From: Thermodesulfobacteriota bacterium
Lineage (GTDB): Bacteria; Desulfobacterota; GWC2-55-46; JADFVP01
Length of the DNA stretch: 64,000 nucleotides
Assembly (NCBI GenBank): GCA_046753845.1
Contig: JBHHUP010000003.1
Location: forward strand, 6,236-70,235
Reading direction: 5' to 3'
The stretch's first letter is position 1, and each line of letters opens with the position of its first letter. Shown one piece after another: positions 1-64,000 of the stretch. The translations under genes and the position numbers were made by a program. The notes below the pieces were generated by a model, which was not told the origin of the DNA, ran no database searches, and saw only the letters and a list, made by a program, of their open reading frames with translations.

Positions 1-28
1 CTCATCCTGCACCGTCATAGCAGAGGGC

Positions 29-727
29 CTACTTTGCCAGCACTATATCCACACGCCTGTTCAGCCTTCTGCCCCCGGGGGTCTCATTAGGCTCAAGAGG
101 GCGAAACTCGCCGTACCCCGTAGCCGATATCATGGTGGGGTCAAAATCATAACGGTTTACAAAAAATTTAAGCACCGTAAGGGCCCTCGCGCTCGATAGA
201 TCCCAGTTAGAGGCATAGGTCTTGTTCCTTGTAGGCACGTTATCCGTATGCCCCTCTATCTTGATAGTGCTCTGAAGACCTTTTAGCGAGAAGGCAAGCT
301 CAGAGAGCACACGATCCGCCCCGAGGTTTAGAGCGGCGCTCCCGGATTTAAAGAGCGTCCCGCCGGGGACCCTGATGACGATACCGTCTTCTACCATAAG
401 AAGCTTAATGCCGTCTGCCGTGGAGAGCCCTTTCATGGATTCGGATAAGGCTCTGTACCTGCCGGAGAACCTTCGCTTGAAATCAAGGGCTATGGAAGGG
501 CCGCTGCCTGCCACAATGGGCAGAGGGTTAGCGGGGTCGTAGCTTGACTGCGTAAAGGCAGTAGATAACGCGCCGCTGAACCTCTGAAACTTGGCCTCAT
601 TAAGGGTGGATATGGCGTACATGCTTGTAAAAAATGCAAAGAGAAGGGTTATAAAATCAGCGTAAGAGACGAGCCACCTCTCATGATTGCCTGCAGATGG
701 TTTTTTTCTTCTTCGACGCGCGCTCAC
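29..727 (-). CDS. motB: flagellar stator protein MotB (OmpA-like C-terminus)
   Basis: 232 aa. N-terminal 'WLVSYADFITLLFAFF' TM/plug region with the conserved Asp. C-terminal OmpA-type peptidoglycan-binding motif 'IEGHTDNVP...NWDLSSARA...NRRVDIV'. 4-nt overlap with upstream motA. Confidence 0.85.
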   Translation of the reverse strand: MSARRRRKKPSAGNHERWLVSYADFITLLFAFFTSMYAISTLNEAKFQRFSGALSTAFTQSSYDPANPLPIVAGSGPSIALDFKRRFSGRYRALSESMKGLSTADGIKLLMVEDGIVIRVPGGTLFKSGSAALNLGADRVLSELAFSLKGLQSTIKIEGHTDNVPTRNKTYASNWDLSSARALTVLKFFVNRYDFDPTMISATGYGEFRPLEPNETPGGRRLNRRVDIVLAK

Positions 728-1500
728 AGCGGCCTCTTCAGGGGGGAGAGCTTATCGGGTTTCTTGATAAACCCCTGGAGCTTTTCCTTGAGGCTTCTCG
801 GGTTCTCACCGCTCGAGAGCCCTACGAGACCCTCTATCATCAGCTCCTTAACGATAGATTCCTCGCGCACCTTTTTTTTCAGCTTCTCGGCTACAGGCAG
901 CCAGAAAAGATTTGCCGAGCCCACTCCGTATACCGTGGCAACAAAGGCAACGGCAATGCCCGCACCGAGCATATCGGGCTCTGCGAGGTTTTCCATGACA
1001 TGAATAAGGCCTAATACCGCACCGAGTATACCTATGGTGGGGGCGTATCCCCCGGCGCTCTCAAAGACCCCTGCCGAGGCCTCGGAATACTCCTCGGAGT
1101 ACTGCAGCTCTATCTCAAGAAGCTCCCTGATACGCTCCGGCTCCACACCGTCTATCACAAGCTGAAGTCCTTTTTTAAAAAAAGGAACCTCAATATCCTC
1201 AAGCTCCGATTCCATGGCAAGGAGCCCCTTGGTCCGCGAATAAAGGGCCAGCTCGTCTATATACTCTATTACCCCCGTGGGACTCAACCCCCTGTGGACA
1301 AAGGCCTTTCTCATGTCTTTTACCGCCTGCACAAATGTGCCCAGGGGGCTCGAAATAAAGACAGCCCCGATGGTGCCGCCAAAGACTATAAGGGCGGCCG
1401 TAGGCTGAAGCACGGAATTAAGGGAACCGCCGTCAAGAATCTGTCCGCCTATAAGGGCTGAAAACCCAAGTAAGATGCCGGCTATTGTGAGAATATCCAT
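724..1500 (-). CDS. motA: flagellar stator protein MotA/PomA (TolQ/ExbB family)
   Basis: 258 aa, four predicted TM helices. The C-terminal 'ESAGGYAPTIGILGAVLGLIHVM' pore segment is typical of MotA. Translationally coupled to motB. Confidence 0.85.
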   Translation of the reverse strand: MDILTIAGILLGFSALIGGQILDGGSLNSVLQPTAALIVFGGTIGAVFISSPLGTFVQAVKDMRKAFVHRGLSPTGVIEYIDELALYSRTKGLLAMESELEDIEVPFFKKGLQLVIDGVEPERIRELLEIELQYSEEYSEASAGVFESAGGYAPTIGILGAVLGLIHVMENLAEPDMLGAGIAVAFVATVYGVGSANLFWLPVAEKLKKKVREESIVKELMIEGLVGLSSGENPRSLKEKLQGFIKKPDKLSPLKRPL

Positions 1501-1542
1501 AAGGAAAGCCTCACTCCTTTTTTACAACAGACGTTCTATTGG

Positions 1543-2601
1543 TCATATCATGTTAACTATCTCAGCCGCTATCATATCAAGAGCTACAACCTTATCGGCC
1601 AGGCCATCATCAATCACCGCCCTGGGCATGCCGTATACAGTGCATGTCTCCTCGCTCTGCACAAGGGTCTTTCCGCCGCGAGACTTCACCTCCCGCATAC
1701 CAAGTTTGCCGTCATAACCCATACCCGTAAGGATTACACCGAGGGTCCTGCCGTTAAAGCATGCGGCAACGGAACTCACGGTTATATCAACAGAGGGTTT
1801 ATATAAAGACTCGGCAGGTTCCTCGTTAATAAGGATACGAACATCGGCGGCGCCATTTCTTACGTACCTTGTCTGAACCCCTCCGGGGCAGACAAGGACA
1901 CGCCCCACCTTTACCTCGTCGCCGCTTGCGGCCTCGGCCACGGGCATACTGCATATCCCGTTAAGCCTCTGGGCAAAGGCCTTCGTGAACTGCCCGGGCA
2001 TATGCACTACGACAAGCACCGATACCTTAAGCCCCGGCGGAAGCCCGGCAAGGACCTCCTGCACGGCCTTGGGACCCCCTGTAGAAGCGCCTATTACTAC
2101 TGTCTTTATGGTCTGTGTAGTAAAACTCTTAGGACGCGAGAGACGCGCCGCAGGTCTTGTTGCCAGAGGACGCAAGCAGGCTGACGGATGAGGTTTTTTT
2201 TTAGCACCGCCAAAGGTCCTTATCTTCTCCACAAGGGCCTTCTCTATCTGCATCACATCAAGGGCCGAGTTATGAATATTTTTAGAGATATAATCAACGG
2301 CACCCCTGTCCAGGGCATCAAGTGTGGCCTTTGCGCCCTCAAGAGAGATGGAGCTTACCATTATGACAGGCACAGGTGCGGTGCGCATTATCTCCGCAGT
2401 AGCCTCTATGCCGTTCATACGCGGCATCTCAATATCCATGGTCACCACATCCGGATGCAGCTCTATGGCCTTTTCCACGCCCTCTACGCCGTCTCTGGCG
2501 GTGCCTACGACCTCGATATCATCATAAGGCTTTAACATCCTCTTTATCATACTTCTCATAAAAGAAGAGTCATCTACTATAAGGAGCTTTATCTTACCCA
2601 T
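1543..2601 (-). CDS. cheB: chemotaxis response regulator protein-glutamate methylesterase CheB
   Basis: 352 aa. N-terminal receiver 'LIVDDSSFMRSMI...TMDIEMPRMNG'. C-terminal methylesterase signatures 'VVIGASTGGPKAV' and 'HMPGQFTKAFAQRLNG'. Confidence 0.9.
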   Translation of the reverse strand: MGKIKLLIVDDSSFMRSMIKRMLKPYDDIEVVGTARDGVEGVEKAIELHPDVVTMDIEMPRMNGIEATAEIMRTAPVPVIMVSSISLEGAKATLDALDRGAVDYISKNIHNSALDVMQIEKALVEKIRTFGGAKKKPHPSACLRPLATRPAARLSRPKSFTTQTIKTVVIGASTGGPKAVQEVLAGLPPGLKVSVLVVVHMPGQFTKAFAQRLNGICSMPVAEAASGDEVKVGRVLVCPGGVQTRYVRNGAADVRILINEEPAESLYKPSVDITVSSVAACFNGRTLGVILTGMGYDGKLGMREVKSRGGKTLVQSEETCTVYGMPRAVIDDGLADKVVALDMIAAEIVNMI

Positions 2602-2665
2602 GTTTTATATTCTCCCCGGACTATCATCATTGTAAATTCATACCTTATACCGCGTCCCGCCTCTA

Positions 2666-4387
2666 TCATGAGGCCAGAGCCAGCCTGCGCACCGTGAGCA
2701 CTGAGGCAACATCAAGGATAAGCACAACCTTTCCGTCGCCGGTAATGCTCGCCCCGGCCACACCCTCGGTGCCCTTCATGTACTCACCCATGGTCTTCAT
2801 TACAATCTCCTCCTGACCGTAAAGCTCGTCAACGAGAAGGCCGAAACGTTTCTCTCCTACACCGATAATAACCACATAAATCTTATTGCTATCCCCTCGC
2901 TCTGCAAATGTGCGCGGCCTTACAATAGACTCAAGCCTCGCTACGGGAAGAACACTATCCCTTACAGAGACCACCTCGCGGCCCCTGATGGTCTTAACAT
3001 CTTCTGGCCGCAGCCTTATATTCTCAATAACATTTGCCAGCGGTATGCCGTAAATCTCACTGCCCGCCTTAACGATTAGTATCTGTATAATGGCAAGCGT
3101 CAGCGGCAGACGGAAGATTATCTTCGTCCCACTGCCAACCTCGGACTCTATATTGATAAGTCCGTTTATATTAGTAATGCCTGTCTTTACCACATCCATT
3201 CCAACACCGCGTCCGGAGATATCGCTAACCTTTTTTACGGTAGAGAAACCGGGCCTGAAGATAAGGTCAAGGGCGTCCTTGGCCGAGAGTTTCGCCGCCT
3301 CTTCAGGGGTAATAACCCCCTTGCCGATAGCGGATTCCTTTATCTTCTCCGGGTCCATGCCCTTTCCGTCATCCTCTACGCAGACAACTATATTCTGCCC
3401 CTCCTGCGCGGCAGAGAGATATATAGTTCCGCAGGCGGGTTTTCCGGCGGCCTCGCGCTCCGCCGGTGACTCTACGCCGTGGTCCACGGAGTTTCTTATA
3501 AGGTGAATAAGCGGGTCGCCTATCTCCTCGATAACGGTCTTATCAAGCTCCGTATCCTCACCTGATACCTTAAGCTCAATCTCCTTATTGCCTGACCTTG
3601 CGAGGTCTCTCACCATACGGGGAAATTTATTAAAGACCCTGGCTATGGGCTGCATCCTCATCTTCATTACAGAGAGCTGAAGGTCTGAGGTAACAAGATC
3701 AAGCTGCGCTATGGCCTCATCTGTCTGAGAGACTATCTCCTCGTCTATCCTCGACTCATTTAATTGTGAACCGAGGCGCATGAGCCTGTTGCGTGATAGT
3801 ACAAGCTCGCCAACAAGGTTAAGGACCTCATCAAGCTTTACGATATCCACTCTGATATTGTGCTCTTTTTCTTTATGAAAGACAGGCGGTGCTTTTTTTT
3901 CTGCCCTGCCCTGAGGTTCTTTCTCCGATGCCTTGCCCGAGGGTTCGGTATTTTTTTTCTCTGCCTCAGCCTCTTCCTGTACCGCCTCCTTTGCGTTATT
4001 ACCCTCGGATATGGCCTTTATAAACTCTATCGATGGTGATATGCCCTCGGTACGGCTCGCCTTAATATTGGAGAGCATCTCTTTAATAATATCCATGGCC
4101 TTCAGAACGGCATCCATTATCTCATTTGTAACGACAAGCTCGCCCTTGCGGAGTTTATTCAGAACGTCTTCGGTGACATGGGCTATCTCCACGAGTTTTT
4201 GAAAGCCGAGAAAACCCGCGGCTCCCTTGATGGTATGGGCGCATCGGAATATCTCATTAAGGAGATCCGTATTGGCGGGGTCCTTCTCAAGGGCTACGAA
4301 CATCTGGTCAAGGGACTCAAGTGATTCCTCTGACTCAACTACAAACTCGTCAATTATCTCATCCATCTCATTGGAAGGTTCGCTCAT
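2666..4387 (-). CDS. cheA: chemotaxis histidine kinase CheA (HPt-P3-HATPase-CheW-like)
   Basis: 573 aa. HPt motif 'CAHTIKGAAGFLGF', HATPase G-box 'GRGVGMDVV', C-terminal CheW-like domain. Confidence 0.9.
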   Translation of the reverse strand: MSEPSNEMDEIIDEFVVESEESLESLDQMFVALEKDPANTDLLNEIFRCAHTIKGAAGFLGFQKLVEIAHVTEDVLNKLRKGELVVTNEIMDAVLKAMDIIKEMLSNIKASRTEGISPSIEFIKAISEGNNAKEAVQEEAEAEKKNTEPSGKASEKEPQGRAEKKAPPVFHKEKEHNIRVDIVKLDEVLNLVGELVLSRNRLMRLGSQLNESRIDEEIVSQTDEAIAQLDLVTSDLQLSVMKMRMQPIARVFNKFPRMVRDLARSGNKEIELKVSGEDTELDKTVIEEIGDPLIHLIRNSVDHGVESPAEREAAGKPACGTIYLSAAQEGQNIVVCVEDDGKGMDPEKIKESAIGKGVITPEEAAKLSAKDALDLIFRPGFSTVKKVSDISGRGVGMDVVKTGITNINGLINIESEVGSGTKIIFRLPLTLAIIQILIVKAGSEIYGIPLANVIENIRLRPEDVKTIRGREVVSVRDSVLPVARLESIVRPRTFAERGDSNKIYVVIIGVGEKRFGLLVDELYGQEEIVMKTMGEYMKGTEGVAGASITGDGKVVLILDVASVLTVRRLALAS

Positions 4388-4578
4388 ACTACATCTCCTT
4401 TTGCCGCAAGAGAGAACGGCTGTATTTCCTCAATAAACTTCGTGATAATACATTAACTGAATTGCCTGAAGAAGAAAAAAAGCCTTCTTTTTCTTCTCAG
4501 AGTCCAGCGGGCCTGCAGCCCTTAAGGTTCACGGGTTCTGCCTTTTTTGCGCTAAAGGCAATCGTCACCTCATGCCGC

Positions 4579-4968
4579 TTAGCCGAGTTTATCGAATATG
4601 GCGTCTATCTTTTCTTTTAAGACGGCGGCGGTAAAGGGTTTAACCACATAGTTATTAACCTTTGCCTGAACAGCGGCCACTACCTTCTCTTTCTCAGCCT
4701 CTGCCGTAACCATAAGCACGGGCATGTCCTTAATGCCATCAGTCTGCCTTATGGCCTTAAGGAGCTCTATGCCCGGCATATTGGGCATATTCCAGTCTGT
4801 TATGACAAAGTTGAACCCGCCTTCCTTGAGTTTTTCCAGCGCCATGGCGCCGTCCTCTGCCTCCTCGGCATTGGAGTATCCAAGCTCCTTCAAGAGGTTC
4901 TTTATTATCTTCCTCATGGTAGCAAAGTCATCTACTACAAGTATCTTCATATTCGCATCAGCCATCAC
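4579..4968 (-). CDS. cheY: chemotaxis response regulator CheY
   Basis: 129 aa single receiver '[14 protein letters not shown]...[11 protein letters not shown]...VKPF'. Confidence 0.85.
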
Positions 4969-5119
4969 TCATTCTCCTTTTTTGTTCTCTTAAGCTCTTA
5001 TCTCCCTGTGTCCGGCTGTAAATCTTATCTGAAGAGCTCTTTGATACCCGCTGATTGCCGCGGGGAATTCTCTCTCATATACGGGTTCACGACTAAAGCA
5101 GTCCCCGAGGCGTCCGGGC

Positions 5120-5482
5120 TTAATGTATGAGTTTCTCTATCTCCCCGATAAGCTCCTCTGCCTCAACGGGTTTTACGAGATAGGTGCTTATTCCGGCCTC
5201 CTCACCAAGGCGCCTGTCCTCACCTCCTGCCTCTGTGGTGAGCATAATTATCGGTATATGCCTGTACTCCTCAATATCACGGACGGTTTTTGTAAACTCA
5301 AGACCATCCATAAGGGGCATGTTAAGGTCTGTTATGATAAGGTCCACCTCGGGGCCCGCGAGTTTTTCAAGACCTTCTACACCGTTTGCGGCGTTGAGGA
5401 TACCGTACCCCTTGCGCTTTATCATAAATGAGAGCAGCTTTCTTGTTACGCTGCAGTCATCCACTACCAGAATCTGTTCCAT
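5120..5482 (-). CDS. CheY-like single-domain response regulator (second receiver)
   Basis: Receiver motifs 'ILVVDD', 'IITDLNMPLMDG', 'MLTTE', 'YLVKP'. The ORF is called to 5515 but 'MEQILVVDD' is the probable start, which avoids overlapping cheR. Confidence 0.7.
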   Translation of the reverse strand: MEQILVVDDCSVTRKLLSFMIKRKGYGILNAANGVEGLEKLAGPEVDLIITDLNMPLMDGLEFTKTVRDIEEYRHIPIIMLTTEAGGEDRRLGEEAGISTYLVKPVEAEELIGEIEKLIH

Positions 5483-5495
5483 TCTCACCCCCGCA

Positions 5496-6314
5496 TTATG
5501 TCTTTTTGTATACAAGCGTATGCCCCATCTTTACCGGGGTAAAGAGCCTCGTAAGGTTATGAAGGGACTCCGAGAATCCAAGAAAAAGGTACCCGCCCGG
5601 GCGGAGACTATCATAGAGATGCGTAAGCACAGCCTTTCTTGAGAGGTCATCAAAGTAGATAAGCACATTTCTGCAAAAGACCACATCCACGCCCTTAACC
5701 CCTCCCATGGCCTTTGTGTCCATCATGTTTACCTTCTTGAAACTCACAATATCCTTCACACGCTTAACCACGGAGTAGTTATCGCCTGTCTTGAAGAAAT
5801 ACTTCTTTTTAATATCTTCAGGCACATTTCTCAGGCTATAACCCTCGTAGCAGGCTCTCCTGGCAGAATGCAGCACACCATCGCTGATATCAGAGCCGAT
5901 TACCGTGATACGCCAGCCCTTCAGGTGAAGACCCTTTTCCATCATCATAATGGCAAGCGTATATGGCTCCTCACCTGTTGATGAGGCCGAGCTCCAGATA
6001 CGAAGCTCCTTGATAACGTCTTTTTCTCTTCTCTTGATAACATCAGGGATTACTCCGTTGATAAAGCCCTCGAGCTGAGGGCCGTCTCTGTAAAAACTCG
6101 TCTCATTGGTAACCATGCACCCTATGAGGTTGTTCATCTCAATCTCTTTATTCTTATCGTAGATAAGATAATAATAATAATCCTCAAAGCTCTTAAGCTT
6201 CATGTCCTCGAGCCTTCCGGCAAGGCGCGTCTCAATAAGATATCGCTTGGTATCGGATAAAGAGATACCGCACCTCTTGTAGAGCAGGTCCCTGAAGAGG
6301 GTAAATGTCTCCAT
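5496..6314 (-). CDS. cheR: chemotaxis protein methyltransferase CheR
   Basis: CheR N-terminal helical domain followed by a SAM-MT fold ('IWSSASSTGEEPYTLAIMM', 'VVFCRNVLIYF'). The probable start is 'METFTLF' at 6314; the ORF is called to 6353. Confidence 0.85.
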   Translation of the reverse strand: METFTLFRDLLYKRCGISLSDTKRYLIETRLAGRLEDMKLKSFEDYYYYLIYDKNKEIEMNNLIGCMVTNETSFYRDGPQLEGFINGVIPDVIKRREKDVIKELRIWSSASSTGEEPYTLAIMMMEKGLHLKGWRITVIGSDISDGVLHSARRACYEGYSLRNVPEDIKKKYFFKTGDNYSVVKRVKDIVSFKKVNMMDTKAMGGVKGVDVVFCRNVLIYFDDLSRKAVLTHLYDSLRPGGYLFLGFSESLHNLTRLFTPVKMGHTLVYKKT

Positions 6315-6346
6315 GGAGACCTTAGGCCGCGACCTCGGCTTTGCCG

Positions 6347-8269
6347 CTAACATCCCATCACCTCTATAGCTTTTTCTATTGCAAAACTGACACTTGGGTC
6401 AGCATCCTCATGCATGGACTTAAGTATAGGAAGGGCCCTCTCCGAGTCCATCCTCGCAAGCGCTCCCGCGGCAGCGGCCTTCACCGGAGGCTCGTCGTTA
6501 CAGAGCATATCTATAAGCGCCTCTTCAGAGCCCCTGTCAATCATCTCTCCAAGAAGGGTTACGGCGTGATAACGAACCCAGAGGCTCTTATCAGCAAGCT
6601 TACGGCGTAAAGTCTCAACAAGCTCATCTGTGGCAACGGCGTTAAGCGAATCCATAATGGCTATGCATGTATCCTCGTCACAGAGAGTGAGGCCTTTTAT
6701 TACCGGCTCCATGGCCGAGGGCGCCCCGAGCATGGCAAGGGAGACGTAAGCGGCCTTTCTCACCACGGGGTCTTCATCTTCAAGGGCCTTGATTAGCGGC
6801 TCCGTAGATGCCTCCTCGCCCATCTTCCCGAGCCCCCTGCACCCCATCTCACGCAAATTCACGCGCTCGCTGGAAAGAAGCTCAATAAACCCCGCCCTCA
6901 CCACTTCCGAGCCCATACCGGCAAGGGCGTCGGTTACCCCCTCAATTACATCCCTGTACCGTTCCCTGATAATCATGGCAAAGAGGTTATCAGCGGCCTT
7001 GTCTCCGGCTACCCGGGCTAATGTCCTCGCCGCTATCTTCCGTACATGCCCGTCTGAAGAATATATGGCCTTGTATAAAAGTTTCTCTGAGTCGGCGGAG
7101 CCTATCTCTTCAATGGCTGCCAGTATGGCCCTCACCTCATTCCTCTCGCCTCTCTCCATGGCGAGTTCAAGGGCCGGCAGGGCCTCTGCTGACCTCATCC
7201 TGCCCGTGAGTTTTATAAGTGTAATGGTATTCTTGCCGCCTTTTTTTATCCTCTCCAGTACCTCGTCCGGCAGATCAAACTCCGCGCATAGATCCCCCAG
7301 AGCACTGATTATATATTCCTCCGTATCCTCATCAAGCTCATCAAGGGCATACATAAACCTCAAGACACGGCTTATGCCTCTACAGTCTCTCAAGAGGACA
7401 AAACCCCGGAGCGCAGTCTTTCTCCTATCTATATCAGGGTCCTCAGCGGCATTATCGAAAATTTTAAAGAGCATATCTCTCAAAGTGACGAACTTATTTA
7501 CGTCCCATGAGGCAAGGGCCGCTTTTTCAAGTATCTCCACTATAGATGATACCGGCATAACGGCATCTTCCTTTATGCAATCATTAAGGGTCATGAGTAT
7601 CTCGTAAGAGTTGGAGGGGGTAGCCATCCTTGAGAGGGCATCAATAGCGGCATCCATGACCGCGCCGCTCTCTTCTCTCGCTATCTCAAGAAGAGGTTCA
7701 AGCTGCCTCACATCGCCAAGAAGCCCCATGGCCTCAACGGCGGAGAACCTCACCCACTGCTCGGCATCTCTCATGGCCTCGACTATGTACCGGGTTGCCC
7801 CGTATGGCTGAGCCCGGCCCATGTACAGGGCTACGGCGCCTCTTACATTGGCATTGGGGTGTTTTAAGAGCTCTGCGACAACAACAGAGGGCTCGGCGTC
7901 GCCTGTACCGGCGAGTATATCAACGGCGAATTTTACGGCATCATCATCTTCATCATGAAGCAGGGCCGTTACATATGGAGTTGCGCCATGGCCTGTGCTT
8001 ATGAGTATCTCTATGGCCCTGTTACGAAGCCTGGCCTCGGATCTTTTAAGCAGCGGCACCGTTGCGGCCGCCGCATCTGCCCCGCCTATCTTCATAAGGG
8101 CCTCCATAGCCGCCTCGGAGACACCGTGGTCCATATCGCCAAGGGCCCCGGCAAGGGGGCCTACAAAGCCCTTCGCATCGCTCTTCTCACCTATCTCCTC
8201 ACAGGCTACCCTGCGAATAGACGGGTCTTCGTCTTTCAGCGCCTCTAATAAACGCCCTGTATCCGGCAT
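6347..8269 (-). CDS. HEAT/PBS-lyase-like repeat protein embedded in the chemotaxis operon
   Basis: 640 aa made of repeated units such as 'DEDPSIRRVACEEIGE', 'DEDDDAVKFAVDILAGTGD' and 'DEDPVVRKAAYVSLAMLG'. No TM segment. Confidence 0.6.
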   Translation of the reverse strand: MPDTGRLLEALKDEDPSIRRVACEEIGEKSDAKGFVGPLAGALGDMDHGVSEAAMEALMKIGGADAAAATVPLLKRSEARLRNRAIEILISTGHGATPYVTALLHDEDDDAVKFAVDILAGTGDAEPSVVVAELLKHPNANVRGAVALYMGRAQPYGATRYIVEAMRDAEQWVRFSAVEAMGLLGDVRQLEPLLEIAREESGAVMDAAIDALSRMATPSNSYEILMTLNDCIKEDAVMPVSSIVEILEKAALASWDVNKFVTLRDMLFKIFDNAAEDPDIDRRKTALRGFVLLRDCRGISRVLRFMYALDELDEDTEEYIISALGDLCAEFDLPDEVLERIKKGGKNTITLIKLTGRMRSAEALPALELAMERGERNEVRAILAAIEEIGSADSEKLLYKAIYSSDGHVRKIAARTLARVAGDKAADNLFAMIIRERYRDVIEGVTDALAGMGSEVVRAGFIELLSSERVNLREMGCRGLGKMGEEASTEPLIKALEDEDPVVRKAAYVSLAMLGAPSAMEPVIKGLTLCDEDTCIAIMDSLNAVATDELVETLRRKLADKSLWVRYHAVTLLGEMIDRGSEEALIDMLCNDEPPVKAAAAGALARMDSERALPILKSMHEDADPSVSFAIEKAIEVMGC

Positions 8270-8315
8270 AGATACTCAACCTCCCGCTTATTTTACTCGG
8301 CCCTAACCTGCCCAC

Positions 8316-9140
8316 TCATATCAACTTCATATCATCGTTCACGGACCTTACCATCCTGCCCTTGAGCCTGTGCATGGCCTGACTATGGAGCTGACATACC
8401 CTTGACTCGGTAATCTCCATGACACGGCCAATTTCTTTAAGCGTAAGCTCATTAAAATAATAAAGCGATACAATGAGCTTCTCTTTCTCCGGCAATGAGT
8501 CCACAAGGGTTGCCAGAGTGCTTTGCAGCTCGCTGAACCTCGCAAAGGCCATGGGGTCGGCCCCGTTGGGGTCTTCAATACACTCGAGTATGTCCATCTT
8601 GCTGTCATTATCAGGGACAAGGTCCTCGATGTGAATAAGACTGTAGGCGCTCACCTTGCTGAGCATCCCCCGGAGCGCCTCCACGGAGAGGTCAAGAAAC
8701 TCCGCCACGTCCTGTTCGCTTGCCGGGCCGCCGGTGCGCCTCTCAATCTCACCGTAGGCCCTTTTCAGCATATTGGACTTTTCACGCATGGAGCGCGTCA
8801 TCCAATCCATGCCTCGAAGCTCATCCATGATAGCCCCTCGTATCCTTATCGACGCATAGGTCTTAAACTTTATACCCCGTGAGGCGTCAAACTTATCAAT
8901 AGACTCAAGGAGCCCTATGGTGCCGGCGCTCATCAGGTCATTTACATCGATATGAGGCGGCAGATGAACGGCTATGTGATGGGCGATTATCTTCACCAGC
9001 CTTATGTTCTCCAGCATGAGGCTCTCCCTCTCGGGTTCCGCAATGAGAGAGACTCTCTTTTTGACTGACGTCTTTTTCATATTGCCTGACCTCAGGCGTC
9101 CTCTTGAAGGCGCCTTGCTTTTATTTATTTGTGTTTTCAT
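8316..9140 (-). CDS. fliA: flagellar sigma factor FliA (sigma-28)
   Basis: Sigma70 region 2 'YASIRIRGAIMDELR' and region 4 HTH 'LTLKEIGRVMEITESRVCQLHSQAMHRL'. ATGA overlap with flhG. Confidence 0.85.
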   Translation of the reverse strand: MKTQINKSKAPSRGRLRSGNMKKTSVKKRVSLIAEPERESLMLENIRLVKIIAHHIAVHLPPHIDVNDLMSAGTIGLLESIDKFDASRGIKFKTYASIRIRGAIMDELRGMDWMTRSMREKSNMLKRAYGEIERRTGGPASEQDVAEFLDLSVEALRGMLSKVSAYSLIHIEDLVPDNDSKMDILECIEDPNGADPMAFARFSELQSTLATLVDSLPEKEKLIVSLYYFNELTLKEIGRVMEITESRVCQLHSQAMHRLKGRMVRSVNDDMKLI

Positions 9141-10075
9141 AACGTGTCCACCTGCGTATTGAGCATGTTTTTCCAGAACAACTGCATCCCGCCCTTGGGA
9201 TCCCTCGCCGCGGGCATGCTCAGGAGTTTCTCTGATATTCCCTTGATACAGCGGCTCGCCGGGGTATCGGGAAACATCTCTACAACGGCCCTCTGATTTA
9301 TCACGGCACGGGAGACCTTATCGTCCTGTACCACGCATCCCAGGTACTCAAGAGAGACGTTGAGAAACCTGCTCGCAACGAGGCTTATGATGCTGTATAT
9401 ATTCTTTCCCTCCTTCTCACCGCGCGCTGTATTTACAAGGAGCTTAAAACTCTTCTCCCCGTGTTTTTTCATAAGCACCTTCATAAGGGCGTAGGCATCG
9501 GTAAGGGAGGTAGGCTCAGGCGTTACTACCACTACTATCTCCTGCGCCGCGGTATTAAAGAACATCACGTTATTTGAGATTCCTGCACCCGTGTCTATCA
9601 TCATGATGTCAACGTCCTTATCAAGCATCTCCATGCTCGATGCCAGCGAGAGCCTCTGCTCGGCGTTAAGGTTCGTCAGCTCGGAGATTCCCGATGCGGC
9701 GGGTATGACCATAATGCCTCCCGGCCCCCTTATGATGACGTCCTCTATCTTTTTCTCGCCCCGCAGCACATGGTTAATATTGTATTTCGGGGACAAGCCA
9801 AGCATTACATCAAGGTTGCAGAGACCAAGGTCCGCGTCAAAGACAAGGACCCTCTTGCCTTTTTTTGCAAATGATATGGCTATATTTACAACGCAGCTTG
9901 TCTTTCCAACGCCTCCTTTACCGCTTGTTACGGATATAACCCTGACGAGGCCGCCTTTTTTACCTCCTTTAGGCACCGGTTCCTTCTCTGCAGCATCCCT
10001 ATCGGCGGCACTCTTAACAACAGCGGCTTTTTTCAGACCTGAATTTTTATCCTCAGCAATTTCTTTCATACCCAA
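9137..10075 (-). CDS. flhG: flagellar number regulator FlhG/FleN (MinD/ParA ATPase)
   Basis: Deviant Walker A 'VTSGKGGVGKTS'. MinD-like. Confidence 0.85.
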   Translation of the reverse strand: MGMKEIAEDKNSGLKKAAVVKSAADRDAAEKEPVPKGGKKGGLVRVISVTSGKGGVGKTSCVVNIAISFAKKGKRVLVFDADLGLCNLDVMLGLSPKYNINHVLRGEKKIEDVIIRGPGGIMVIPAASGISELTNLNAEQRLSLASSMEMLDKDVDIMMIDTGAGISNNVMFFNTAAQEIVVVVTPEPTSLTDAYALMKVLMKKHGEKSFKLLVNTARGEKEGKNIYSIISLVASRFLNVSLEYLGCVVQDDKVSRAVINQRAVVEMFPDTPASRCIKGISEKLLSMPAARDPKGGMQLFWKNMLNTQVDTL

Positions 10076-10183
10076 CCCCTTTTAGCGCTAGGCCCTCTTA
10101 AGGCCGCCACGCAGTAGATTAAAAACCCTCTTCACCTTTTTTCATCTTCCACCTCACCATGCCCGCCATGAGGCCGCTATCAG

Positions 10184-11236
10184 CTAAGCTGGCATGAGGT
10201 ATTTCAATACCTCTTGTTTAGTAGCCGCCAAGAGGTCTTCGGGAATTCTCTGGCCGGTACCGAGATAACTAATGGGTTTTCCCGCAAGTCTTGATACTCC
10301 GAGCATCTGTCCGAATGAGCCTGACTCGTCAAGTTTTGTAAAAGTAATCGTATCTACTGGCAGCGCGGAGAGCCCCTTAACGCTCTTGATAAGGCTCTCG
10401 TCCCTGTCTCTAATACTGAGCACAAGGTTGAACTTCAGCTCCGGTGTAATGGCCGTCATCTCCTGCAGCTCTCTTAAGTAATCGCTCTTTCTCACGTCTT
10501 TGCCCGGCGTATCAATAAGTATGAGCTCTTTATCGCCGTGTATCTTTAAAAATGCCGCCAGCTCAGCTGTTGTGGCCGCCACACCTACGGGCACACCCAT
10601 TATGCGCGCGTAGGTCTTGAGCTGTTCGGGGGCTCCGATTCTAAGGGTGTCCATTGTGAGAAGGGCAACTTTTTTTTTGTTCTTAAGTACCGAGATAGCC
10701 GCGAGCTTGGCTATGGTCGTAGTTTTTCCAGCGCCTGTCGGGCCTATAAAAGAGAGCACCCTTGCATCCTTTAGCGGGTCTTTTACCCTTATCTTCTCTC
10801 TAATCTCCCCTCTTACCGCCTCTCGCAGCATAGCCATCTCCTCTGCCGGGGCTTTGCTCCCTTTTTTTATCATCTTATTTTTACTGGCCCCGGCGAGAAG
10901 CCCCGCCGTTAAGGAGCTTCCAAGACCATTAGCGAGCATCTGCTTCTTTAGTATGGTTACAGCCTCACCATCACCGCCGCTCTTTAGAGAGATGGAGAGA
11001 AGAAGCTCCTTTATCTCCCTCATCTCATCCTCAATACGCCCGACTACAGCGGCGGATGGGTTAGAGAGGCCCTTTGATGAGGAGGCCGCATCTTCATTGT
11101 CTATAACGGCCACCACCTCGGTGAGTCCGCCCGTTAGCCGCCTTGTCTCTACAATAAGGGCCTCGGGACCAAGTTCGCGCCGTACCATAAGAAGGGCCTC
11201 CTTTGATGAAGCGGCCCTGAACCTTCTCATCTGCAT
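10184..11236 (-). CDS. flhF: flagellar biosynthesis GTPase FlhF (SRP-type)
   Basis: G1 'GPTGAGKTTTIAKLAA' and G3 'DTPG'. SRP54-like. Confidence 0.85.
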   Translation of the reverse strand: MQMRRFRAASSKEALLMVRRELGPEALIVETRRLTGGLTEVVAVIDNEDAASSSKGLSNPSAAVVGRIEDEMREIKELLLSISLKSGGDGEAVTILKKQMLANGLGSSLTAGLLAGASKNKMIKKGSKAPAEEMAMLREAVRGEIREKIRVKDPLKDARVLSFIGPTGAGKTTTIAKLAAISVLKNKKKVALLTMDTLRIGAPEQLKTYARIMGVPVGVAATTAELAAFLKIHGDKELILIDTPGKDVRKSDYLRELQEMTAITPELKFNLVLSIRDRDESLIKSVKGLSALPVDTITFTKLDESGSFGQMLGVSRLAGKPISYLGTGQRIPEDLLAATKQEVLKYLMPA

Positions 11237-11237
11237 A

Positions 11238-13328
11238 CTAAAGCCTCACTACTTTTAAGGTCTGGACTTTTGCCTCTTTTGCCAGCTCAACGTGGGAAAG
11301 CACGGGTATGGAGGGAAAAGACCTCTCCGTCAATTGGCGCAGAAATCTCCTGATATTCTTTGATGTAAGTAAGACCGGGCGGTATCCCATGCCCATGACT
11401 TCCTTAAGAGACTCCTCAATATTGGCCATAATGCCTCGCGCAATCCCCGGCTCAATAGTAAGGTACAGGCCCTGAGGCGTCTCACGGAGTGATTTTTCCA
11501 TAACATCCTCTACCTCATGGCCAAGGACCACGGCGCGAATCGTACCGTCGTCTTCCTGCATACTCCGTGATATCTGCCTCGCAAGCTTCATCCTCACGTA
11601 CTCGGTGAGGATATCCGTATCCTTTGTGGCAACGGCATAATCAGCGAGGGTCTCAAGTATTGTCTGCAGGTCTCTAATGGATACCTGCTCGGTAAGGAGA
11701 TTCTGCAGCACCTTATGCACTCCGCCAAGAGACAAGAGCCCGGGCACGAGCTCTTCAACGACCTTGGGGCTTGTCTCGGCAAACCTGTCAAGAAGGACCT
11801 GCACGTCCTGGCGGCCAAGAATCTCACCTGTATGGCTCCTTATAAGCTCCGTAAGATGGGTGGCGATAATGGCCGCGTGGGGCACAACGGTGTAACCCAT
11901 GACCTGGGCCTTCTCGGAGCTGTCGTCAGGAACCCAGACAGCGGGAAGCCCGAAAGTCGGGTCCTTGGCCGGGGCTCCCTCAAGGCCGGGCCTCGCGTTC
12001 CCCGGGTCTATGGCGAGAGAGTTGCCGGGCATAAGCTCCGCCCTTGCCACCTCAATACCTTTTATAAGGAATACGTACTCAGAGGGGCGTACATCAAGGT
12101 TGTCTTTTATATGCACAGGCGGCACGATAAGGCCGAGGTCCTCTGCTACGTGGGTTCGTATTGACCTTATGCGCTCAAGGAGCTCGCCGCCGCCTGCGGA
12201 ATCAACAAGGGGGATAAGACGGTAACCGACCTCCAGAGAGAGCGTATCAAGGCGGGGTACGAACTCAAGTGGCTCGGCAGAGGAGGTTTTCTCCCCCTCC
12301 TCCTCATCTTCCTCAACTTCCTCGGCCGGCGCCGCGTCTTCGATACCGCCGAACCTGTGTATGACAAAGGCAAGGCCTCCGGCAAGGACCGATAGAGTAA
12401 AGAAGGCCAGGTGCGGCAGCCCCGGTATAAGGGCAAAGAGAAAGAGTATGGCCGAGGCTATCATGGCGGGCCTCATATCAGAGGTAAACTGCCTGCCAAT
12501 GGATTTACCGAGGTCTCCGCTTGAGGATACGTGGGAGACGATAATACCCGCGGCCGTTGAGATGATAAGCGCGGGTATCTGAGCCACAAGGCCGTCACCT
12601 ACGGTAAGTATGGTATATGTGCGCGCCGCCTCGGCAGCGGGCATGCCGTGCTGGAATACGCCTATTACAAGGCCTCCCAAGATATTTATTACGGTAATCA
12701 TGATGCCGGCGACGGCGTCTCCGCGGACAAATTTACTGGCACCGTCCATGGAGCCGTAAAAATCAGCCTCAAGGGCGATATCCCTTCTACGATGCCGGGC
12801 CTCATCGTTATCTATGAGACCGGCGTTAAGGTCGGCGTCAATGGCCATCTGTTTTCCGGGCATGGCGTCAAGTGTAAAACGTGCCGATACCTCGGCAATA
12901 CGCCCGGCGCCCTTTGTAATAACAACAAAGTTAATAATCACGAGTATGACAAAAACTATAAAACCAACGGCGTAGTTGCCGCCTACGACAAACTGGCCGA
13001 AGCTTCTGATAACATTACCTGCGGCCCCGGGCCCGTCGCTGCCGTTAAGGAGTATGAGCCTTGTTGAGGCGATGTTCATGGACAACCTTGAGAGCGTTGT
13101 CATAAGAAGAACAACAGGGAAGGTGGAAAAATCCAGGGGCCTTCTGACGTATATGCCTACAAGGAGTATTACAAGGGCCGCCGTGATGTTAAAGGATAGG
13201 AGTATGTCAAGAAGAATGGGCGGCATGGGCAGTATCATCATGGCAAGGATACCGAGGACGCCAAGGGGCAGGAAGTAATCCACGCCTTTTCTAAACCTTG
13301 CCATATTTTCCGCTGATACTGCCATCAT
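11238..13328 (-). CDS. flhA: flagellar export apparatus protein FlhA
   Basis: 696 aa. Conserved TM domain including 'FVRGDAVAGIMI' and the FHIPEP region. Confidence 0.95.
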   Translation of the reverse strand: MMAVSAENMARFRKGVDYFLPLGVLGILAMMILPMPPILLDILLSFNITAALVILLVGIYVRRPLDFSTFPVVLLMTTLSRLSMNIASTRLILLNGSDGPGAAGNVIRSFGQFVVGGNYAVGFIVFVILVIINFVVITKGAGRIAEVSARFTLDAMPGKQMAIDADLNAGLIDNDEARHRRRDIALEADFYGSMDGASKFVRGDAVAGIMITVINILGGLVIGVFQHGMPAAEAARTYTILTVGDGLVAQIPALIISTAAGIIVSHVSSSGDLGKSIGRQFTSDMRPAMIASAILFLFALIPGLPHLAFFTLSVLAGGLAFVIHRFGGIEDAAPAEEVEEDEEEGEKTSSAEPLEFVPRLDTLSLEVGYRLIPLVDSAGGGELLERIRSIRTHVAEDLGLIVPPVHIKDNLDVRPSEYVFLIKGIEVARAELMPGNSLAIDPGNARPGLEGAPAKDPTFGLPAVWVPDDSSEKAQVMGYTVVPHAAIIATHLTELIRSHTGEILGRQDVQVLLDRFAETSPKVVEELVPGLLSLGGVHKVLQNLLTEQVSIRDLQTILETLADYAVATKDTDILTEYVRMKLARQISRSMQEDDGTIRAVVLGHEVEDVMEKSLRETPQGLYLTIEPGIARGIMANIEESLKEVMGMGYRPVLLTSKNIRRFLRQLTERSFPSIPVLSHVELAKEAKVQTLKVVRL

Positions 13329-13558
13329 CTACCCTTATAATTACTTTATTAACGCAGGCGCCGCTTTTTCCGCCCACGCTACTCTCTAAAGCGCCACTGC
13401 TATCCTCTAAACGGCTACAGACACATCAAAAACCCTCTGTGCTCATATCTAAGACTCATACAACCACCACGAAAATTCCATAGGGCCCTCACCTTAAATC
13501 TACCGCTTCCCTTCTGCCCCGCTCACGTCTCTTTTCCTTTTTCACCCCGCGCCACGTC

Positions 13559-14626
13559 TCAGGCGCTCCTGTTCTTCAGCTTGTAGACGTATGCCAGCAC
13601 ACCGGCAACTGCGCGGTAAAGCTCGACAGGTATCTCCCGGCCTATCTCCACATCGTTGTAGATGCTGCGCGCAAGGGGTTTATCCTCTACAACAGGGATG
13701 TTGTGCAGAGCGGCCAGCTCCCTTATCCTCTTTGCGATAAGCCCCGCGCCCTTTGCAACCACATATGGTGCCGCGGCCTTATCAGTATCGTACTTAAGCG
13801 CTACGGCCAGGTGCGTGGGGTTTGTGATGATTACATCGGCGGTGGGTATGGCCTCCATCATACGGCGCCTTGCCATCTCACGCTGAAGGCTCCTTATGCG
13901 CGACTTTACAAGGGGGTCGCCCTCTGTGGATTTTGTCTCCTCCTTCACCTCTTCCTTTGTCATCTTAAGGCCCTTCTCGTACTTCCACTTCTGATAGATG
14001 TAATCAAGTACGGCTACTATGGCAAAGACCCAGAGCGTCCTTGAGAAGACCTTCAGGGCTATGGAGGCCGAGTGAGAGGCCATGGCGGCTATGCCGGCGT
14101 CGTGAAAAGAAGCTATCTCACCCCAGCTCCCCTTTAATGCCGAGACGGCAACCCATGTGAGGACGCTTATCTTCAAGATGGATTGAAATAGGTCTGAGAC
14201 GGAATCCGCGGAGAATATCTTCTTAATCCCCTTCATGGGGCTGATCTTGGTAATATCGAGCGTAAGGGGTTTGGTCGTAAAGACGGGGCCGTGAAGCATG
14301 AGGTTCCCGGCTATTATGAATACAGGCAGTATCAGAACGGGCAGCAGGGACTTTGAATAAACATAAAGACTGTCCTTAAAGATATGCATTAACTCCTCGG
14401 TATTAATAGATTTTATAGCCATCTCAGGTGACGACATCGACTTCATCATAAATGTAGACAATACCTTTATGGTAAAAAAGCCAAAGAGGCTCAGCATTAC
14501 AAAACCGCCGAGGATTACCGTGAATGTAGCTACTTCCTTGCTGTTAAGGACGTTACCGTCACGCCTTGCCTCCTCGCGCTTTCGCGAGGTAGGTTGTTCA
14601 GTGCGTTCCTGACCGTCGTCAGCCAT
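13559..14626 (-). CDS. flhB: flagellar export apparatus protein FlhB
   Basis: 355 aa. 'NPTHLAVALKYD' autocleavage motif. Confidence 0.9.
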   Translation of the reverse strand: MADDGQERTEQPTSRKREEARRDGNVLNSKEVATFTVILGGFVMLSLFGFFTIKVLSTFMMKSMSSPEMAIKSINTEELMHIFKDSLYVYSKSLLPVLILPVFIIAGNLMLHGPVFTTKPLTLDITKISPMKGIKKIFSADSVSDLFQSILKISVLTWVAVSALKGSWGEIASFHDAGIAAMASHSASIALKVFSRTLWVFAIVAVLDYIYQKWKYEKGLKMTKEEVKEETKSTEGDPLVKSRIRSLQREMARRRMMEAIPTADVIITNPTHLAVALKYDTDKAAAPYVVAKGAGLIAKRIRELAALHNIPVVEDKPLARSIYNDVEIGREIPVELYRAVAGVLAYVYKLKNRSA

Positions 14627-14627
14627 A

Positions 14628-15398
14628 TCACATCACCCTTAAAAGTCCATAAACCCCCTGCCACATACCGGCAAAGGCCTTATCCATGGCCCCCTGCATA
14701 GAGGGCAGCGTCAGAAGCAGTACTACAAAACCGGCGGCTATAATAATGGCAAAACCCACGACAAACATATTAAGCTGCGGCACGGCCTTTGAGAGTATGC
14801 CCAGGGTAAGGTTAAGAAAAAAGACTACGGCCATAACCGGGGCGGCAAGCCTTATGCCTATGGTGAATATCTCCCTTGATAGAGTAAGCACCCCCTCGCC
14901 GAGCCCCTCGGAGAGGTGAAAACCATAGGGCGGGATAATATCGAAGGACTTTTTGATGGTCATTATGATAAGGAGATGGCCGTTGGCGGAGAGAAAGACA
15001 AGCATAGCCATAAGGCCCGTAAGGCGGCCAAGGATGGATATCTGCGCGGCGCTTGCGGGGTCGTATACATTGGCCATGGCAAGGCCCATCTGATAACCCA
15101 TGATATGGCCCGCGAACTCCACGCCCGTAAATATAAAGTTAGTGGTCAGGCCTATGGTAAAACCGATGAGTATCTCACGGCCCAGCCCCAGGGCAAGCTC
15201 GAGCACCCCCGCTGGCATGGGCACGGCGCCCACAAAGGGCACAAGGGTAATGGCAATGATGCCCACAAGGGCCATCTTTACCCGCATGGGGATAAAGACA
15301 AACCTGTAGAAAGGAAACAAGAGGAGGATGGAGCTTGTTCGCGCAAGTACAAATATAAATGCCGGGGCGTTTTTAAGGAGCATATCCACAAAATCCAT
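14628..15398 (-). CDS. fliR: flagellar export protein FliR
   Basis: 256 aa polytopic membrane protein in the conserved fliPQR-flhB position. Confidence 0.8.
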   Translation of the reverse strand: MDFVDMLLKNAPAFIFVLARTSSILLLFPFYRFVFIPMRVKMALVGIIAITLVPFVGAVPMPAGVLELALGLGREILIGFTIGLTTNFIFTGVEFAGHIMGYQMGLAMANVYDPASAAQISILGRLTGLMAMLVFLSANGHLLIIMTIKKSFDIIPPYGFHLSEGLGEGVLTLSREIFTIGIRLAAPVMAVVFFLNLTLGILSKAVPQLNMFVVGFAIIIAAGFVVLLLTLPSMQGAMDKAFAGMWQGVYGLLRVM

Positions 15399-15402
15399 GA
15401 GC

Positions 15403-15675
15403 CTACCTTATATAGGTGGGAATATTTGAGAAGATACCGCCCGTAAAGTCCAGCATTATCCTCATCATCCAGGGCATGAAAAAAAGGAGCGCTATAAATA
15501 CGGCTATTATCTTGGGGACAAAGGTCAGGGTCATCTCCTGAATCTGCGTAAGCGCCTGAAAGATGCTTATCAAGAGCCCCACGGCCATGCCCGCTATAAA
15601 GACAGGGGCCGATAGAAGTATGACCGTCTTAATGGCCTCCATGCCGAGAGTGGATACAAACTCGCTTGTTATCAC
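15403..15675 (-). CDS. fliQ: flagellar export protein FliQ
   Basis: About 90 aa, 'LLISIFQALTQIQEMTLTFVPKIIAVF'. Probable GTG start at 15675, preceded by AAGGAGG 5 nt upstream. The ORF is called to 15735 from an upstream TTG. Confidence 0.8.
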   Translation of the reverse strand: MITSEFVSTLGMEAIKTVILLSAPVFIAGMAVGLLISIFQALTQIQEMTLTFVPKIIAVFIALLFFMPWMMRIMLDFTGGIFSNIPTYIR

Positions 15676-15703
15676 AGCGGCCTCCTTGGGTAAGAGAGGT
15701 GAA

Positions 15704-16495
15704 TCATACAAAACTCCGGACAAGTGAGCCCACAAGGAGGTACCACCCGTCTACAAGAACAAAGAGTATGAGCTTGAATGGCAGGGAGATCATCACAGGG
15801 GGAAGCATCATCATGCCCATGCTCATAAGTACGCTGGCCACCACCATGTCGATTACAAGAAATGGCAGATATATGAGAAAGCCTATCTGAAAGGCCGTCT
15901 TCAGCTCGCTTGTTATAAAGGCCGGTATTACGGTGAACAGGGGTAGATCTTCTTTTTTAACCTCCGGCGAGGTCTTTGCAAGCCTCATAAAGAGCTCAAG
16001 GTCTTTTCCCCTGATATTTCTCAGCATAAATGCCCGCAGAGGCGGTACGGCATTTGTAAGGGCGCCGGACTGGGATATCTCACCATCGTTATAAGGGAGT
16101 ATGGCCGTCTTGTTTATCTCCATAAATGTGGGCCTCATTACAAAAAACGTCAAAAAAAGGGCCATGCCTATAATGACCTGATTGGGCGGAACCTGCTGCA
16201 CCCCGAGGGCCTGGCGAAGGAGCGAGAGGACGATTACAAGCCTCGTAAAAGAGGTCATGGTGACCAGCACGGCAGGGGCCAGGGTGAGGGCCGTAAGGAG
16301 TATGATTATCCTTACAGCGGCGCTAATGCCGCCGGGGCCGGACTCGCCGTTTATGCTCAGACCTATGGAAGGCATCTGAAGTGAATCCGCTGCTGCTCCA
16401 GAGGGAAGAATAAGAAACAGAACAACGAGCCCGGCAAAAATAAGTACCGTGACCATGCATATAGACCTCTTATTGGCCGTGAAATATCCCTTCAT
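15704..16495 (-). CDS. fliP: flagellar export protein FliP
   Basis: 263 aa, signal peptide plus the conserved FliP core. ATGA overlap with fliO. Confidence 0.9.
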   Translation of the reverse strand: MKGYFTANKRSICMVTVLIFAGLVVLFLILPSGAAADSLQMPSIGLSINGESGPGGISAAVRIIILLTALTLAPAVLVTMTSFTRLVIVLSLLRQALGVQQVPPNQVIIGMALFLTFFVMRPTFMEINKTAILPYNDGEISQSGALTNAVPPLRAFMLRNIRGKDLELFMRLAKTSPEVKKEDLPLFTVIPAFITSELKTAFQIGFLIYLPFLVIDMVVASVLMSMGMMMLPPVMISLPFKLILFVLVDGWYLLVGSLVRSFV

Positions 16496-16884
16496 GTCCC
16501 GTCCTCAGCATCACTGCGGGAGGCCCTGGCACGGAAATTCTCCATAAGGCCGCCTCGAAGCAGTTTTTCAAGCCCAAGACGGCCGCGGCGCGGCGCGGAC
16601 TTTAAATCCTTAATAACCTCGGGGTCATCAAGGCGAAGCAGAAGATTTACGGCCCCCGTGGATATGCCCAGCACAAGCACCTCTCCGGCGACATCCACGA
16701 TGACGATGCTGCTTTTCTGTCCCATAAAGGCCCTTGAGATAACGCTTATGGGCAAAGGACCCGCTCCGGCGCCCCTTGGGCCCGTAAACCTTCTAAAGGC
16801 GTACATGGCACCTACCATAAGGGCTATGACAAGACCAAGGGCCAGTACAGAGCGCAAAAGCATATATGAGTAATCTCCTGTCAT
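16492..16884 (-). CDS. fliO: flagellar protein FliO/FliZ
   Basis: 130 aa, single TM, in the conserved position upstream of fliP. Confidence 0.6.
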   Translation of the reverse strand: MTGDYSYMLLRSVLALGLVIALMVGAMYAFRRFTGPRGAGAGPLPISVISRAFMGQKSSIVIVDVAGEVLVLGISTGAVNLLLRLDDPEVIKDLKSAPRRGRLGLEKLLRGGLMENFRARASRSDAEDGT

Positions 16885-17058
16885 AGCTCTCTGCCTGCCC
16901 CTTTTAGAGAACTTACAAATTCTCTAACCTTTATAAACGACATCATATAAATCAGCGCTTCGCACCTTCTCATAAGACTGCACCTGCCTCTTCCACAGAA
17001 CTACGAATCCCACTAAACCCCGGCCTGACTTCTCGTCAACCGGCCCCATCGTCCAAAC

Positions 17059-17706
17059 TCATGCCAGCCTCTTCACACGCTCCGAGGGGCTTATGATGTC
17101 CGTAAGCCTTACGCCGAACTTCTCGTTAACCATGACCACCTCGCCTCTTGCCACAAGGCGTCCGTTTACGAGTATCTCCATGGCCTCTCCAGCCATCTTC
17201 TCAAGCTCCACTACCGAGCCCTGACCGAGCTGAAGGATATCCTTTATCATCATCTCCGCACGGCCAAGCTCCACGGAGATGGTTACGGGGATATCGAGAA
17301 TCATATCCATATTGGCAAGGGTTCCCGTGCCGCTTCCCGTAAGCTCCGTAAAATCAGCGGGCTGAGCCGCGTCGCTAAGGGCGCTTTCCTCACCGCTGCT
17401 CTCAGGCACTACCTCAGGCGCGGCGCTCTCTTCTGTATCGCCGGCCTCTTTAAGGGCCTCGGCCCATATGTCGTCAGTAACGGCCTCTTCATCGGCTGAG
17501 GAAGCATCATCCGAGACCCCGCCCACAACGGGCTCCTCGCCCGCGCTCTCACCGGAGGCATCGGCCCCTGCGCCCTCATCAGCGGACTCATTGTTATCGG
17601 CTTCGGCAGCGCCCTCTACGGGAGCCCCTTCAGCGGACGCGGTTGCTGCTTCTTCCGTCTTCTGCTGATCTTCTTCCGCGGCGCTCTTATCATCGGCATC
17701 TGCCAT
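17059..17706 (-). CDS. fliN: flagellar motor switch protein FliN with a long acidic N-terminal extension
   Basis: C-terminal SpoA domain 'ILDIPVTISVELGRAEMMIKDILQLGQGSVVELEKMAGEAMEILVNGRLVARGEVV'. The N-terminal roughly 130 aa are an Asp/Glu/Ala/Ser-rich low-complexity region. Confidence 0.8.
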   Translation of the reverse strand: MADADDKSAAEEDQQKTEEAATASAEGAPVEGAAEADNNESADEGAGADASGESAGEEPVVGGVSDDASSADEEAVTDDIWAEALKEAGDTEESAAPEVVPESSGEESALSDAAQPADFTELTGSGTGTLANMDMILDIPVTISVELGRAEMMIKDILQLGQGSVVELEKMAGEAMEILVNGRLVARGEVVMVNEKFGVRLTDIISPSERVKRLA

Positions 17707-17709
17707 CTC

Positions 17710-18705
17710 TTAACCCCCTTTTTCTATAACGGATTGAATCTCCAGGGCGTAATTACTGCACGATACCCCGGGCCTGCCCCTGAACTTGGCATCACCCTCA
17801 ACCTTAAAATCAAAGGGCTCATATATCTTTTTATCAAGCAGTATTACATCGCCTGTCTTTAGTTTCAGCAGCTCCGAGAGCTTTATCTTTGTGCCCCCGA
17901 CCTCGCTCTCCACATGCAGGGGCACATGATCAATGTGATCTCTAAGCCTCGCTATCCATCCCTCGTCAGCGCCTATTGAGGATTGGCCGCCCCTGCCGTA
18001 AAGCCTCTCTTTAATGGACTCAACGCTGAGATATGGCATGCAGAAGTAAAAGAGGTTCTTATCAGTATTGTTAGAGGACTCTATCTCCATGTGAAAGGCA
18101 GAGACCATCATTACCTCCACGGCCTCTATGACGTTGACAAAGTGCGGGTTCATCTCGCTTTTTTCAAAGGCAAACTCAACACTGCAGATACTCTTCCATG
18201 CCTCTGAGAGGGTTTTTAATATAACGTCTACTACTTTTTTTATTACGGACTGCTCGACAGTGGTGAAGTCCCTGCCCTCGATACGCGTATAAAACCTGCC
18301 CGAGCCGCCAAAATAATTATCTATAATGAGATACGCGAGGCTCGGGTCCATGACAAGGATGCCGTGGCCTCGAAAGGGGGGCATGGTAAAGATATTAATG
18401 CTTGACGGAAGCGTAAGGTTACGGACAAACTCCTCGTACTTCACGCTATCAATACCCTGCGCCTCTATGTCTACACTGCTTCTGATGATACTCTGAAGCG
18501 GTGTGCGCACCTTGTTGCAGAACTTCTCATTGACCATCTCAAGGGCGGGCATTCTGCCGCGAACGGTCTTTTCCTGAGAGGTAAAATCATAAGGCACTAC
18601 CCCCTCGGGGGCGGCTTCAGGGCCCTTCTCAGACTCTATCTGCCCGTCCGATAAGCCCTGCAAGAGGGCGTCTACCTCGTTCTGGTCAAGAATTTGCTCC
18701 TGCAT
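17710..18705 (-). CDS. fliM: flagellar motor switch protein FliM
   Basis: 331 aa. N-terminal CheY-P-binding-like 'LDQNEVDALL', CheC-like middle domain, C-terminal SpoA-like region. Confidence 0.85.
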   Translation of the reverse strand: MQEQILDQNEVDALLQGLSDGQIESEKGPEAAPEGVVPYDFTSQEKTVRGRMPALEMVNEKFCNKVRTPLQSIIRSSVDIEAQGIDSVKYEEFVRNLTLPSSINIFTMPPFRGHGILVMDPSLAYLIIDNYFGGSGRFYTRIEGRDFTTVEQSVIKKVVDVILKTLSEAWKSICSVEFAFEKSEMNPHFVNVIEAVEVMMVSAFHMEIESSNNTDKNLFYFCMPYLSVESIKERLYGRGGQSSIGADEGWIARLRDHIDHVPLHVESEVGGTKIKLSELLKLKTGDVILLDKKIYEPFDFKVEGDAKFRGRPGVSCSNYALEIQSVIEKGG

Positions 18706-18716
18706 ATTCGTCCCTG

Positions 18717-19295
18717 TTACTGGATTACAAAATCAGTAAAATAAGCGCCCTTAACCGAGGTCTCCCGTAAAAGCCTGTTTATCCTCTTTACAATCTCGTC
18801 ACGGAGCCTGTACTTGCCCTCCACGGTGCCTATCTCAGAGTAGTTCTTGCTGCTAAGGAGTATAATAAGGGCGTCCCGCACCTTCGGCAGCTGACCCTTC
18901 AGCTCCGTCTCCACCTCTGAGTCGGCAAGCTCGAGCTTTACCGTAAGTTTCAGATAACGCGTACCGATATTGTCCTGTAGGTTTACGACAAAGGGCGCGA
19001 GGTTGAAAAAGGCCGGCCCCTCACCTGCGGCCTCCTCACCATGCCCGCCATGCTCCGACTTTTTGGCGTGCTTTTTTTTACCATGTTTTTTCTCGCCATG
19101 TTTTCCATGACCGCCGTCCTCGCTCGTCGCCTGCTCATCACCTGTATCCGGTGAGGCGAGAAAGGTCTTATAGGCAAAAAACCCGCCTCCGCCAAGCAGA
19201 ATTACGGCCAGCGGTATGATAATCAGAATAAGCTTGCTCTTCTTTTTTTTGGTCTCCTTGCCTTCTTCTTTACTCTCTTCTTTCTCATCGCTCAT
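18717..19295 (-). CDS. fliL: flagellar basal-body-associated protein FliL
   Basis: Single TM then a periplasmic domain 'FFNLAPFVVNLQDNIGTRYLKLTVKLE'. Carries a His/Lys/Gly-rich insert 'GGHGKHGEKKHGKKKHAKKSEHGGHGEE'. Confidence 0.7.
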   Translation of the reverse strand: MSDEKEESKEEGKETKKKKSKLILIIIPLAVILLGGGGFFAYKTFLASPDTGDEQATSEDGGHGKHGEKKHGKKKHAKKSEHGGHGEEAAGEGPAFFNLAPFVVNLQDNIGTRYLKLTVKLELADSEVETELKGQLPKVRDALIILLSSKNYSEIGTVEGKYRLRDEIVKRINRLLRETSVKGAYFTDFVIQ

Positions 19296-19337
19296 AATAC
19301 TCTCCTTAAGTCTAATTAGTTCTTACCGGTATTGAAT

Positions 19338-19354
19338 ATTGCAAGCTCCGTGCC
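19338..19354 (-). promoter_or_regulatory. sigma-54 promoter (TGGCACG-N4-TTGCA, perfect consensus) upstream of fliL
   Basis: Minus-strand reading: TGGCACGGAGCTTGCAA. It lies about 45 nt upstream of the fliL start codon. Confidence 0.65.
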
Positions 19355-19477
19355 ACTGCCGGAAAGACGTGGTGAAACCCCTCTGCACGGTAAAAACATA
19401 ACCTGATGCCAGCAGGCGCACCTCTGAGATGGCGCTCAGTCAAAGTCATGGGATAAGTGGCTGTCATTTTAATGATT

Positions 19478-19510
19478 AAAAAAAACGGGGTATGCACGCG
19501 GCATACCCCG
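19478..19510 (-). terminator. rho-independent terminator downstream of flgE
   Basis: Minus-strand hairpin GGGGTATGCCGCGTGCATACCCC followed by TTTTTTTT, located between the flgE stop and the fliL sigma54 promoter. Confidence 0.65.
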
Positions 19511-19589
19511 TAGGATAAGTATCTGTAAGAAAAGATCCAAACTCGAACTTATTGGAGTGACCTCTCTTACAGATGGAACAAAAGGCCTA

Positions 19590-21239
19590 TTAACGCTTCA
19601 AGTTGACAAGCTCTGCAAGCAGGGCGTCTGTTGTGGTGATAATACGCGAGTTGGCCTGAAAGCCTCTCTGCGCCGTAATCATCTTTACAAACTCCTGTGC
19701 TATATCCACTGTTGAGAGCTCCAGCGTAGAGGCGCGAAGAACCCCGACTCCGCCGTTACCGGGAGCGTTAAGAAGGCGCTGTCCCGAGCTTGCGGTCTCG
19801 GAGAAAAGACCGCTTCCGTCAGAGGTAAGCCCCGTAATATTAGGAAAATCCGCTAACATGACTCGAGCTATGCTCCTGTTCGTGCCATTGGAAAAGACAC
19901 CCGTAATAAGCCCGTCAGTGCCCACATCAAGCCTCTGCAGAGTGCCCGGAGCATAACCGTCCTGCTTTAAGCTGAGGAGCGAGGAGCCCACGCCGTACTG
20001 CGTTGTTCCGTCCGTACCCGTACCGCCCGCGGTAATGCCCTTGCCAAAGTCAAAGGCTATAATCTGATTCTGATTTACGCCTCCCGCAAAATCAAAACCC
20101 GCTGTTGGATAGGTAACGGCAGACTCGGAAAATAACGCCCCTGTTGTGTCAAAGACCATACTGCCCTGCGCCTGAACCTCAGATGCACCGCTTGTGCTCT
20201 CGGCGGCGTCTACTACGGAGAACCAGTCCCAGGTATTACCTGTAGTCCCGACGTTGTTCTTTCTAAAATATGTGGTAATTACATGTGAGTTGCCGAGTGA
20301 GTCGAATATCGTCACAGGGGCCGAGAAGTTAGAGGTCTCACCGGCCTTGGCCAGAGTAAATGCCCCTCCGGCGAGATCGCTCACATCAGAGGCTCCAGCC
20401 GCTATAGCGCCTGAGCTGACGGCGTTGAATCCAAGGAGGGCGGCAGATGTGCCCGTACTCCAGTCAAGGGTAAGCACCGTACCATTACCTGTATCGTTTT
20501 TTACGGTAAACTTTCCCGTCTTGCCGTCATAATTAACTGTATATGTGTCCGTAGTACCGTTCTTGGCCTCAAGGGCGGATTTTATCGCCGCGGCCACCGC
20601 CCCACCGTCATTTGCCGAACCTGTTGCAAGGCCGCCGTCAGTAACAAGGCTCGCCGTAATAGGCGCTCCTCCTACATTAAAGGTCACCGTGTCATTGGTC
20701 CCGGAGGTAAAGACATACCCTGTTACAGGTGCGTTGGAGTCAAGGTTAACGGAGATGTCTATCTTTGAGGTGGAGTTGGGGGCAACATTGTTCGTCGTAA
20801 GCTGAATGTCCTTAACGGTATTACCGAGCACGCCTGATGAGTTGGCAAGAAAACCCTGGAGGCGCAGGTTTTCGGGGTTTACAAGGTAGTTCTCCTTATC
20901 CGTATGAAATTGGCCCGCCCTTGAGTATGAAGGTTTGCTGAGCGAGGGGTTCTGCAGGACAAAAAAACCGCCGCCGCTTATGGCAAGATCAAAGGCGTTG
21001 CCCGTAGTCTCCATGGCGCCCTGATTAAAGAGATGCTCCACCCCTGTCATCTCAACTCCGAGACCTATCTGCTTGGGGTCACCTCCGGCGTTAAGCGTCT
21101 GGCTGAGCAGATCTGAAAAAACCGCCCTACTCGCCTTAAAGCCCACTGTATTCACATTGGCTATATTATTACCAACAACAGATAGTTCGGCCAGATTGGC
21201 GTTAAGACCGCTGATTCCCGTAAAGAGTGATGTCTGCAC
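19590..21239 (-). CDS. flgE: flagellar hook protein FlgE
   Basis: 549 aa. N-terminal 'FTGISGLNANLAELSVVGNNIANVNTVGFK' and C-terminal 'ITAQRGFQANSRIITTTDALLAELVNL'. Confidence 0.9.
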   Translation of the reverse strand: MQTSLFTGISGLNANLAELSVVGNNIANVNTVGFKASRAVFSDLLSQTLNAGGDPKQIGLGVEMTGVEHLFNQGAMETTGNAFDLAISGGGFFVLQNPSLSKPSYSRAGQFHTDKENYLVNPENLRLQGFLANSSGVLGNTVKDIQLTTNNVAPNSTSKIDISVNLDSNAPVTGYVFTSGTNDTVTFNVGGAPITASLVTDGGLATGSANDGGAVAAAIKSALEAKNGTTDTYTVNYDGKTGKFTVKNDTGNGTVLTLDWSTGTSAALLGFNAVSSGAIAAGASDVSDLAGGAFTLAKAGETSNFSAPVTIFDSLGNSHVITTYFRKNNVGTTGNTWDWFSVVDAAESTSGASEVQAQGSMVFDTTGALFSESAVTYPTAGFDFAGGVNQNQIIAFDFGKGITAGGTGTDGTTQYGVGSSLLSLKQDGYAPGTLQRLDVGTDGLITGVFSNGTNRSIARVMLADFPNITGLTSDGSGLFSETASSGQRLLNAPGNGGVGVLRASTLELSTVDIAQEFVKMITAQRGFQANSRIITTTDALLAELVNLKR

Positions 21240-21332
21240 GATAAAACCTCCTTTTAGTTAAAAACTTATGTCTAAAGGGCCCGGAACAGGGCCGCACATG
21301 AAGCTATTTTCGCTGCCTTAGAGAAAAAACCA

Positions 21333-21989
21333 TTAAAAAATCTCTTTAATATCACCGGCCGAAAACATGGCCCCATTTATACTTACCTTCGCCTCATTTC
21401 CAAAGAAATCCACTCCCTCCACAGTACCGCTGATGTAGGTATCAAGGGGGATATCATTACCATTGACGTCACCTGTTGTTACGGTAAATCCATACTCCCC
21501 GGCCGGAAGCGGATTACCGGCTGCGTCAAGGCCGTCCCAGCTGAATACGTGGCTGCCGGCCCCTACATCCTTTGCCGTATCTGAACTAACGACCCTGCCC
21601 CTATTATCAAAGACCGTAAGGGTTACGGTCTCCGCCGGGTTATTTAGCTCGTAGCCAAGAGAGGCGGGGGCGCCTTTAAAATTAAGAGAATCCCCTTTTA
21701 CCGTCACGTTTCTGCCTATGAGGTTTGCCGTGCCGAAGTTATTAAGTGAGTTCATGGACTCTGTTACACCGGTGAAGTTATCGTTAAGGTTGTTGATGCC
21801 CTCAAGTGAGCTGAACTGGGCAAGCTGAGCTACAAATGCCGTATTATCAGTAGGTGAGAGCGGGTCCTGGTTCTTTAACTGCGTAACGAGCAGCTTTAAA
21901 AACATGTCTGACGAGACCTCCTGGCCGCCCGTGGGGCCGGAGGCCCCTGCCATGGCTGCAAGGCCTAGGGGATTTGTCTGCATACTCAC
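21333..21989 (-). CDS. flgD: flagellar hook capping/assembly protein FlgD
   Basis: 218 aa. 'FLKLLVTQLKNQDPLSPTDNTAFVAQLAQFSSLEG'. Confidence 0.85.
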   Translation of the reverse strand: MSMQTNPLGLAAMAGASGPTGGQEVSSDMFLKLLVTQLKNQDPLSPTDNTAFVAQLAQFSSLEGINNLNDNFTGVTESMNSLNNFGTANLIGRNVTVKGDSLNFKGAPASLGYELNNPAETVTLTVFDNRGRVVSSDTAKDVGAGSHVFSWDGLDAAGNPLPAGEYGFTVTTGDVNGNDIPLDTYISGTVEGVDFFGNEAKVSINGAMFSAGDIKEIF

Positions 21990-22027
21990 ACCTCCATTAT
22001 CTTATTTACACCGAGAGTAACGTCTTC

Positions 22028-23779
22028 TTATATAAAAAGATCAAGCCCGCCGCGGGCAGCGGTTTTTTTCCCGAGACCCGGCAATAGTTCCCGCGCACCG
22101 CTTCGTCCCGAAGGCTCTGTATTTGCTGAGTTTCGTGCCTTATAAGGCCCTTCTCCCTCACCTCTGAACTCTCCATTAAAACCAAAGTCATTGCCGCCGT
22201 TATTTAGCGCTACCTCAAGACCTCCCGCCACGATGCCCTCCTCTGCGAGCAGCTCTTTTAATAAGGCGGCATCAGCCTTAAGCATGGCCATGACACGGGG
22301 GTTATCAACAAGGATACTCGTCTCCACAAAGCCGTCCTCAAGACGAACCTTTATCTTCATCTCTCCGAGTTCCTTTGGCCTTAACTCTATGACTATCTCC
22401 TTATCCCTCTCATTCAGGCTCATCACCACGCCGCCGGCCGCTCTCTTTATCAACTCCACGCCGTGCGCCCCTCTAAGCCCTCCGTGGAGGTTGGCGGCTT
22501 TTGTACGAGCCCTGCCCCGTCCTTCCATAACCCCCGCTCCAGAGGTCGAGTTCATGACAGGCCCCTCTGATGGCTCTCGCACTCCTGCGGCGCCGCCCTC
22601 AGCGCCGGCACCAAGGTCGCCGCCGCCGATGGCATTTGCTGCAGGCGATGGATTAAGGCTCATAAGGCCGGCTAATTTAGTACCCGCCCCGCCCTTGCCG
22701 CCCTCGCTTACCTGCCCGTATGCACTCTTTAAAAAACCGTCCTCTGAGAGCTCCTTTTTCTCAATAGCGGCCCTCTTATCTTCCATTGTACGGGCTCTCT
22801 TACCTCCACGTGCTGTACCCTGCTCTCTTAAAAGCCCTGCCTTTGCTCTTCTTTTAGAGACCGCCTTTTTAAGAGCATTTACCGCACCCTTTGTTGATAT
22901 ATGCTTAGAGGCACTATGGCTGCTAACCTTTGCTGAGGCCCCTTTTAGTTTTCCGCCCTCTGCGGTAAGAGTATTTATCATGGGATCAGAGGGGGCCTCC
23001 TTGAGAGCAGCGGCTGCAGAGGCCTCAGCTGCAAGGCCATCCCTAACCTTGCCAGGGGCCGCCTTAGCGGCTTTGACTCCATCTGCTCTTACAAAGACCT
23101 TTAGAGAGGCCTTTTTCAAGGGCCCCTTGACTGACTCTCCGCTTATCTTATCCTTTACTCCCTTATGGACCAGGCCTCCTTTACCTGTGCCTTTTTTACC
23201 CTTTTTATGGCCAAGCACGGTCCGGTTAGAACGGGCGCCCTCAATAGACCCTTCCGAAGAAGCAGACCACGTAAAATAAAGGCCGCCATGGCCCGAAGAA
23301 GCGGCAAAGGGTTTAGGGGCGGCAGAGGTTTTTACATAAGGACTCTGCCTTGCTGACGTGCCCTTCGGAGCAATATTCAGAGGACTCTGTAAGAATACCC
23401 CGTCCTCTCGGCCCGGTGCCAGAATCCGCCTCTTACCGGACTTATCACGGTGCCTGCCTCTATCCTTACCTTTTATCCCGGCCTTGCCACTGGTATTATC
23501 ATGAGAAGATACGGGCTTTATCTTACCAGGCGCCGGGGCCGCCCCGCCCCTCTCCCCGAAAGCCCCCTCTGCCTGTGCAGAACCGGCGTCTCCGGGTCCA
23601 GAGGGTCCAGGCGCATCGGAGTGTTTTTTCCCGAGCCCCTCAAGACTTTTTTTGAAATCACCCCTCATAAGTGCCTTGCCGCCGACCTCTGCCTTAGCCA
23701 AAACCGGAGACCCCGAAAAAGAGGCTTTCGCAGCTTGAGGCACGGTTTTTATAAATGCCGGTATTAATGCGTTGCTCAT
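22028..23779 (-). CDS. fliK: flagellar hook-length control protein FliK (Lys/Ala/Gly-rich low-complexity middle, Flg_hook C-terminal domain)
   Basis: 583 aa. The C-terminal 'ELRPKELGEMKIKVRLEDGFVETSILVDNPRVMAMLKADAALLKELL' resembles the FliK C-terminal domain. It sits in the conserved slot between ylxF/fliJ and flgD. Confidence 0.7.
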   Translation of the reverse strand: MSNALIPAFIKTVPQAAKASFSGSPVLAKAEVGGKALMRGDFKKSLEGLGKKHSDAPGPSGPGDAGSAQAEGAFGERGGAAPAPGKIKPVSSHDNTSGKAGIKGKDRGRHRDKSGKRRILAPGREDGVFLQSPLNIAPKGTSARQSPYVKTSAAPKPFAASSGHGGLYFTWSASSEGSIEGARSNRTVLGHKKGKKGTGKGGLVHKGVKDKISGESVKGPLKKASLKVFVRADGVKAAKAAPGKVRDGLAAEASAAAALKEAPSDPMINTLTAEGGKLKGASAKVSSHSASKHISTKGAVNALKKAVSKRRAKAGLLREQGTARGGKRARTMEDKRAAIEKKELSEDGFLKSAYGQVSEGGKGGAGTKLAGLMSLNPSPAANAIGGGDLGAGAEGGAAGVREPSEGPVMNSTSGAGVMEGRGRARTKAANLHGGLRGAHGVELIKRAAGGVVMSLNERDKEIVIELRPKELGEMKIKVRLEDGFVETSILVDNPRVMAMLKADAALLKELLAEEGIVAGGLEVALNNGGNDFGFNGEFRGEGEGPYKARNSANTEPSGRSGARELLPGLGKKTAARGGLDLFI

Positions 23780-23846
23780 ATCAATCCCGTCTGTCCTTTA
23801 AATAAAAGAGAGTAGCAATCATTCCATTCATCTCAACAGTATCTTT

Positions 23847-23863
23847 AGCAACGGCCGTGCCAG
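23847..23863 (-). promoter_or_regulatory. sigma-54 promoter (TGGCACG-N4-TTGCT) upstream of fliK
   Basis: Minus-strand reading: CTGGCACGGCCGTTGCT, about 55 nt upstream of the fliK ATG. It sits in a 335-bp AT-rich gap. Confidence 0.65.
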
Positions 23864-23891
23864 AAGTATTTTAAGTTACAAAAATCATGTT

Positions 23892-23904
23892 TATCAAATA
23901 CTTA
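23892..23904. promoter_or_regulatory. IHF-like site (WATCAANNNNTTR) about 30 bp upstream of the fliK sigma54 -24 element
   Basis: TATCAAATACTTA matches the IHF consensus. The spacing is appropriate for DNA bending between an enhancer and a sigma54 promoter. Confidence 0.4.
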
Positions 23905-24115
23905 TAAGATTAGCTTCATATTAACACTTATGGCATTATCTGCCGGTAAAGGGGCAAAAAAAAGACCCCCGGGCAATCTTTGCCTCATTAAAGAGGTCAT
24001 TAATCGCGCGGGGGCCCTGTAAGTTTACGGCCTGCCTATTGATAAAAATTATCTCATTAAATATTCTCCGCTACCGGACTAAGACGTACCTCCCCGTTCC
24101 ATCCTCCCTCCGCGC

Positions 24116-24676
24116 TTACCTGATGTCTTTTTTCAGCACACGGCTTATCTTTACGGATTTTTCCACGTTAACGAACCCCAGAATCTTACCGGCTACCTTC
24201 TCTCTCATGGTGCCGAGTATGGAGGCGGCCATGGCATCGTCAAGACGCTCTATCCTCGCGGCGGCGTCCTGAGGCGTCATACTCTCGTATATCTTAACAA
24301 GGTGCCTGGCCTTGCCGTTGTTAAAGGTATCAATTTTCGCACTCACTCTCTTAAGGTCTTTTATCAGGCCCTTGAGCTCCTTTACCCTCGTCTCTATATC
24401 GCCCCTTACATCGGCAAGATGGGTCATTCTCTCATTAAGTTCATCCTCTCTAATACGCAGTTCCCTGTCTTTTCGCTGAATAGCGAGAATAAGGGCTTTA
24501 TCCGTAGAGGGAGGCCTCTGTTCTGTTATATGAGATGATACTGCGGTCTCCGGCGGCAGACCCGCCGATACAATACCCGGGGAAAAGGGATCAAAGGTTG
24601 TAATAAACCACGTACTAAGAATGGAGAGCTTAAGTATAATAAGAGCGGCAATAACCTTATTTCTCATCTTTATCAC
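24116..24676 (-). CDS. YlxF/FlbB-like flagellar protein (N-terminal TM, coiled coil, MgtE-N-like domain)
   Basis: 186 aa, conserved position between fliJ and fliK as in the Bacillus fla/che operon. TM segment 'VIAALIILKLSILSTWFI' and a coiled-coil region. Confidence 0.45.
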   Translation of the reverse strand: MIKMRNKVIAALIILKLSILSTWFITTFDPFSPGIVSAGLPPETAVSSHITEQRPPSTDKALILAIQRKDRELRIREDELNERMTHLADVRGDIETRVKELKGLIKDLKRVSAKIDTFNNGKARHLVKIYESMTPQDAAARIERLDDAMAASILGTMREKVAGKILGFVNVEKSVKISRVLKKDIR

Positions 24677-25115
24677 CTCCGAAAAAAAACCTTCTTCCGG
24701 CTATATCGTCCTGTATCTTCTGGCGGGCACGCTTTGACTCGAGGTTATGCTTCTCATGTGATTTTTCTCTCATAACATCAAGGACCTTGCGGTCTTTCAT
24801 TACCTCTATTAAGGCGGCCCGTTTTATCTCAAGCTCTTTTTTACAGGCCTCAAGAAGGGTTTCTTTTTCCTGAATAAACTCCTTAAGGTCCGCTATATAG
24901 GTGGCGTAGAGCGCGAGCTCAAGCTTTTTGTCACCGCTCTGCTTAAGGTTGTCTATCTCGGCGGCAAGGCGAGCTCTCTCTTCTCTAAGGCGCAGCACAC
25001 CATTTTGCTCATCATTAAACCTCTTGAGCTCACTTGAGAACTCTCTCATGGTAGCTTCCTCGATACTGCTTCTGTACCTGTGAAGCGGGGCCAGATTAAA
25101 GCTGAATTTTTTCAT
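24657..25115 (-). CDS. fliJ: flagellar export chaperone-like protein FliJ
   Basis: 152 aa coiled coil, 'FNLAPLHRYRSSIEEATMREF', immediately downstream of fliI. Confidence 0.65.
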   Translation of the reverse strand: MKKFSFNLAPLHRYRSSIEEATMREFSSELKRFNDEQNGVLRLREERARLAAEIDNLKQSGDKKLELALYATYIADLKEFIQEKETLLEACKKELEIKRAALIEVMKDRKVLDVMREKSHEKHNLESKRARQKIQDDIAGRRFFFGGDKDEK

Positions 25116-25141
25116 AACATCACCTTAGTATCTCACAATGG

Positions 25142-26431
25142 TTAAGAGACCGCCCCGAACTCGCCGGAGATAGAAAGCAGCATGGCAAGGGTCTCATCAA
25201 AGCTGACGCTCTCGCTTATACCCTGACGAAGAAACCTGTTTATCTCCCCTATGGCCTTTATAGCCCTGTCTACCTCGGGGTCGCTTCCGTCCTTATATGC
25301 GCCTATGCTGATAAGGTCGTAGGCCTTTTTGTAAGAGGCCATAAGGGCTCGCACCTTAGCTGCGGCCTCCATATGCCATGGCGGGACTACGTCTATCATT
25401 ACGCGGCTGATGCTCTCAAGCACGTCTATGGCAGGGTAATGCCCGCCCGAGGCTATAGCGCGCGATAAGACCACATGGCCGTCAAGGATGCTCCGCGTAG
25501 TATCTCCCACAGGGTCGTGTATATCATCACCCACTACGAGAATAGTGTAAAAACCCGTTATAGTCCCCTCAGTGCTTGAGGTGCCTACGCGTTCAAGTAA
25601 TTTTGGCAGCATGGTAAAGACCGAGGGCGGATAACCGCGCGTGGCCGGAGGCTCTCCGGCGGCAAGGCCCACCTCCCGCTGCGCCATGGCAAACCTTGTC
25701 ACAGAGTCCATCATAAGAAGGACATCACGGCCCTTGTCTCTAAAGTACTCGGCGATGGCCGTTGCCATGAATGCGGCGCGCATCCGTACAAGGGGAGGCT
25801 GGTCCGAGGTGGCCACAACCACTACGGAGCGGGCAAGCCCCTCGGGGCCAAGGTCTTTTTCTAAAAACTCCTTTACCTCACGGCCCCTCTCGCCCACAAG
25901 GGCTATGACATTAACATCTGCCGAGGTATTCCTTGCCATCATGCCCATGAGAACGCTCTTTCCCACGCCGCTCCCCGCGAATATCCCTATCCTCTGACCT
26001 CTGCCCACTGTAAGAAGGCCGTTTAACGCCTTAATACCCACGTCAAGTGGTTTCTCAATACGTCTTCTTGTAAGGGGGTTATCGGGCGCGCTATAGAGGG
26101 GGTATTCCATATCAGGCGCCACCTCGCCAAGGCCGTCTATGGGAAGCCCCATGCCGTCAAGTGTCCTGCCAAGGAGCCGCTCGCTCACCTTTACTCTGGC
26201 GCTATTTCTCTTCGTCACTATCTTACTGCCCGGCCCCACGCCAAAGACCTCGCCAAGGGGCATGAGCAGTATCCTCTCACCTGCAAAACCCACTACCTCG
26301 CAGTCAAGGCTCCCCATGCCGTCTCTGGGATAAACCCTGCAAATCTCCCCCACTGAGGCGCCAAAACCTATGCCCTCCATAATAAGCCCCACGACACGCG
26401 TGACCCTGCCGTTAACCCTTACGGGACGCAT
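25142..26431 (-). CDS. fliI: flagellum-specific ATPase FliI
   Basis: 429 aa. Walker A 'GIFAGSGVGKSVL', F1/T3SS ATPase family. Confidence 0.9.
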   Translation of the reverse strand: MRPVRVNGRVTRVVGLIMEGIGFGASVGEICRVYPRDGMGSLDCEVVGFAGERILLMPLGEVFGVGPGSKIVTKRNSARVKVSERLLGRTLDGMGLPIDGLGEVAPDMEYPLYSAPDNPLTRRRIEKPLDVGIKALNGLLTVGRGQRIGIFAGSGVGKSVLMGMMARNTSADVNVIALVGERGREVKEFLEKDLGPEGLARSVVVVATSDQPPLVRMRAAFMATAIAEYFRDKGRDVLLMMDSVTRFAMAQREVGLAAGEPPATRGYPPSVFTMLPKLLERVGTSSTEGTITGFYTILVVGDDIHDPVGDTTRSILDGHVVLSRAIASGGHYPAIDVLESISRVMIDVVPPWHMEAAAKVRALMASYKKAYDLISIGAYKDGSDPEVDRAIKAIGEINRFLRQGISESVSFDETLAMLLSISGEFGAVS

Positions 26432-26567
26432 GGATTTTACTGACTCTGTACAATTTGCAAGTCTTTTCTTAAGGGCCCCTGAGTACAGAACAAGACCTCC
26501 ATCTCTTTTAGATAAAAAGAACCTCGGCCATAAATCTCAAAACAACAGAGTAATCTTCAGAAGAGAC

Positions 26568-26623
26568 TCTACTCTCATCCCCCCCCCGCATACCCCGGCG
26601 CCCCTCTGCTCTCTCAGCTCAGA
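26568..26623 (-). other. G-run-rich element (G9, G4, G4, G5, G3 on the transcribed strand) in the 238-nt fliH-fliI spacer
   Basis: Plus strand shows cccccccccgcataccccggcgcccctctgctctctcagctcagatcccccatccc. On the minus (mRNA) strand this has G-quadruplex-forming potential. Confidence 0.4.
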
Positions 26624-26669
26624 TCCCCCATCCCATTCCACCACCACTAACGCTGCCCCCGGCTGCCCG

Positions 26670-27302
26670 TCAGCTCTCTTTCAGAAGACCAACAACCTCA
26701 TCAAGCAGACCCTCTATCGTAGCGTCCACCTCGCCGGAATCCGTCTCGATTATGCAGCCGCCCCTGCTTACGCCCTCATCACCCTCAATGGCTACGGCTG
26801 AAAACCCCTTTGTGAATCTCTGAAAATCCTTGCCATGGCCGTTAATCATCTCCATATCAGCGGGGTTAAGCCTTATCAGAATCTTACCGTTAGTAACGGC
26901 GGCCTTCAGGGCCTCCTTTACCACGTAAACAATACTGTCTTCACGCAAAGAGAGTTCTCTCTGGATTACCTTGCGCGCTACGCTCATGGCCAGCTCCACA
27001 ACCTCGTGCTCGCACTCGCCAAAGAGTTCTTTCTTAAACTCCCCTATCTCACCCATGATGGCCTCAAGTCCCCTGCAAAGACCTGCGGCCTCTCGCATCC
27101 CCGCCTCAAAACCGGCCTTCTCACCATCGGCGAAGGCCATTCTGTAGGTCTCATTACACCTTCTCTCCCCTCCGTCTTTATCCTCGGCCCTTCTCTGTGA
27201 GACCCTCCTGTCTATGAGCTTCTCAAATACAAGAGCAGATGCCTCTCCGGCCCCTTTTTCCGTACCCTTAAAAACATTTGATGACACGTAATCCCCTCTC
27301 AT
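26670..27302 (-). CDS. fliH: flagellar assembly protein FliH
   Basis: 210 aa, FliH/V-type stator-like C-terminus 'GGCIIETDSGEVDATIEGLL'. Positioned between fliG and fliI. Confidence 0.7.
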   Translation of the reverse strand: MRGDYVSSNVFKGTEKGAGEASALVFEKLIDRRVSQRRAEDKDGGERRCNETYRMAFADGEKAGFEAGMREAAGLCRGLEAIMGEIGEFKKELFGECEHEVVELAMSVARKVIQRELSLREDSIVYVVKEALKAAVTNGKILIRLNPADMEMINGHGKDFQRFTKGFSAVAIEGDEGVSRGGCIIETDSGEVDATIEGLLDEVVGLLKES

Positions 27303-27334
27303 TATTTTACAAATCCCCTTTATAAAACGAGACC

Positions 27335-28330
27335 CTACTCTATAAGGTCTCCCTGCTTTCCCGCTCTCATGATTGTGCCGTCCTGTTCAAGTTTTCTGGC
27401 AACGCCTACAACGGCTATCTGCGCGGCCTCTACATCGCTTACCCTTACGGGCCCCCGTGTCTCAATATCTTCACGGAGCATATCCGCGGCCCGCTCCGAC
27501 ATATTCTTAAAGAACTTCTCGGCCAAAGTCTCATCAGCGCCCTTTAAGGCTATGCTCAGAGACTCCGTATCTACTTCTTTCAATATAGCCTGCATGGACC
27601 TGTCGTCCATCTCAAGGAGATCGATAAAGACAAACATCTTTTCCTGAATCTTCGTGGCAAGCTCTGGGCTCGATTTGTCTATGAACTCGATTATCGAGGA
27701 CTCTGTTGCGGACTCCATCTGATTAAGTATTTCGGCGGCAAGCTTAACGCCCTCTACAAGGTCTCCCGGCGAGTCATCGGTATCAAGAACCTGTTCCCTT
27801 ACAACTGCCTCTATCTCGTTTAAGGCGGCCTGCGGTATGGTCTCTATTACGGCTACCCTCTGCATAACATCTCCCATGAGGATTTCCGGCAGCTGCTTTA
27901 CTACAAGGGATGCGCGCTCCGGCGGCATAAGGGCAAGGATTATGGCTATTATCTGCGGGTGCTCGCCCCTTACCATATTCGCCACAGCAGTTGGGTCCAT
28001 GTAAGCAAGGGCCTTTATGCCGTCGCCTTCTGTCTCCTTGGCGATCTGCTCAAGGACGCGTTTTGCTTTTTCAGGGCTAAAGGTGTTCTCGATAACGTTT
28101 CTCGCGAACTCAAGGCCCTGCACGGCAAGGCCCGATTCCTCAGAGGTTGAGAGGAAATCCCTTGTTACCTCTGCGCCAACATCAGCGTCGATAGACTCCA
28201 TACGGGCGATATTCTCGCTTACATCCTGAACCTCTCTGTGGCTCAGAAACTTCATAACCTCAGCTGCCAGGTTCTCACCTACGTTGATAAGCAGTACCGC
28301 CGCTTTCTCTACACCCTTTATATTAGCCAC
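27335..28330 (-). CDS. fliG: flagellar motor switch protein FliG
   Basis: 331 aa. 'GAEKAAVLLINVGE' and the C-terminal torque helix 'ADMLREDIETRGPVRVSDVEAAQ'. Confidence 0.9.
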   Translation of the reverse strand: MANIKGVEKAAVLLINVGENLAAEVMKFLSHREVQDVSENIARMESIDADVGAEVTRDFLSTSEESGLAVQGLEFARNVIENTFSPEKAKRVLEQIAKETEGDGIKALAYMDPTAVANMVRGEHPQIIAIILALMPPERASLVVKQLPEILMGDVMQRVAVIETIPQAALNEIEAVVREQVLDTDDSPGDLVEGVKLAAEILNQMESATESSIIEFIDKSSPELATKIQEKMFVFIDLLEMDDRSMQAILKEVDTESLSIALKGADETLAEKFFKNMSERAADMLREDIETRGPVRVSDVEAAQIAVVGVARKLEQDGTIMRAGKQGDLIE

Positions 28331-28342
28331 GATTTTCTTCTT

Positions 28343-29911
28343 TTACCTCTCCTGCATCCAACCCTTGATGACCATAGCGGCCTGCCTCGGATTCTCCATT
28401 ACCAACTGCTTAAGCTTATCCGTTGCCTCTAATTTTTCATCGGCCCCGGATTCAAGGGCATGCCCGGAGCCGTCAAAGGCCATGGGGAAACTCTTTCCAA
28501 TGGCCTCAAGGGCGTCTTTCTCCATTGTCAGACGCTTGATAATGGGCCTTAAGACAAAGAATATTAAGAAGATTACGCTAAGGGCCACGCTTCCATATTT
28601 AACGGCCATGGGCATGACCTTCTCAAGCATGGGCGGGGCCTCTTCAGGAAGAGTGGCCTCGGCAAGGGGCAGAGTATCCTCAAAAGGAATATTCACCACG
28701 CTTACCGTGTCTCCCCTCTCTTCATCAAAACCAACGGCTCCCTTTACCATGGCCGTAATCTTACCGAGCTCCTCTGGGGTGCGCGCTATGTATTTTCTCT
28801 TTGCCCCCTCGGCGGCGTCCGCGGCAAGGGGGGCATAACTGCCGTCAACAAGGACAGAGACTGAGAGTTTTTTTATCTGGCCAAAGGGCTCGACGACACG
28901 CTTTACCACCTTATTGAGCTCGTAGTTAAGGACCTCGTCCTCTTTTTTCGAGAAAGAACCCACGCTGCCGCTACGCTTGCCGCCCTTACCGGGAAGGTTG
29001 GAAAGCACACCGGGGACTCCGCCGCCGCCTCCGCTGCCTCCCACGCTCTCTTTTGTCCTCTGCTCGCTCCGTACAACCTGGCTGTCGGGGTCGTAAATCT
29101 CCTCAGTCCTGTCAACACGGCGTCTCTCAAGCTCCACTGAGACGCGAGCCACGGCATTACCGTTACCAAAGGCGCGTTCAATCATGGACTGAACACGGGT
29201 AGCTATATCGGCCTCAACCCTCTTCTTGTAATCCATCTGCGTTGCGCTAAAACCACTACCGTCTTCATCATCACCGCTTGCCGTAAGGAGCCTGCCCTCT
29301 GTATCCACGATGGTCACATCCGAGGGGCTGAGGTTCTGCAGCCCGCCTGCTACAAGGTGTACAATCGCCTTGACATCACCGCCGCTAAGGCGCGCGCCGG
29401 GACGGAGCATCAAGACGATAGAGGCGCGGGCCTTTTTTTCCTCTTCAAGAAAGACACCCTTCTCGGGCATAACAAGATGCACACGGGCAGAACGTACGCC
29501 CTTAATCCGCGAGATACTCCGTGACAGCTCTCCCTGCATGGCGCGGCGGAAGTTTATCCTCTGAACAAAATCCGTGAGCCCGAAGTTCCCCTTGTCAAAT
29601 AACTCAAAACCAACACCGCCGCCTCCGGGCAGCCCGTCCCCGGCAAGCTCCATCCGTGTCTCGTGTATCTTATCCTCAGGCACGGAGATAATTCCGCCGT
29701 CAATCTTATAAGGTATATTCTTGTCGCCGAGTTTGGCGATAATCCGGCCGGCGTCACCTGAGTCCAGACCTGCAAAAAGAACACCGTACTCCGTACGCGA
29801 ACTCCATGAGACAAGAAAAATAATGCCCCCCGCCGTAATGACGGCTATCGTCATAAGGAGACCGAGTTTCATGGAACTCATTGCCTTGAGCTGTTTTGAT
29901 ACGGGCGCCAT
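28343..29911 (-). CDS. fliF: flagellar MS-ring protein FliF
   Basis: 522 aa, two TM segments flanking a large periplasmic domain, Gly-rich 'GGSGGGGGVPG' linker. Confidence 0.9.
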   Translation of the reverse strand: MAPVSKQLKAMSSMKLGLLMTIAVITAGGIIFLVSWSSRTEYGVLFAGLDSGDAGRIIAKLGDKNIPYKIDGGIISVPEDKIHETRMELAGDGLPGGGGVGFELFDKGNFGLTDFVQRINFRRAMQGELSRSISRIKGVRSARVHLVMPEKGVFLEEEKKARASIVLMLRPGARLSGGDVKAIVHLVAGGLQNLSPSDVTIVDTEGRLLTASGDDEDGSGFSATQMDYKKRVEADIATRVQSMIERAFGNGNAVARVSVELERRRVDRTEEIYDPDSQVVRSEQRTKESVGGSGGGGGVPGVLSNLPGKGGKRSGSVGSFSKKEDEVLNYELNKVVKRVVEPFGQIKKLSVSVLVDGSYAPLAADAAEGAKRKYIARTPEELGKITAMVKGAVGFDEERGDTVSVVNIPFEDTLPLAEATLPEEAPPMLEKVMPMAVKYGSVALSVIFLIFFVLRPIIKRLTMEKDALEAIGKSFPMAFDGSGHALESGADEKLEATDKLKQLVMENPRQAAMVIKGWMQER

Positions 29912-29915
29912 GAGG

Positions 29916-30215
29916 TTATACCTGCATCCTCATAACCTCTTCATAGGCCGCGATGAGCTTGTTTCTCACCTGCACCATGAGGTTAAATGAAAGGTCCGCT
30001 TTTTCTATAGCTATCATAGTCTCATGAAGGTCTTTTACCTTGCCTGAGGCAAGGCCCTCTATGCTTTTATCGGCCTCGCCCTGAAGGGTATTAACCTTCT
30101 GCAGGCTATCCTTAAGCATGCTCTCAAAGCCGCCCTTCTCAGCGCCTGTCACCTTTGATTTAAGCGCGGCGGGATCCACCGCTGTATTAAGCCCACCCTT
30201 TATCGCATCTACCAT
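29916..30215 (-). CDS. fliE: flagellar hook-basal body protein FliE
   Basis: 99 aa. 'FESMLKDSLQKVNTLQGEADKSIE'. Confidence 0.8.
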   Translation of the reverse strand: MVDAIKGGLNTAVDPAALKSKVTGAEKGGFESMLKDSLQKVNTLQGEADKSIEGLASGKVKDLHETMIAIEKADLSFNLMVQVRNKLIAAYEEVMRMQV

Positions 30216-30246
30216 GCTCTTCTCCCTGAAGTGTTATTCTTCAACC

Positions 30247-30678
30247 CTATTGAATTATCTCCATGGCCCGCATGAGCATCTCACGAGTAGCCTTAAAGGC
30301 GTTTACATTGGCCTCGTAACTCCTTGAAGCGCTAATCATATTGACCATCTCCTCGGCTGCGTTTACATTAGGGTACTTTACGTAACCGTCTGAATCAGCC
30401 CCGGGGTGGCCCGGCTCATAGACCTTCTTAAGGGGCCTGCTGTCTTCTACTATGGATGAGACGCGTACGCCTTCGAGAGAGGAGCCGCCCACGGTCCGCA
30501 TAACATCAGAAAAACCAGGCCTCTCTTTTACAGAGTCAAAGACAACGTCTCTTCTGCGGTACGGCCTGCCCGAGACACCTCCGGTGCTGTTAGCGTTAGC
30601 AAGATTACTCGATATAACATTCATCCTTACCCTCTGGGCCTTCATGCCCGAGGCTATTACGGAAAAGATATCATTCAT
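30247..30678 (-). CDS. flgC: flagellar basal-body rod protein FlgC
   Basis: 'ASGMKAQRVRMNVISSNLANANST' and 'EANVNAFKATREMLMRAMEI'. Confidence 0.9.
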   Translation of the reverse strand: MNDIFSVIASGMKAQRVRMNVISSNLANANSTGGVSGRPYRRRDVVFDSVKERPGFSDVMRTVGGSSLEGVRVSSIVEDSRPLKKVYEPGHPGADSDGYVKYPNVNAAEEMVNMISASRSYEANVNAFKATREMLMRAMEIIQ

Positions 30679-30681
30679 GCA

Positions 30682-31086
30682 CTACCTCCCCTCTTTTATT
30701 GCTGTTCTTAAGAGATGAAACTTTTTCCTCAGTATCTTGGACGAGACGTTGTACATCATGTAGTTGCCTGAGAGCCGCGCCATCTCGTCTTCTATATCCA
30801 CGCTATTATCATCAAAACCATTATCCTCATAGGGTCTATCCACAAGTTTTATCTTCTGCTCTATCCCTGCCGTGCCAAGATGACGAGGATTGGTGCCGCG
30901 GAGGCTTACCCGCTCTCTTGAATTATTCATGGCCCCGCCGAGGGCGGACTTAAAGTCCACATCCCTCGCGCGATAACCGGGCGTCTCGTTATTGGCTATA
31001 TTGGAGGCTATGGCCCTCTGCTCGGCCGCCCGTACATCAAGATTTCTTGTGAGCAGCCCTATCGTAGTTCCGAACATATAATCCAT
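30682..31086 (-). CDS. flgB: flagellar basal-body rod protein FlgB
   Basis: 'AEQRAIASNIANNETPGYRARDVDF'. Confidence 0.9.
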   Translation of the reverse strand: MDYMFGTTIGLLTRNLDVRAAEQRAIASNIANNETPGYRARDVDFKSALGGAMNNSRERVSLRGTNPRHLGTAGIEQKIKLVDRPYEDNGFDDNSVDIEDEMARLSGNYMMYNVSSKILRKKFHLLRTAIKEGR

Positions 31087-31193
31087 CTCATCCTCTTTAA
31101 CAGGAAAGATAATTTTTTAACTAACTAAAAATACCTCATCAAGGCCAGCCGGCTCAAAATACCCGCCCTCATTAACCTCTCCACCATCTTCCT

Positions 31194-31257
31194 ACTCATC
31201 TGCCAGCCACATATGCCTGCCTTACCATCCTCCTGCTCATCTGCCAACCATATACGC
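31194..31257 (-). promoter_or_regulatory. pair of 23-bp imperfect direct repeats in the flgB upstream/leader region (candidate regulator binding sites)
   Basis: ctcatctgccagccacatatgcc (31194-31216) and ctcatctgccaaccatatacgcc (31235-31257) are 19/23 identical with a 41-bp offset. They lie in a strongly pyrimidine-rich (plus strand) tract. Confidence 0.45.
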
Positions 31258-31330
31258 CCAAGATCCCTGCGCCTATCTCCTTTAGATCCAGGACCCGGAG
31301 ACCATAACAGTGGCTGCCAGGGATATTAAT

Positions 31331-31346
31331 TGCAAGATTCATACCG
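31331..31346 (-). promoter_or_regulatory. weak candidate sigma-54 promoter (GG-N10-GC with TTGCA -12) upstream of flgB
   Basis: Minus-strand reading: CGGTATGAATCTTGCA. The -12 TTGCA is perfect and the -24 is poor. TTGCAA is palindromic, so the plus strand gives a similar weak match. Confidence 0.25.
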
Positions 31347-31433
31347 AGCCAAAGGGGCTGCTTTTACTATCAATTAAATAAATAACCCTATGTTATATGG
31401 AATAATCTTCCCTGCCGCGTGAATGATCCTGCC

Positions 31434-32780
31434 TCAAGGCGGGGCAGCGGCGCCGTACTCCTTGAGCTTATTCCGAAGTGTACGAATTGAAATGCCAAGC
31501 CTCATGGCGGCCCTTGTCCTGTTGCCTCCTGTATCATCGAGTGTCTTGTATATAAGGTCCCTCTCCACATCCTTAATGGTTATGCCCTGTAATGAAGGCC
31601 CCGTAGAGGCCGTTACACCCCGGCTGGCCTCATCTGCGCCGCCGTGACCGGTACATAGGAGCAGGTGCTCTTTACTAAGGACCGAGCCGCTGCTTAAAAG
31701 CACTGAGCGTTCTATGGTATTTTCAAGCTCCCTTACGTTTCCAGGCCATTGCCGCTCTTTCAAGTAAGCGATAGCCCCGGCGTCGATAGAGGTAAGGTGG
31801 CGTTTATACCGTGCGCTGAACCTCTTCATGAACCCATGGGCCAGAAATGTTATATCCTCGCTCCTGTTGCGGAGCGGCGGGATTACTATGGGAAAGATAT
31901 TAAGGCGGTAGAAGAGGTCTTCTCTGAAGCGGCCCTCCGTGACCTCACTTCGCAGGTCTCTATTGGTAGTAGCGATAATCCTGATATCAAGGCTTTTTAC
32001 CTTTTTTGCGCCAAGCCTCTCTACCTCCCTCTCCTGAATAACGCGCAGGAGCTTGGCCTGAAGCCTTACATCCATCTCGCTCACCTCGTCAAGGAGGATA
32101 GTTCCTTTATCGGCCTGTTCAAACTTACCCTCGCGGGCGGCATTAGCCCCTGTAAAGGCGCCTTTCTCAAAACCAAATAACTCGCTCTCAAGGAGCCCGT
32201 CAGGGATGGATGCGCAGTTAACGGCTACAAAAGGAGCGTCTCTCCTTGCGCTCTCATCGTGAATGAACCTTGACATGAGCTCCTTACCTGTGCCGGACTC
32301 TCCGCTTATCATCACGGTAGCGTCGCTGCCCGCGGCTATCCTTGCAAAGGCAAGGGTCTTGCTCATCACCGGAGAGCTCGTGGGCATGACCCGGGCCCCG
32401 CTTTTTCCGCCGCTGCCTCTTCGGCCGGCAAAGGTCTTATCTACAAGGCTCTCTAGAAGCTCAAGGTCAAAGGGTTTCTGAATAAAATCAAGAGCGCCCT
32501 CCTTTACCGCCTCAACGGCTTTTTTTACCGTTCCGAAGGCCGTGATTAATAGCACCGGCGTAGTGGGCTCTATCTTCTTCACCCCCTTCATTAACTCCAT
32601 ACCGTCCATGCCCGGCATCTTCATATCGCTTATTACGAGCCCGTACCTCCCGGCATGAAACATATCAAGGGCCTCTCTACCTGAAGCGGCGGTAGAGACC
32701 CTGTACCCCTTACGGCAGAGGGCCTCGTTAAGGGCCGTCATCATGCCAAGGTCATCATCAACAACAAGTATATCCTCCAT
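31434..32780 (-). CDS. sigma-54-dependent response regulator (NtrC family; FlrC/FleR-like)
   Basis: Receiver 'ILVVDDDLGMM...ISDMKMPGMDG'. AAA+ 'GESGTGKE' and 'GAFTGA'. C-terminal Fis-type HTH. Sits next to a soluble histidine kinase. Confidence 0.85.
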   Translation of the reverse strand: MEDILVVDDDLGMMTALNEALCRKGYRVSTAASGREALDMFHAGRYGLVISDMKMPGMDGMELMKGVKKIEPTTPVLLITAFGTVKKAVEAVKEGALDFIQKPFDLELLESLVDKTFAGRRGSGGKSGARVMPTSSPVMSKTLAFARIAAGSDATVMISGESGTGKELMSRFIHDESARRDAPFVAVNCASIPDGLLESELFGFEKGAFTGANAAREGKFEQADKGTILLDEVSEMDVRLQAKLLRVIQEREVERLGAKKVKSLDIRIIATTNRDLRSEVTEGRFREDLFYRLNIFPIVIPPLRNRSEDITFLAHGFMKRFSARYKRHLTSIDAGAIAYLKERQWPGNVRELENTIERSVLLSSGSVLSKEHLLLCTGHGGADEASRGVTASTGPSLQGITIKDVERDLIYKTLDDTGGNRTRAAMRLGISIRTLRNKLKEYGAAAPP

Positions 32781-32808
32781 GTAAGACCTCCATATAAAAA
32801 AGGGGCTC

Positions 32809-33660
32809 TTATGATTCTACCCGTACTTCTTCCTGTGCCTCTTCAGACCACGGCAGAGATAACCTGAACTTCGTGCCCTCACCGGCTACGGATGAACATG
32901 TTATCTCGCCGCCATGAGCCGTGGCAATGGACGCCACTATGGCAAGGCCGAGACCTGTGCCGCTCGGGCGTGTGGTAAAAAAAGGATCAAAGACCCTGTC
33001 TTCTATGCTCTCATCCATGCCGCATCCCGTGTCCTCTATGGTAATCTCAAGTATTTTATCTTCTCTTACAGAGGTGGCTATTTTTATCGAGGCCCGATCC
33101 TTGCCGATGGCGTCAATGGCGTTAAAAAAGAGGTTCAGGAAGAGCTGACGAAGCAGCCCCGCGTCTGCGCGAGTCCTCGTGCTGCCGCTGTAGGAACGAA
33201 TTATCTCTACGTTATCACCGCAGCGTCCCGAGCATGCGGTCAGGGCATCTTCCAAGACGTCCCTTATCTCGATAAAATCCATATTAGGCTCGGGGCCGTT
33301 GGAGAATACAAGCATATCCGAGAGTATGCGGTCGAGGTTCCTCACACTGTCAAGGATATGTCCTGCGAGCTGCTGATTCTCGGTCTGACCCGATAGCTCA
33401 CGGCAGAGCAGGGTTGAAAATATCAGTATGGAGCCCATAGGGTTTCTAATCTCATGGGCAATCTTGGCGGCCATCTCTCCCATGGCCGCAAGGCGCGCCG
33501 TCCTCTGCTCGGCCTTATTCTTTCCGGAGAACTCTCGTTCAAGCTCACCGAATTTATCACCTAACATCTCGTACTGCCGCTCAAGCTTTCGCGAGGACTC
33601 CTCAAATTCCCTGAAGGCCCTGTTCAGGAAGGCCTTATCAATACTCTCGTTCATCTGCAT
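32809..33660 (-). CDS. soluble sensor histidine kinase (FlrB/FleS-like)
   Basis: H-box 'IAHEIRNPMGSI', HATPase 'DTGCGMD...GTGLGLAIV', no TM helix. The probable start is 'MQMNES' at 33660, two nt after the TPR gene stop; the ORF is called to 33705. Confidence 0.75.
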   Translation of the reverse strand: MQMNESIDKAFLNRAFREFEESSRKLERQYEMLGDKFGELEREFSGKNKAEQRTARLAAMGEMAAKIAHEIRNPMGSILIFSTLLCRELSGQTENQQLAGHILDSVRNLDRILSDMLVFSNGPEPNMDFIEIRDVLEDALTACSGRCGDNVEIIRSYSGSTRTRADAGLLRQLFLNLFFNAIDAIGKDRASIKIATSVREDKILEITIEDTGCGMDESIEDRVFDPFFTTRPSGTGLGLAIVASIATAHGGEITCSSVAGEGTKFRLSLPWSEEAQEEVRVES

Positions 33661-33662
33661 CT

Positions 33663-36083
33663 CTATTGTCCCCTGTTTTGCGCTATGGTAAGGGCCTCGG
33701 CCCACTCGCCGTAGGAGTTATATTTCTTCTTAAGTTCACTTACCGCCCGCACCGCCTCTTCGTCCATGCCGGCGCCTGCGTAGCTAAGTGATAAACGGTA
33801 CCTTGCCCATCTATCAGCGGCAAGAGAGAGATTATCCGCCATTGCAGCCGCCTCGGAGTAAGCCACCGCGGCGGCGGCGTATCCTCCGGAGATAAAGAGA
33901 GCGTCTCCGTACCCTGTCTTTGCCTCCAAAAGTCCTGCCCTGTCATTGATTTTTTTGTACTCCTTAATGGCCCGTGAATAAAGAGCCTTAGCCTCGCGCC
34001 ACCTGCCAAGCGCCTTATTGGCTCCGGCTCTCATGAGAAGACAATTAGCCCCCGTCCTGCCGCTGCCAAGACTTATCACCTCTTTATAATTACCCTTCAG
34101 GTACTGAGTCTCAATATAATACTCAGCCCAGAGAGATGCGTTCTCGGCTGCAGAGGAGATGCCCCTTGTGTCCTCAAGAAGCTTAGCCGCCGAGTTAAAG
34201 TCTCTCTGATCAAGATAGATACGTGCCAATGAGAGGTTTGCCTTCACTCTTATATCCCGGCGGCCGATTTTACCGGCTTTGCCAAGTGCCATAACCGCGT
34301 CAGGAGTAAGCCCTACTCTGTAGAGCGCTTCACCCACCCTCAGAAAATTTTCCGCCCTCTTGCCAAATGAGATCCAGTGGCCATAACGATAGTTAACGGT
34401 TACCACCTCAAGCCATTTTTTTTGCTTATACAGCTCCTTAAGCCAGTTATAAGCTGTCTTAGAGCGCAGCAGCCCCATCATCTCTGCGCCGGTGGCAAAA
34501 GGATAGAGAATAAAAAAATCGTCAAGGGCCTTCATGGCCTCGCCATGCTCCTTTAAGTCTTCAAGGACACCGGCAAGGGACAAGAGGGCTTCAGAGGATC
34601 CTATGGTCCTTGCGCCCGCCACCTCTCTATAGAGGTCTCTGGACTTTATAAGTATATGGTCGTCATGGGAGTAATAATCCGCAAGGGCGAGCATGGCCAT
34701 GGCAGCCCCCTCGCCATCGCCTCTCTTTTGAATTTTGGTATAACGCGTAACAGCCTCGTCAATATTACCGCCGGCCAGGATGGTGTCAGTCTCTCTCAAG
34801 GCAAAAAAAGACTCTATAAGGGACTGACCTCTAAAGCGTGTTCCAAGCCCCTTGAATATAATGCCCGCCCCCTTGTAATCACCACGCATCATCTTCAGGT
34901 CTGCAAGTCCCATGAGACTTAGAGGGTCTGTGAAATTATCAAGCTTTTCGTAATAAGACCATGCGGTCTTGAGCTCTCCTTTTAAAAAAAGCGAATCAGC
35001 AAGCCACGCAGCGGCTTCTTTAGAACCATCTTTACGGGCCTTTTTAAACCACTCTCTTGATTCGCTTACCCTGCCTGAAAAAAAGAGTACACGCCCTCTG
35101 CCAAGGGCGGCCGAGGCATGGAGCTTTTTCACACTCTTAGCCTCATAGGCCATGCCATAAAAGGCCATGGCCTCAGGATAGAGCCCCTCTCTCTCATAAG
35201 ACGAAGCAATAAGAAAGTGTACCATCGGTGTAAGGCCGTTCTCAGGGATACTTAAGAGGTCTGTCTCTACATAAGTATTAGATACGTCTTTTTTGATAAG
35301 CAAGATTATATCCTGAAGCGTCCTGGCACGAGGCATCTGCCCCTCTTCAGTAAGAGTTCTGAGATAACCCACGGCATCCATACCCTCTGTCCAACCCTTT
35401 AGGTGAGTTATTGGAAGATACTCACCTATCGTATCAAGGGCGGGGTCAGGGATATTACCGTAATAGTAATCCGTGAGGCGCTGCACCGTAGCCACTCTAT
35501 ACCTCCATCTCCAACCTTTATTGTAGAGAAGCGTATGTTTTCCCTCCTTGCTGTAAGGCTTAAGTGTAAACTTTTCTTCCTGGTTTTTTTTTGTCTTTGG
35601 CTTTACAAAATTAGATTTTCCGGCAAGGTGAGACTTCTTTACATTGGAGTGTGTGACCGTGGCGGCAGGCGCCGGTGTATGTGCTTTTTCGGGATACATA
35701 TCCACAACAATTCTGTATGGCTTATCCATAGTCCAGTACCTGACGCGAGCCATATTCTGCTTAAGTTCAACAAAAAAACTCGTAACAGGGGTATCACCAT
35801 CACTTTTCGTAGATACCTTTGTGAGTCTAAATAAATCCGTTCCGGCGTTACCGCCGCTAAATCCCTTGGACTCTATACCAAGAACTGATACTTCAATGGT
35901 CCTGCCGGTTTTTTTTGTACGATACCCGGCTTCGCTTCCGAGCTCTATCACAAGCCTGTGAAAATCTCTGTGCTCACCCGCCCTTGTTGAGAGAATATCT
36001 CCCTTGTCTCCGCCAGAGGCCGGCAAGAAGGTAGAGATAGATAAAAGAGGTATTATGATTATATACAGAATATACTTCAGCAC
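33663..36083 (-). CDS. secreted TPR-repeat protein with N-terminal AMIN-like domain
   Basis: 806 aa, GTG start with a GGAGGAG SD. Signal peptide 'MLKYILYIIIIPLLSISTFLPASG'. N-terminal 'FRLTKVSTKSDGDTPVTSFFVELKQNMARVRYWTMDKPYRIVVDM' resembles AMIN beta-domains. The remainder is TPR-like helical repeats (many A/Y/G-rich pairs). Confidence 0.6.
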   Translation of the reverse strand: MLKYILYIIIIPLLSISTFLPASGGDKGDILSTRAGEHRDFHRLVIELGSEAGYRTKKTGRTIEVSVLGIESKGFSGGNAGTDLFRLTKVSTKSDGDTPVTSFFVELKQNMARVRYWTMDKPYRIVVDMYPEKAHTPAPAATVTHSNVKKSHLAGKSNFVKPKTKKNQEEKFTLKPYSKEGKHTLLYNKGWRWRYRVATVQRLTDYYYGNIPDPALDTIGEYLPITHLKGWTEGMDAVGYLRTLTEEGQMPRARTLQDIILLIKKDVSNTYVETDLLSIPENGLTPMVHFLIASSYEREGLYPEAMAFYGMAYEAKSVKKLHASAALGRGRVLFFSGRVSESREWFKKARKDGSKEAAAWLADSLFLKGELKTAWSYYEKLDNFTDPLSLMGLADLKMMRGDYKGAGIIFKGLGTRFRGQSLIESFFALRETDTILAGGNIDEAVTRYTKIQKRGDGEGAAMAMLALADYYSHDDHILIKSRDLYREVAGARTIGSSEALLSLAGVLEDLKEHGEAMKALDDFFILYPFATGAEMMGLLRSKTAYNWLKELYKQKKWLEVVTVNYRYGHWISFGKRAENFLRVGEALYRVGLTPDAVMALGKAGKIGRRDIRVKANLSLARIYLDQRDFNSAAKLLEDTRGISSAAENASLWAEYYIETQYLKGNYKEVISLGSGRTGANCLLMRAGANKALGRWREAKALYSRAIKEYKKINDRAGLLEAKTGYGDALFISGGYAAAAVAYSEAAAMADNLSLAADRWARYRLSLSYAGAGMDEEAVRAVSELKKKYNSYGEWAEALTIAQNRGQ

Positions 36084-36109
36084 CGTGACTCCTCCATGTC
36101 ATAAGAAGA

Positions 36110-36127
36110 AGCAACAAACATGCCACG
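36110..36127 (-). promoter_or_regulatory. sigma-54 promoter (TGGCATG-N4-TTGCT) upstream of the TPR-kinase-regulator operon
   Basis: Minus-strand reading: CGTGGCATGTTTGTTGCT, 15-25 nt upstream of the GTG start. It is immediately downstream of the FleQ-like gene. Confidence 0.6.
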
Positions 36128-36297
36128 AGGAAAGCCCCGTGGCATCTATTGAGAAAAAGCCGTTTTTCTTATGGATAATTGGCCTGTTACGGCGATATGA
36201 AATGGAGATTTTACGGATTAGGCCGCAGTAAAGAGCCCGACGTCATAAGACAGACACCCACAATGTGTTGAGAGCTTGACCCTCAGGAGTTTACCCC

Positions 36298-37698
36298 TCA
36301 GGAATCGAGTCTCAGCCCTTTTCTCTTCATCTTTTCTATAAGGGTTGTCCTGTTGAGCTTCAAGAACTTGGCCGCGTTTTTCTTAACGCCATGCACCATG
36401 CCCAGGGCGTTGATAATCAGGTCCGTCTCGAACTTATCTACAACGGAATTAAAGTCAAGCCCCTCAGGGGAGATATAGACACGGTAATCAAAGCCCTTAA
36501 CGTGTTTTCTTGAGAGGAGAATCGTAGCCTTTTTGATGTTATCAGGGAGATCGTTTTCCACCACCTCGCCTTTTTCTTTAAGAACAACGATCCTCTCTAT
36601 AACATTTTCCATCTCACGTACATTACCGGGCCACTCATACTCCTCAAAGAGCCTCATAGCATTTGGAGACACTTTGGTTACGTCTTTATTCTTTGACTTC
36701 GAAATTGATTTGAGAAAATGTTTGATGAAGACAGGTATATCTTCTTTTCTCTCCCTTAAGGGGGGCATATCTATCGGGATTACATTAAGTCTGTAATAGA
36801 GATCCTCACGAAATTTTTTCTCCTTGATGGCCTTGGTGAGGTTCTGATTAGTGGCGGCCAGAACTCGGATGTCTACCTTAATAGTCTTTCTTCCGCCAAC
36901 CCTCTCGAACTCCTTTTCCTGCAGAACCCTCAGTATTTTGACTTGCAGGCCGGGGCTCATATCACCTATCTCATCAAGAAAGACCGTTCCGCCGTTGGCG
37001 GCCTCGAACCTGCCTATCTTCGTGGCTATAGCCCCTGTAAAGGCGCCTTTTTCGTGACCAAAGAGCTCACTCTCAAGGAGGTCTTCGGGGATGGCGCCGC
37101 AGTTTATGGGTACAAAGGGCTCACTGGACCTGTTGGACCCAAAATGCAGGGCCCGAGCCACTATCTCTTTACCTGTACCGGACTCGCCGAGGATAAGAAC
37201 AGTGGAGTCCGTATCTGCTACCTTGTTAATGATGCTTCTAACATGTTCTATCTTGTCGCTGGTGCCAAGGATACGGTCTATTAGCTTACGGCTTATGTTT
37301 CTTTTAAGCCTGAGATTTTCAGCAGTAAGCTCACTCACCTCAAAGGCCTTCTCAATGGTTACGAGGACCTCGACTTTATTGTAGGGTTTTTTGATATATG
37401 AAAAAGCTCCGGCGTTTAATGCATCCATGGCTTTTTTTATAGAGCCGTCGCTGGGAATAACAACGGCGCTCGTACTGGAGCTGGCACCTGTTATTGCACG
37501 GACGAACTCTATATCATTTATATCCGAGATGTTAAGATCGGCTATTACAACGTTGGGGGCGTTTCTTCTGATGTAGCTTATCGCGGCATCGGGTTTTTTT
37601 ATTGTATTAACAAAATAATCCTCGGCGCGAAAATTTTCTTTAAGGAACTTAGACATCGAGCCATCCTCTTCGACTAATAGAACATTCCTTTTCCTCAT
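36298..37698 (-). CDS. sigma-54-dependent transcriptional activator (FleQ/FlrA-like master regulator)
   Basis: 466 aa. Atypical N-terminal receiver-like domain. AAA+ 'GESGTGKE', 'GAFTGA', 'EWPGNVREMEN'. C-terminal HTH. Confidence 0.85.
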   Translation of the reverse strand: MRKRNVLLVEEDGSMSKFLKENFRAEDYFVNTIKKPDAAISYIRRNAPNVVIADLNISDINDIEFVRAITGASSSTSAVVIPSDGSIKKAMDALNAGAFSYIKKPYNKVEVLVTIEKAFEVSELTAENLRLKRNISRKLIDRILGTSDKIEHVRSIINKVADTDSTVLILGESGTGKEIVARALHFGSNRSSEPFVPINCGAIPEDLLESELFGHEKGAFTGAIATKIGRFEAANGGTVFLDEIGDMSPGLQVKILRVLQEKEFERVGGRKTIKVDIRVLAATNQNLTKAIKEKKFREDLYYRLNVIPIDMPPLRERKEDIPVFIKHFLKSISKSKNKDVTKVSPNAMRLFEEYEWPGNVREMENVIERIVVLKEKGEVVENDLPDNIKKATILLSRKHVKGFDYRVYISPEGLDFNSVVDKFETDLIINALGMVHGVKKNAAKFLKLNRTTLIEKMKRKGLRLDS

Positions 37699-37829
37699 CC
37701 ATATCTCCTTTTATAAGAATATGATATCGAGGATGTATCTCAAGATGAAAGTATTTAGTAATATGCCGCGATGAATCTTCAGTGATGAGTGGTTTTTAAA
37801 GACAACGAGATGAAGACTGCCAATCCCTG

Positions 37830-38120
37830 ATGCAATTCAGACTCAGGTACAACTTAGGCCCCGGTGTTATTTAGACCCATGTGTGATTTAGTCGAGTTGA
37901 AATATAGCCCAGGAGCAATTTTGGCCAAGATGCAATTTAGTCGAGAGGCAAATCAGGCCCGATGAAACTTAGACCCATGTGCAATTTAACCAAGGTGTGA
38001 TGTAGTCGAGTTGAAATGTAGCCCCGATGCAATGTAGCCCAGGAGCAATGTTGGCCCAGGTGCAATGTTGGCCCAGGTGCAATGTTGGCCCAGGTGCGAT
38101 TTTAGCCCAGGTGCGATTGC
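37830..38120. repeat. degenerate tandem array of about 18 copies of a 16-18 bp unit (consensus approximately GTGCAATKTWGSCCMRG), including three perfect 17-bp copies
   Basis: The perfect copies gcaatgttggcccaggt x3 are at 38045-38095. Degenerate copies (tgcaatttagtcgagag, gtgcaatttaaccaag, gaaatgtagccccga and others) extend upstream. The array lies in the divergent region between the FleQ-like gene and motA2. Confidence 0.8.
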
Positions 38121-38247
38121 GTGATGTTGAGCATGCCAGAGTTGGGTGAGATATCCGAGGTGTAAAAATATTGTACTTTAAAGGTGCGGGACTGTCAATA
38201 TGAAAATTAAATAGTCTAATTTGTGACACAGAGGCTGTGCCATGCGG

Positions 38248-38285
38248 TGCCGTGAAGTTTTGCGTGAAGTTTTGCGTGACGTTTT
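38248..38285. repeat. 12-13 bp direct repeat x3 (TGCGTGAAGTTTT)
   Basis: tgccgtgaagttt tgcgtgaagttt tgcgtgacgtttt, about 60 bp upstream of the sigma28 -35 element of motA2. Confidence 0.6.
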
Positions 38286-38343
38286 ACGAGAGGGATACCT
38301 CTTTAGAGAGAAAAATCAAGAGAGCTGAAAGGGGATTTTTATG

Positions 38344-38370
38344 TAAAGTTTTGCTCCATGCATCCGATGT
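38344..38370 (+). promoter_or_regulatory. sigma-28 (FliA) promoter upstream of motA2B2
   Basis: TAAAGTTT-N11-TCCGATGT against consensus TAAAGTTT-N11-GCCGATAA, about 95 nt upstream of the motA2 ATG. Confidence 0.6.
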
Positions 38371-38465
38371 TTTAAATAGTGAGACAACTATGACGGCAGA
38401 GTTCTCAGCGGTGAAATATTGGCGGCAAGATGGCGTAATACTAATATTAATAAGGTAGAATTATA

Positions 38466-39320
38466 ATGTTTCCCATAATAGGATTAGTCGTAGTTTTTGG
38501 TGCCATAATCGCAGGTTACACAATGGAGGAAGGTAACTTTTCTATTCTCATACAGCCAGCGGAGCTCATTACCATCGGCGGAGCGGCCATTGGCTCTCTT
38601 GTTGTCTCATGCCCGTCAAATCTCTTAAAAGACGTCTTTAAGGCCATCCCGGCCATCATAAAAGGGAGTACTCTCAAGAAGAGCCATTACATTTCACTAC
38701 TAACGCTATTATACGGTATTTTTTCAAAGATAAAAAAAGAGGGCCTGCTATCTGTAGAAAAAGATGTGGAGAGCCCAAAAACCAGTCCCCTCTTCAAAGG
38801 CTGTAAGGATATCATGAAAAATCACCATGCTCTGAATTTCCTATGCGATAACTTGAGGGTATTTATCATAGGCATTAAGCCTACGGAGATGGAAGATCTA
38901 ATGGATATTGAGATGGACAGTCACCACGAGGAGGCTGCTGTTACCCCCGGCATCATCACCAAGGTTGGCGATGCCCTTCCGGGATTCGGTATTGTTGCGG
39001 CGGTGCTCGGGATTGTCATTACCATGGGTAAGATGAGTGAAGGCCCAGAGGTCATCGGGCACAGCGTTGCCGCTGCACTTGTAGGGACATTTCTGGGAAT
39101 ACTTCTGAGTTACGGTGTAGTTGGTCCCCTTGGCAGCCACCTTGAGCACAAGAACAGAGAGGACGGCAAATACATAGAGACCATAAAGATAGCGCTTCTG
39201 GCCTTTGCCAAGGAGCTGCCGCCTCAGATGGCGGTAGAGGCCGGAAGAAGGACAATATTCAGCGGGGCGCGGCCATCCTTCAAGGATCTTGAGGACGCTA
39301 TCAAGAAAAACAAAAAATAA
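38466..39320 (+). CDS. motA: second flagellar stator protein MotA
   Basis: 284 aa, four TM helices, 'GFGIVAAVLGIVITMGKMSEGPEVIGHSVAAALVGTFLGILLSYGVVGP'. Confidence 0.85.
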   Translation: MFPIIGLVVVFGAIIAGYTMEEGNFSILIQPAELITIGGAAIGSLVVSCPSNLLKDVFKAIPAIIKGSTLKKSHYISLLTLLYGIFSKIKKEGLLSVEKDVESPKTSPLFKGCKDIMKNHHALNFLCDNLRVFIIGIKPTEMEDLMDIEMDSHHEEAAVTPGIITKVGDALPGFGIVAAVLGIVITMGKMSEGPEVIGHSVAAALVGTFLGILLSYGVVGPLGSHLEHKNREDGKYIETIKIALLAFAKELPPQMAVEAGRRTIFSGARPSFKDLEDAIKKNKK

Positions 39321-39332
39321 TAAGGTCTGGTA

Positions 39333-40136
39333 ATGGAAAGCAACGAGACTCAGCCCATAATAATTAAGAAGGTCATTAAAAAAGGGCATGGCGGCGGCCA
39401 CCACGGCGGAGCGTGGAAGGTTGCCTATGCCGACTTTGTAACGGCCATGATGGCTTTTTTCATGGTGCTCTGGCTTGTGGCCATGATGAGCATTGAGGCC
39501 AAGAAAGACATGGCCGAGTACTTCAGGAGTTATACTATATTTGAGGGTACCGAGGCCGGCGGCGGTAAAGGCGTCTCCATCATGAGCGGTAATCCTGTCC
39601 TGCTAAATAAGGCATCGGAGGTTACGACGCCCAAACCAAGCTCCAGCTCGTCAAGCAGCCTGAGTATTCTGCTTACAAAATCAATTAACACTCACCTGCG
39701 TGAATTAAAGGATCAGATACTTATATTTTCAACTAACGACGGGGTAAGACTTGAGCTTGTAGACCTTGATGACAGCCCAATGTTTGAGCGCGGCGGCGGA
39801 AGGCTTGTACAGAGGGGCGAGGAGGTCTTCAAGGTCCTCGCTGAATCTCTAAAGAAGATGCCTTACAAGATAGCCATCGAGGGACATACGGACAGTTTCA
39901 AGTTCGCCAATAAGGAGCATACGAACTGGGAGCTCGCCGCCGAGAGGGCCAACAGCGCAAGAAGGGAGCTTATAAAGAACGGCCTTGATGAGAAACGCAT
40001 CTCCAGGGTATCGAGTTTTGCAGACGTAGTACCCTTAAACGGAAGAGATACCTTTGACCCCATCAACAGGCGTGTAAGTATTCTTGTGCAGAAGAACAAA
40101 TACTCACCCGGGGCAGAAGACGATATCTTCAGGTAG
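39333..40136 (+). CDS. motB: second flagellar stator protein MotB (OmpA-like)
   Basis: 'WKVAYADFVTAMMAFFMVLWLV' and the OmpA motif 'IEGHTDSFKF...NWELAAERANSARREL...NRRVSILV'. Confidence 0.85.
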   Translation: MESNETQPIIIKKVIKKGHGGGHHGGAWKVAYADFVTAMMAFFMVLWLVAMMSIEAKKDMAEYFRSYTIFEGTEAGGGKGVSIMSGNPVLLNKASEVTTPKPSSSSSSSLSILLTKSINTHLRELKDQILIFSTNDGVRLELVDLDDSPMFERGGGRLVQRGEEVFKVLAESLKKMPYKIAIEGHTDSFKFANKEHTNWELAAERANSARRELIKNGLDEKRISRVSSFADVVPLNGRDTFDPINRRVSILVQKNKYSPGAEDDIFR

Positions 40137-40182
40137 TTGTTTTGCATAGTTGTTAAGATAATTTTTACAGTAGATAAAAAAT

Positions 40183-40214
40183 GACCCCCAATGACGATCA
40201 TCGGGGGTCTTTTG
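40183..40214 (+). terminator. rho-independent terminator after motB2
   Basis: GACCCCCaatgacgatcatcGGGGGTC followed by TTTTG. Confidence 0.65.
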
Positions 40215-40312
40215 AAAATTTCTCTCTGAATTATTCAGGGAGAAAAAAGAAAAAGTGGAGACTTATTTTTCTTACAGTGATTAAAAATCACGGCACATCC
40301 CTGTAGGGCGCA

Positions 40313-40335
40313 AATGTCTGAATTAATCAGACATT
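40313..40335 (-). terminator. hairpin (10-bp arms AATGTCTGA..TCAGACATT) 3 nt after the PilZ gene stop; putative terminator of the flagellin operon
   Basis: Perfect inverted repeat aatgtctgaattaatcagacatt. On the minus strand it is followed by TTTG. The related palindrome CTGAATTATTCAG at 40225-40237 is nearby. Confidence 0.4.
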
Positions 40336-40337
40336 GC

Positions 40338-40919
40338 TTAGTGAGTACCGGCATCTTTCTTATTCGAACCGCTCCGTATCATCCTTCTCTGCCAGGCGAA
40401 GATATACCGCACAATTCTCTCCCTTACCCTGTCATCCATATCCACAAACTTTATCCCCACCTTCCATCCCCCCTCGATATTATCGCATACCCAGACGACC
40501 TCTCCTGTGACATCAAGGTCCTGGGTCTGATTAGGGAGAAATAATTTTATCGCAAGCTCATCGCCCTCACTGAACTGCTTATTGCATAGAATCTTAATAC
40601 CTCCGCCGCTTATGTTATCTATACGGGCCTCGGGTATCTCAAAACAGCGTTCGCTGGTGGTCTGCGTAAGGAGCTTTTTCAGCTTCTGGTTTATCTCAAT
40701 CAGAAGATCGTACATATCAGGGTCGTCTGAGGAGATGGCCTCCACCTTTCTTGCAAAGGACCTCAGCTCCCGGATATTCACGGCGGTATCTGTAATATTG
40801 ACACCTTGTTTTGCCACATAATACATGGGTATACTGTCATCTATTCTCACATACTCGCGATTATTAGAAATCATGCCAACCATGTACATCACCTCTTCTC
40901 TTTCATTGACATTATCCAT
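40338..40919 (-). CDS. PilZ-domain protein (YcgR/MotI-like candidate c-di-GMP flagellar effector)
   Basis: 193 aa. 'RIDNISGGGIKILCNKQFSEGDELAIKLFL...GEVVWV...GIKFVDMD' matches the PilZ (D/N)xSxGG barrel motif. No canonical RxxxR motif at the usual spacing. It is the last gene of the flagellin-fliD-fliS operon. Confidence 0.5.
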   Translation of the reverse strand: MDNVNEREEVMYMVGMISNNREYVRIDDSIPMYYVAKQGVNITDTAVNIRELRSFARKVEAISSDDPDMYDLLIEINQKLKKLLTQTTSERCFEIPEARIDNISGGGIKILCNKQFSEGDELAIKLFLPNQTQDLDVTGEVVWVCDNIEGGWKVGIKFVDMDDRVRERIVRYIFAWQRRMIRSGSNKKDAGTH

Positions 40920-40926
40920 CTTTAGA

Positions 40927-41271
40927 TTACCTTTGTAATTTCATGTTAACCATAGGCGAGGCGTAGGCCCTGTGCGCCCTGGTACAATGTAATACTTTCC
41001 GGAGTTCCCGGCGGGTTTCTTCAAGCGCGCCTTCCATAGAGACCCGGAGATCGCAGTCAAAGTTAAGTATCTCTTTTATAATATCTTGCTCCATATTTTT
41101 TTGCGCCTCCACCGCCTTTATCTTACTTATTCTGGAGATAATCTCATCGCGTTCAAGGATGGAACCCGCGAGCTCAGTGAGACGATTTTCAGAAAAAAGT
41201 CCTTTTTGGGCCCTGGCGATATTGAGCAGTCTCTTTAATAAATCAATTCTATCCGCGTTCTCAAGCTCCAT
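40927..41271 (-). CDS. small helical protein in the FliT position (possible flagellar chaperone)
   Basis: About 115 aa downstream of fliS, as fliT is in the Bacillus fliD-fliS-fliT arrangement. Probable start 'MELENADRIDLLKRLL'. No diagnostic motif. Confidence 0.3.
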   Translation of the reverse strand: MELENADRIDLLKRLLNIARAQKGLFSENRLTELAGSILERDEIISRISKIKAVEAQKNMEQDIIKEILNFDCDLRVSMEGALEETRRELRKVLHCTRAHRAYASPMVNMKLQR

Positions 41272-41674
41272 ATCCAGCCCCCGCTTCAATTGAAGGTTTT
41301 TCAGCCCCTGCGCCGGATGCCACAAGAGCGTCCCAGCCTTCTTTGACCTCGGCGAATAGCGCCGTAACACCCTCGATAATCCTTATAGAGTTCTTATTAT
41401 TTGCCTCGGCAAGCCTCGTAAGTGAGTGCAGATAGAGGTCCCGGAGGTTAATGGCCACCTCTTCACCCCTCTGCATATCAAGAGCGTTGTATAGCTCGCT
41501 TATAATGGCGATGGATCTGTTTATATACTCGCTGCGCTTCTCTATATCATTGTCTTTTATCGCCAGAGCCGCGAGCCTGTTGAACTTGATAACACCCTCG
41601 TAAAGCATTACAACAAGGCGAACCCTGTCAGATGTCATTACCTGAACCTTCTGATATGCCTTGATACCTTTCAT
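41261..41674 (-). CDS. fliS: flagellin-specific chaperone FliS
   Basis: 137 aa. 'RLVVMLYEGVIKFNRLA' and 'IISELYNALDMQRGEEVAINLRDLYLHSLTRLAEAN'. Confidence 0.85.
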   Translation of the reverse strand: MKGIKAYQKVQVMTSDRVRLVVMLYEGVIKFNRLAALAIKDNDIEKRSEYINRSIAIISELYNALDMQRGEEVAINLRDLYLHSLTRLAEANNKNSIRIIEGVTALFAEVKEGWDALVASGAGAEKPSIEAGAGYGA

Positions 41675-41686
41675 CCAACCCCCTTT

Positions 41687-43009
41687 TTAAAATCCGGCGC
41701 TCAAAAATTGTCCCTGTGCCTTAAGGCCGGCAAGGGTTCTCTCAAGGAGTGAGAAACGCACCCTGAGAGAGGCCTCATAATCGCTTATCTCCTGCTCCTT
41801 GGAGGTTATATGCGTAACAAGCGAAGCAATATTACTTCCAAGACCTTCCTGCTTTTTTGTAATCCTGCCGTCAACGCTGTCATTCATGGATTTTGTTAAA
41901 TCGTATACAAGTTTACCAAAACCCGAGGTGGAGGTTCCTTCTACAAAGAGATTCACTACGTCGCTATAGTTCGTGTTGAGGGCGTCTTTAAGCTTAGCAC
42001 TGTTAAGGGACATTACGCCATTAGTGTCTCTTGTAACACCGACATGGATGAGCCTGTTCATGGTATCTGGCAGTCCGCTTACGGCAGAGGTCATTATCCT
42101 GCTGAGTTCATCGGCGACGCTCCTTGCAATGGGATCTCCAAAGAGTGCGCCTCCTGTCTTTGTATCAATATCATACCGGTTATTTGATTTTATGTAGCTC
42201 ATCGCGGCATTGTACCTGTCTACAAAGGCCACGATCTTTTTTTCAATCTCACCTACATCACGCGATGTTGTCACGGTTACCGGAGCCGACGCCCCGGTAC
42301 TCTTCAGGTTAAGGGTTACGCCTGTAAGAACATCGCTTATGGTGTTGGAGGATCGCGTAACGGCAAGGCCGTCCACTGTAAGAGAGGCGTCCTGCGCAGC
42401 CTGCAGGGTGGTATTAAAGGCAAGGGTTGTATCGTTTTGATTAATAGTAATCTGATTAGCGGTACCTGTGGAATTAGCGGTAAGTACAAGCCGGTAGGAG
42501 GTGCCGTCATTTACCACCGACGCGGATACGCCTGCGTTAAGGGCGTTTATGGCGTCGCTTAACCCCGTAACGGTAGTGGCGGCGTCAACGGCTACGGACT
42601 GCATGGTTCCCGTACCCACGGTAAAATTAAAAGAACCCGCGGCTGATGCTACGACCGTAGTAGAGGCGGCCACACCATCGGCGGCCATCTTATGCGACTT
42701 TGCCAGAGCGTTTACGACTATTACCGAAGAACCGGCAAGTGCTGAAGTGCCGGCTGTGGCGTCGAGTATTGAGGTATCGCTGCTCGAAGAAGTAAATGAA
42801 TCAAAACCCGAAAGGGTCTTAAGGTCATTGGCAGCGGTCTCAAGGTCTGTGACACGGGATGCCAGGGTAGTATAGGAGGATTGAGTGTGTTCGAGCTTTT
42901 TCTTGTCGGCTATAAGCTGATCAACGGGCAGGCTCTTAACACTTACAAGCTGCTGAATAATAGAATCGTAATCAATACTGGAGACGAGTCCTGTAGCGGT
43001 TATGGCCAT
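41687..43009 (-). CDS. fliD: flagellar filament cap protein FliD
   Basis: 440 aa. N-terminal 'GLVSSIDYDSIIQQLVSVKSLPVDQLIADKKKLEH', C-terminal coiled coil. Confidence 0.8.
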   Translation of the reverse strand: MAITATGLVSSIDYDSIIQQLVSVKSLPVDQLIADKKKLEHTQSSYTTLASRVTDLETAANDLKTLSGFDSFTSSSSDTSILDATAGTSALAGSSVIVVNALAKSHKMAADGVAASTTVVASAAGSFNFTVGTGTMQSVAVDAATTVTGLSDAINALNAGVSASVVNDGTSYRLVLTANSTGTANQITINQNDTTLAFNTTLQAAQDASLTVDGLAVTRSSNTISDVLTGVTLNLKSTGASAPVTVTTSRDVGEIEKKIVAFVDRYNAAMSYIKSNNRYDIDTKTGGALFGDPIARSVADELSRIMTSAVSGLPDTMNRLIHVGVTRDTNGVMSLNSAKLKDALNTNYSDVVNLFVEGTSTSGFGKLVYDLTKSMNDSVDGRITKKQEGLGSNIASLVTHITSKEQEISDYEASLRVRFSLLERTLAGLKAQGQFLSAGF

Positions 43010-43152
43010 GGTATCCTCCCATTAACTAAAATAATCGGCCTCTCTCCCCTGTTATGCAGCTCAAATCAACTCTCACCCCCTCCCATAGGCGGGTGGTGAG
43101 GCGGCGCGGGCCACCTCACCCGTAGGGGGAAATGTTAATGCGGCCTGGAACT

Positions 43153-43995
43153 CTACCTTAAGAGCTGCAGCGCGCTCTGAGGCAGTGTATTAGCCTGAGC
43201 AAGTACGGAGATACCTGCCTGAACCATTATCTGGTTCTTTGTGAAAGTGGCCGTCTCCGAGGCAAAGTCAGCATCTCTTACCCTGGATTCAGCGGCCTGG
43301 AAGTTAGTGAATGTTACCTGAAGGTTCTGCAGCGCAACGTTAAGCCTGTTTGTTGTGGCGCCGTATACGGCCCTTGCGCTGTTGATTCTGTTAAGAGCGA
43401 CGCTTACGGCATCAAGGGCGTTAAGCGCGCCCGTTACGCTTGAGAGGGCTCCGGCGGAGAGACTGAGACCTACGTTACCGGTAGCGCCCGCGCTTGTCAG
43501 GGCGACAAGGCTTACACTGAGCTGGTTGTCAACTGAGTTCTTAAAACCAATAAACATGGTAAGCGAGGAGATGGAGCCGTTAAGGAGCTTGAAGCCTCCG
43601 AACTCCGTTGTACCGGCGATCCTGTCTATCTCGCTTATGAGTTTATCGTACTCATCCTTAAAGAACGTTCTTGCATTGGAATCAAGGGTTCCCTGTGCGG
43701 CGCTGGCAGCAAGCTCACCCATCCTTGTAATGATGCTTGTAACCTGCTCAGCGGCCTTATCACTTATTTCCATCGCGCTTACGCCGTCATTGACGTTCCG
43801 CATGGCGGCCTGAATCATCCTGGACTGACTGCGGAGCTGGTCGGCTCTTGCAAGTCCGGCGGCGTCATCAGCAGAGCTGTTTACCCTGTGACCCGATGAC
43901 AGCCTCTGAACGCTTATCTTCAACATCGCGTTCGAAGAGCTGATGTTCTGCTGCGCCAGTAGTGAAGCTATGTTGGTATTAATCGTTAAAGCCAT
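43153..43995 (-). CDS. fliC: flagellin (short D0-D1-only type, 280 aa)
   Basis: N-terminal 'INTNIASLLAQQNISSSNAMLKISVQRLSSGHRVNSSADDAAGLA' and C-terminal 'ESRVRDADFASETATFTKNQIMVQAGISVLAQANTLPQSALQLL'. Confidence 0.9.
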   Translation of the reverse strand: MALTINTNIASLLAQQNISSSNAMLKISVQRLSSGHRVNSSADDAAGLARADQLRSQSRMIQAAMRNVNDGVSAMEISDKAAEQVTSIITRMGELAASAAQGTLDSNARTFFKDEYDKLISEIDRIAGTTEFGGFKLLNGSISSLTMFIGFKNSVDNQLSVSLVALTSAGATGNVGLSLSAGALSSVTGALNALDAVSVALNRINSARAVYGATTNRLNVALQNLQVTFTNFQAAESRVRDADFASETATFTKNQIMVQAGISVLAQANTLPQSALQLLR

Positions 43996-44117
43996 GTTCT
44001 TACCCTCCTTAGTGTGTTACGGCATCCCTGCCAGATAATTAACTGTCCGGAGAGTAAAAGGCTTCTTTGATATATCCCTCCTTTTACGCCCTACTTAACA
44101 CCGGACTCTTAATAACC

Positions 44118-44144
44118 TTATCGGCAGCAAGGTAAGAAACTTTA
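44118..44144 (-). promoter_or_regulatory. sigma-28 (FliA) promoter of the flagellin operon, perfect consensus
   Basis: Minus-strand reading: TAAAGTTT-cttaccttgct-GCCGATAA, about 120 nt upstream of the flagellin ATG and just after the stop of the upstream gene. Confidence 0.75.
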
Positions 44145-44152
44145 ATACCTGC

Positions 44153-44788
44153 TCACATATCGCCTCGGCTGAAGACCTTTTCCTCCATTTCTTTAAGGAG
44201 CGGTGTCAACTCATATTCGAGTATATCGGCAAGAAGCACATTATCGAGGGCCAGCCTCGCGTCCTTTAACGCAGACATATTCCGCAGTATATCCTCGTAA
44301 TAGGTTAGGGGATTTTCTTTAAATACATCTATGCTGTAAGCAAGGCCGCATTTATAGAGCGCGTCCATGGTCCTTACCATCTCTCCGGTGCTCTCAATAA
44401 TAGCGCCAAGGTAGTTATCTATCTCGCCTGAGCCGCGTCTGAGCGCGCCTGTCATATTCATCGCGAGCTCGCAGATAAAGGTAATGTACTCGCCAACAGT
44501 GTATATACCCTGCAGTACAACGTGGTCAATGCCGCTCGTAAAGAGCCGTAACTCGCCATAGCTTTTAAGGGGCTTATTAATAGCAGAGGCGTCCTTCCAC
44601 AAAGCGCCCTCGTTTCTGCCGTCAACCCATAACTCCATAATAAAACGCCTTAAGGGTTTTAAATCAGACTCCACGGCATCAACAAGATCGCCTACGGTAG
44701 AGCTTACTTTTACGCCGCTAAAATCCAGCCGGGCATCGTCAAGGTATATTTCCGTAATCATAGGAGACTCCTTTCTTGCTTTTTTCAC
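44153..44788 (-). CDS. hypothetical protein translationally coupled (ATGA) to the Maf-family gene
   Basis: 211 aa. No recognizable motif. 4-nt overlap with the upstream maf-like gene. Confidence 0.4.
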   Translation of the reverse strand: MKKARKESPMITEIYLDDARLDFSGVKVSSTVGDLVDAVESDLKPLRRFIMELWVDGRNEGALWKDASAINKPLKSYGELRLFTSGIDHVVLQGIYTVGEYITFICELAMNMTGALRRGSGEIDNYLGAIIESTGEMVRTMDALYKCGLAYSIDVFKENPLTYYEDILRNMSALKDARLALDNVLLADILEYELTPLLKEMEEKVFSRGDM

Positions 44789-46701
44789 TTTTTATTAACA
44801 GCAACCGGCATCTCTGCTTGCCCCTCCAAATTCAAGCACCGAACCTTTTTAAGGGCATCTGATATCTTGGGCAGGAAAAGAAGACACATCTTACGTACCT
44901 CCTTGTATGTGCGTATAGTACGATCGATATCCTTTCTGAACTGGTCTTCTGTTGAGCTCTCCTCATCCTCTTTCAGGTACTCCTTAAGGTCGTATGTATA
45001 CTCAACAAGGGCCTCCCAGAGAAAAGAGACCTCGCAGACAGCCTTAAAGAGCCTGCGTTCCTTTCTCCTTATCCTGTCAAGTTTACCGCTAAGCTCGGTA
45101 CGAAGCCCCCTGGATATAAAATCAACCTTAAGTACGCCGGCCCCCTTGATTATCTCCCCGGAGAGTTTTTCAACAATTCTTACCCTGTCTCGAAGTTTTG
45201 TAAAAGACTCTATAAGCCCTCTTATGTCTACATCAGGGGGCGTGCTCTCGCTTTGATGAAGTATCTTGTCCACGTCTACGGGTTTTTGCAGGTGCCTTCT
45301 GATAACCTCTTTGAGGGTTGTATGCTCCATGCCCTTTATAAAGGCCCCGCCCTCAGTGGCGTTGTATACACGGATTGAGGGAAACTGCTCTTTAAGCAGC
45401 GCAGTATAACGCTCAAACCACTGATGAAAGGTTACCCAGTCGTATTTGCTCGCTACGGGTTCACCGTTAAAACCTTGCAGCCACAGCAGCTTATGCGTAA
45501 TAGTACGCCGGTGACCTGATATATAATGCTCTTTTACACTGACAAGCCCCTTATCCTTGTCAATGGATATCCTCTGCTTATCGTAAACGCCTCCGCCAAC
45601 GTGGGTCATGTTTTTATCAAAGGCAAGATCCTGGCCGAGAAATATTATAGGGTCGCAGCCGAACATTACGCCCATATCAAACATGGCCGTAGTTACGGAG
45701 CCGCCGATTGATACAAAGGACTTACTCCCCCAGAGGCGCGCCTGCTGAAGGCTCAAGGCGATAAAGGGGCTGTAGAAGATAAATTTACCATGGGCTTCGC
45801 GCTTGAACATCTCCGGATGCGAGACCTCTGAGAGTATAAGGCGTATCTTTTTATCGGCCTCACCGCCGTCAAAGTATTCATCAAGATTAACTTTTTCTCC
45901 TGATATTACCGCGTGCGGCACGATACCGTAGCTTAGCAGGCTCTTATAAGCGGTTACGGCGGAGACTATAAAGGCCTTGTCTTTTAGCTCCGCAAGAAGT
46001 GATACGTTTTTTCGAAGCGATGGCCCGGCACCTACGATAATCATGGGAACGCCCTTGAATTGGTCACGCATAACATCTACAGAGGGATAGACAGGAAAGG
46101 CGTCGAGGTTGGCGAAATAATTCATCAGCCAGTCCAGCCTTGAGTCTATCTCTGTCTTTATGCCAACCATCTGCGAGGTATGGGCGTTCTGTATCTTAAC
46201 GAGAAATTCCTTAAGCTCACCCTGGAAGGTCAACCTGTAAGGCATGGTGTGGTAGCCGATGATACTGTCAACCCCTTCTGTAAACTGCTGAACCCGTGCG
46301 ATAAAGGGCCCTATATAATTTGCAAGGTAGACCCTCTGTCCGGAGAATTCTTTACTGAGGTCTATCTTCATAAGCACAGCCTTTAGTATCTCCATAGAGG
46401 GCTCATAGATAAAAATTTTCTGTGTGCCGCGCTTTAAGAGGGTAGACATAAGGTAACCGCATCCGAGTCCGAATAAGGCCACGGAGTCGGGTTTCTTGCC
46501 GAGTATCTCTTCGGCCTGCTCGTCAGCCTCCTTCCACGGCCCGTACTGGCTGTTAAAGAGGCGTCCCTTGTAGGAGAGGACAAACTCCTTATTCTTACCT
46601 CTGTAGATCTTGGCTACGTCCTTATTAAAGGCGCGCAGTCTCTCGGCGAGGATGCTGTCCTGTTTTGCTATGGCGGCGCAGTTAGTCTCGAAAATACTCA
46701 T
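44785..46701 (-). CDS. maf: motility-associated factor (Maf/DUF115 family) putative flagellin nonulosonic-acid glycosyltransferase
   Basis: 638 aa. The central 'GVPMIIVGAGPSL...NATEGGAF' MptE/DUF115-like core is typical of Campylobacter/Helicobacter/Aeromonas Maf proteins. Adjacent to flagellin and the pse genes. Confidence 0.65.
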   Translation of the reverse strand: MSIFETNCAAIAKQDSILAERLRAFNKDVAKIYRGKNKEFVLSYKGRLFNSQYGPWKEADEQAEEILGKKPDSVALFGLGCGYLMSTLLKRGTQKIFIYEPSMEILKAVLMKIDLSKEFSGQRVYLANYIGPFIARVQQFTEGVDSIIGYHTMPYRLTFQGELKEFLVKIQNAHTSQMVGIKTEIDSRLDWLMNYFANLDAFPVYPSVDVMRDQFKGVPMIIVGAGPSLRKNVSLLAELKDKAFIVSAVTAYKSLLSYGIVPHAVISGEKVNLDEYFDGGEADKKIRLILSEVSHPEMFKREAHGKFIFYSPFIALSLQQARLWGSKSFVSIGGSVTTAMFDMGVMFGCDPIIFLGQDLAFDKNMTHVGGGVYDKQRISIDKDKGLVSVKEHYISGHRRTITHKLLWLQGFNGEPVASKYDWVTFHQWFERYTALLKEQFPSIRVYNATEGGAFIKGMEHTTLKEVIRRHLQKPVDVDKILHQSESTPPDVDIRGLIESFTKLRDRVRIVEKLSGEIIKGAGVLKVDFISRGLRTELSGKLDRIRRKERRLFKAVCEVSFLWEALVEYTYDLKEYLKEDEESSTEDQFRKDIDRTIRTYKEVRKMCLLFLPKISDALKKVRCLNLEGQAEMPVAVNKK

Positions 46702-46732
46702 ATCAATACCCCGTACTTTTTACCATGGCAGG

Positions 46733-48823
46733 TTACATTACCTTCTCTGCCATGACCTTGAATCTTACCTCGTTAATTCCTCGCCATACCCAATAGGCCG
46801 TATCATCAACCTCGCCAGCGGAGTGATAGAGGCGCAGAAAAAACTCATTACCGGGTTCGCTGTAATTTATCATGGGCACGGTGTGCACAATGTTGCGCTC
46901 CGAAGATATGCATAGGGTCTTTTTCCTGTCCCCAAAGCTTACCCATCCTTCCGTGGCCCCAAGACAGCTTGTGCCCGATATGGCCGGGCTTACGGGCTTC
47001 GCGTGAGAGAGACTGCGACCGCTTAAGCTGAACCTCTCAGGCCCCGTACCGCCGTTAATGGTCTCGAACCACAGGTCTTTCTTATCAAAGGCCCCGGGCA
47101 TAAGCGTAAATATACCGAGGCGCAGGCTTGAAGCCGCCAGTCCCCGTGCCGTCAGCCTGTAGCTTAGAGTAAATTCATCCCCGCCCCGGGGGATTTGATA
47201 CTCCTTTACAAGCCTGCCTATGGACGTATCAATTACCGCGCTTATACGCACCCCGGCCTCGTCTTCAATCACAGTTGGCACGACAGGCACAAGGTCCGTA
47301 GTCTTTGTGCCGGCTCGGTCCGTATGTATGAGATGCCCTGAAAAAAAATCGGCCCCGAGCTCAATGGAATCAAAGTAACCGTGCCCGAGGGTGCCGAGCA
47401 GAGGCCGCGCTGAGACATGGGGAAAAAGAACCGAGGCAAGGGCAAGGCCCCTGTCTTTCAAAAACTCAATCTCAACCCTGCCGGTGGAGATGCGAAGGCG
47501 CCTTGCGTCCTCGTAGACCCTGACCTTGCTCCTGCCCGCCAGAGCCCTTGCCCCCTTTACAGGTAAAGAGAAGGCCACGCCCCCTGTGGTGCCCGTAGCG
47601 CGGAGCGCCCCTTCCTGTACAATGGATTCACTTCGCGCGAGATCCATGGAACCTTCAAGAGTAAGGTTTTTCCCTCTCTCCAGAAGACCGGCCTTGGAGA
47701 TTAGAGACCTGGTCTCAAAACTCAGCCACCCCAGTCGTTCGTTTAAATAAGCGAGCTTATCATCAGTGGTGTTTGTACGAAAATCACTGCCCCAGACCTC
47801 ACATAGCATCTCACACAGCTCACCCCTCCCCCGTAGCGCGCCCCCTGCCTCAAGGGCCAAAAGCTTCTTATATACACCGAGACACCGCGCGTTAAGATGG
47901 GCGCTGTCCCTACCCGTGACGCTCCACCTTAGCGGGTTGTACCGCTCCTGCTTCTTGCATACAATGGGCGTCTCCGTTGATTCAAGCCTTATGGGCGGGG
48001 CGTCGGAGCTACCCTTGAATTGACGTAGAATTTCCTCTGGCCTTAAAAGGGCAAATCTCTTCTCCATTATCAGCCCCTTTAAGAGCTCTCTTATCCTCTT
48101 AAAATCCCCCCGCGGCATCCGGCCGAGCCCCGGCCTGTAATCAAAGACCTCGGCGTCATTGGAATAGGCCACAAAGGCCCTCTCCTGCTCCTTATTATAA
48201 TGAGAGAGCAGATACTCTCTGTATTCTCTGGTAGATAGCTCGCCGCTGACGCATCGGCCAAACTTCTGAAAGGCTATGGAGTTTGACCATAGCAGCCCCA
48301 TGGACTCGCCGGGAAGCCTTCCGGCGGCCCTCTGCGGCGAGTACATAATCTCCGGCGCATACTCGTTATGACGGGAGCAGTTATTCCAGTCCATGATTAA
48401 GGCATCATAACCGGCCTCTTTATATAACCCCACAAGCCCGGCAGAAAAGGTCTGCTCATTGACAAGGGCTACTGATGGGCTAAACCCGAGAATTTCCTCG
48501 TAATACTTATTGCCAAGCTCAAGGTTCCATCTGTTAACCCCGGCCGGAATTAGAGGCATAATTGACTGAGCGTAACCTGAGCCGATAAAACTCATCCTGC
48601 CCGACCTTAATAACTCCTTAAGGCCTCGGGTAAAGGCCGGGTCTATGCTTTGAACCTCGCGAAGGGTCCATGCAGGCATCTCAATGGCGATAGGAATCCC
48701 CTCCTCGGCCATACGAAGTAAGGGCCAATAGCAGTTTTTGATAACAACAGGAAACTCCTCTCTCGCTATGAGAGAAAAAGCCAGATTGCAGTGAAATAAT
48801 ACGTAAAGGTTAAGCCTTGCCAT
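46733..48823 (-). CDS. large protein with a GH57-like N-terminal domain, function unknown
   Basis: 696 aa. The N-terminal 'LNLYVLFHCNLAFS' block resembles the GH57 / (beta/alpha)7 glycoside-hydrolase-like fold. The C-terminal half is uncharacterized. Co-operonic with maf. Confidence 0.35.
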   Translation of the reverse strand: MARLNLYVLFHCNLAFSLIAREEFPVVIKNCYWPLLRMAEEGIPIAIEMPAWTLREVQSIDPAFTRGLKELLRSGRMSFIGSGYAQSIMPLIPAGVNRWNLELGNKYYEEILGFSPSVALVNEQTFSAGLVGLYKEAGYDALIMDWNNCSRHNEYAPEIMYSPQRAAGRLPGESMGLLWSNSIAFQKFGRCVSGELSTREYREYLLSHYNKEQERAFVAYSNDAEVFDYRPGLGRMPRGDFKRIRELLKGLIMEKRFALLRPEEILRQFKGSSDAPPIRLESTETPIVCKKQERYNPLRWSVTGRDSAHLNARCLGVYKKLLALEAGGALRGRGELCEMLCEVWGSDFRTNTTDDKLAYLNERLGWLSFETRSLISKAGLLERGKNLTLEGSMDLARSESIVQEGALRATGTTGGVAFSLPVKGARALAGRSKVRVYEDARRLRISTGRVEIEFLKDRGLALASVLFPHVSARPLLGTLGHGYFDSIELGADFFSGHLIHTDRAGTKTTDLVPVVPTVIEDEAGVRISAVIDTSIGRLVKEYQIPRGGDEFTLSYRLTARGLAASSLRLGIFTLMPGAFDKKDLWFETINGGTGPERFSLSGRSLSHAKPVSPAISGTSCLGATEGWVSFGDRKKTLCISSERNIVHTVPMINYSEPGNEFFLRLYHSAGEVDDTAYWVWRGINEVRFKVMAEKVM

Positions 48824-48857
48824 AACGGGTTATCCCTTCTTTTGTCAAAAAAATTCT

Positions 48858-50438
48858 TTACGGGTATCTCTCACTCATCTTAAGTAGATCGTACTTTACA
48901 AACATGCCCGATGTCTCGTAGAGGACTTTTAGGAATATGGGCCTCTTTCTGCGCCATACATCGCTAATGTATCTGGGTGCGGCAGCGGGGTTTGACTTTA
49001 TGAGGTGATGGGTGCGGTCGGCCTCAACAATGGTCTCAATGTACTTCGAGGTAAAATCCCCTGTCGTAATATTCGGTTTTACCACCTCGAGCTTATCGTA
49101 GCTGAAGCCATCGGAAAACAGGCCCTCGGTCTCGCACCTCTTGAATAACTCCGTGCCCGGCAGAGGAGTAGCGATGTAGATTTCCCTGCTGTCAAATAAA
49201 CCGCTGTAGTTGGCCATGTACAGTGACCTTCTGATGTCCTTTTTTGTCTCTCCTGGCAGGCCTATGACAAAGGTTCCCGTAAGGTGCACGCCTTTTTTTC
49301 TCGCATACCGCAGCACCTCCATGGCCTTTGTTAACTTAAGAGGTTTTTTAACTACCCTTGTAAGCACCTCCTGAACACCTGACTCTATGGCAAAACCCAT
49401 TGAGGTACATCCTATCTCCATTAGTTTATCGATAAGCTCCTCATCCATGCACCAGAGCGCGAGGACCATGAAGTGAATCTCAAGTTTAAAACCCTGCCTC
49501 TTGAACTGGTCGCAGAACTCCTTTGCACGGGCCTTGTCATGGGTGAAGTTATCGTCTATTATCATGAGTTTTTTTATCTTGTATCTGTCTACCAGAAAAC
49601 GTATCTCAGCGAAAACCTCGTCGAGCTTACGGGCCCGAAACCTCCGCCCCATGGTGCGGTGCACGGAGCAGAAGACGCATGTCCCGGCGCACCCTCTGGT
49701 GGTAAGCACCGTGGGCATGGCCTGAGGCTCGCCCCAGGTAACCTTATTGGGTTTATAGTTACTGGAATATTTTTCGTATGGAAATAAATGCCATGCAGGG
49801 TAGGGCAGCGCGTCAAGGTCGGCTATAAAGGGACCCTGTGCGTTATTTACCACCGCCTCACCGTCTCTCCAGACAAGGCCCGGAACAGTACCGTATGAAG
49901 GGACATCGTTCTCTTTATTATCCTTATTATCGCTACTCTCTTTACCGCAGTCGCACTTTGCGCAGCCCTTGCAGTTATCACCGATGGCCCGTAGAAGAGC
50001 TGGAAAAGAAAGCTCTGCCTCACCCTTTAAGACAAAGTCTATTGCCCTGTTCTCCATAACCTCCTCTGCCATGGAGGTTGGATGATTGCCGCCCACTACT
50101 ACGACTGCCTCGGGCAGCATCTCCTTTACAAGGCAAGCCGTCTCGTTCATTGAGCCCACCATTACAGAAAAATTACAGCTAATACCCACAAGGTCGGGTG
50201 AGAATTTTTTAATCCTCTCCCTTACCTCATCCATGGGTATACCAACATCCACATATCCCTCTGTAAGAGGCGCATCTCTATCAAGGCCCTCGGTCTGGCA
50301 ATCAAGTATGGCTACGGTATAACCTTCGGCCTCAAGCACGGAGGCAAGGTACATAATCCCCATCGGCGGGTAGACGATGCGTTGGCCCGAGGTGGCTATC
50401 TTCATATTAGGCTGTAAAAGAAGTATCCTCTTTATCAT
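48858..50438 (-). CDS. B12-binding radical SAM enzyme
   Basis: 526 aa. N-terminal cobalamin-binding-like Rossmann region 'VVVVGGNHPTS'. CX3CX2C cluster 'TTRGCAGTCVFCSV'. Confidence 0.75.
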   Translation of the reverse strand: MIKRILLLQPNMKIATSGQRIVYPPMGIMYLASVLEAEGYTVAILDCQTEGLDRDAPLTEGYVDVGIPMDEVRERIKKFSPDLVGISCNFSVMVGSMNETACLVKEMLPEAVVVVGGNHPTSMAEEVMENRAIDFVLKGEAELSFPALLRAIGDNCKGCAKCDCGKESSDNKDNKENDVPSYGTVPGLVWRDGEAVVNNAQGPFIADLDALPYPAWHLFPYEKYSSNYKPNKVTWGEPQAMPTVLTTRGCAGTCVFCSVHRTMGRRFRARKLDEVFAEIRFLVDRYKIKKLMIIDDNFTHDKARAKEFCDQFKRQGFKLEIHFMVLALWCMDEELIDKLMEIGCTSMGFAIESGVQEVLTRVVKKPLKLTKAMEVLRYARKKGVHLTGTFVIGLPGETKKDIRRSLYMANYSGLFDSREIYIATPLPGTELFKRCETEGLFSDGFSYDKLEVVKPNITTGDFTSKYIETIVEADRTHHLIKSNPAAAPRYISDVWRRKRPIFLKVLYETSGMFVKYDLLKMSERYP

Positions 50439-51688
50439 CAGAGAGCCATCCTTAATGGTTTTTCCGTTATAATCTCCACAGCTGATATGGCACGGGCCGC
50501 CCTTGCCGCCGCCTCTTCCCTTGAGTCCCCCGTGGCTATTACCATGCCGGCGCGCCCGGGGTGCGAGACCACGGGAGAGAGGGTATCGCCCTCGTGCACA
50601 TAAAACCTCATTATCTTAATCCCAGGTATGTTCTCAAAGTCAGCGGCGCGGCGTATCTCTTTTACCACCCCCGACTCAGGAAACCAGAACCTCTGCGAGA
50701 CAAATCTCGTGAAATCAGCCCTGTAATCATCTGCCTTTAGACTTACTCCAAGGGCCAGCAATAAGGCCGCCTCTACAAGATTCACCCCCGTTGATAAGGG
50801 GATGGTATGGGTGCAGAAGTACCCGCCGCTAAGCCTTGTAGCCGCCTCTATAAGCACAGGGCCGCTGCCCGTCATTACGATATCGCCCTTAATCGTCCAG
50901 TTATCCATACCAAAGGCGCGGGCCACCTTTAGTATTACCTTGTCTATGGCAACAAGCTCACCGGGCCAGTGACGGGCCGGCAGGTCTCCGCCGTTCTCAA
51001 TGACATAAGGGGCGAACCTGGCGAGATGCTCATAGTTTCTGTCCGATAACCCCGGTGTAGCCACCACACCATCTGCGATAAGGGACTCCGTGCTTACCTG
51101 CTCACCCTCTACCCATTCCTCGGCCATGACACGGCCCGAGGGCGAGTTCTTAAGGGCCTCAGAATAGGCCCACGATGGCTCAACGCCCTCACTCAGCCGC
51201 ACTACGCCCCGTGCCCCCCGGCTGTCAACGGGTTTTACTACAAGGGGCCTCTCCCTCTCCCCCATAAAAACCTTAAGCTCCTCAGCCCCCTTTACAAGGG
51301 CAAACCACGGCACAGGCACGCCCATCTCTTTAAAGGCCTTCTTCATAAGAAACTTATCACTTGCTATGCGCGCTGATTCCACGGAAGGCCCGGGCAGCCC
51401 CAATTCCTCTGCTACTAAGGCTACTGTCATTGGCACATCAGCGGCCGCAGAAATAACACCATCAATGGGTGTACCTTTATTAGATGCCCGCGCAAGCCTC
51501 AGGGTCTCTTCCGCATCATATGTGCTCGCCACGATGGCCTCATGGGCAATGGCAAGACCGGGGGCAGCAGGGTCTCCATCAGATACCACGACTCGAAGGC
51601 CCATCTCACGGGCGCACTCTATAATGGGCAGGGCCTCTACGCCGCCTGAGATTATAAGAATATTTTTTCCCCTTACATTCACGGGCAT
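50438..51688 (-). CDS. ATP-grasp family ligase
   Basis: 416 aa. PreATP-grasp then ATP-grasp ('LVVKPVDSRGARGV', 'AEEWVEGEQVSTESL'). Overlaps neighbouring genes, so operonic. Confidence 0.7.
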   Translation of the reverse strand: MPVNVRGKNILIISGGVEALPIIECAREMGLRVVVSDGDPAAPGLAIAHEAIVASTYDAEETLRLARASNKGTPIDGVISAAADVPMTVALVAEELGLPGPSVESARIASDKFLMKKAFKEMGVPVPWFALVKGAEELKVFMGERERPLVVKPVDSRGARGVVRLSEGVEPSWAYSEALKNSPSGRVMAEEWVEGEQVSTESLIADGVVATPGLSDRNYEHLARFAPYVIENGGDLPARHWPGELVAIDKVILKVARAFGMDNWTIKGDIVMTGSGPVLIEAATRLSGGYFCTHTIPLSTGVNLVEAALLLALGVSLKADDYRADFTRFVSQRFWFPESGVVKEIRRAADFENIPGIKIMRFYVHEGDTLSPVVSHPGRAGMVIATGDSREEAAARAARAISAVEIITEKPLRMAL

Positions 51689-52731
51689 ACAACCACCTTT
51701 ACGGCCTTTGATGTCTTTTTATTAAAGGCGATATCAAAACCGTCCATTATATCTCCAAGTGCCACTTTATGCGTTATAAGCGAGTCTGCCTGCACCAGCC
51801 CGTCAGCAAACAGCCCAAGGGACTTCACAAAGTCACGCCTCCTATAACGCTGCGAGCCGCGGATCTGAATCTCTTTTTCCGTGAGATTCTTCAGATTCAT
51901 CCTCGGCGTCTCGTAATGAACGCCTGAGAGGATAATAATCCCCCCTGCCTCAAGGGCCGCTATTGAGGTAGTTATGGAATCACTCCCATAACCTCCCGCT
52001 GTCTCAAAAGCCAGGTTAAAGCAATCCTCACGACTTAACTCCTCATCACACTCGGCCTCGGGGTCAAGTGCCCTATCAGCGCCCATGGTGATGGCGAGCT
52101 CTCTTTGATAATCATGCCTTCCAAGGGCCGTCACATATGAGGCCCCTGCGAGCTTAAGGGCCCTGATGGTAAGGAGCCCCAGAGTGCCGCATCCTATGAC
52201 AAGGGCCCTTTTTCCGGCTACTGCTCCGGCCACGGAGAGGGCATGAAGAGCATCAGCAAAGGGCTCTACAAGGACGGCCTCATCAAAAGTGAGTTCATCC
52301 GGTATCTCAAAGACATTTGCCGCGGGCAGGGCAACCATATCGGCAAAACCGCCGGGACGGTTAAAGCTCACAAAGGTCGCCTTCCTGCATAGATTTTTTC
52401 GTCCCGCCTTACAGAGAGAGCAGCTCTGGCATGGCACGAGAGGCGAGAGGCAGACTCTTGTGCCCGCCTTCAACCCCCTTACGCCGCGGCCCCTCTGCTC
52501 TACAATACCGCTTATCTCGTGGCCTGCCCAGTACACGGGCACAGGCGGGTCGCGGTAAAAGATATTAAGGTCGCTCCCGCATATGCCGCATGCCTTTACA
52601 CGAATTAGGACCTCGCCTTTTTGCGGCCCGAAAAAACTCCAACGCCGCACCCCAAGCTCACCGGGTCCGTTAAATACGGCGGCCCTAAGCTCCAGACGCT
52701 CTTCTGATCTCTTCTCTAAACATGTACTCAC
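51679..52731 (-). CDS. Zn-dependent alcohol dehydrogenase (MDR; sorbitol/threonine dehydrogenase-like)
   Basis: 'ACGICGSDLNIFY' with 'GHEISGIV' and a GxGxxG Rossmann 'VIGCGTLGL'. The called start overlaps the FSA gene; the true start is probably an internal non-ATG codon. Confidence 0.75.
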   Translation of the reverse strand: MSTCLEKRSEERLELRAAVFNGPGELGVRRWSFFGPQKGEVLIRVKACGICGSDLNIFYRDPPVPVYWAGHEISGIVEQRGRGVRGLKAGTRVCLSPLVPCQSCSLCKAGRKNLCRKATFVSFNRPGGFADMVALPAANVFEIPDELTFDEAVLVEPFADALHALSVAGAVAGKRALVIGCGTLGLLTIRALKLAGASYVTALGRHDYQRELAITMGADRALDPEAECDEELSREDCFNLAFETAGGYGSDSITTSIAALEAGGIIILSGVHYETPRMNLKNLTEKEIQIRGSQRYRRRDFVKSLGLFADGLVQADSLITHKVALGDIMDGFDIAFNKKTSKAVKVVVCP

Positions 52732-53377
52732 GTCCCGGCACCTCCTCCCAGTCTTTTAAGAACTTCTCAAGGTCCATATCAGTCATGGTATTAAGGAGCA
52801 TCTTCTCAAGGATAACAAAAGGCACGGTTGCGATATGAACACCGGCCTTTGCTATCTCAACTATCTGATGAGGGTCGCGAATGCTCGCGGCTATTACCTC
52901 GGTCTTGGAGTCATGACGCAGTAAGGCATCCATAAGCTCACGCACCATGCCAAGGCCGTCGTAGCCCCTGTCCTCAAGGCGGCCGATAAAGGGACTGACA
53001 TAATCAGCTCCGGCCATACTGGCAAGAAGTGCCTGTGTGGGTGAGAATACAAGCGTAAGGTTGGTCTTTACTGACTCGCCGCGAAGCAGCGTCAATGCCT
53101 CCATGCCCGCGGGGTTGGCCGGAAGCTTCACAACAACGTTACGTGATATCTCCGATAGCTTTCTTGCCTGATCGGCCATGGCCTCGCCTTCTCTATCCAC
53201 TACCTCAAGGCTTACGGGCATGGGATATACGGTCTCGCATATCTCTGTTGCAAGTGAGCAAAAATCCCTCTTCTGCCTTGAGATAATAGATGGATTTGTC
53301 GTTATACCGCTTAGCACTCCCCAAGACTTTGCCCTTTTTATCTCTTTAATATCAGCTGTATCTAAGAATAACTTCAT
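52685..53377 (-). CDS. fructose-6-phosphate aldolase / transaldolase (TalC/FSA subfamily)
   Basis: 230 aa. 'MKLFLDTADIKEIK...GVLSGITTNPSI' and the Schiff-base Lys region 'VVVKLPAN'. SD GGAGGA 5 nt upstream. Confidence 0.8.
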   Translation of the reverse strand: MKLFLDTADIKEIKRAKSWGVLSGITTNPSIISRQKRDFCSLATEICETVYPMPVSLEVVDREGEAMADQARKLSEISRNVVVKLPANPAGMEALTLLRGESVKTNLTLVFSPTQALLASMAGADYVSPFIGRLEDRGYDGLGMVRELMDALLRHDSKTEVIAASIRDPHQIVEIAKAGVHIATVPFVILEKMLLNTMTDMDLEKFLKDWEEVPGREYMFREEIRRASGA

Positions 53378-53441
53378 ACTAATCCTCCATATTTATAGGC
53401 CTTGTTAACTTCGCTCTCCTTCCCGCCTGCTCCACCGCTTT

Positions 53442-53542
53442 ATCGCGCCTGCCCCCCCTGTTGCACTCTACCTTTTCTGTCCTGCCCCACTTCGCGCCCT
53501 ACCCCCTCCCCACCCTGCACCTTCGCACCCTGCCCCCTCCCC
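53442..53542 (-). other. G-run-rich repeat element on the transcribed strand in the 200-nt ADH-FSA intercistronic gap
   Basis: Plus strand holds three copies of tcgcRcc(c)tRccccctcccc (53442-53460, 53491-53511, 53522-53542). On the mRNA these are GGGGAGGGGG(C/T)AGGG(C/T)GCGAA, that is many G3-G7 tracts. Confidence 0.5.
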
Positions 53543-53577
53543 TTTTTCATCACCACATCAGCCCCCTTTAAAGCCCA

Positions 53578-63296: not shown

Positions 63297-64000
63297 CGCG
63301 ATCAAACTCCCTGATGATTTTGTTGAGTTGAAACCTGTCGAGTTTTTTCTCGTTAGTATCACTGGAAAAAATAAAACCCTCTGGAACCTTGGAGCCGTCT
63401 GTCTGTTTTTCTTCGCTCCACCAGGAAAAGTGCGGCTGCACAACAAAGTGGTCATCATACTCAAGCGTAAGCCTGCCGTCCTCTTTTGAGATAAGAACCT
63501 CGTGGAGTTTCTCCCCTGGACGTATGCCTATAAGGTCGAACTTGCACTCAGGGACAATGGCCTTTGCCACATCTACTATGGGGGTGCTCGCTATCTTGGG
63601 GACAAAGATCTCGCCGCCGCGCATACGCCCAAGAGATTTCAGGACAAAATCAGCGCTCTGCTCAAGGGTTATCCAGAACCTTGTCATCCGCATATCCGTA
63701 ATAGGCATAACGCCCGTCTTTTTCATCTTCAGGAATAATGGTATGACGCTGCCGCGGCTCCCGGCTACGTTGCCGTAACGTACTACGGAAAAACGCGTGG
63801 GTTTACTGCCGGCGTAGGAGTTACCTGATACAAATAGTTTATCGGAGCATAGCTTTGTGGCGCCGTAAAGATTAACGGGGTTAACGGCCTTGTCTGTAGA
63901 GAGTGCCACAACCTTCTTAACGCCGCTGTCCATGGAGACATCTATTATGTTTTTCGCTCCCAGTATATTGGTCTTAATGACCTCAAAGGGGTTATACTCC
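63229..64000 (-). CDS. pseB: UDP-GlcNAc 4,6-dehydratase (inverting) PseB/FlaA1, 5'-truncated by the window edge
   Basis: The reading frame stays open to the window end ('EYNPFEVIKTNILGAKNIIDVSMDSGVKKVVALSTDKAVNPVNLYGATKLCSDKLF'). C-terminal half of an SDR-extended dehydratase. Confidence 0.8.
   Translation of the reverse strand, partial: EYNPFEVIKTNILGAKNIIDVSMDSGVKKVVALSTDKAVNPVNLYGATKLCSDKLFVSGNSYAGSKPTRFSVVRYGNVAGSRGSVIPLFLKMKKTGVMPITDMRMTRFWITLEQSADFVLKSLGRMRGGEIFVPKIASTPIVDVAKAIVPECKFDLIGIRPGEKLHEVLISKEDGRLTLEYDDHFVVQPHFSWWSEEKQTDGSKVPEGFIFSSDTNEKKLDRFQLNKIIREFDRGAKKTYRIRRPNNRRRGYKVCT

Follow-up and report, generated by a model that had tools for sequence, protein, structure and literature searches.

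Results

Organization of the Locus

The window analysed here (the whole stretch of 64,000 nucleotides) comes from the metagenome-assembled genome of an uncultured Thermodesulfobacteriota bacterium, a relative of sulfate reducers, and is occupied by a 64-kb flagellar/chemotaxis region in which an island of ~20 kb lies between fliW and fliC. The gene order is flgK-flgL-csrA-fliW, the island, a sigma-28 promoter, fliC, fliD and fliS, and this synteny is seen in 35 of 36 close relatives. From position 44153 to the window end the island is a train of minus-strand genes (Table 1), and ORF listing together with Pfam/NCBIfam scans recovered all 17 families predicted in the initial annotation, bearing out its gene content and coordinates. 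Neighbouring genes overlap by up to 68 bases or stand at most 34 bases apart except at one 200-bp spacer, a correction to the description of the train as uninterrupted; the equivalent of this gap is 20 to 244 nt long in relatives. The start of pseB falls outside the window and was read from a 100% identical contig (L002, matching window positions 59395-64000 with 0 mismatches), which is the basis for the extended coordinates. The Maf gene adjoining fliC, the placement of the island between fliW and fliC and the conserved synteny support the earlier assignment to flagellin modification, and positions 44153-64000 most likely represent an operon for flagellin glycosylation.

Table 1. Features of the island and its flanks, in order of position
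Feature	Position	Strand	Evidence
Flagellin, 280 aa, D0/D1 only	43153-43995	-	Flagellin_N 4e-36, Flagellin_C 1e-22
Sigma-28 (FliA) type promoter of fliC	44119-44144	-	TAAAGTTT-N11-GCCGATAA (second element GCCGATA); sequence reading
202-aa protein downstream of maf	44153-44761 (alternative start 44788)	-	no Pfam/NCBIfam family
Maf-type flagellin nonulosonic-acid glycosyltransferase, 638 aa	44785-46701	-	PF01973 MptE-like 1.4e-33; PF20157 Maf_flag10_N 1.2e-7
GH57-like protein, 696 aa	46733-48823	-	PF03065 7e-15
B12-binding radical SAM enzyme, class-B	48858-50438	-	B12-binding 1e-23, Radical_SAM 1e-20
ATP-grasp carboxylate-amine ligase, L-amino-acid-ligase type	50438-51688	-	LAL_C2 7e-18, ATPgrasp_N, ATP-grasp_3
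Zn-dependent alcohol dehydrogenase, threonine-3-dehydrogenase-like	51679-52731	-	ADH_N 9e-27, ADH_zinc_N 9e-16; Tdh model 179 bits, cutoff 380
Fructose-6-phosphate aldolase/TalC-type transaldolase (FSA)	52685-53377	-	TAL_FSA 2.5e-48
Spacer, G-rich, 200 bp	53378-53577	-	sole sizeable gap in operon
Zn-dependent alcohol dehydrogenase, class-III/NDMA-dependent ADH-like	53578-54675	-	ADH_N 1e-25, ADH_zinc_N 1e-19; TIGR03989 237 bits, cutoff 440
SAM methyltransferase 1, 421 aa (methyltransferase domain 198-316)	54676-55941	-	Methyltransf_23 4e-15 and related families
SAM methyltransferase 2, 317 aa	55923-56876	-	Methyltransf_23 2.5e-24
PseG-like protein, putative UDP-sugar hydrolase, divergent	56876-57877	-	TIGR03590
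Gfo/Idh/MocA oxidoreductase	57870-58889	-	GFO_IDH_MocA N- and C-terminal domains
Class-III aminotransferase, glutamate-1-semialdehyde-aminomutase-like	58894-60204	-	Aminotran_3 1.5e-44
CTP_transf_3 cytidylyltransferase	60209-61063	-	CTP_transf_3 2e-22
NeuB-family nonulosonate synthase	61054-62097	-	NeuB 8.5e-84 and SAF domain
PseC, UDP-4-amino-4,6-dideoxy-N-acetyl-beta-L-altrosamine transaminase	62094-63296	-	TIGR03588
PseB, inverting UDP-GlcNAc 4,6-dehydratase	63229 to beyond 64000 (full start: extended 64272)	-	TIGR03589
Sigma-54-type promoter motif	extended 64303-64318	-	TGGCATGCAAGTTGCA; motif match before pseB

The train had been described as lying downstream of the flagellin sigma-28 promoter, an order that is inverted: the train is upstream, and the promoter is found beyond its last gene, between the gene for the 202-aa protein and fliC. 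The sigma-28 motif has a single match in the 64-kb window compared with 0.03 expected by chance. The train appears to have its own promoter of the sigma-54 type just ahead of pseB, as suggested by a motif ~300 bases past the window end and 30 nt ahead of the pseB ATG. Three motifs of identical type (0.15 expected by chance) are intergenic and placed upstream of other minus-strand operons in the flagellar region. Transcription of the operon from this promoter would probably precede sigma-28-dependent flagellin expression.

Nonulosonic-acid Core Enzymes

The Pse assignments were judged by NCBIfam equivalog cutoffs and the domains by Pfam. The 256-aa fragment of PseB scores 346 bits with the inverting dehydratase model compared with 19 bits for the LegB model, and PseC lies above its equivalog cutoff (454.8 bits, cutoff 423.5), with the LegC model reaching 214 bits (cutoff 420). 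The pseC gene probably starts at a GTG at 63296, judged in part from an AGGGAG ribosome-binding site, giving a 68-nt overlap with the 3' end of pseB. The NeuB homologue passes neither the NeuB_NnaB model (359, cutoff 399.65) nor the PseI model (302, cutoff 340.25) and is almost equally close to Neisseria meningitidis NeuB (197 bits) and to 8H2C (195 bits; deposited as "Pseudaminic acid synthase"); by score it is not Pse-specific. The cytidylyltransferase has no match to the PseF model in NCBIfam, is not a PseF equivalog and gives only weak KdsB-type matches there, its top PDB match being 6OEW (named "Cytidylyltransferase"); it is presumed to be the CMP-sugar synthetase. The PseG-like protein aligns with positions 5-268 of the 280-position TIGR03590 model at 98 bits (cutoff 153.55), with no Pfam match and no PDB match at E<=0.01. 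The established PseB/C/G/I/F route proposed initially is thus recognizable in PseB and PseC, whereas the PseG-, PseI- and PseF-like enzymes all fall below equivalog level. The reported lack of PseH is confirmed, with no GNAT gene found within the train or upstream of pseB in the 6.8 kb past the window end.

Between the cytidylyltransferase and PseG-like genes lie an oxidoreductase matching the UDP-GlcNAc 3-dehydrogenase model (7e-19; top PDB matches 3Q2K and 3Q2I) and a class-III aminotransferase (PRK06209 431 bits, cutoff 486) whose PDB matches include sugar and aminopentol aminotransferases. Their families suggest that they are likely a hydroxyl-to-amine pair acting by oxidation and then transamination. 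Methyltransferase 2, which adjoins the PseG-like gene, belongs to the widely conserved core with 40-76% identity across phyla.

The divergence of the later enzymes raises the alternative of a sugar in another configuration (a legionaminic-acid-type, other stereoisomeric or triamino nonulosonic acid), with the oxidoreductase/aminotransferase altering the configuration or aminating the nucleotide-sugar before condensation. The preference of the synthase for the NeuB over the PseI model, the cytidylyltransferase not being PseF-like and the resemblance of the oxidoreductase to nucleotide-sugar 3-dehydrogenases are in keeping with such a product. It is nevertheless unlikely given the scores of PseB and PseC against the Leg models and the presence of a PseG-like protein, and in the Pfam/NCBIfam scans none of the genes in the train fell into a hydrolysing 2-epimerase family of the NeuC/LegG type.

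Tailoring Cassette and ATP-grasp Ligase

The ATP-grasp ligase matches the L-amino-acid ligases 3VOT and 4WD3 in the PDB and is proposed from its family to be the N-acylating enzyme in place of PseH. The radical SAM enzyme carries a CxxxCxxC motif in its translation and is probably a C-methyltransferase, although other radical chemistry is possible. Among NCBIfam models the Sden_1168 P-methyltransferase scores highest, at 235 bits (cutoff 575), and the top PDB match is AprD4 (6FD2), a dehydratase and not a methylase. The aldolase stands at the FSA/TalC equivalog threshold (TIGR00875 245.7 bits, cutoff 245.95) and no gene of the island is better conserved (80-91% identity in relatives). It could be a housekeeping transaldolase merely residing in the island; in the proposed pathway it is the carbon-carbon bond-forming enzyme of the cassette. 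Methyltransferase 1 occurs only in loci that encode the radical SAM enzyme, aldolase and dehydrogenases as well, making it a lineage-specific member of the cassette.

The layout is constant in 80 related loci from species-level genomes, where the nonulosonic-acid core is followed by a variable cassette, the ATP-grasp gene and the GH57-like gene; in close relatives the Maf, 202-aa protein and flagellin genes come next. The 3.5 kb upstream of the GH57-like gene contain an ATP-grasp homologue in 36 of the 38 close loci and in 26 of the 34 distant ones. Across the 80 loci the cassette always comprises a carbon-carbon bond-forming enzyme, reductases and methyltransferases. The form with an aldolase, Zn-dehydrogenases, radical SAM enzyme and methyltransferase occurs in the window and 11-15 relatives. 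Other forms combine a methyltransferase and an SDR with a TPP enzyme (locus L084, identical in set to SfmB/C/D/E of Shewanella (PMC3765264)), a split transketolase (Desulfuromonas locus L081) or KduI (locus L083). Gene content across these loci indicates that the cassettes are interchangeable and have one logic in common, and the earlier view of the extra enzymes as sugar-tailoring functions is plausible in light of this shared slot.

A simpler product, plain di-N-acetyl pseudaminic acid made with a PseH encoded away from the operon or an acetyltransferase of relaxed specificity, would leave the ten extra genes to unrelated metabolism or another surface polymer. PseB and PseC are canonical, the aldolase (at the TalC/FSA threshold) and Zn-dehydrogenase families are often housekeeping, and distant GH57-like/ATP-grasp pairs are frequently located in non-flagellar clusters, all of which would fit. 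This explanation is considered quite improbable, as the extra genes are inside the operon, where they overlap or nearly touch their neighbours between the core and maf, the slot is filled by other tailoring cassettes in related loci, no GNAT is found in the island or the 6.8 kb past the window end, divergence affects each of the PseG-, PseI- and PseF-like enzymes, and analogous genes change the flagellin mass in Shewanella sfm mutants (PMC3765264).

GH57-like Protein

The AF2 model of the GH57-like protein (pLDDT 79.8) consists of a (beta/alpha)7 barrel, a helical region and a beta-sandwich, and Foldseek relates it to the GH57 structure 1K1X (5e-23) and to GH38 mannosidases (TM 0.6-0.68). The family profile has one match only, the Thermococcus litoralis 4-alpha-glucanotransferase 1K1W (8e-11), which likewise has a (beta/alpha)7 barrel, a C-terminal beta-sandwich and a catalytic pair. 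E123 and D223, invariant in the GH57-like family down to 36% identity, correspond in the alignment to the 1K1W nucleophile (Glu123) and acid/base residue (Asp214), and by this alignment the catalytic pair is retained. In contrast to 1K1W, the GH57-like protein (only ~12% identical) is found in a nonulosonic-acid biosynthesis context and not in alpha-glucan metabolism. In nonulosonic-acid clusters of many phyla, often without flagella, it is consistently paired with the ATP-grasp ligase. To our knowledge no role has been described for this conserved enzyme of nonulosonic-acid clusters.

The GH57-like protein might itself be the key additional step, adding or trimming a second sugar-like unit at the nonulosonic acid to give a disaccharide-type glycan, and might act as the flagellin glycosyltransferase where Maf is missing. 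The invariant Glu/Asp pair and the full GH57/GH38-type architecture lend themselves to this idea, as do the Desulfuromonadales and Desulfobulbales loci with a GH57-like gene directly ahead of the flagellin genes and no Maf within 10 kb. Such a role in place of the ATP-grasp/acid cassette is doubtful, however: Maf lies immediately downstream in the window and in 35 of 36 close relatives, and the loci without Maf could encode it elsewhere. We also know of no nucleotide-sugar use by GH57/GH38 enzymes, which act on alpha-glycans as hydrolases or transglycosylases. A second unit would agree with the sugar-like character of the outer moiety in the Shewanella glycan, C9H16O7 plus methyl groups (PMC3765264).

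Maf, the 202-aa Protein and Flagellin

A Maf match for 44785-46701, the absence of which the initial annotation would have counted against its reading, was obtained. Both Pfam matches are above the Pfam cutoffs, the PseD domain model gives 1e-35, the match to the Magnetospirillum magneticum Maf structure (5MU5) is weak, and no TPR domain was detected in the protein. The gene following maf had been described as coupled to it; its start is most likely Met10, as in the NCBI annotation (202 aa) and in the homologues, and this position is 23 nt past the maf stop, so that the two genes would not overlap. The AF2 model of the 202-aa protein (pLDDT 87) shows an N-terminal beta-grasp (strands 4-77) and a four-helix bundle (78-197). 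The fold has no significant match in the PDB, and the protein could not be linked to any flagellar chaperone by sequence or, at a significant level, by fold. The gene follows maf in all 36 close loci where the contig permits the test, and clustering at 50% leaves 450 representatives of the family, almost all of them ~200 aa long. As TPR-less Maf-2 enzymes require a helical-bundle adaptor encoded alongside (bioRxiv 10.1101/2023.12.03.569772), the protein is a candidate Maf/flagellin adaptor likened to GlfM by function; its size, more than twice that of GlfM, counts against the analogy.

The presumed target is the 280-aa flagellin, which has 14 Ser/Thr residues in the central segment 142-193. 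The suggestion that a short flagellin would be decorated on D1 gains support from a direct structural precedent, Treponema denticola FlaB (PMC13439194).

Discussion

Proposed Pathway

The gene content and the analogies below suggest that the operon probably builds a CMP-activated Pse-type nonulosonic acid with a non-acetyl acyl group, O-linked to D1 Ser/Thr residues of the adjacent flagellin. On the best reading one N-acetyl group is kept and a hydroxylated and methylated acyl group is provided by the ATP-grasp ligase. PseB and PseC, matched at equivalog level, would convert UDP-GlcNAc to UDP-4-amino-4,6-dideoxy-beta-L-AltNAc. The FSA-type aldolase, two Zn-dehydrogenases, B12-radical SAM enzyme and methyltransferase 1 would make a hydroxylated, methylated carboxylic acid, which the ligase, acting for the absent PseH, would join as an amide to an amino group of the sugar. 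The divergent PseG-like, NeuB-like and cytidylyltransferase enzymes may then carry the bulkier intermediate to the CMP-sugar, which would explain why it is exactly the post-acylation enzymes that are non-canonical. The oxidoreductase, class-III aminotransferase and methyltransferase 2 may contribute further amination and methylation of the sugar, and the GH57-like protein with its intact Glu/Asp pair may carry out a step of the glycosidic-bond type that is linked to the ATP-grasp reaction. Transfer to flagellin would be by the TPR-less Maf, probably aided by the 202-aa adaptor in analogy to GlfM/Maf-2.

Comparison with Known Systems

The PseBCHGIF pathway of Campylobacter jejuni and Helicobacter pylori has a common logic with the window, from UDP-GlcNAc to a 6-deoxy-diamino hexose, PEP condensation, CMP activation and Maf transfer, and both PseB and PseC reach equivalog level. 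In contrast to these systems (Maf/PseD/PseE), the window has no PseH, has divergent stand-ins for PseG/I/F below the equivalog cutoffs, adds the GH57-like, ATP-grasp, radical SAM, aldolase and dehydrogenase genes, and has a locus with a single Maf and no poly-G/C phase-variable tracts.

The initial description of an unusually elaborate pathway to a sugar of unknown structure understates two precedents. The nonulosonic acid on Shewanella oneidensis flagellin has only one N-acetyl group and, in addition, a methylated, oxygen-rich C9-C11 moiety of 236-264 Da, and sfmABCDE encode an ATP-grasp enzyme and methyltransferase in a genome without clear PseH/G/I/F (PMC3765264). Strain MR-1 and the window are alike in a flagellin of ~270-280 aa, recognizable PseB/PseC with unclear PseH/G/I/F, an ATP-grasp ligase and SAM methyltransferase in the modification operon, a TPR-less Maf (Maf-2/GlfM in MR-1) beside a small helical-bundle protein, and sigma-28/flagellar-regulon linkage. 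They differ in the cassette, where the TPP enzyme (IlvB-like) and SDR of S. oneidensis have as counterparts in the window an aldolase of the FSA type, two Zn-dehydrogenases and a B12-radical SAM enzyme, and in the Maf neighbour, GlfM having 89 aa whereas the 202-aa protein has an extra beta-grasp domain, leaving a functional likeness.

The second precedent is T. denticola (PMC13439194), reported to carry a 2-methoxy-4,5,6-trihydroxyhexanoyl-Pse-type sugar, Pse-configured with an O-methylated polyhydroxy acyl chain. The sugar is O-linked to Ser/Thr residues of D1 loops, and the flagellin, like that of the window, has only D0 and D1. That flagellum is periplasmic and sheathed and belongs to a different organism. 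For an acyl group of this kind, enzymes of four types would be expected: aldolase, reductase, methyltransferase and amide ligase. By these analogies the system is most likely a variant of a known flagellin modification, the Shewanella and T. denticola glycans being the same kind of product.

Organization of the Island

The ORF listing shows 18 consecutive minus-strand genes from position 43153 to the window end, and every protein family named in the initial annotation is recovered in the Pfam and NCBIfam scans. By its gene content the locus qualifies as a true flagellin glycosylation operon, and its general kind, a predicted Pse-type sugar combined with a Maf protein, is already known. Neighboring genes overlap by up to 68 bases or are separated by at most 34, with the sole exception of a 200-bp spacer between a Zn-dehydrogenase gene and the aldolase gene. 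The overlap of about 68 nt lies between pseB and pseC, with the pseC start probably being a GTG inside pseB preceded by an AGGGAG ribosome-binding site, and the PseB protein runs about 22 amino acids past the end of the PseB model in a basic C-terminal extension. The spacer is purine-rich and G-rich and holds imperfect repeats of the GGGGAGGGGG type. Its counterpart in relatives measures 20 to 244 nt and is G-rich in the closest relatives only, and a 48-amino acid ORF called there in one assembly is probably spurious.

An Rfam scan of the island gave zero matches, and a search of the island for phase-variable homopolymers of the Campylobacter type located just A8, T9, and T8 runs with no G/C tracts. 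Recent horizontal acquisition of the island was considered and rejected, as base composition gives no sign of it (47–55% G+C compared with 45–55% elsewhere in the window) and the relatives are syntenic, gene order being kept as far as about 45% protein identity.

Features of the flagellin glycosylation island and its surroundings, with the 18 genes numbered in transcription order
Feature	Position	Strand	Basis
Gene 1, PseB (partial)		minus	Pfam/NCBIfam
Gene 2, PseC		minus	Pfam/NCBIfam
Gene 3, NeuB-family synthase		minus	Pfam/NCBIfam
Gene 4, CTP_transf_3 cytidylyltransferase		minus	Pfam/NCBIfam
Gene 5, class-III (GSA-aminomutase-like) aminotransferase		minus	Pfam/NCBIfam
Gene 6, Gfo/Idh/MocA oxidoreductase		minus	Pfam/NCBIfam
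Gene 7, PseG-like protein		minus	Pfam/NCBIfam
Genes 8 and 9, two SAM methyltransferases		minus	Pfam/NCBIfam
Gene 10, Zn-dehydrogenase	53578-54675	minus	Pfam/NCBIfam
Gene 11, FSA/TalC aldolase		minus	Pfam/NCBIfam
Gene 12, other Zn-dehydrogenase		minus	Pfam/NCBIfam
Gene 13, ATP-grasp ligase, L-amino-acid-ligase type		minus	Pfam/NCBIfam
Gene 14, B12-binding radical SAM enzyme		minus	Pfam/NCBIfam
Gene 15, GH57-like protein		minus	Pfam/NCBIfam
Gene 16, Maf	44785-46701	minus	Pfam/NCBIfam
Gene 17, 202-aa protein without family match	44153-44761	minus	Pfam/NCBIfam
Gene 18, flagellin (fliC)	43153-43995	minus	Pfam/NCBIfam
pseB/pseC overlap	63229-63296		
Purine-rich spacer	53378-53577		
Sigma-28 promoter of fliC	44119-44144		TAAAGTTT-N11-GCCGATAA
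fliC leader	43996-44118		
Motif before pseB	64303-64318, extended (L002:6529-6544)	minus	TGGCATGCAAGTTGCA
Sigma-54-type motif	19340-19355	minus	exact TGGCAY-N5-TTGCW
Sigma-54-type motif	23847-23862	minus	exact TGGCAY-N5-TTGCW
Sigma-54-type motif	36110-36125	minus	exact TGGCAY-N5-TTGCW
csrA-fliW	L002:5505-6226		
motA/motB-type stator gene pair	38466-40136	plus	
motA/motB-type stator gene pair	29-1500	minus	translations
PilZ-domain and 147-aa protein genes	40338-41370		
696-aa ORF	11238-13328		read by eye
640-aa ORF	6347-8269		read by eye

Promoters and Flagellar Surroundings

The sigma-28 promoter of fliC, TAAAGTTT-N11-GCCGATAA, is the single match in 64 kb compared with 0.03 expected by chance. 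As it separates fliC from the last gene of the island, the island lies upstream of it and not downstream as originally described. The metagenomic contig L002 matches window positions 59395-64000 with 0 mismatches over 4606 nt and adds 6.8 kb, placing the pseB start at 64272 in extended coordinates (window numbering continued along L002). The gene order ahead of pseB on this contig is flgJ-flgM-flgN-flgK-flgL-csrA-fliW, preceded by a possible flgI. Thirty nucleotides before the pseB start codon is the motif TGGCATGCAAGTTGCA, which fits TGGCAC-N5-TTGCW, the sequence we take to be the sigma-54 -24/-12 consensus. Three more exact matches to TGGCAY-N5-TTGCW occur in the window (0.15 expected), all intergenic and ahead of other minus-strand flagellar-region operons, upstream of fliL, a gene for a 583-amino acid protein, and a TPR-protein gene. 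Two sigma-54 activators are encoded nearby. Taken together, the pseB motif, the other motifs, and the activators indicate that the glycosylation operon most likely depends on sigma-54 as a middle-class flagellar operon and is expressed ahead of the sigma-28-dependent flagellin, and the four motifs suggest a sigma-54-driven flagellar hierarchy that embraces it. Scans for generic sigma-70 promoters and for terminators gave results equal or close to the shuffled background, and these were left unused.

Flagellar and chemotaxis DNA makes up the remainder of the window. The 20-kb island separates csrA-fliW from the flagellin gene, two elements that are neighbors in Bacillus. Several GGA motifs occur in the fliC leader, one of them within the ribosome-binding site, an arrangement compatible with CsrA control. 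There are two motA/motB-type stator gene pairs, the plus-strand pair comprising the only plus-strand ORFs with a family assigned and the minus-strand pair being identified from translations alone. After fliS are genes for a PilZ-domain protein (193 amino acids) and a 147-amino acid protein without a family; in relatives, similar positions are taken by fliT and a PilZ protein. A second Maf/GH57-like pair was suspected from the sizes of the 696- and 640-amino acid ORFs. Inspection of the translations points instead to a polytopic FlhA-type export protein for the first and a HEAT-repeat-like protein for the second, and the likeness in size is apparently coincidence.

The Nonulosonic-acid Core

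The initial annotation had assigned the core to the PseB/C/G/I/F route, and this assignment holds for PseC and probably for PseB, but for none of the others at equivalog level. PseC scores 454.8 bits against TIGR03588, above the cutoff of 423.5. The PseB fragment scores 346 bits against TIGR03589 over 256 amino acids (model positions 91–323), below the cutoff of 407.75 as the window end truncates the gene, and is PseB- rather than LegB-like, the LegB model giving 19 bits. The remaining three fail their equivalog cutoffs. The PseG-like protein covers nearly the whole of TIGR03590 with 98 bits (cutoff 153.55), so that it is not an equivalog, and a PDB search with it gave no match. The NeuB-family synthase reaches 302 bits with the PseI model TIGR03586 (cutoff 340.25) and scores higher with the NeuB_NnaB model, at 359 bits, yet below the cutoff of 399.65. 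For the cytidylyltransferase the PseF model is silent, with just CTP_transf_3 and weak KdsB-type matches in Pfam and NCBIfam. No acetyltransferase family is found in any of the 18 genes, in the genes upstream of pseB, or in window positions 31–43 kb, in agreement with the earlier observation that a GNAT-type PseH is not visible.

On these profile scores the enzymes before the absent PseH step appear canonical and every enzyme after it divergent, the pattern expected if the 4-amino group takes something bulkier than acetyl. The closest solved structures to the Gfo/Idh/MocA oxidoreductase are 3Q2K and 3Q2I, presumably WlbA nucleotide-sugar 3-dehydrogenases, and solved relatives of the class-III aminotransferase include sugar C-6' aminotransferases. 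This oxidoreductase/aminotransferase pair probably turns a hydroxyl into an extra amino group.

Related Loci and the Variable Cassette

The GH57-like protein has a 100% identical counterpart in a Thermodesulfobacteriota MAG. A profile search with it provided 80 loci from species-representative genomes, with 177 confirmed among the pattern matches, and all island proteins were scored against the 80 loci. In the close set (42 loci with GH57-like identity of at least 44%), the order is constant, running pseB-pseC-neuB-cytidylyltransferase-(aminotransferase-oxidoreductase)-PseG-like-methyltransferase 2, followed by a variable cassette of 2–5 kb and then ATP-grasp, GH57-like, maf, the 202-amino acid protein gene, fliC, and fliD. 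The maf gene comes immediately after the GH57-like gene in 35 of the 36 testable close loci, the 202-amino acid protein follows maf in 36/36, and fliC is within range in 27/28. Distant GH57-like proteins (34–39% identity) are carried by MAGs labeled Acidobacteriota, Gemmatimonadales, Dehalococcoidia, Patescibacteria, Omnitrophota, Nitrospirota, and others. In these distant loci the ATP-grasp ligase is beside the GH57-like gene in 26/34 and nonulosonic-acid genes are present in 22/29, with Maf or flagellin usually absent.

In the window cassette, methyltransferase 1, a Zn-dehydrogenase, the aldolase, and the other Zn-dehydrogenase precede the ligase, which the radical SAM enzyme follows, and this type is common to about 11–15 relatives as far as about 46% GH57-like identity. 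The equivalent slot contains a methyltransferase, an SDR, and KduI in the related locus L083, and a methyltransferase, an SDR, and a TPP enzyme in L084. The locus of the cultured Desulfuromonas sp. CSMB_57 (L081, positions 1-16000) has a methyltransferase, a pyruvyl transferase, a split transketolase, and an SDR before the ligase and a PIG-L deacetylase and then a formyltransferase after it. It also encodes a PseG-like protein and methyltransferases, and after its GH57-like gene come two flagellin genes, flaG, and fliD, with no Maf detected within 10 kb. In every cassette seen, a carbon-carbon ligase that transfers ketol or aldol units is accompanied by reductases and methylases.

This shared logic and the acyl-glycan precedents in Shewanella and Treponema are the grounds on which an acyl-bearing Pse-type sugar is proposed, and we propose that the locus falls in the acyl-tailored subclass known from those genera. 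The sugar would keep the N-acetyl group inherited from UDP-GlcNAc, and the ATP-grasp ligase would install on it a hydroxylated, methylated acyl group made by the cassette. To make an acyl group like that of T. denticola, the types of enzyme required are an aldolase, dehydrogenases, methyltransferases, and an amide ligase. New here are the cassette of FSA aldolase, two Zn-dehydrogenases, and B12-radical SAM enzyme, and the recognition of the GH57-like/ATP-grasp pair with swappable cassettes as recurring in many phyla.

The radical SAM enzyme matches PF02310 (83.5 bits) and PF04055 (74.7 bits), and its translation contains the CxxxCxxC motif as C-AGT-C-VF-C, a predicted class B (cobalamin-dependent) architecture. 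Among the equivalogs sought (Sden_1168, PhpK, BchE, HpnJ, AprD4, and others), the best is Sden_1168 at 235 bits, below the cutoff of 575, and the rest are lower. Since there is no equivalog and the closest structure is the dehydratase AprD4, a methylase role is only the most common expectation.

The GH57-like Protein

The GH57-like protein scores 55.5 bits against PF03065 (cutoff 21.2). Its AF2 model (pLDDT 79.8) matches GH57 and GH38 architectures over the full length, with a Foldseek match to 1K1X at 5e-23, and the sole match of the family profile in the PDB is 1K1W, the GH57 4-alpha-glucanotransferase of Thermococcus litoralis (8e-11). Residues E123 and D223 align with Glu-123 and Asp-214 of 1K1W, which we take to be the catalytic pair (nucleophile Glu and acid/base Asp), and neither varies among 21 close and 19 diverse homologues. 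With this invariant pair and the full-length GH57/GH38 architecture, the protein looks catalytically competent, and the genomic context argues for a substrate other than alpha-glucans. An alternative in which it acts as a de-N-acetylase of the GH/CE superfamily, swapping acetyl together with the ATP-grasp ligase, was set aside because the GH57 Glu/Asp pair is strictly conserved; it is also countered by the Desulfuromonas locus, which has a separate PIG-L deacetylase and formyltransferase for an acetyl swap. In Desulfuromonadales and Desulfobulbales loci the GH57-like gene is directly before the flagellin genes with Maf absent within 10 kb, which keeps a transferase or trimming role in play. 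Literature searches returned nothing tying GH57 to nonulosonic acids or flagellin, and nothing relevant tying radical SAM or transketolase enzymes to flagellin glycosylation.

We tentatively suggest, as a possible if rather doubtful joint reading, that the GH57-like protein is an unrecognized enzyme class for acyl-tailored nonulosonic acids, belonging to an ancient portable ATP-grasp module with swappable cassettes. The two enzymes would then act together, the Glu/Asp pair making or breaking a glycosidic-type bond on the sugar or the appended moiety, and in loci lacking Maf the GH57-like protein might itself deliver the sugar to flagellin. The module would span Thermodesulfobacteriota, Desulfuromonadales, Nitrospirota, Acidobacteriota, Gemmatimonadota, Chloroflexota, Patescibacteria, and others, with aldolase, transketolase, or acetolactate-synthase-like cassettes yielding species-specific sialic-acid-like surface chemistry.

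Maf and Its 202-Amino Acid Neighbor

The Maf assignment is borne out by two Pfam domains above threshold, PF01973 (MptE-like, DUF115) with 116.5 bits (cutoff 34.6) and the N-terminal domain PF20157 with 31.8 bits (cutoff 23.5). No TPR domain is detected in Maf by Pfam at E≤0.01. The gene lies about 790 nt upstream of fliC inside the pse-type operon, and the start of the 202-amino acid protein gene is 23 nt past the maf stop.

The AF2 model of the 202-amino acid protein (pLDDT 87) places a beta-grasp domain ahead of a four-helix bundle at residues 78–197. The family has 450 representatives, nearly all of about 200 amino acids. Pfam and NCBIfam gave nothing, Foldseek against the PDB returned just generic helical bundles (E≥0.04), and a cluster look-up of distant relatives returned unnamed MAG proteins only. 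Homologues (L083:13988-14584, P0127, P0131, P0137, and P0138) have weak precomputed Pfam matches to DUF8042 and TP0873_N, the latter named for a Treponema pallidum protein, which were not reproduced.

The TPR-less Maf-2 of Shewanella needs GlfM, an 89-amino acid four-helix-bundle adaptor encoded alongside (bioRxiv 10.1101/2023.12.03.569772). Both GlfM and the 202-amino acid protein are beside a TPR-less Maf and both have a four-helix bundle, the beta-grasp domain being present here only, so that a Maf adaptor role like that of GlfM is a reasonable analogy. For membership of the GlfM family itself the size does not fit (202 compared with about 89 amino acids), and the beta-grasp domain is an addition. 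The weak DUF8042 and TP0873_N matches hint that the 202-amino acid family may also be present in spirochaetes, whose flagellins bear an acylated Pse-type sugar.

Comparison with Known Systems

Several bacteria cannot assemble the filament without nonulosonic acid on flagellin, a modification that also shapes phage and immune-system recognition. To our knowledge, the chemistry of the appended groups is established for a mere handful of species. The window locus and its 80 relatives suggest a general genetic grammar in which the core and the ATP-grasp and GH57-like pair stay constant and the carbon-carbon-ligase/reductase/methylase cassette can be swapped. Such a grammar could serve to predict sugar diversity from genomes. 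The GH57-like enzyme and the 202-amino acid Maf neighbor, two conserved uncharacterized proteins, are concrete targets.

In Shewanella oneidensis PseB and PseC are recognizable, and PseH, PseG, PseI, and PseF are not clear (PMC3765264), the same pattern as in the window. The sfmABCDE genes, needed for the flagellin glycan, encode a NeuB domain, a TPP enzyme, an SDR, a methyltransferase, and an ATP-grasp protein, and in this glycan a nonulosonic acid carries just one acetyl and a methylated oxygen-rich moiety of 236–264 Da (PMC3765264). An ATP-grasp ligase and a SAM methyltransferase are present in both modification operons, whereas the TPP-dependent IlvB-like enzyme and the SDR are missing here and the FSA aldolase and two Zn-dehydrogenases are present instead. 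The L084 locus has an ATP-grasp protein 48% identical to that of the window, tied to a TPP/SDR/methyltransferase set resembling SfmB/C/D. In Treponema denticola, FlaB is a flagellin with D0/D1 only (PMC13439194). From the gene content of these loci, the acylated Pse glycan of the Shewanella/Treponema type would also occur in sulfate-reducer lineages from the environment and in non-flagellar clusters of many phyla.

Follow-up and report, generated by a model that had tools for sequence, protein, structure and literature searches.

A GH57-family protein associated with nonulosonic-acid genes and a probable GlfM-type partner of Maf at a flagellar locus of a Thermodesulfobacteriota bacterium

The locus lies in a Thermodesulfobacteriota MAG and was analysed within a window of 64,000 nucleotides, which is the whole stretch of contig JBHHUP010000003.1 under study. 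Three open reading frames on the minus strand, encoding proteins of 696, 638 and 211 amino acids, were found as claimed in an earlier note on this DNA, and measurement from the stop codon of the GH57-like gene to the Maf ATG confirmed the reported gap of 31 nt. The gene order runs from a Pse-type sugar island through the GH57-like gene, Maf and a gene termed the orphan to a sigma-28 promoter and flagellin (Table 1). The ATGA overlap of Maf and the orphan that the note had described does not exist. The mechanical reading frame of the orphan opens with GTG, overlapping the Maf stop as GTGA, and the likely start is the ATG at 44761, which is preceded by an AAGGAG Shine-Dalgarno sequence, lies 23 nt past the Maf stop and yields the 202-aa protein annotated by NCBI; nearly all homologs begin at the equivalent position. 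The sigma-28 consensus is matched exactly and occurs once in the window, with 0 occurrences expected by shuffling. Within the island, the PseG-like protein scores 98 bits against TIGR03590, under the cutoff of 153.55 bits, the radical SAM protein has its best NCBIfam match in the Sden_1168 P-methyltransferase family with a score far below cutoff, and the reading frame of PseB stays open to the end of the window, where the gene runs off.

Table 1 Features of the locus and the evidence for each
Feature	Coordinates	Strand	Basis or remark
GH57-like protein, 696 aa	46733..48823	-	PF03065 7.2e-15; clade tied to nonulosonic-acid gene clusters; predicted cytoplasmic
GH57 catalytic (beta/alpha)7 barrel (predicted), residues ~1-280	47984..48823	-	Contains H11, E123, D223, E225
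GH57-like C-terminal beta-sandwich domain, residues ~432-696	46736..47530	-	AF2 secondary structure and pLDDT
Maf (motility-associated factor), putative flagellin nonulosonic-acid glycosyltransferase, 638 aa	44785..46701	-	MptE-like, Maf_flag10_N and PseD-domain matches
Orphan, GlfM-like two-domain protein, 202 aa from ATG 44761	44153..44761	-	Start, RBS, homolog N-termini
Orphan, mechanical GTG reading frame, 211 aa	44153-44788	-	ORF call
Orphan N-terminal beta-grasp (ubiquitin-like) domain, residues 1-77	44531..44761	-	AF2, Foldseek, TP0873_N in homologs
Orphan C-terminal four-helix bundle, DUF8042 / GlfM-type, residues 78-196	44174..44530	-	AF2, hhalign
Sigma-28 (FliA) promoter consensus TAAAGTTT-N11-GCCGATAA	44118..44144	-	Upstream of flagellin gene
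Flagellin, 280 aa, presumed Maf acceptor	43153..43995	-	Flagellin_N 4.3e-36, Flagellin_C 1.3e-22
B12-binding radical SAM enzyme, between ATP-grasp and GH57 genes	48858..50438	-	B12-binding 1.3e-23, Radical_SAM 1.3e-20
ATP-grasp ligase, L-amino-acid-ligase type	50438..51688	-	LAL_C2 7.2e-18 and ATP-grasp_3
Divergent PseG-like protein (UDP-sugar hydrolase family), 343 aa	56876..57907	-	NCBIfam TIGR03590 PseG 7.3e-28
Core nonulosonic-acid genes	60209..63464	-	Pfam and NCBIfam
Cytidylyltransferase	60209-61075	-	Pfam
NeuB-family synthase	61054-62097	-	Pfam
PseC aminotransferase	62094-63464	-	NCBIfam PseC 454.8 bits vs 423.5 cutoff

The 638-aa protein was identified as Maf by matches to Pfam MptE-like (1.4e-33) and Maf_flag10_N (1.2e-07) and to the NCBIfam PseD domain (1.1e-35). 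It thus carries an MptE-like catalytic domain and a Maf N-terminal domain beside flagellin and nonulosonic-acid genes, and is without a TPR domain.

The 696-aa protein matches Pfam Glyco_hydro_57 (PF03065) over residues 20-270 at an E-value of 7.2e-15, with 55.5 bits against a cutoff of 21.2 bits, and the same domain is present in 119 of 120 homologs among the matches listed, the family comprising more than 799 homologs from over 555 bacterial and archaeal species. A single-sequence search placed it very distant from the solved GH57 enzymes (E 0.19), and the family profile retrieved 1k1w from the PDB at E 1.3e-10. The AF2 model (pLDDT 85.6, pTM 0.86) has the GH57 structure 1k1x (E 1.2e-24) and GH38 mannosidases as its top Foldseek matches, the match to GH38 and to the Thermococcus litoralis enzyme is multi-domain, and further GH57 structures match at 1e-9 to 1e-11. 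The GH57 resemblance noticed earlier in the N-terminus is borne out by these profile and structure matches; judged by sequence the protein is a true GH57 homolog, and its catalytic domain is modelled as a (beta/alpha)7 barrel. In the alignment with the T. litoralis 4-alpha-glucanotransferase, E123 falls on E123 of that enzyme (WLTERV), and D223 and E225 fall on its D214 and E216 (HDDGEKF). H11, E123, D223 and E225 are invariant in 24 diverse homologs of 36-67% identity, among which the barrel has a single invariant His, and the codons of E123 (predicted nucleophile) and D223 (predicted acid/base) lie at 48455-48457 and 48155-48157. Canonical CSR-1 of GH57 is H-Q-P at the first strand; this motif is absent from the GH57-like family, which has H-x-N instead, with the consensus F-H-x-N-L-A-F-S (H11, N13) and H-C-N in the window protein. 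In the model a disordered linker (residues 384-431) precedes the C-terminal beta-sandwich, and the C-terminal domain contains the invariant polar residues H481, D492, D510, N590, D632, E671 and D673.

The GH57-like gene was inspected in 80 genome loci from many phyla, and in all 80 it lies beside nonulosonic-acid or tailoring genes, the most frequent neighbour clusters being ATP-grasp (61), methyltransferase (46), PseG-like (44) and SDR (36). The ATP-grasp ligase is the most constant neighbour across phyla; where the flank is long enough, its gene nearly always precedes the GH57-like gene on the same strand, and the two genes are tightly coupled, often overlapping, with a variable slot between them that is filled by radical SAM here and by KduI or nothing elsewhere. 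A minimal unit in Vampirovibrionaceae consists of NeuB, a CMP-transferase::PseG-like fusion and GH57. In the clade of at least 44% identity, Maf follows downstream in 32 of 32 loci and flagellin in 24 of 25, and the orphan lies between maf and flagellin in 31 of 31; close relatives always keep the order GH57-Maf-orphan-flagellin. The GH57-to-Maf junction measures 3-83 nt in about 30 loci, a closeness that a direct functional link with Maf would explain as well. Below 44% identity, 5 of 35 loci have Maf and none has the orphan, and the wider orphan family is almost never beside GH57. Conservation next to maf in related genomes, on which that note had staked its proposal, was nonetheless found.

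Distant relatives of the GH57-like gene occur in non-flagellar loci without Maf, for example in Patescibacteria, Acidobacteria, Methanothrix, Methanocalculus and Thermoplasmata, and retain the ATP-grasp ligase, methyltransferases, a PseG-like gene and NeuB. Because of this retention, gene context marks the GH57-like protein as a probable component of nonulosonic-acid tailoring and not as a partner of Maf. A role on flagellin, as a second glycosyltransferase or a trimming enzyme tied to Maf, is not supported in the form in which the note suggested it, as distant loci of the family have neither Maf nor flagellin, and those of Patescibacteria, methanogens and Thermoplasmata keep ATP-grasp and nonulosonic-acid synthesis genes instead. 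No literature on this GH57-like group was found.

The orphan gave no match in the local Pfam or NCBIfam copies, in keeping with its earlier description as motif-less. The term orphan is too strong, however, since an exhaustive profile search returned 429 cluster representatives at E <= 0.001, which makes the wider family at least 429 clusters in size, and homologs have precomputed Pfam hits to DUF8042 and TP0873_N that are weak for close homologs and unmarked, i.e. strong, for two distant members (P0176 and P0192). The AF2 model (pLDDT 86) consists of a beta-grasp domain and a four-helix bundle. The former has the strand/helix order E-E-H-E-E and partial Foldseek matches that include ubiquitin and UBX/UBL domains, and the latter, with helices at 78-109, 114-141, 152-170 and 174-196, matched only generic four-helix bundles. 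Alignment of the family with standalone 114-116-aa DUF8042 proteins by hhalign gave 90.8% (E 1.2e-6) over residues 78-193, and on this profile evidence the bundle is homologous to DUF8042 proteins. R108, D173, D179 and E182 do not vary among members that share 27-41% identity, and D179 and E182, spaced as D179-x-x-E182 (codons 44225-44227 and 44216-44218), are unchanged in 29 diverse members. Among 104 members from metagenomes, flagellin was encoded within 6 kb in 43 cases, FliD in 31, Maf in 23 and GH57 in only 1, and most of these contigs are short, which makes a missing Maf weak evidence. A distant member at 25% identity is located between FliD and Maf, and versions consisting of the four-helix bundle only adjoin Maf directly.

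GlfM (glycosylation factor for Maf; SO_3260 in S. oneidensis, GK_3130 in G. kaustophilus) was described as a four-helix bundle whose gene lies downstream of that for Maf and which binds Maf-2 and bridges it to flagellin; its last helix contains an essential Asp (D77) and, three residues further on, a conserved Glu, the neighbouring genes GK_3129 and GK_3130 are named as the Maf-2 and GlfM orthologs, and similarity to FliS/FliT was claimed from HHpred (Unay, Kint and Viollier, bioRxiv 10.1101/2023.12.03.569772). The validated GlfM proteins are SO_3260 and those of Kurthia and Pseudomonas 3E13. The orphan-family HMM matched a 119-aa Geobacillus DUF8042 protein, situated between a 594-aa Maf and a 447-aa Maf, with 56 bits (E 2.6e-15), and in a pairwise BLAST of this protein with the orphan the last helix alone aligned. 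Geobacillus DUF8042 proteins occupy the position where the preprint puts the GlfM ortholog GK_3130, beside the Maf-2 GK_3129. Because of its position, its predicted fold, its motif and the profile match to the Geobacillus-type protein, the orphan is probably a GlfM, the Maf-to-flagellin adaptor, in a two-domain version, and the combination of beta-grasp and GlfM domains may be the common environmental form of this adaptor. The earlier idea of a specificity or chaperone partner of Maf gains support from the DUF8042 homology, the Geobacillus GlfM position and the last-helix Asp motif.

Taken together, the observed homologies, conserved residues, predicted folds and gene neighbourhoods are probably best read as two functional pairs that happen to be neighbours at this locus, namely Maf with a GlfM-type orphan, and the GH57-like protein with the ATP-grasp ligase in a nonulosonic-acid donor cassette; we hold this reading with moderate confidence. 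The GH57-like protein would be a cytoplasmic, catalytically competent retaining glycosidase or transglycosylase. The cassette to which it would belong, and which would make or tailor an activated nonulosonic-acid donor, also comprises the ATP-grasp ligase, methyltransferases, the PseG-like protein, ketol-transfer and reductase enzymes, NeuB and the CMP-transferase. From this setting we infer that the target of the GH57-like protein would be a sugar intermediate of the nonulosonic-acid pathway and not flagellin, and the leading guess for its reaction is that it cleaves or transfers an intermediate of alpha-linked hexosyl or nucleotide-sugar type, before or after acylation by the ATP-grasp ligase. 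For the orphan we infer Maf and flagellin as binding partners: the four-helix bundle (DUF8042) would bind Maf via the last helix with D179-x-x-E182 and let the TPR-less Maf engage flagellin, which Maf would O-glycosylate in the cytoplasm with a pseudaminic-acid-like sugar before export. The beta-grasp domain would offer a second protein-binding surface for flagellin or Maf, and may supply flagellin recognition.

Several other accounts of the GH57-like protein were weighed against the two-pair reading. No GH57 enzyme is known to act beyond alpha-glucans or alpha-galactosides, a point against the two-pair reading. It is conceivable, if doubtful, that the protein represents a new functional class in the GH57/GH38 fold, for example one that works with the ATP-grasp ligase on a nucleotide-sugar or acidic-sugar intermediate; this would be an unrecognised step of nonulosonic-acid synthesis in hundreds of lineages, serving flagellar and non-flagellar surface glycans in bacteria and archaea, with the beta-grasp and GlfM combination being, separately, a common adaptor form. 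The closest solved relative of the protein is a transferase, both catalytic residues are retained, maf is directly abutted by the gene in the loci with short junctions, no classical glycosyltransferase family is found in the top 30 conserved neighbour clusters, and the minimal NeuB / PseF-PseG / GH57 unit is without another candidate transferase. These points suit a second, non-Leloir transglycosylase that elongates the glycan of flagellin, or that of other acceptors in non-flagellates, for example with a hexose attached to the nonulosonic acid or its side chain. We consider this unlikely, as the constant partners are the ATP-grasp ligase and sugar-synthesis genes and not an acceptor or Maf, a retaining GH requires an activated glycoside donor, for which these loci offer no evident candidate, and non-flagellar loci already have GT4 and Glyphos_transf glycosyltransferases. 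Recruitment of the fold to another role, as a nucleotide-sugar hydrolase, a non-catalytic ligase scaffold, or an amidase/deacetylase, for instance one freeing an amine for the ATP-grasp ligase, is likewise unlikely. It would accord with the coupling and frequent overlap of the ATP-grasp and GH57-like genes, with the many invariant polar residues of the C-terminal domain and with the 7-stranded barrel superfamily, which includes deacetylases; moreover, no PseH-type acetyltransferase was seen in the island by Pfam or NCBIfam, which suggests a non-acetyl N-acyl group. Yet conservation falls on exactly the GH57 Glu/Asp pair, no His-His-Asp metal site is conserved, a single His of the barrel being invariant, and a PseG-like hydrolase is already encoded in the island. 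An ordinary housekeeping enzyme of alpha-glucan (glycogen/starch) metabolism, adjacent by chance, could be argued from the Pfam assignment, the characterised GH57 members acting on alpha-glucans, but is extremely improbable given the unbroken association with nonulosonic-acid or tailoring genes, the H-x-N in place of H-Q-P and the great distance from all solved GH57 enzymes. No glycogen genes occur among the conserved neighbours, and synteny effectively refutes the housekeeping assignment.

For the orphan, the alternative is another flagellin-directed factor, for example a regulator or a chaperone for export or assembly, encoded upstream of flagellin genes and not serving Maf. Flagellin and FliD outnumber Maf among its metagenome neighbours, many family members lie directly upstream of flagellin with Maf undetected on the contig, and the validated GlfM proteins have no beta-grasp domain; but the Maf-less contigs are mostly short and thus weak evidence against a Maf link, the bundle-only versions stand beside Maf, the family is most strongly conserved in the very motif that GlfM needs to bind Maf, and hhalign detected no similarity to FliS (10%) or FliT (0.6%). 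We regard this alternative as improbable, and retain the orphan as a probable Maf adaptor.

Sialic-acid-like sugars on flagellin and surface glycans affect motility, immune recognition and phage attachment, and the enzymes that diversify them are poorly known. A GH57-fold enzyme with an intact catalytic pair recurs regularly in such pathways across more than 555 species, archaea included, and knowledge of its reaction would close a gap in the biochemistry of nonulosonic acids and take GH57 past alpha-glucans. If the GlfM reading is true, the finding for the orphan links GlfM with the Pfam families DUF8042 and TP0873_N and brings the recently described three-component system of Maf, GlfM and flagellin to Thermodesulfobacteriota, and the beta-grasp module of the widespread two-domain form offers a handle on how acceptor specificity is encoded.

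Compared with known systems, the T. litoralis 4-alpha-glucanotransferase (1k1w/1k1x) is the best match of the GH57-like protein in both the sequence-profile and Foldseek searches and has the (beta/alpha)7 barrel and C-terminal beta-sandwich, a similar length and aligned catalytic Glu/Asp residues, but identity is about 13%, CSR-1 is H-Q-P instead of H-x-N, and the T. litoralis enzyme belongs to alpha-glucan metabolism, whereas the context here is nonulosonic-acid biosynthesis. GH38 alpha-mannosidases (for example Bl_Man38A, 7ufu) gave the top whole-model TM-scores, 0.58-0.68 normalised to the query, and have the same architecture of barrel, helical and beta-sandwich parts; the GH57-like protein, however, has neither a GH38 Pfam match nor the His/Asp zinc-site pattern, and its catalytic residues follow the GH57 pattern. 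The 638-aa Maf resembles C. jejuni PseD and the M. magneticum Maf in its MptE-like (MAF_flag10) catalytic and Maf N-terminal domains and, like other PseD/Maf glycosyltransferases, adjoins flagellin and Pse-type genes. The M. magneticum structure (5mu5) is a weak match, and the NCBIfam PseD score of 123 bits is far below the cutoff of 670 bits; by sequence the protein is therefore a distant member of the family, with a putative donor specificity.

The orphan differs from FliS/FliT, similarity to which was reported for GlfM by HHpred and is absent here by hhalign. Like GlfM, it is encoded right downstream of Maf in a flagellar and nonulosonic-acid locus with Pse/Leg genes, is predicted to have a four-helix bundle, and matches at the profile level the DUF8042 protein at the GlfM position in Geobacillus; D179/E182 correspond by pattern to the D77/E80 of GlfM, each pair being a last-helix Asp with Glu at +3, and L107-R108 is the candidate counterpart of the conserved GlfM pair F24-R25. 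The GlfM-type proteins are single domains of 89-119 aa (89 aa in GlfM), whereas the orphan has 202 aa and adds the N-terminal beta-grasp domain (TP0873_N-like), and the partner of GlfM is a short Maf-2 of 441 aa, whereas that of the orphan would be the long 638-aa form of Maf.

The stretch originates from a Thermodesulfobacteriota MAG: an NCBI MAG entry matches the encoded 696-aa GH57-like protein with 100 % identity. All genes of interest lie on the minus strand, so transcription runs towards lower coordinates. PseB is truncated only in appearance, as the gene simply meets the window end. An earlier note on this locus was largely right in its description: the identities of the GH57-like protein and of Maf (the 638-aa putative flagellin glycosyltransferase) and the 31-nt gap between the two genes are all correct. 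It erred in the ATGA overlap claimed between Maf and the small gene that follows (here termed the orphan) and in the start codon of the latter, since the mechanical ORF opens with GTG and overlaps as GTGA. An AAGGAG ribosome-binding site precedes the ATG at 44761, and this start agrees with the N-termini of homologs and with the NCBI annotation; the orphan is therefore 202 aa long and separated from Maf by a 23-nt spacer. GH57, Maf and the orphan are part of the long sugar operon, and no convincing terminator was found between them. The exact sigma-28 consensus after the orphan occurs once in the window, with 0 matches expected by shuffling, and so provides flagellin with a separate late promoter. 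The PilZ-domain gene ending the flagellin operon keeps the same position in the related loci L001, L006 and L007, and a strong intrinsic terminator follows it.

Features of the glycosylation and flagellin region, in order of transcription
Feature	Coordinates	Strand	Remarks
PseB		-	first in transcription order; cut by window end
PseC	62094-63464	-	
NeuB	61054-62097	-	
Cytidylyltransferase	60209-61075	-	
Class-III aminotransferase, then GFO/IDH oxidoreductase		-	between cytidylyltransferase and PseG-like gene
Divergent PseG-like protein	56876-57907	-	
Two SAM methyltransferases, Zn-ADH, fructose-6-P-aldolase-type enzyme, Zn-ADH		-	in this order, between PseG-like and ATP-grasp genes
ATP-grasp ligase	50438-51688	-	
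B12-binding radical SAM enzyme	48858-50438	-	
GH57-like protein	46733-48823	-	
Maf	44785-46701	-	
Orphan	44153-44761	-	to 44788 as mechanical ORF
Sigma-28 (FliA) promoter	44118-44144	-	TAAAGTTT-N11-GCCGATAA; first base 9 nt past orphan stop, upstream of flagellin
Flagellin	43153-43995	-	followed by FliD, FliS, FliT-like protein and PilZ protein
PilZ-domain protein	40338-40919	-	end of flagellin-fliD-fliS-fliT operon
Intrinsic terminator	40183-40209	-	12-bp stem, T-run

Besides PseB, PseC and NeuB, the Pse-type island (48858-63464, minus strand) encodes a CMP-transferase and a divergent PseG-like protein. No PseH-type N-acetyltransferase was found in this island, which instead has an ATP-grasp ligase, two methyltransferases, an FSA-type aldolase, two Zn-ADHs, a class-III aminotransferase and a GFO oxidoreductase. 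This set of genes suggests a non-standard N-acylated, methylated nonulosonic acid. With an amide-forming ligase, an aldolase or ketol-transfer enzyme, methyltransferases and reductases but no PseH, it fits a Pse-like sugar whose N-substituent is a hydroxy-acyl group, non-acetyl and possibly O-methylated. Pse derivatives with glyceroyl and di-O-methylglyceroyl groups are known from Tannerella and Campylobacter. The best NCBIfam match of the B12-binding radical SAM enzyme located within the island is the Sden_1168 P-methyltransferase family, at a sub-threshold score, and in related loci its slot is occupied by KduI or is empty.

The GH57-like protein is a true GH57 homolog. It matches Pfam PF03065 well above threshold; a single-sequence search against the PDB reached only E 0.19, and the family profile matched the 4-alpha-glucanotransferase of T. 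litoralis at E 1.3e-10. In the profile alignment with that enzyme, E123 aligns with the known nucleophile and D223/E225 with the acid/base motif, and these three residues and H11 are invariant among 24 homologs of 36-67 % identity. In the AF2 model (pLDDT 85.6, pTM 0.86) the barrel is followed by a helical region, a disordered linker (residues 384-431) and a C-terminal beta-sandwich; the best structural match of the model is 1k1x by E-value, and GH38 mannosidases by TM-score. The N-terminus forms the first barrel strand and there is no signal peptide, so the protein is predicted to be cytoplasmic. A CE4-type deacetylase reading of the barrel is unlikely, as it has only one invariant His. The family comprises more than 799 proteins and is carried by at least 555 representative species; the genomes found to encode it were for the most part metagenome-assembled.

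Among homologs of at least 44 % identity, the downstream order Maf, orphan, flagellin is found in all genome loci (Maf 32/32, orphan 31/31, flagellin 24/25), with Maf starting 3-83 nt past GH57 in almost all of them. The GH57-Maf-orphan triad is therefore conserved and withstands the refuting condition set in the earlier note, which included an orphan that is not conserved next to maf in related genomes. At 33-40 % identity (loci from Acidobacteria, Gemmatimonadota, Patescibacteria, Vampirovibrionales, Dehalococcoidia, Planctomycetia, Methanothrix, Methanocalculus and Thermoplasmata), Maf is present in 5 of 35 loci and the orphan in 0 of 35. The constant partner at this distance is the ATP-grasp ligase, encoded just upstream of the GH57-like gene on the same strand and often abutting it; methyltransferases, the PseG-like protein, the class-III aminotransferase, the CMP-transferase and NeuB are also kept. 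Unbiased clustering of the neighbours in 80 loci ranked ATP-grasp highest (61), followed by SAM methyltransferase (46), PseG-like (44), Maf (37), SDR (36), class-III aminotransferase (22), NeuB (21), KduI (17) and split transketolase subunits (13-14), and neither an acetyltransferase nor a classical glycosyltransferase was among the top 30 clusters. A minimal unit was seen in a Vampirovibrionaceae MAG (L059, 6949-12298), where NeuB and a 599-aa CMP-transferase::PseG-like fusion accompany a 774-aa GH57-like protein, with no ATP-grasp gene nearby. In a non-flagellar GH57/ATP-grasp locus (L009/L010, 10925-12274), the second gene downstream of GH57, past a methyltransferase, encodes a DUF4910/DUF2172/HTH_47 protein; C. 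jejuni Cj1295, which is linked to di-O-methylglyceroyl-Pse, belongs to this domain family.

The GH57-like enzyme is interpreted as a component of the apparatus that produces or tailors the nonulosonic-acid donor, with the ATP-grasp ligase as its closest partner; it adjoins Maf in one clade only. The leading option is that it would act on a sugar intermediate of the pathway as a tailoring hydrolase or transglycosylase. A transglycosylase that extends the glycan is rather unlikely, and recruitment for an alternative chemistry or as a scaffold is quite improbable. A housekeeping alpha-glucan enzyme is rejected by the synteny of the GH57-like loci and is scarcely credible. Literature searches gave no paper that places GH57 in loci for flagellin glycosylation or nonulosonic acids. 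Rather than an oddity of this operon, the GH57-like protein is a widespread and uncharacterised component of cassettes for nonulosonic-acid tailoring, and this is the more interesting part of the finding compared with the orphan.

A word-indexed search retrieved only 18 homologs of the orphan; an exhaustive profile search gave 429 cluster representatives, nearly all of about 200 aa and matching end to end. Neither the orphan nor its homologs matched local Pfam or NCBIfam, and a single-sequence search against the PDB returned nothing useful. The AlphaFold2 model built from the family alignment is confident (pLDDT 86) and places a beta-grasp domain at the N-terminus (residues 1-77) and a four-helix bundle at the C-terminus (78-196); Foldseek matches were limited to ubiquitin-like domains and generic four-helix bundles. 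Kinship with FliS/FliT was rejected, as profile-level comparison shows no similarity. Conservation peaks in the last helix (D-x-V-L-L-A-D-I-L-E-Y-E-L-x-P), and R108, D173, D179 and E182 are invariant down to 27 % identity. A degenerate DNA motif scan of metagenomes for A-D-x-L-E-Y-E-x-x-P of this helix returned 120 stretches, 102 with a true family member (104 members altogether), whose neighbours include flagellin (43/104), FliD (31), Maf (23) and GH57 (1/104); a 25 %-identical member sits between FliD and Maf. On one metagenome contig (L173, 6600-7999), the beta-grasp + DUF8042 gene occurs as two tandem copies between Maf and flagellin.

The small protein GlfM, a four-helix bundle whose gene lies downstream of that for Maf-2, binds Maf-2, and both the binding and the glycosylation of flagellin by Maf-2 depend on it (10.1101/2023.12.03.569772). 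D77, an Asp of the last helix, is its essential residue, a Glu at +3 is conserved, and the G. kaustophilus pair is GK_3129 (Maf-2) and GK_3130 (GlfM) (10.1101/2023.12.03.569772). The orphan was compared with GlfM indirectly, via DUF8042 proteins; a homology search aimed at GlfM proteins returned mainly Planococcaceae DUF8042 proteins. Against standalone proteins of this type, hhalign gave the orphan family 90.8 % probability across the entire bundle. Bundle-only family versions (86-121 aa) directly adjoin Maf genes in metagenome stretches, and one is identical to Geobacillus WP_033843057.1 (Pfam DUF8042). The orphan-family HMM scores 56 bits against the Geobacillus-type protein, and pairwise BLAST of the orphan aligned the last helix only. 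In Geobacillus genomes the WP_033843057.1 gene lies between a 594-aa and a 447-aa Maf, beside flagellin genes, which is the position given for GlfM in the preprint (10.1101/2023.12.03.569772), and Solibacillus has the same Maf-DUF8042-Maf arrangement. In these loci (L217/L218, 6248-9700, Geobacillus; L216, 6296-9543, Solibacillus) the DUF8042 gene is flanked by a long (562-595 aa) and a short (397-447 aa) Maf, and one GlfM-type adaptor may therefore serve two Mafs in Firmicutes. The proposal that the orphan is a Maf partner gains support from its fold, last-helix motif, DUF8042 match and position, which correspond to the recently described GlfM system. The orphan is very probably a GlfM-type Maf adaptor with an extra beta-grasp domain, and as such extends the GlfM system as a two-domain variant.
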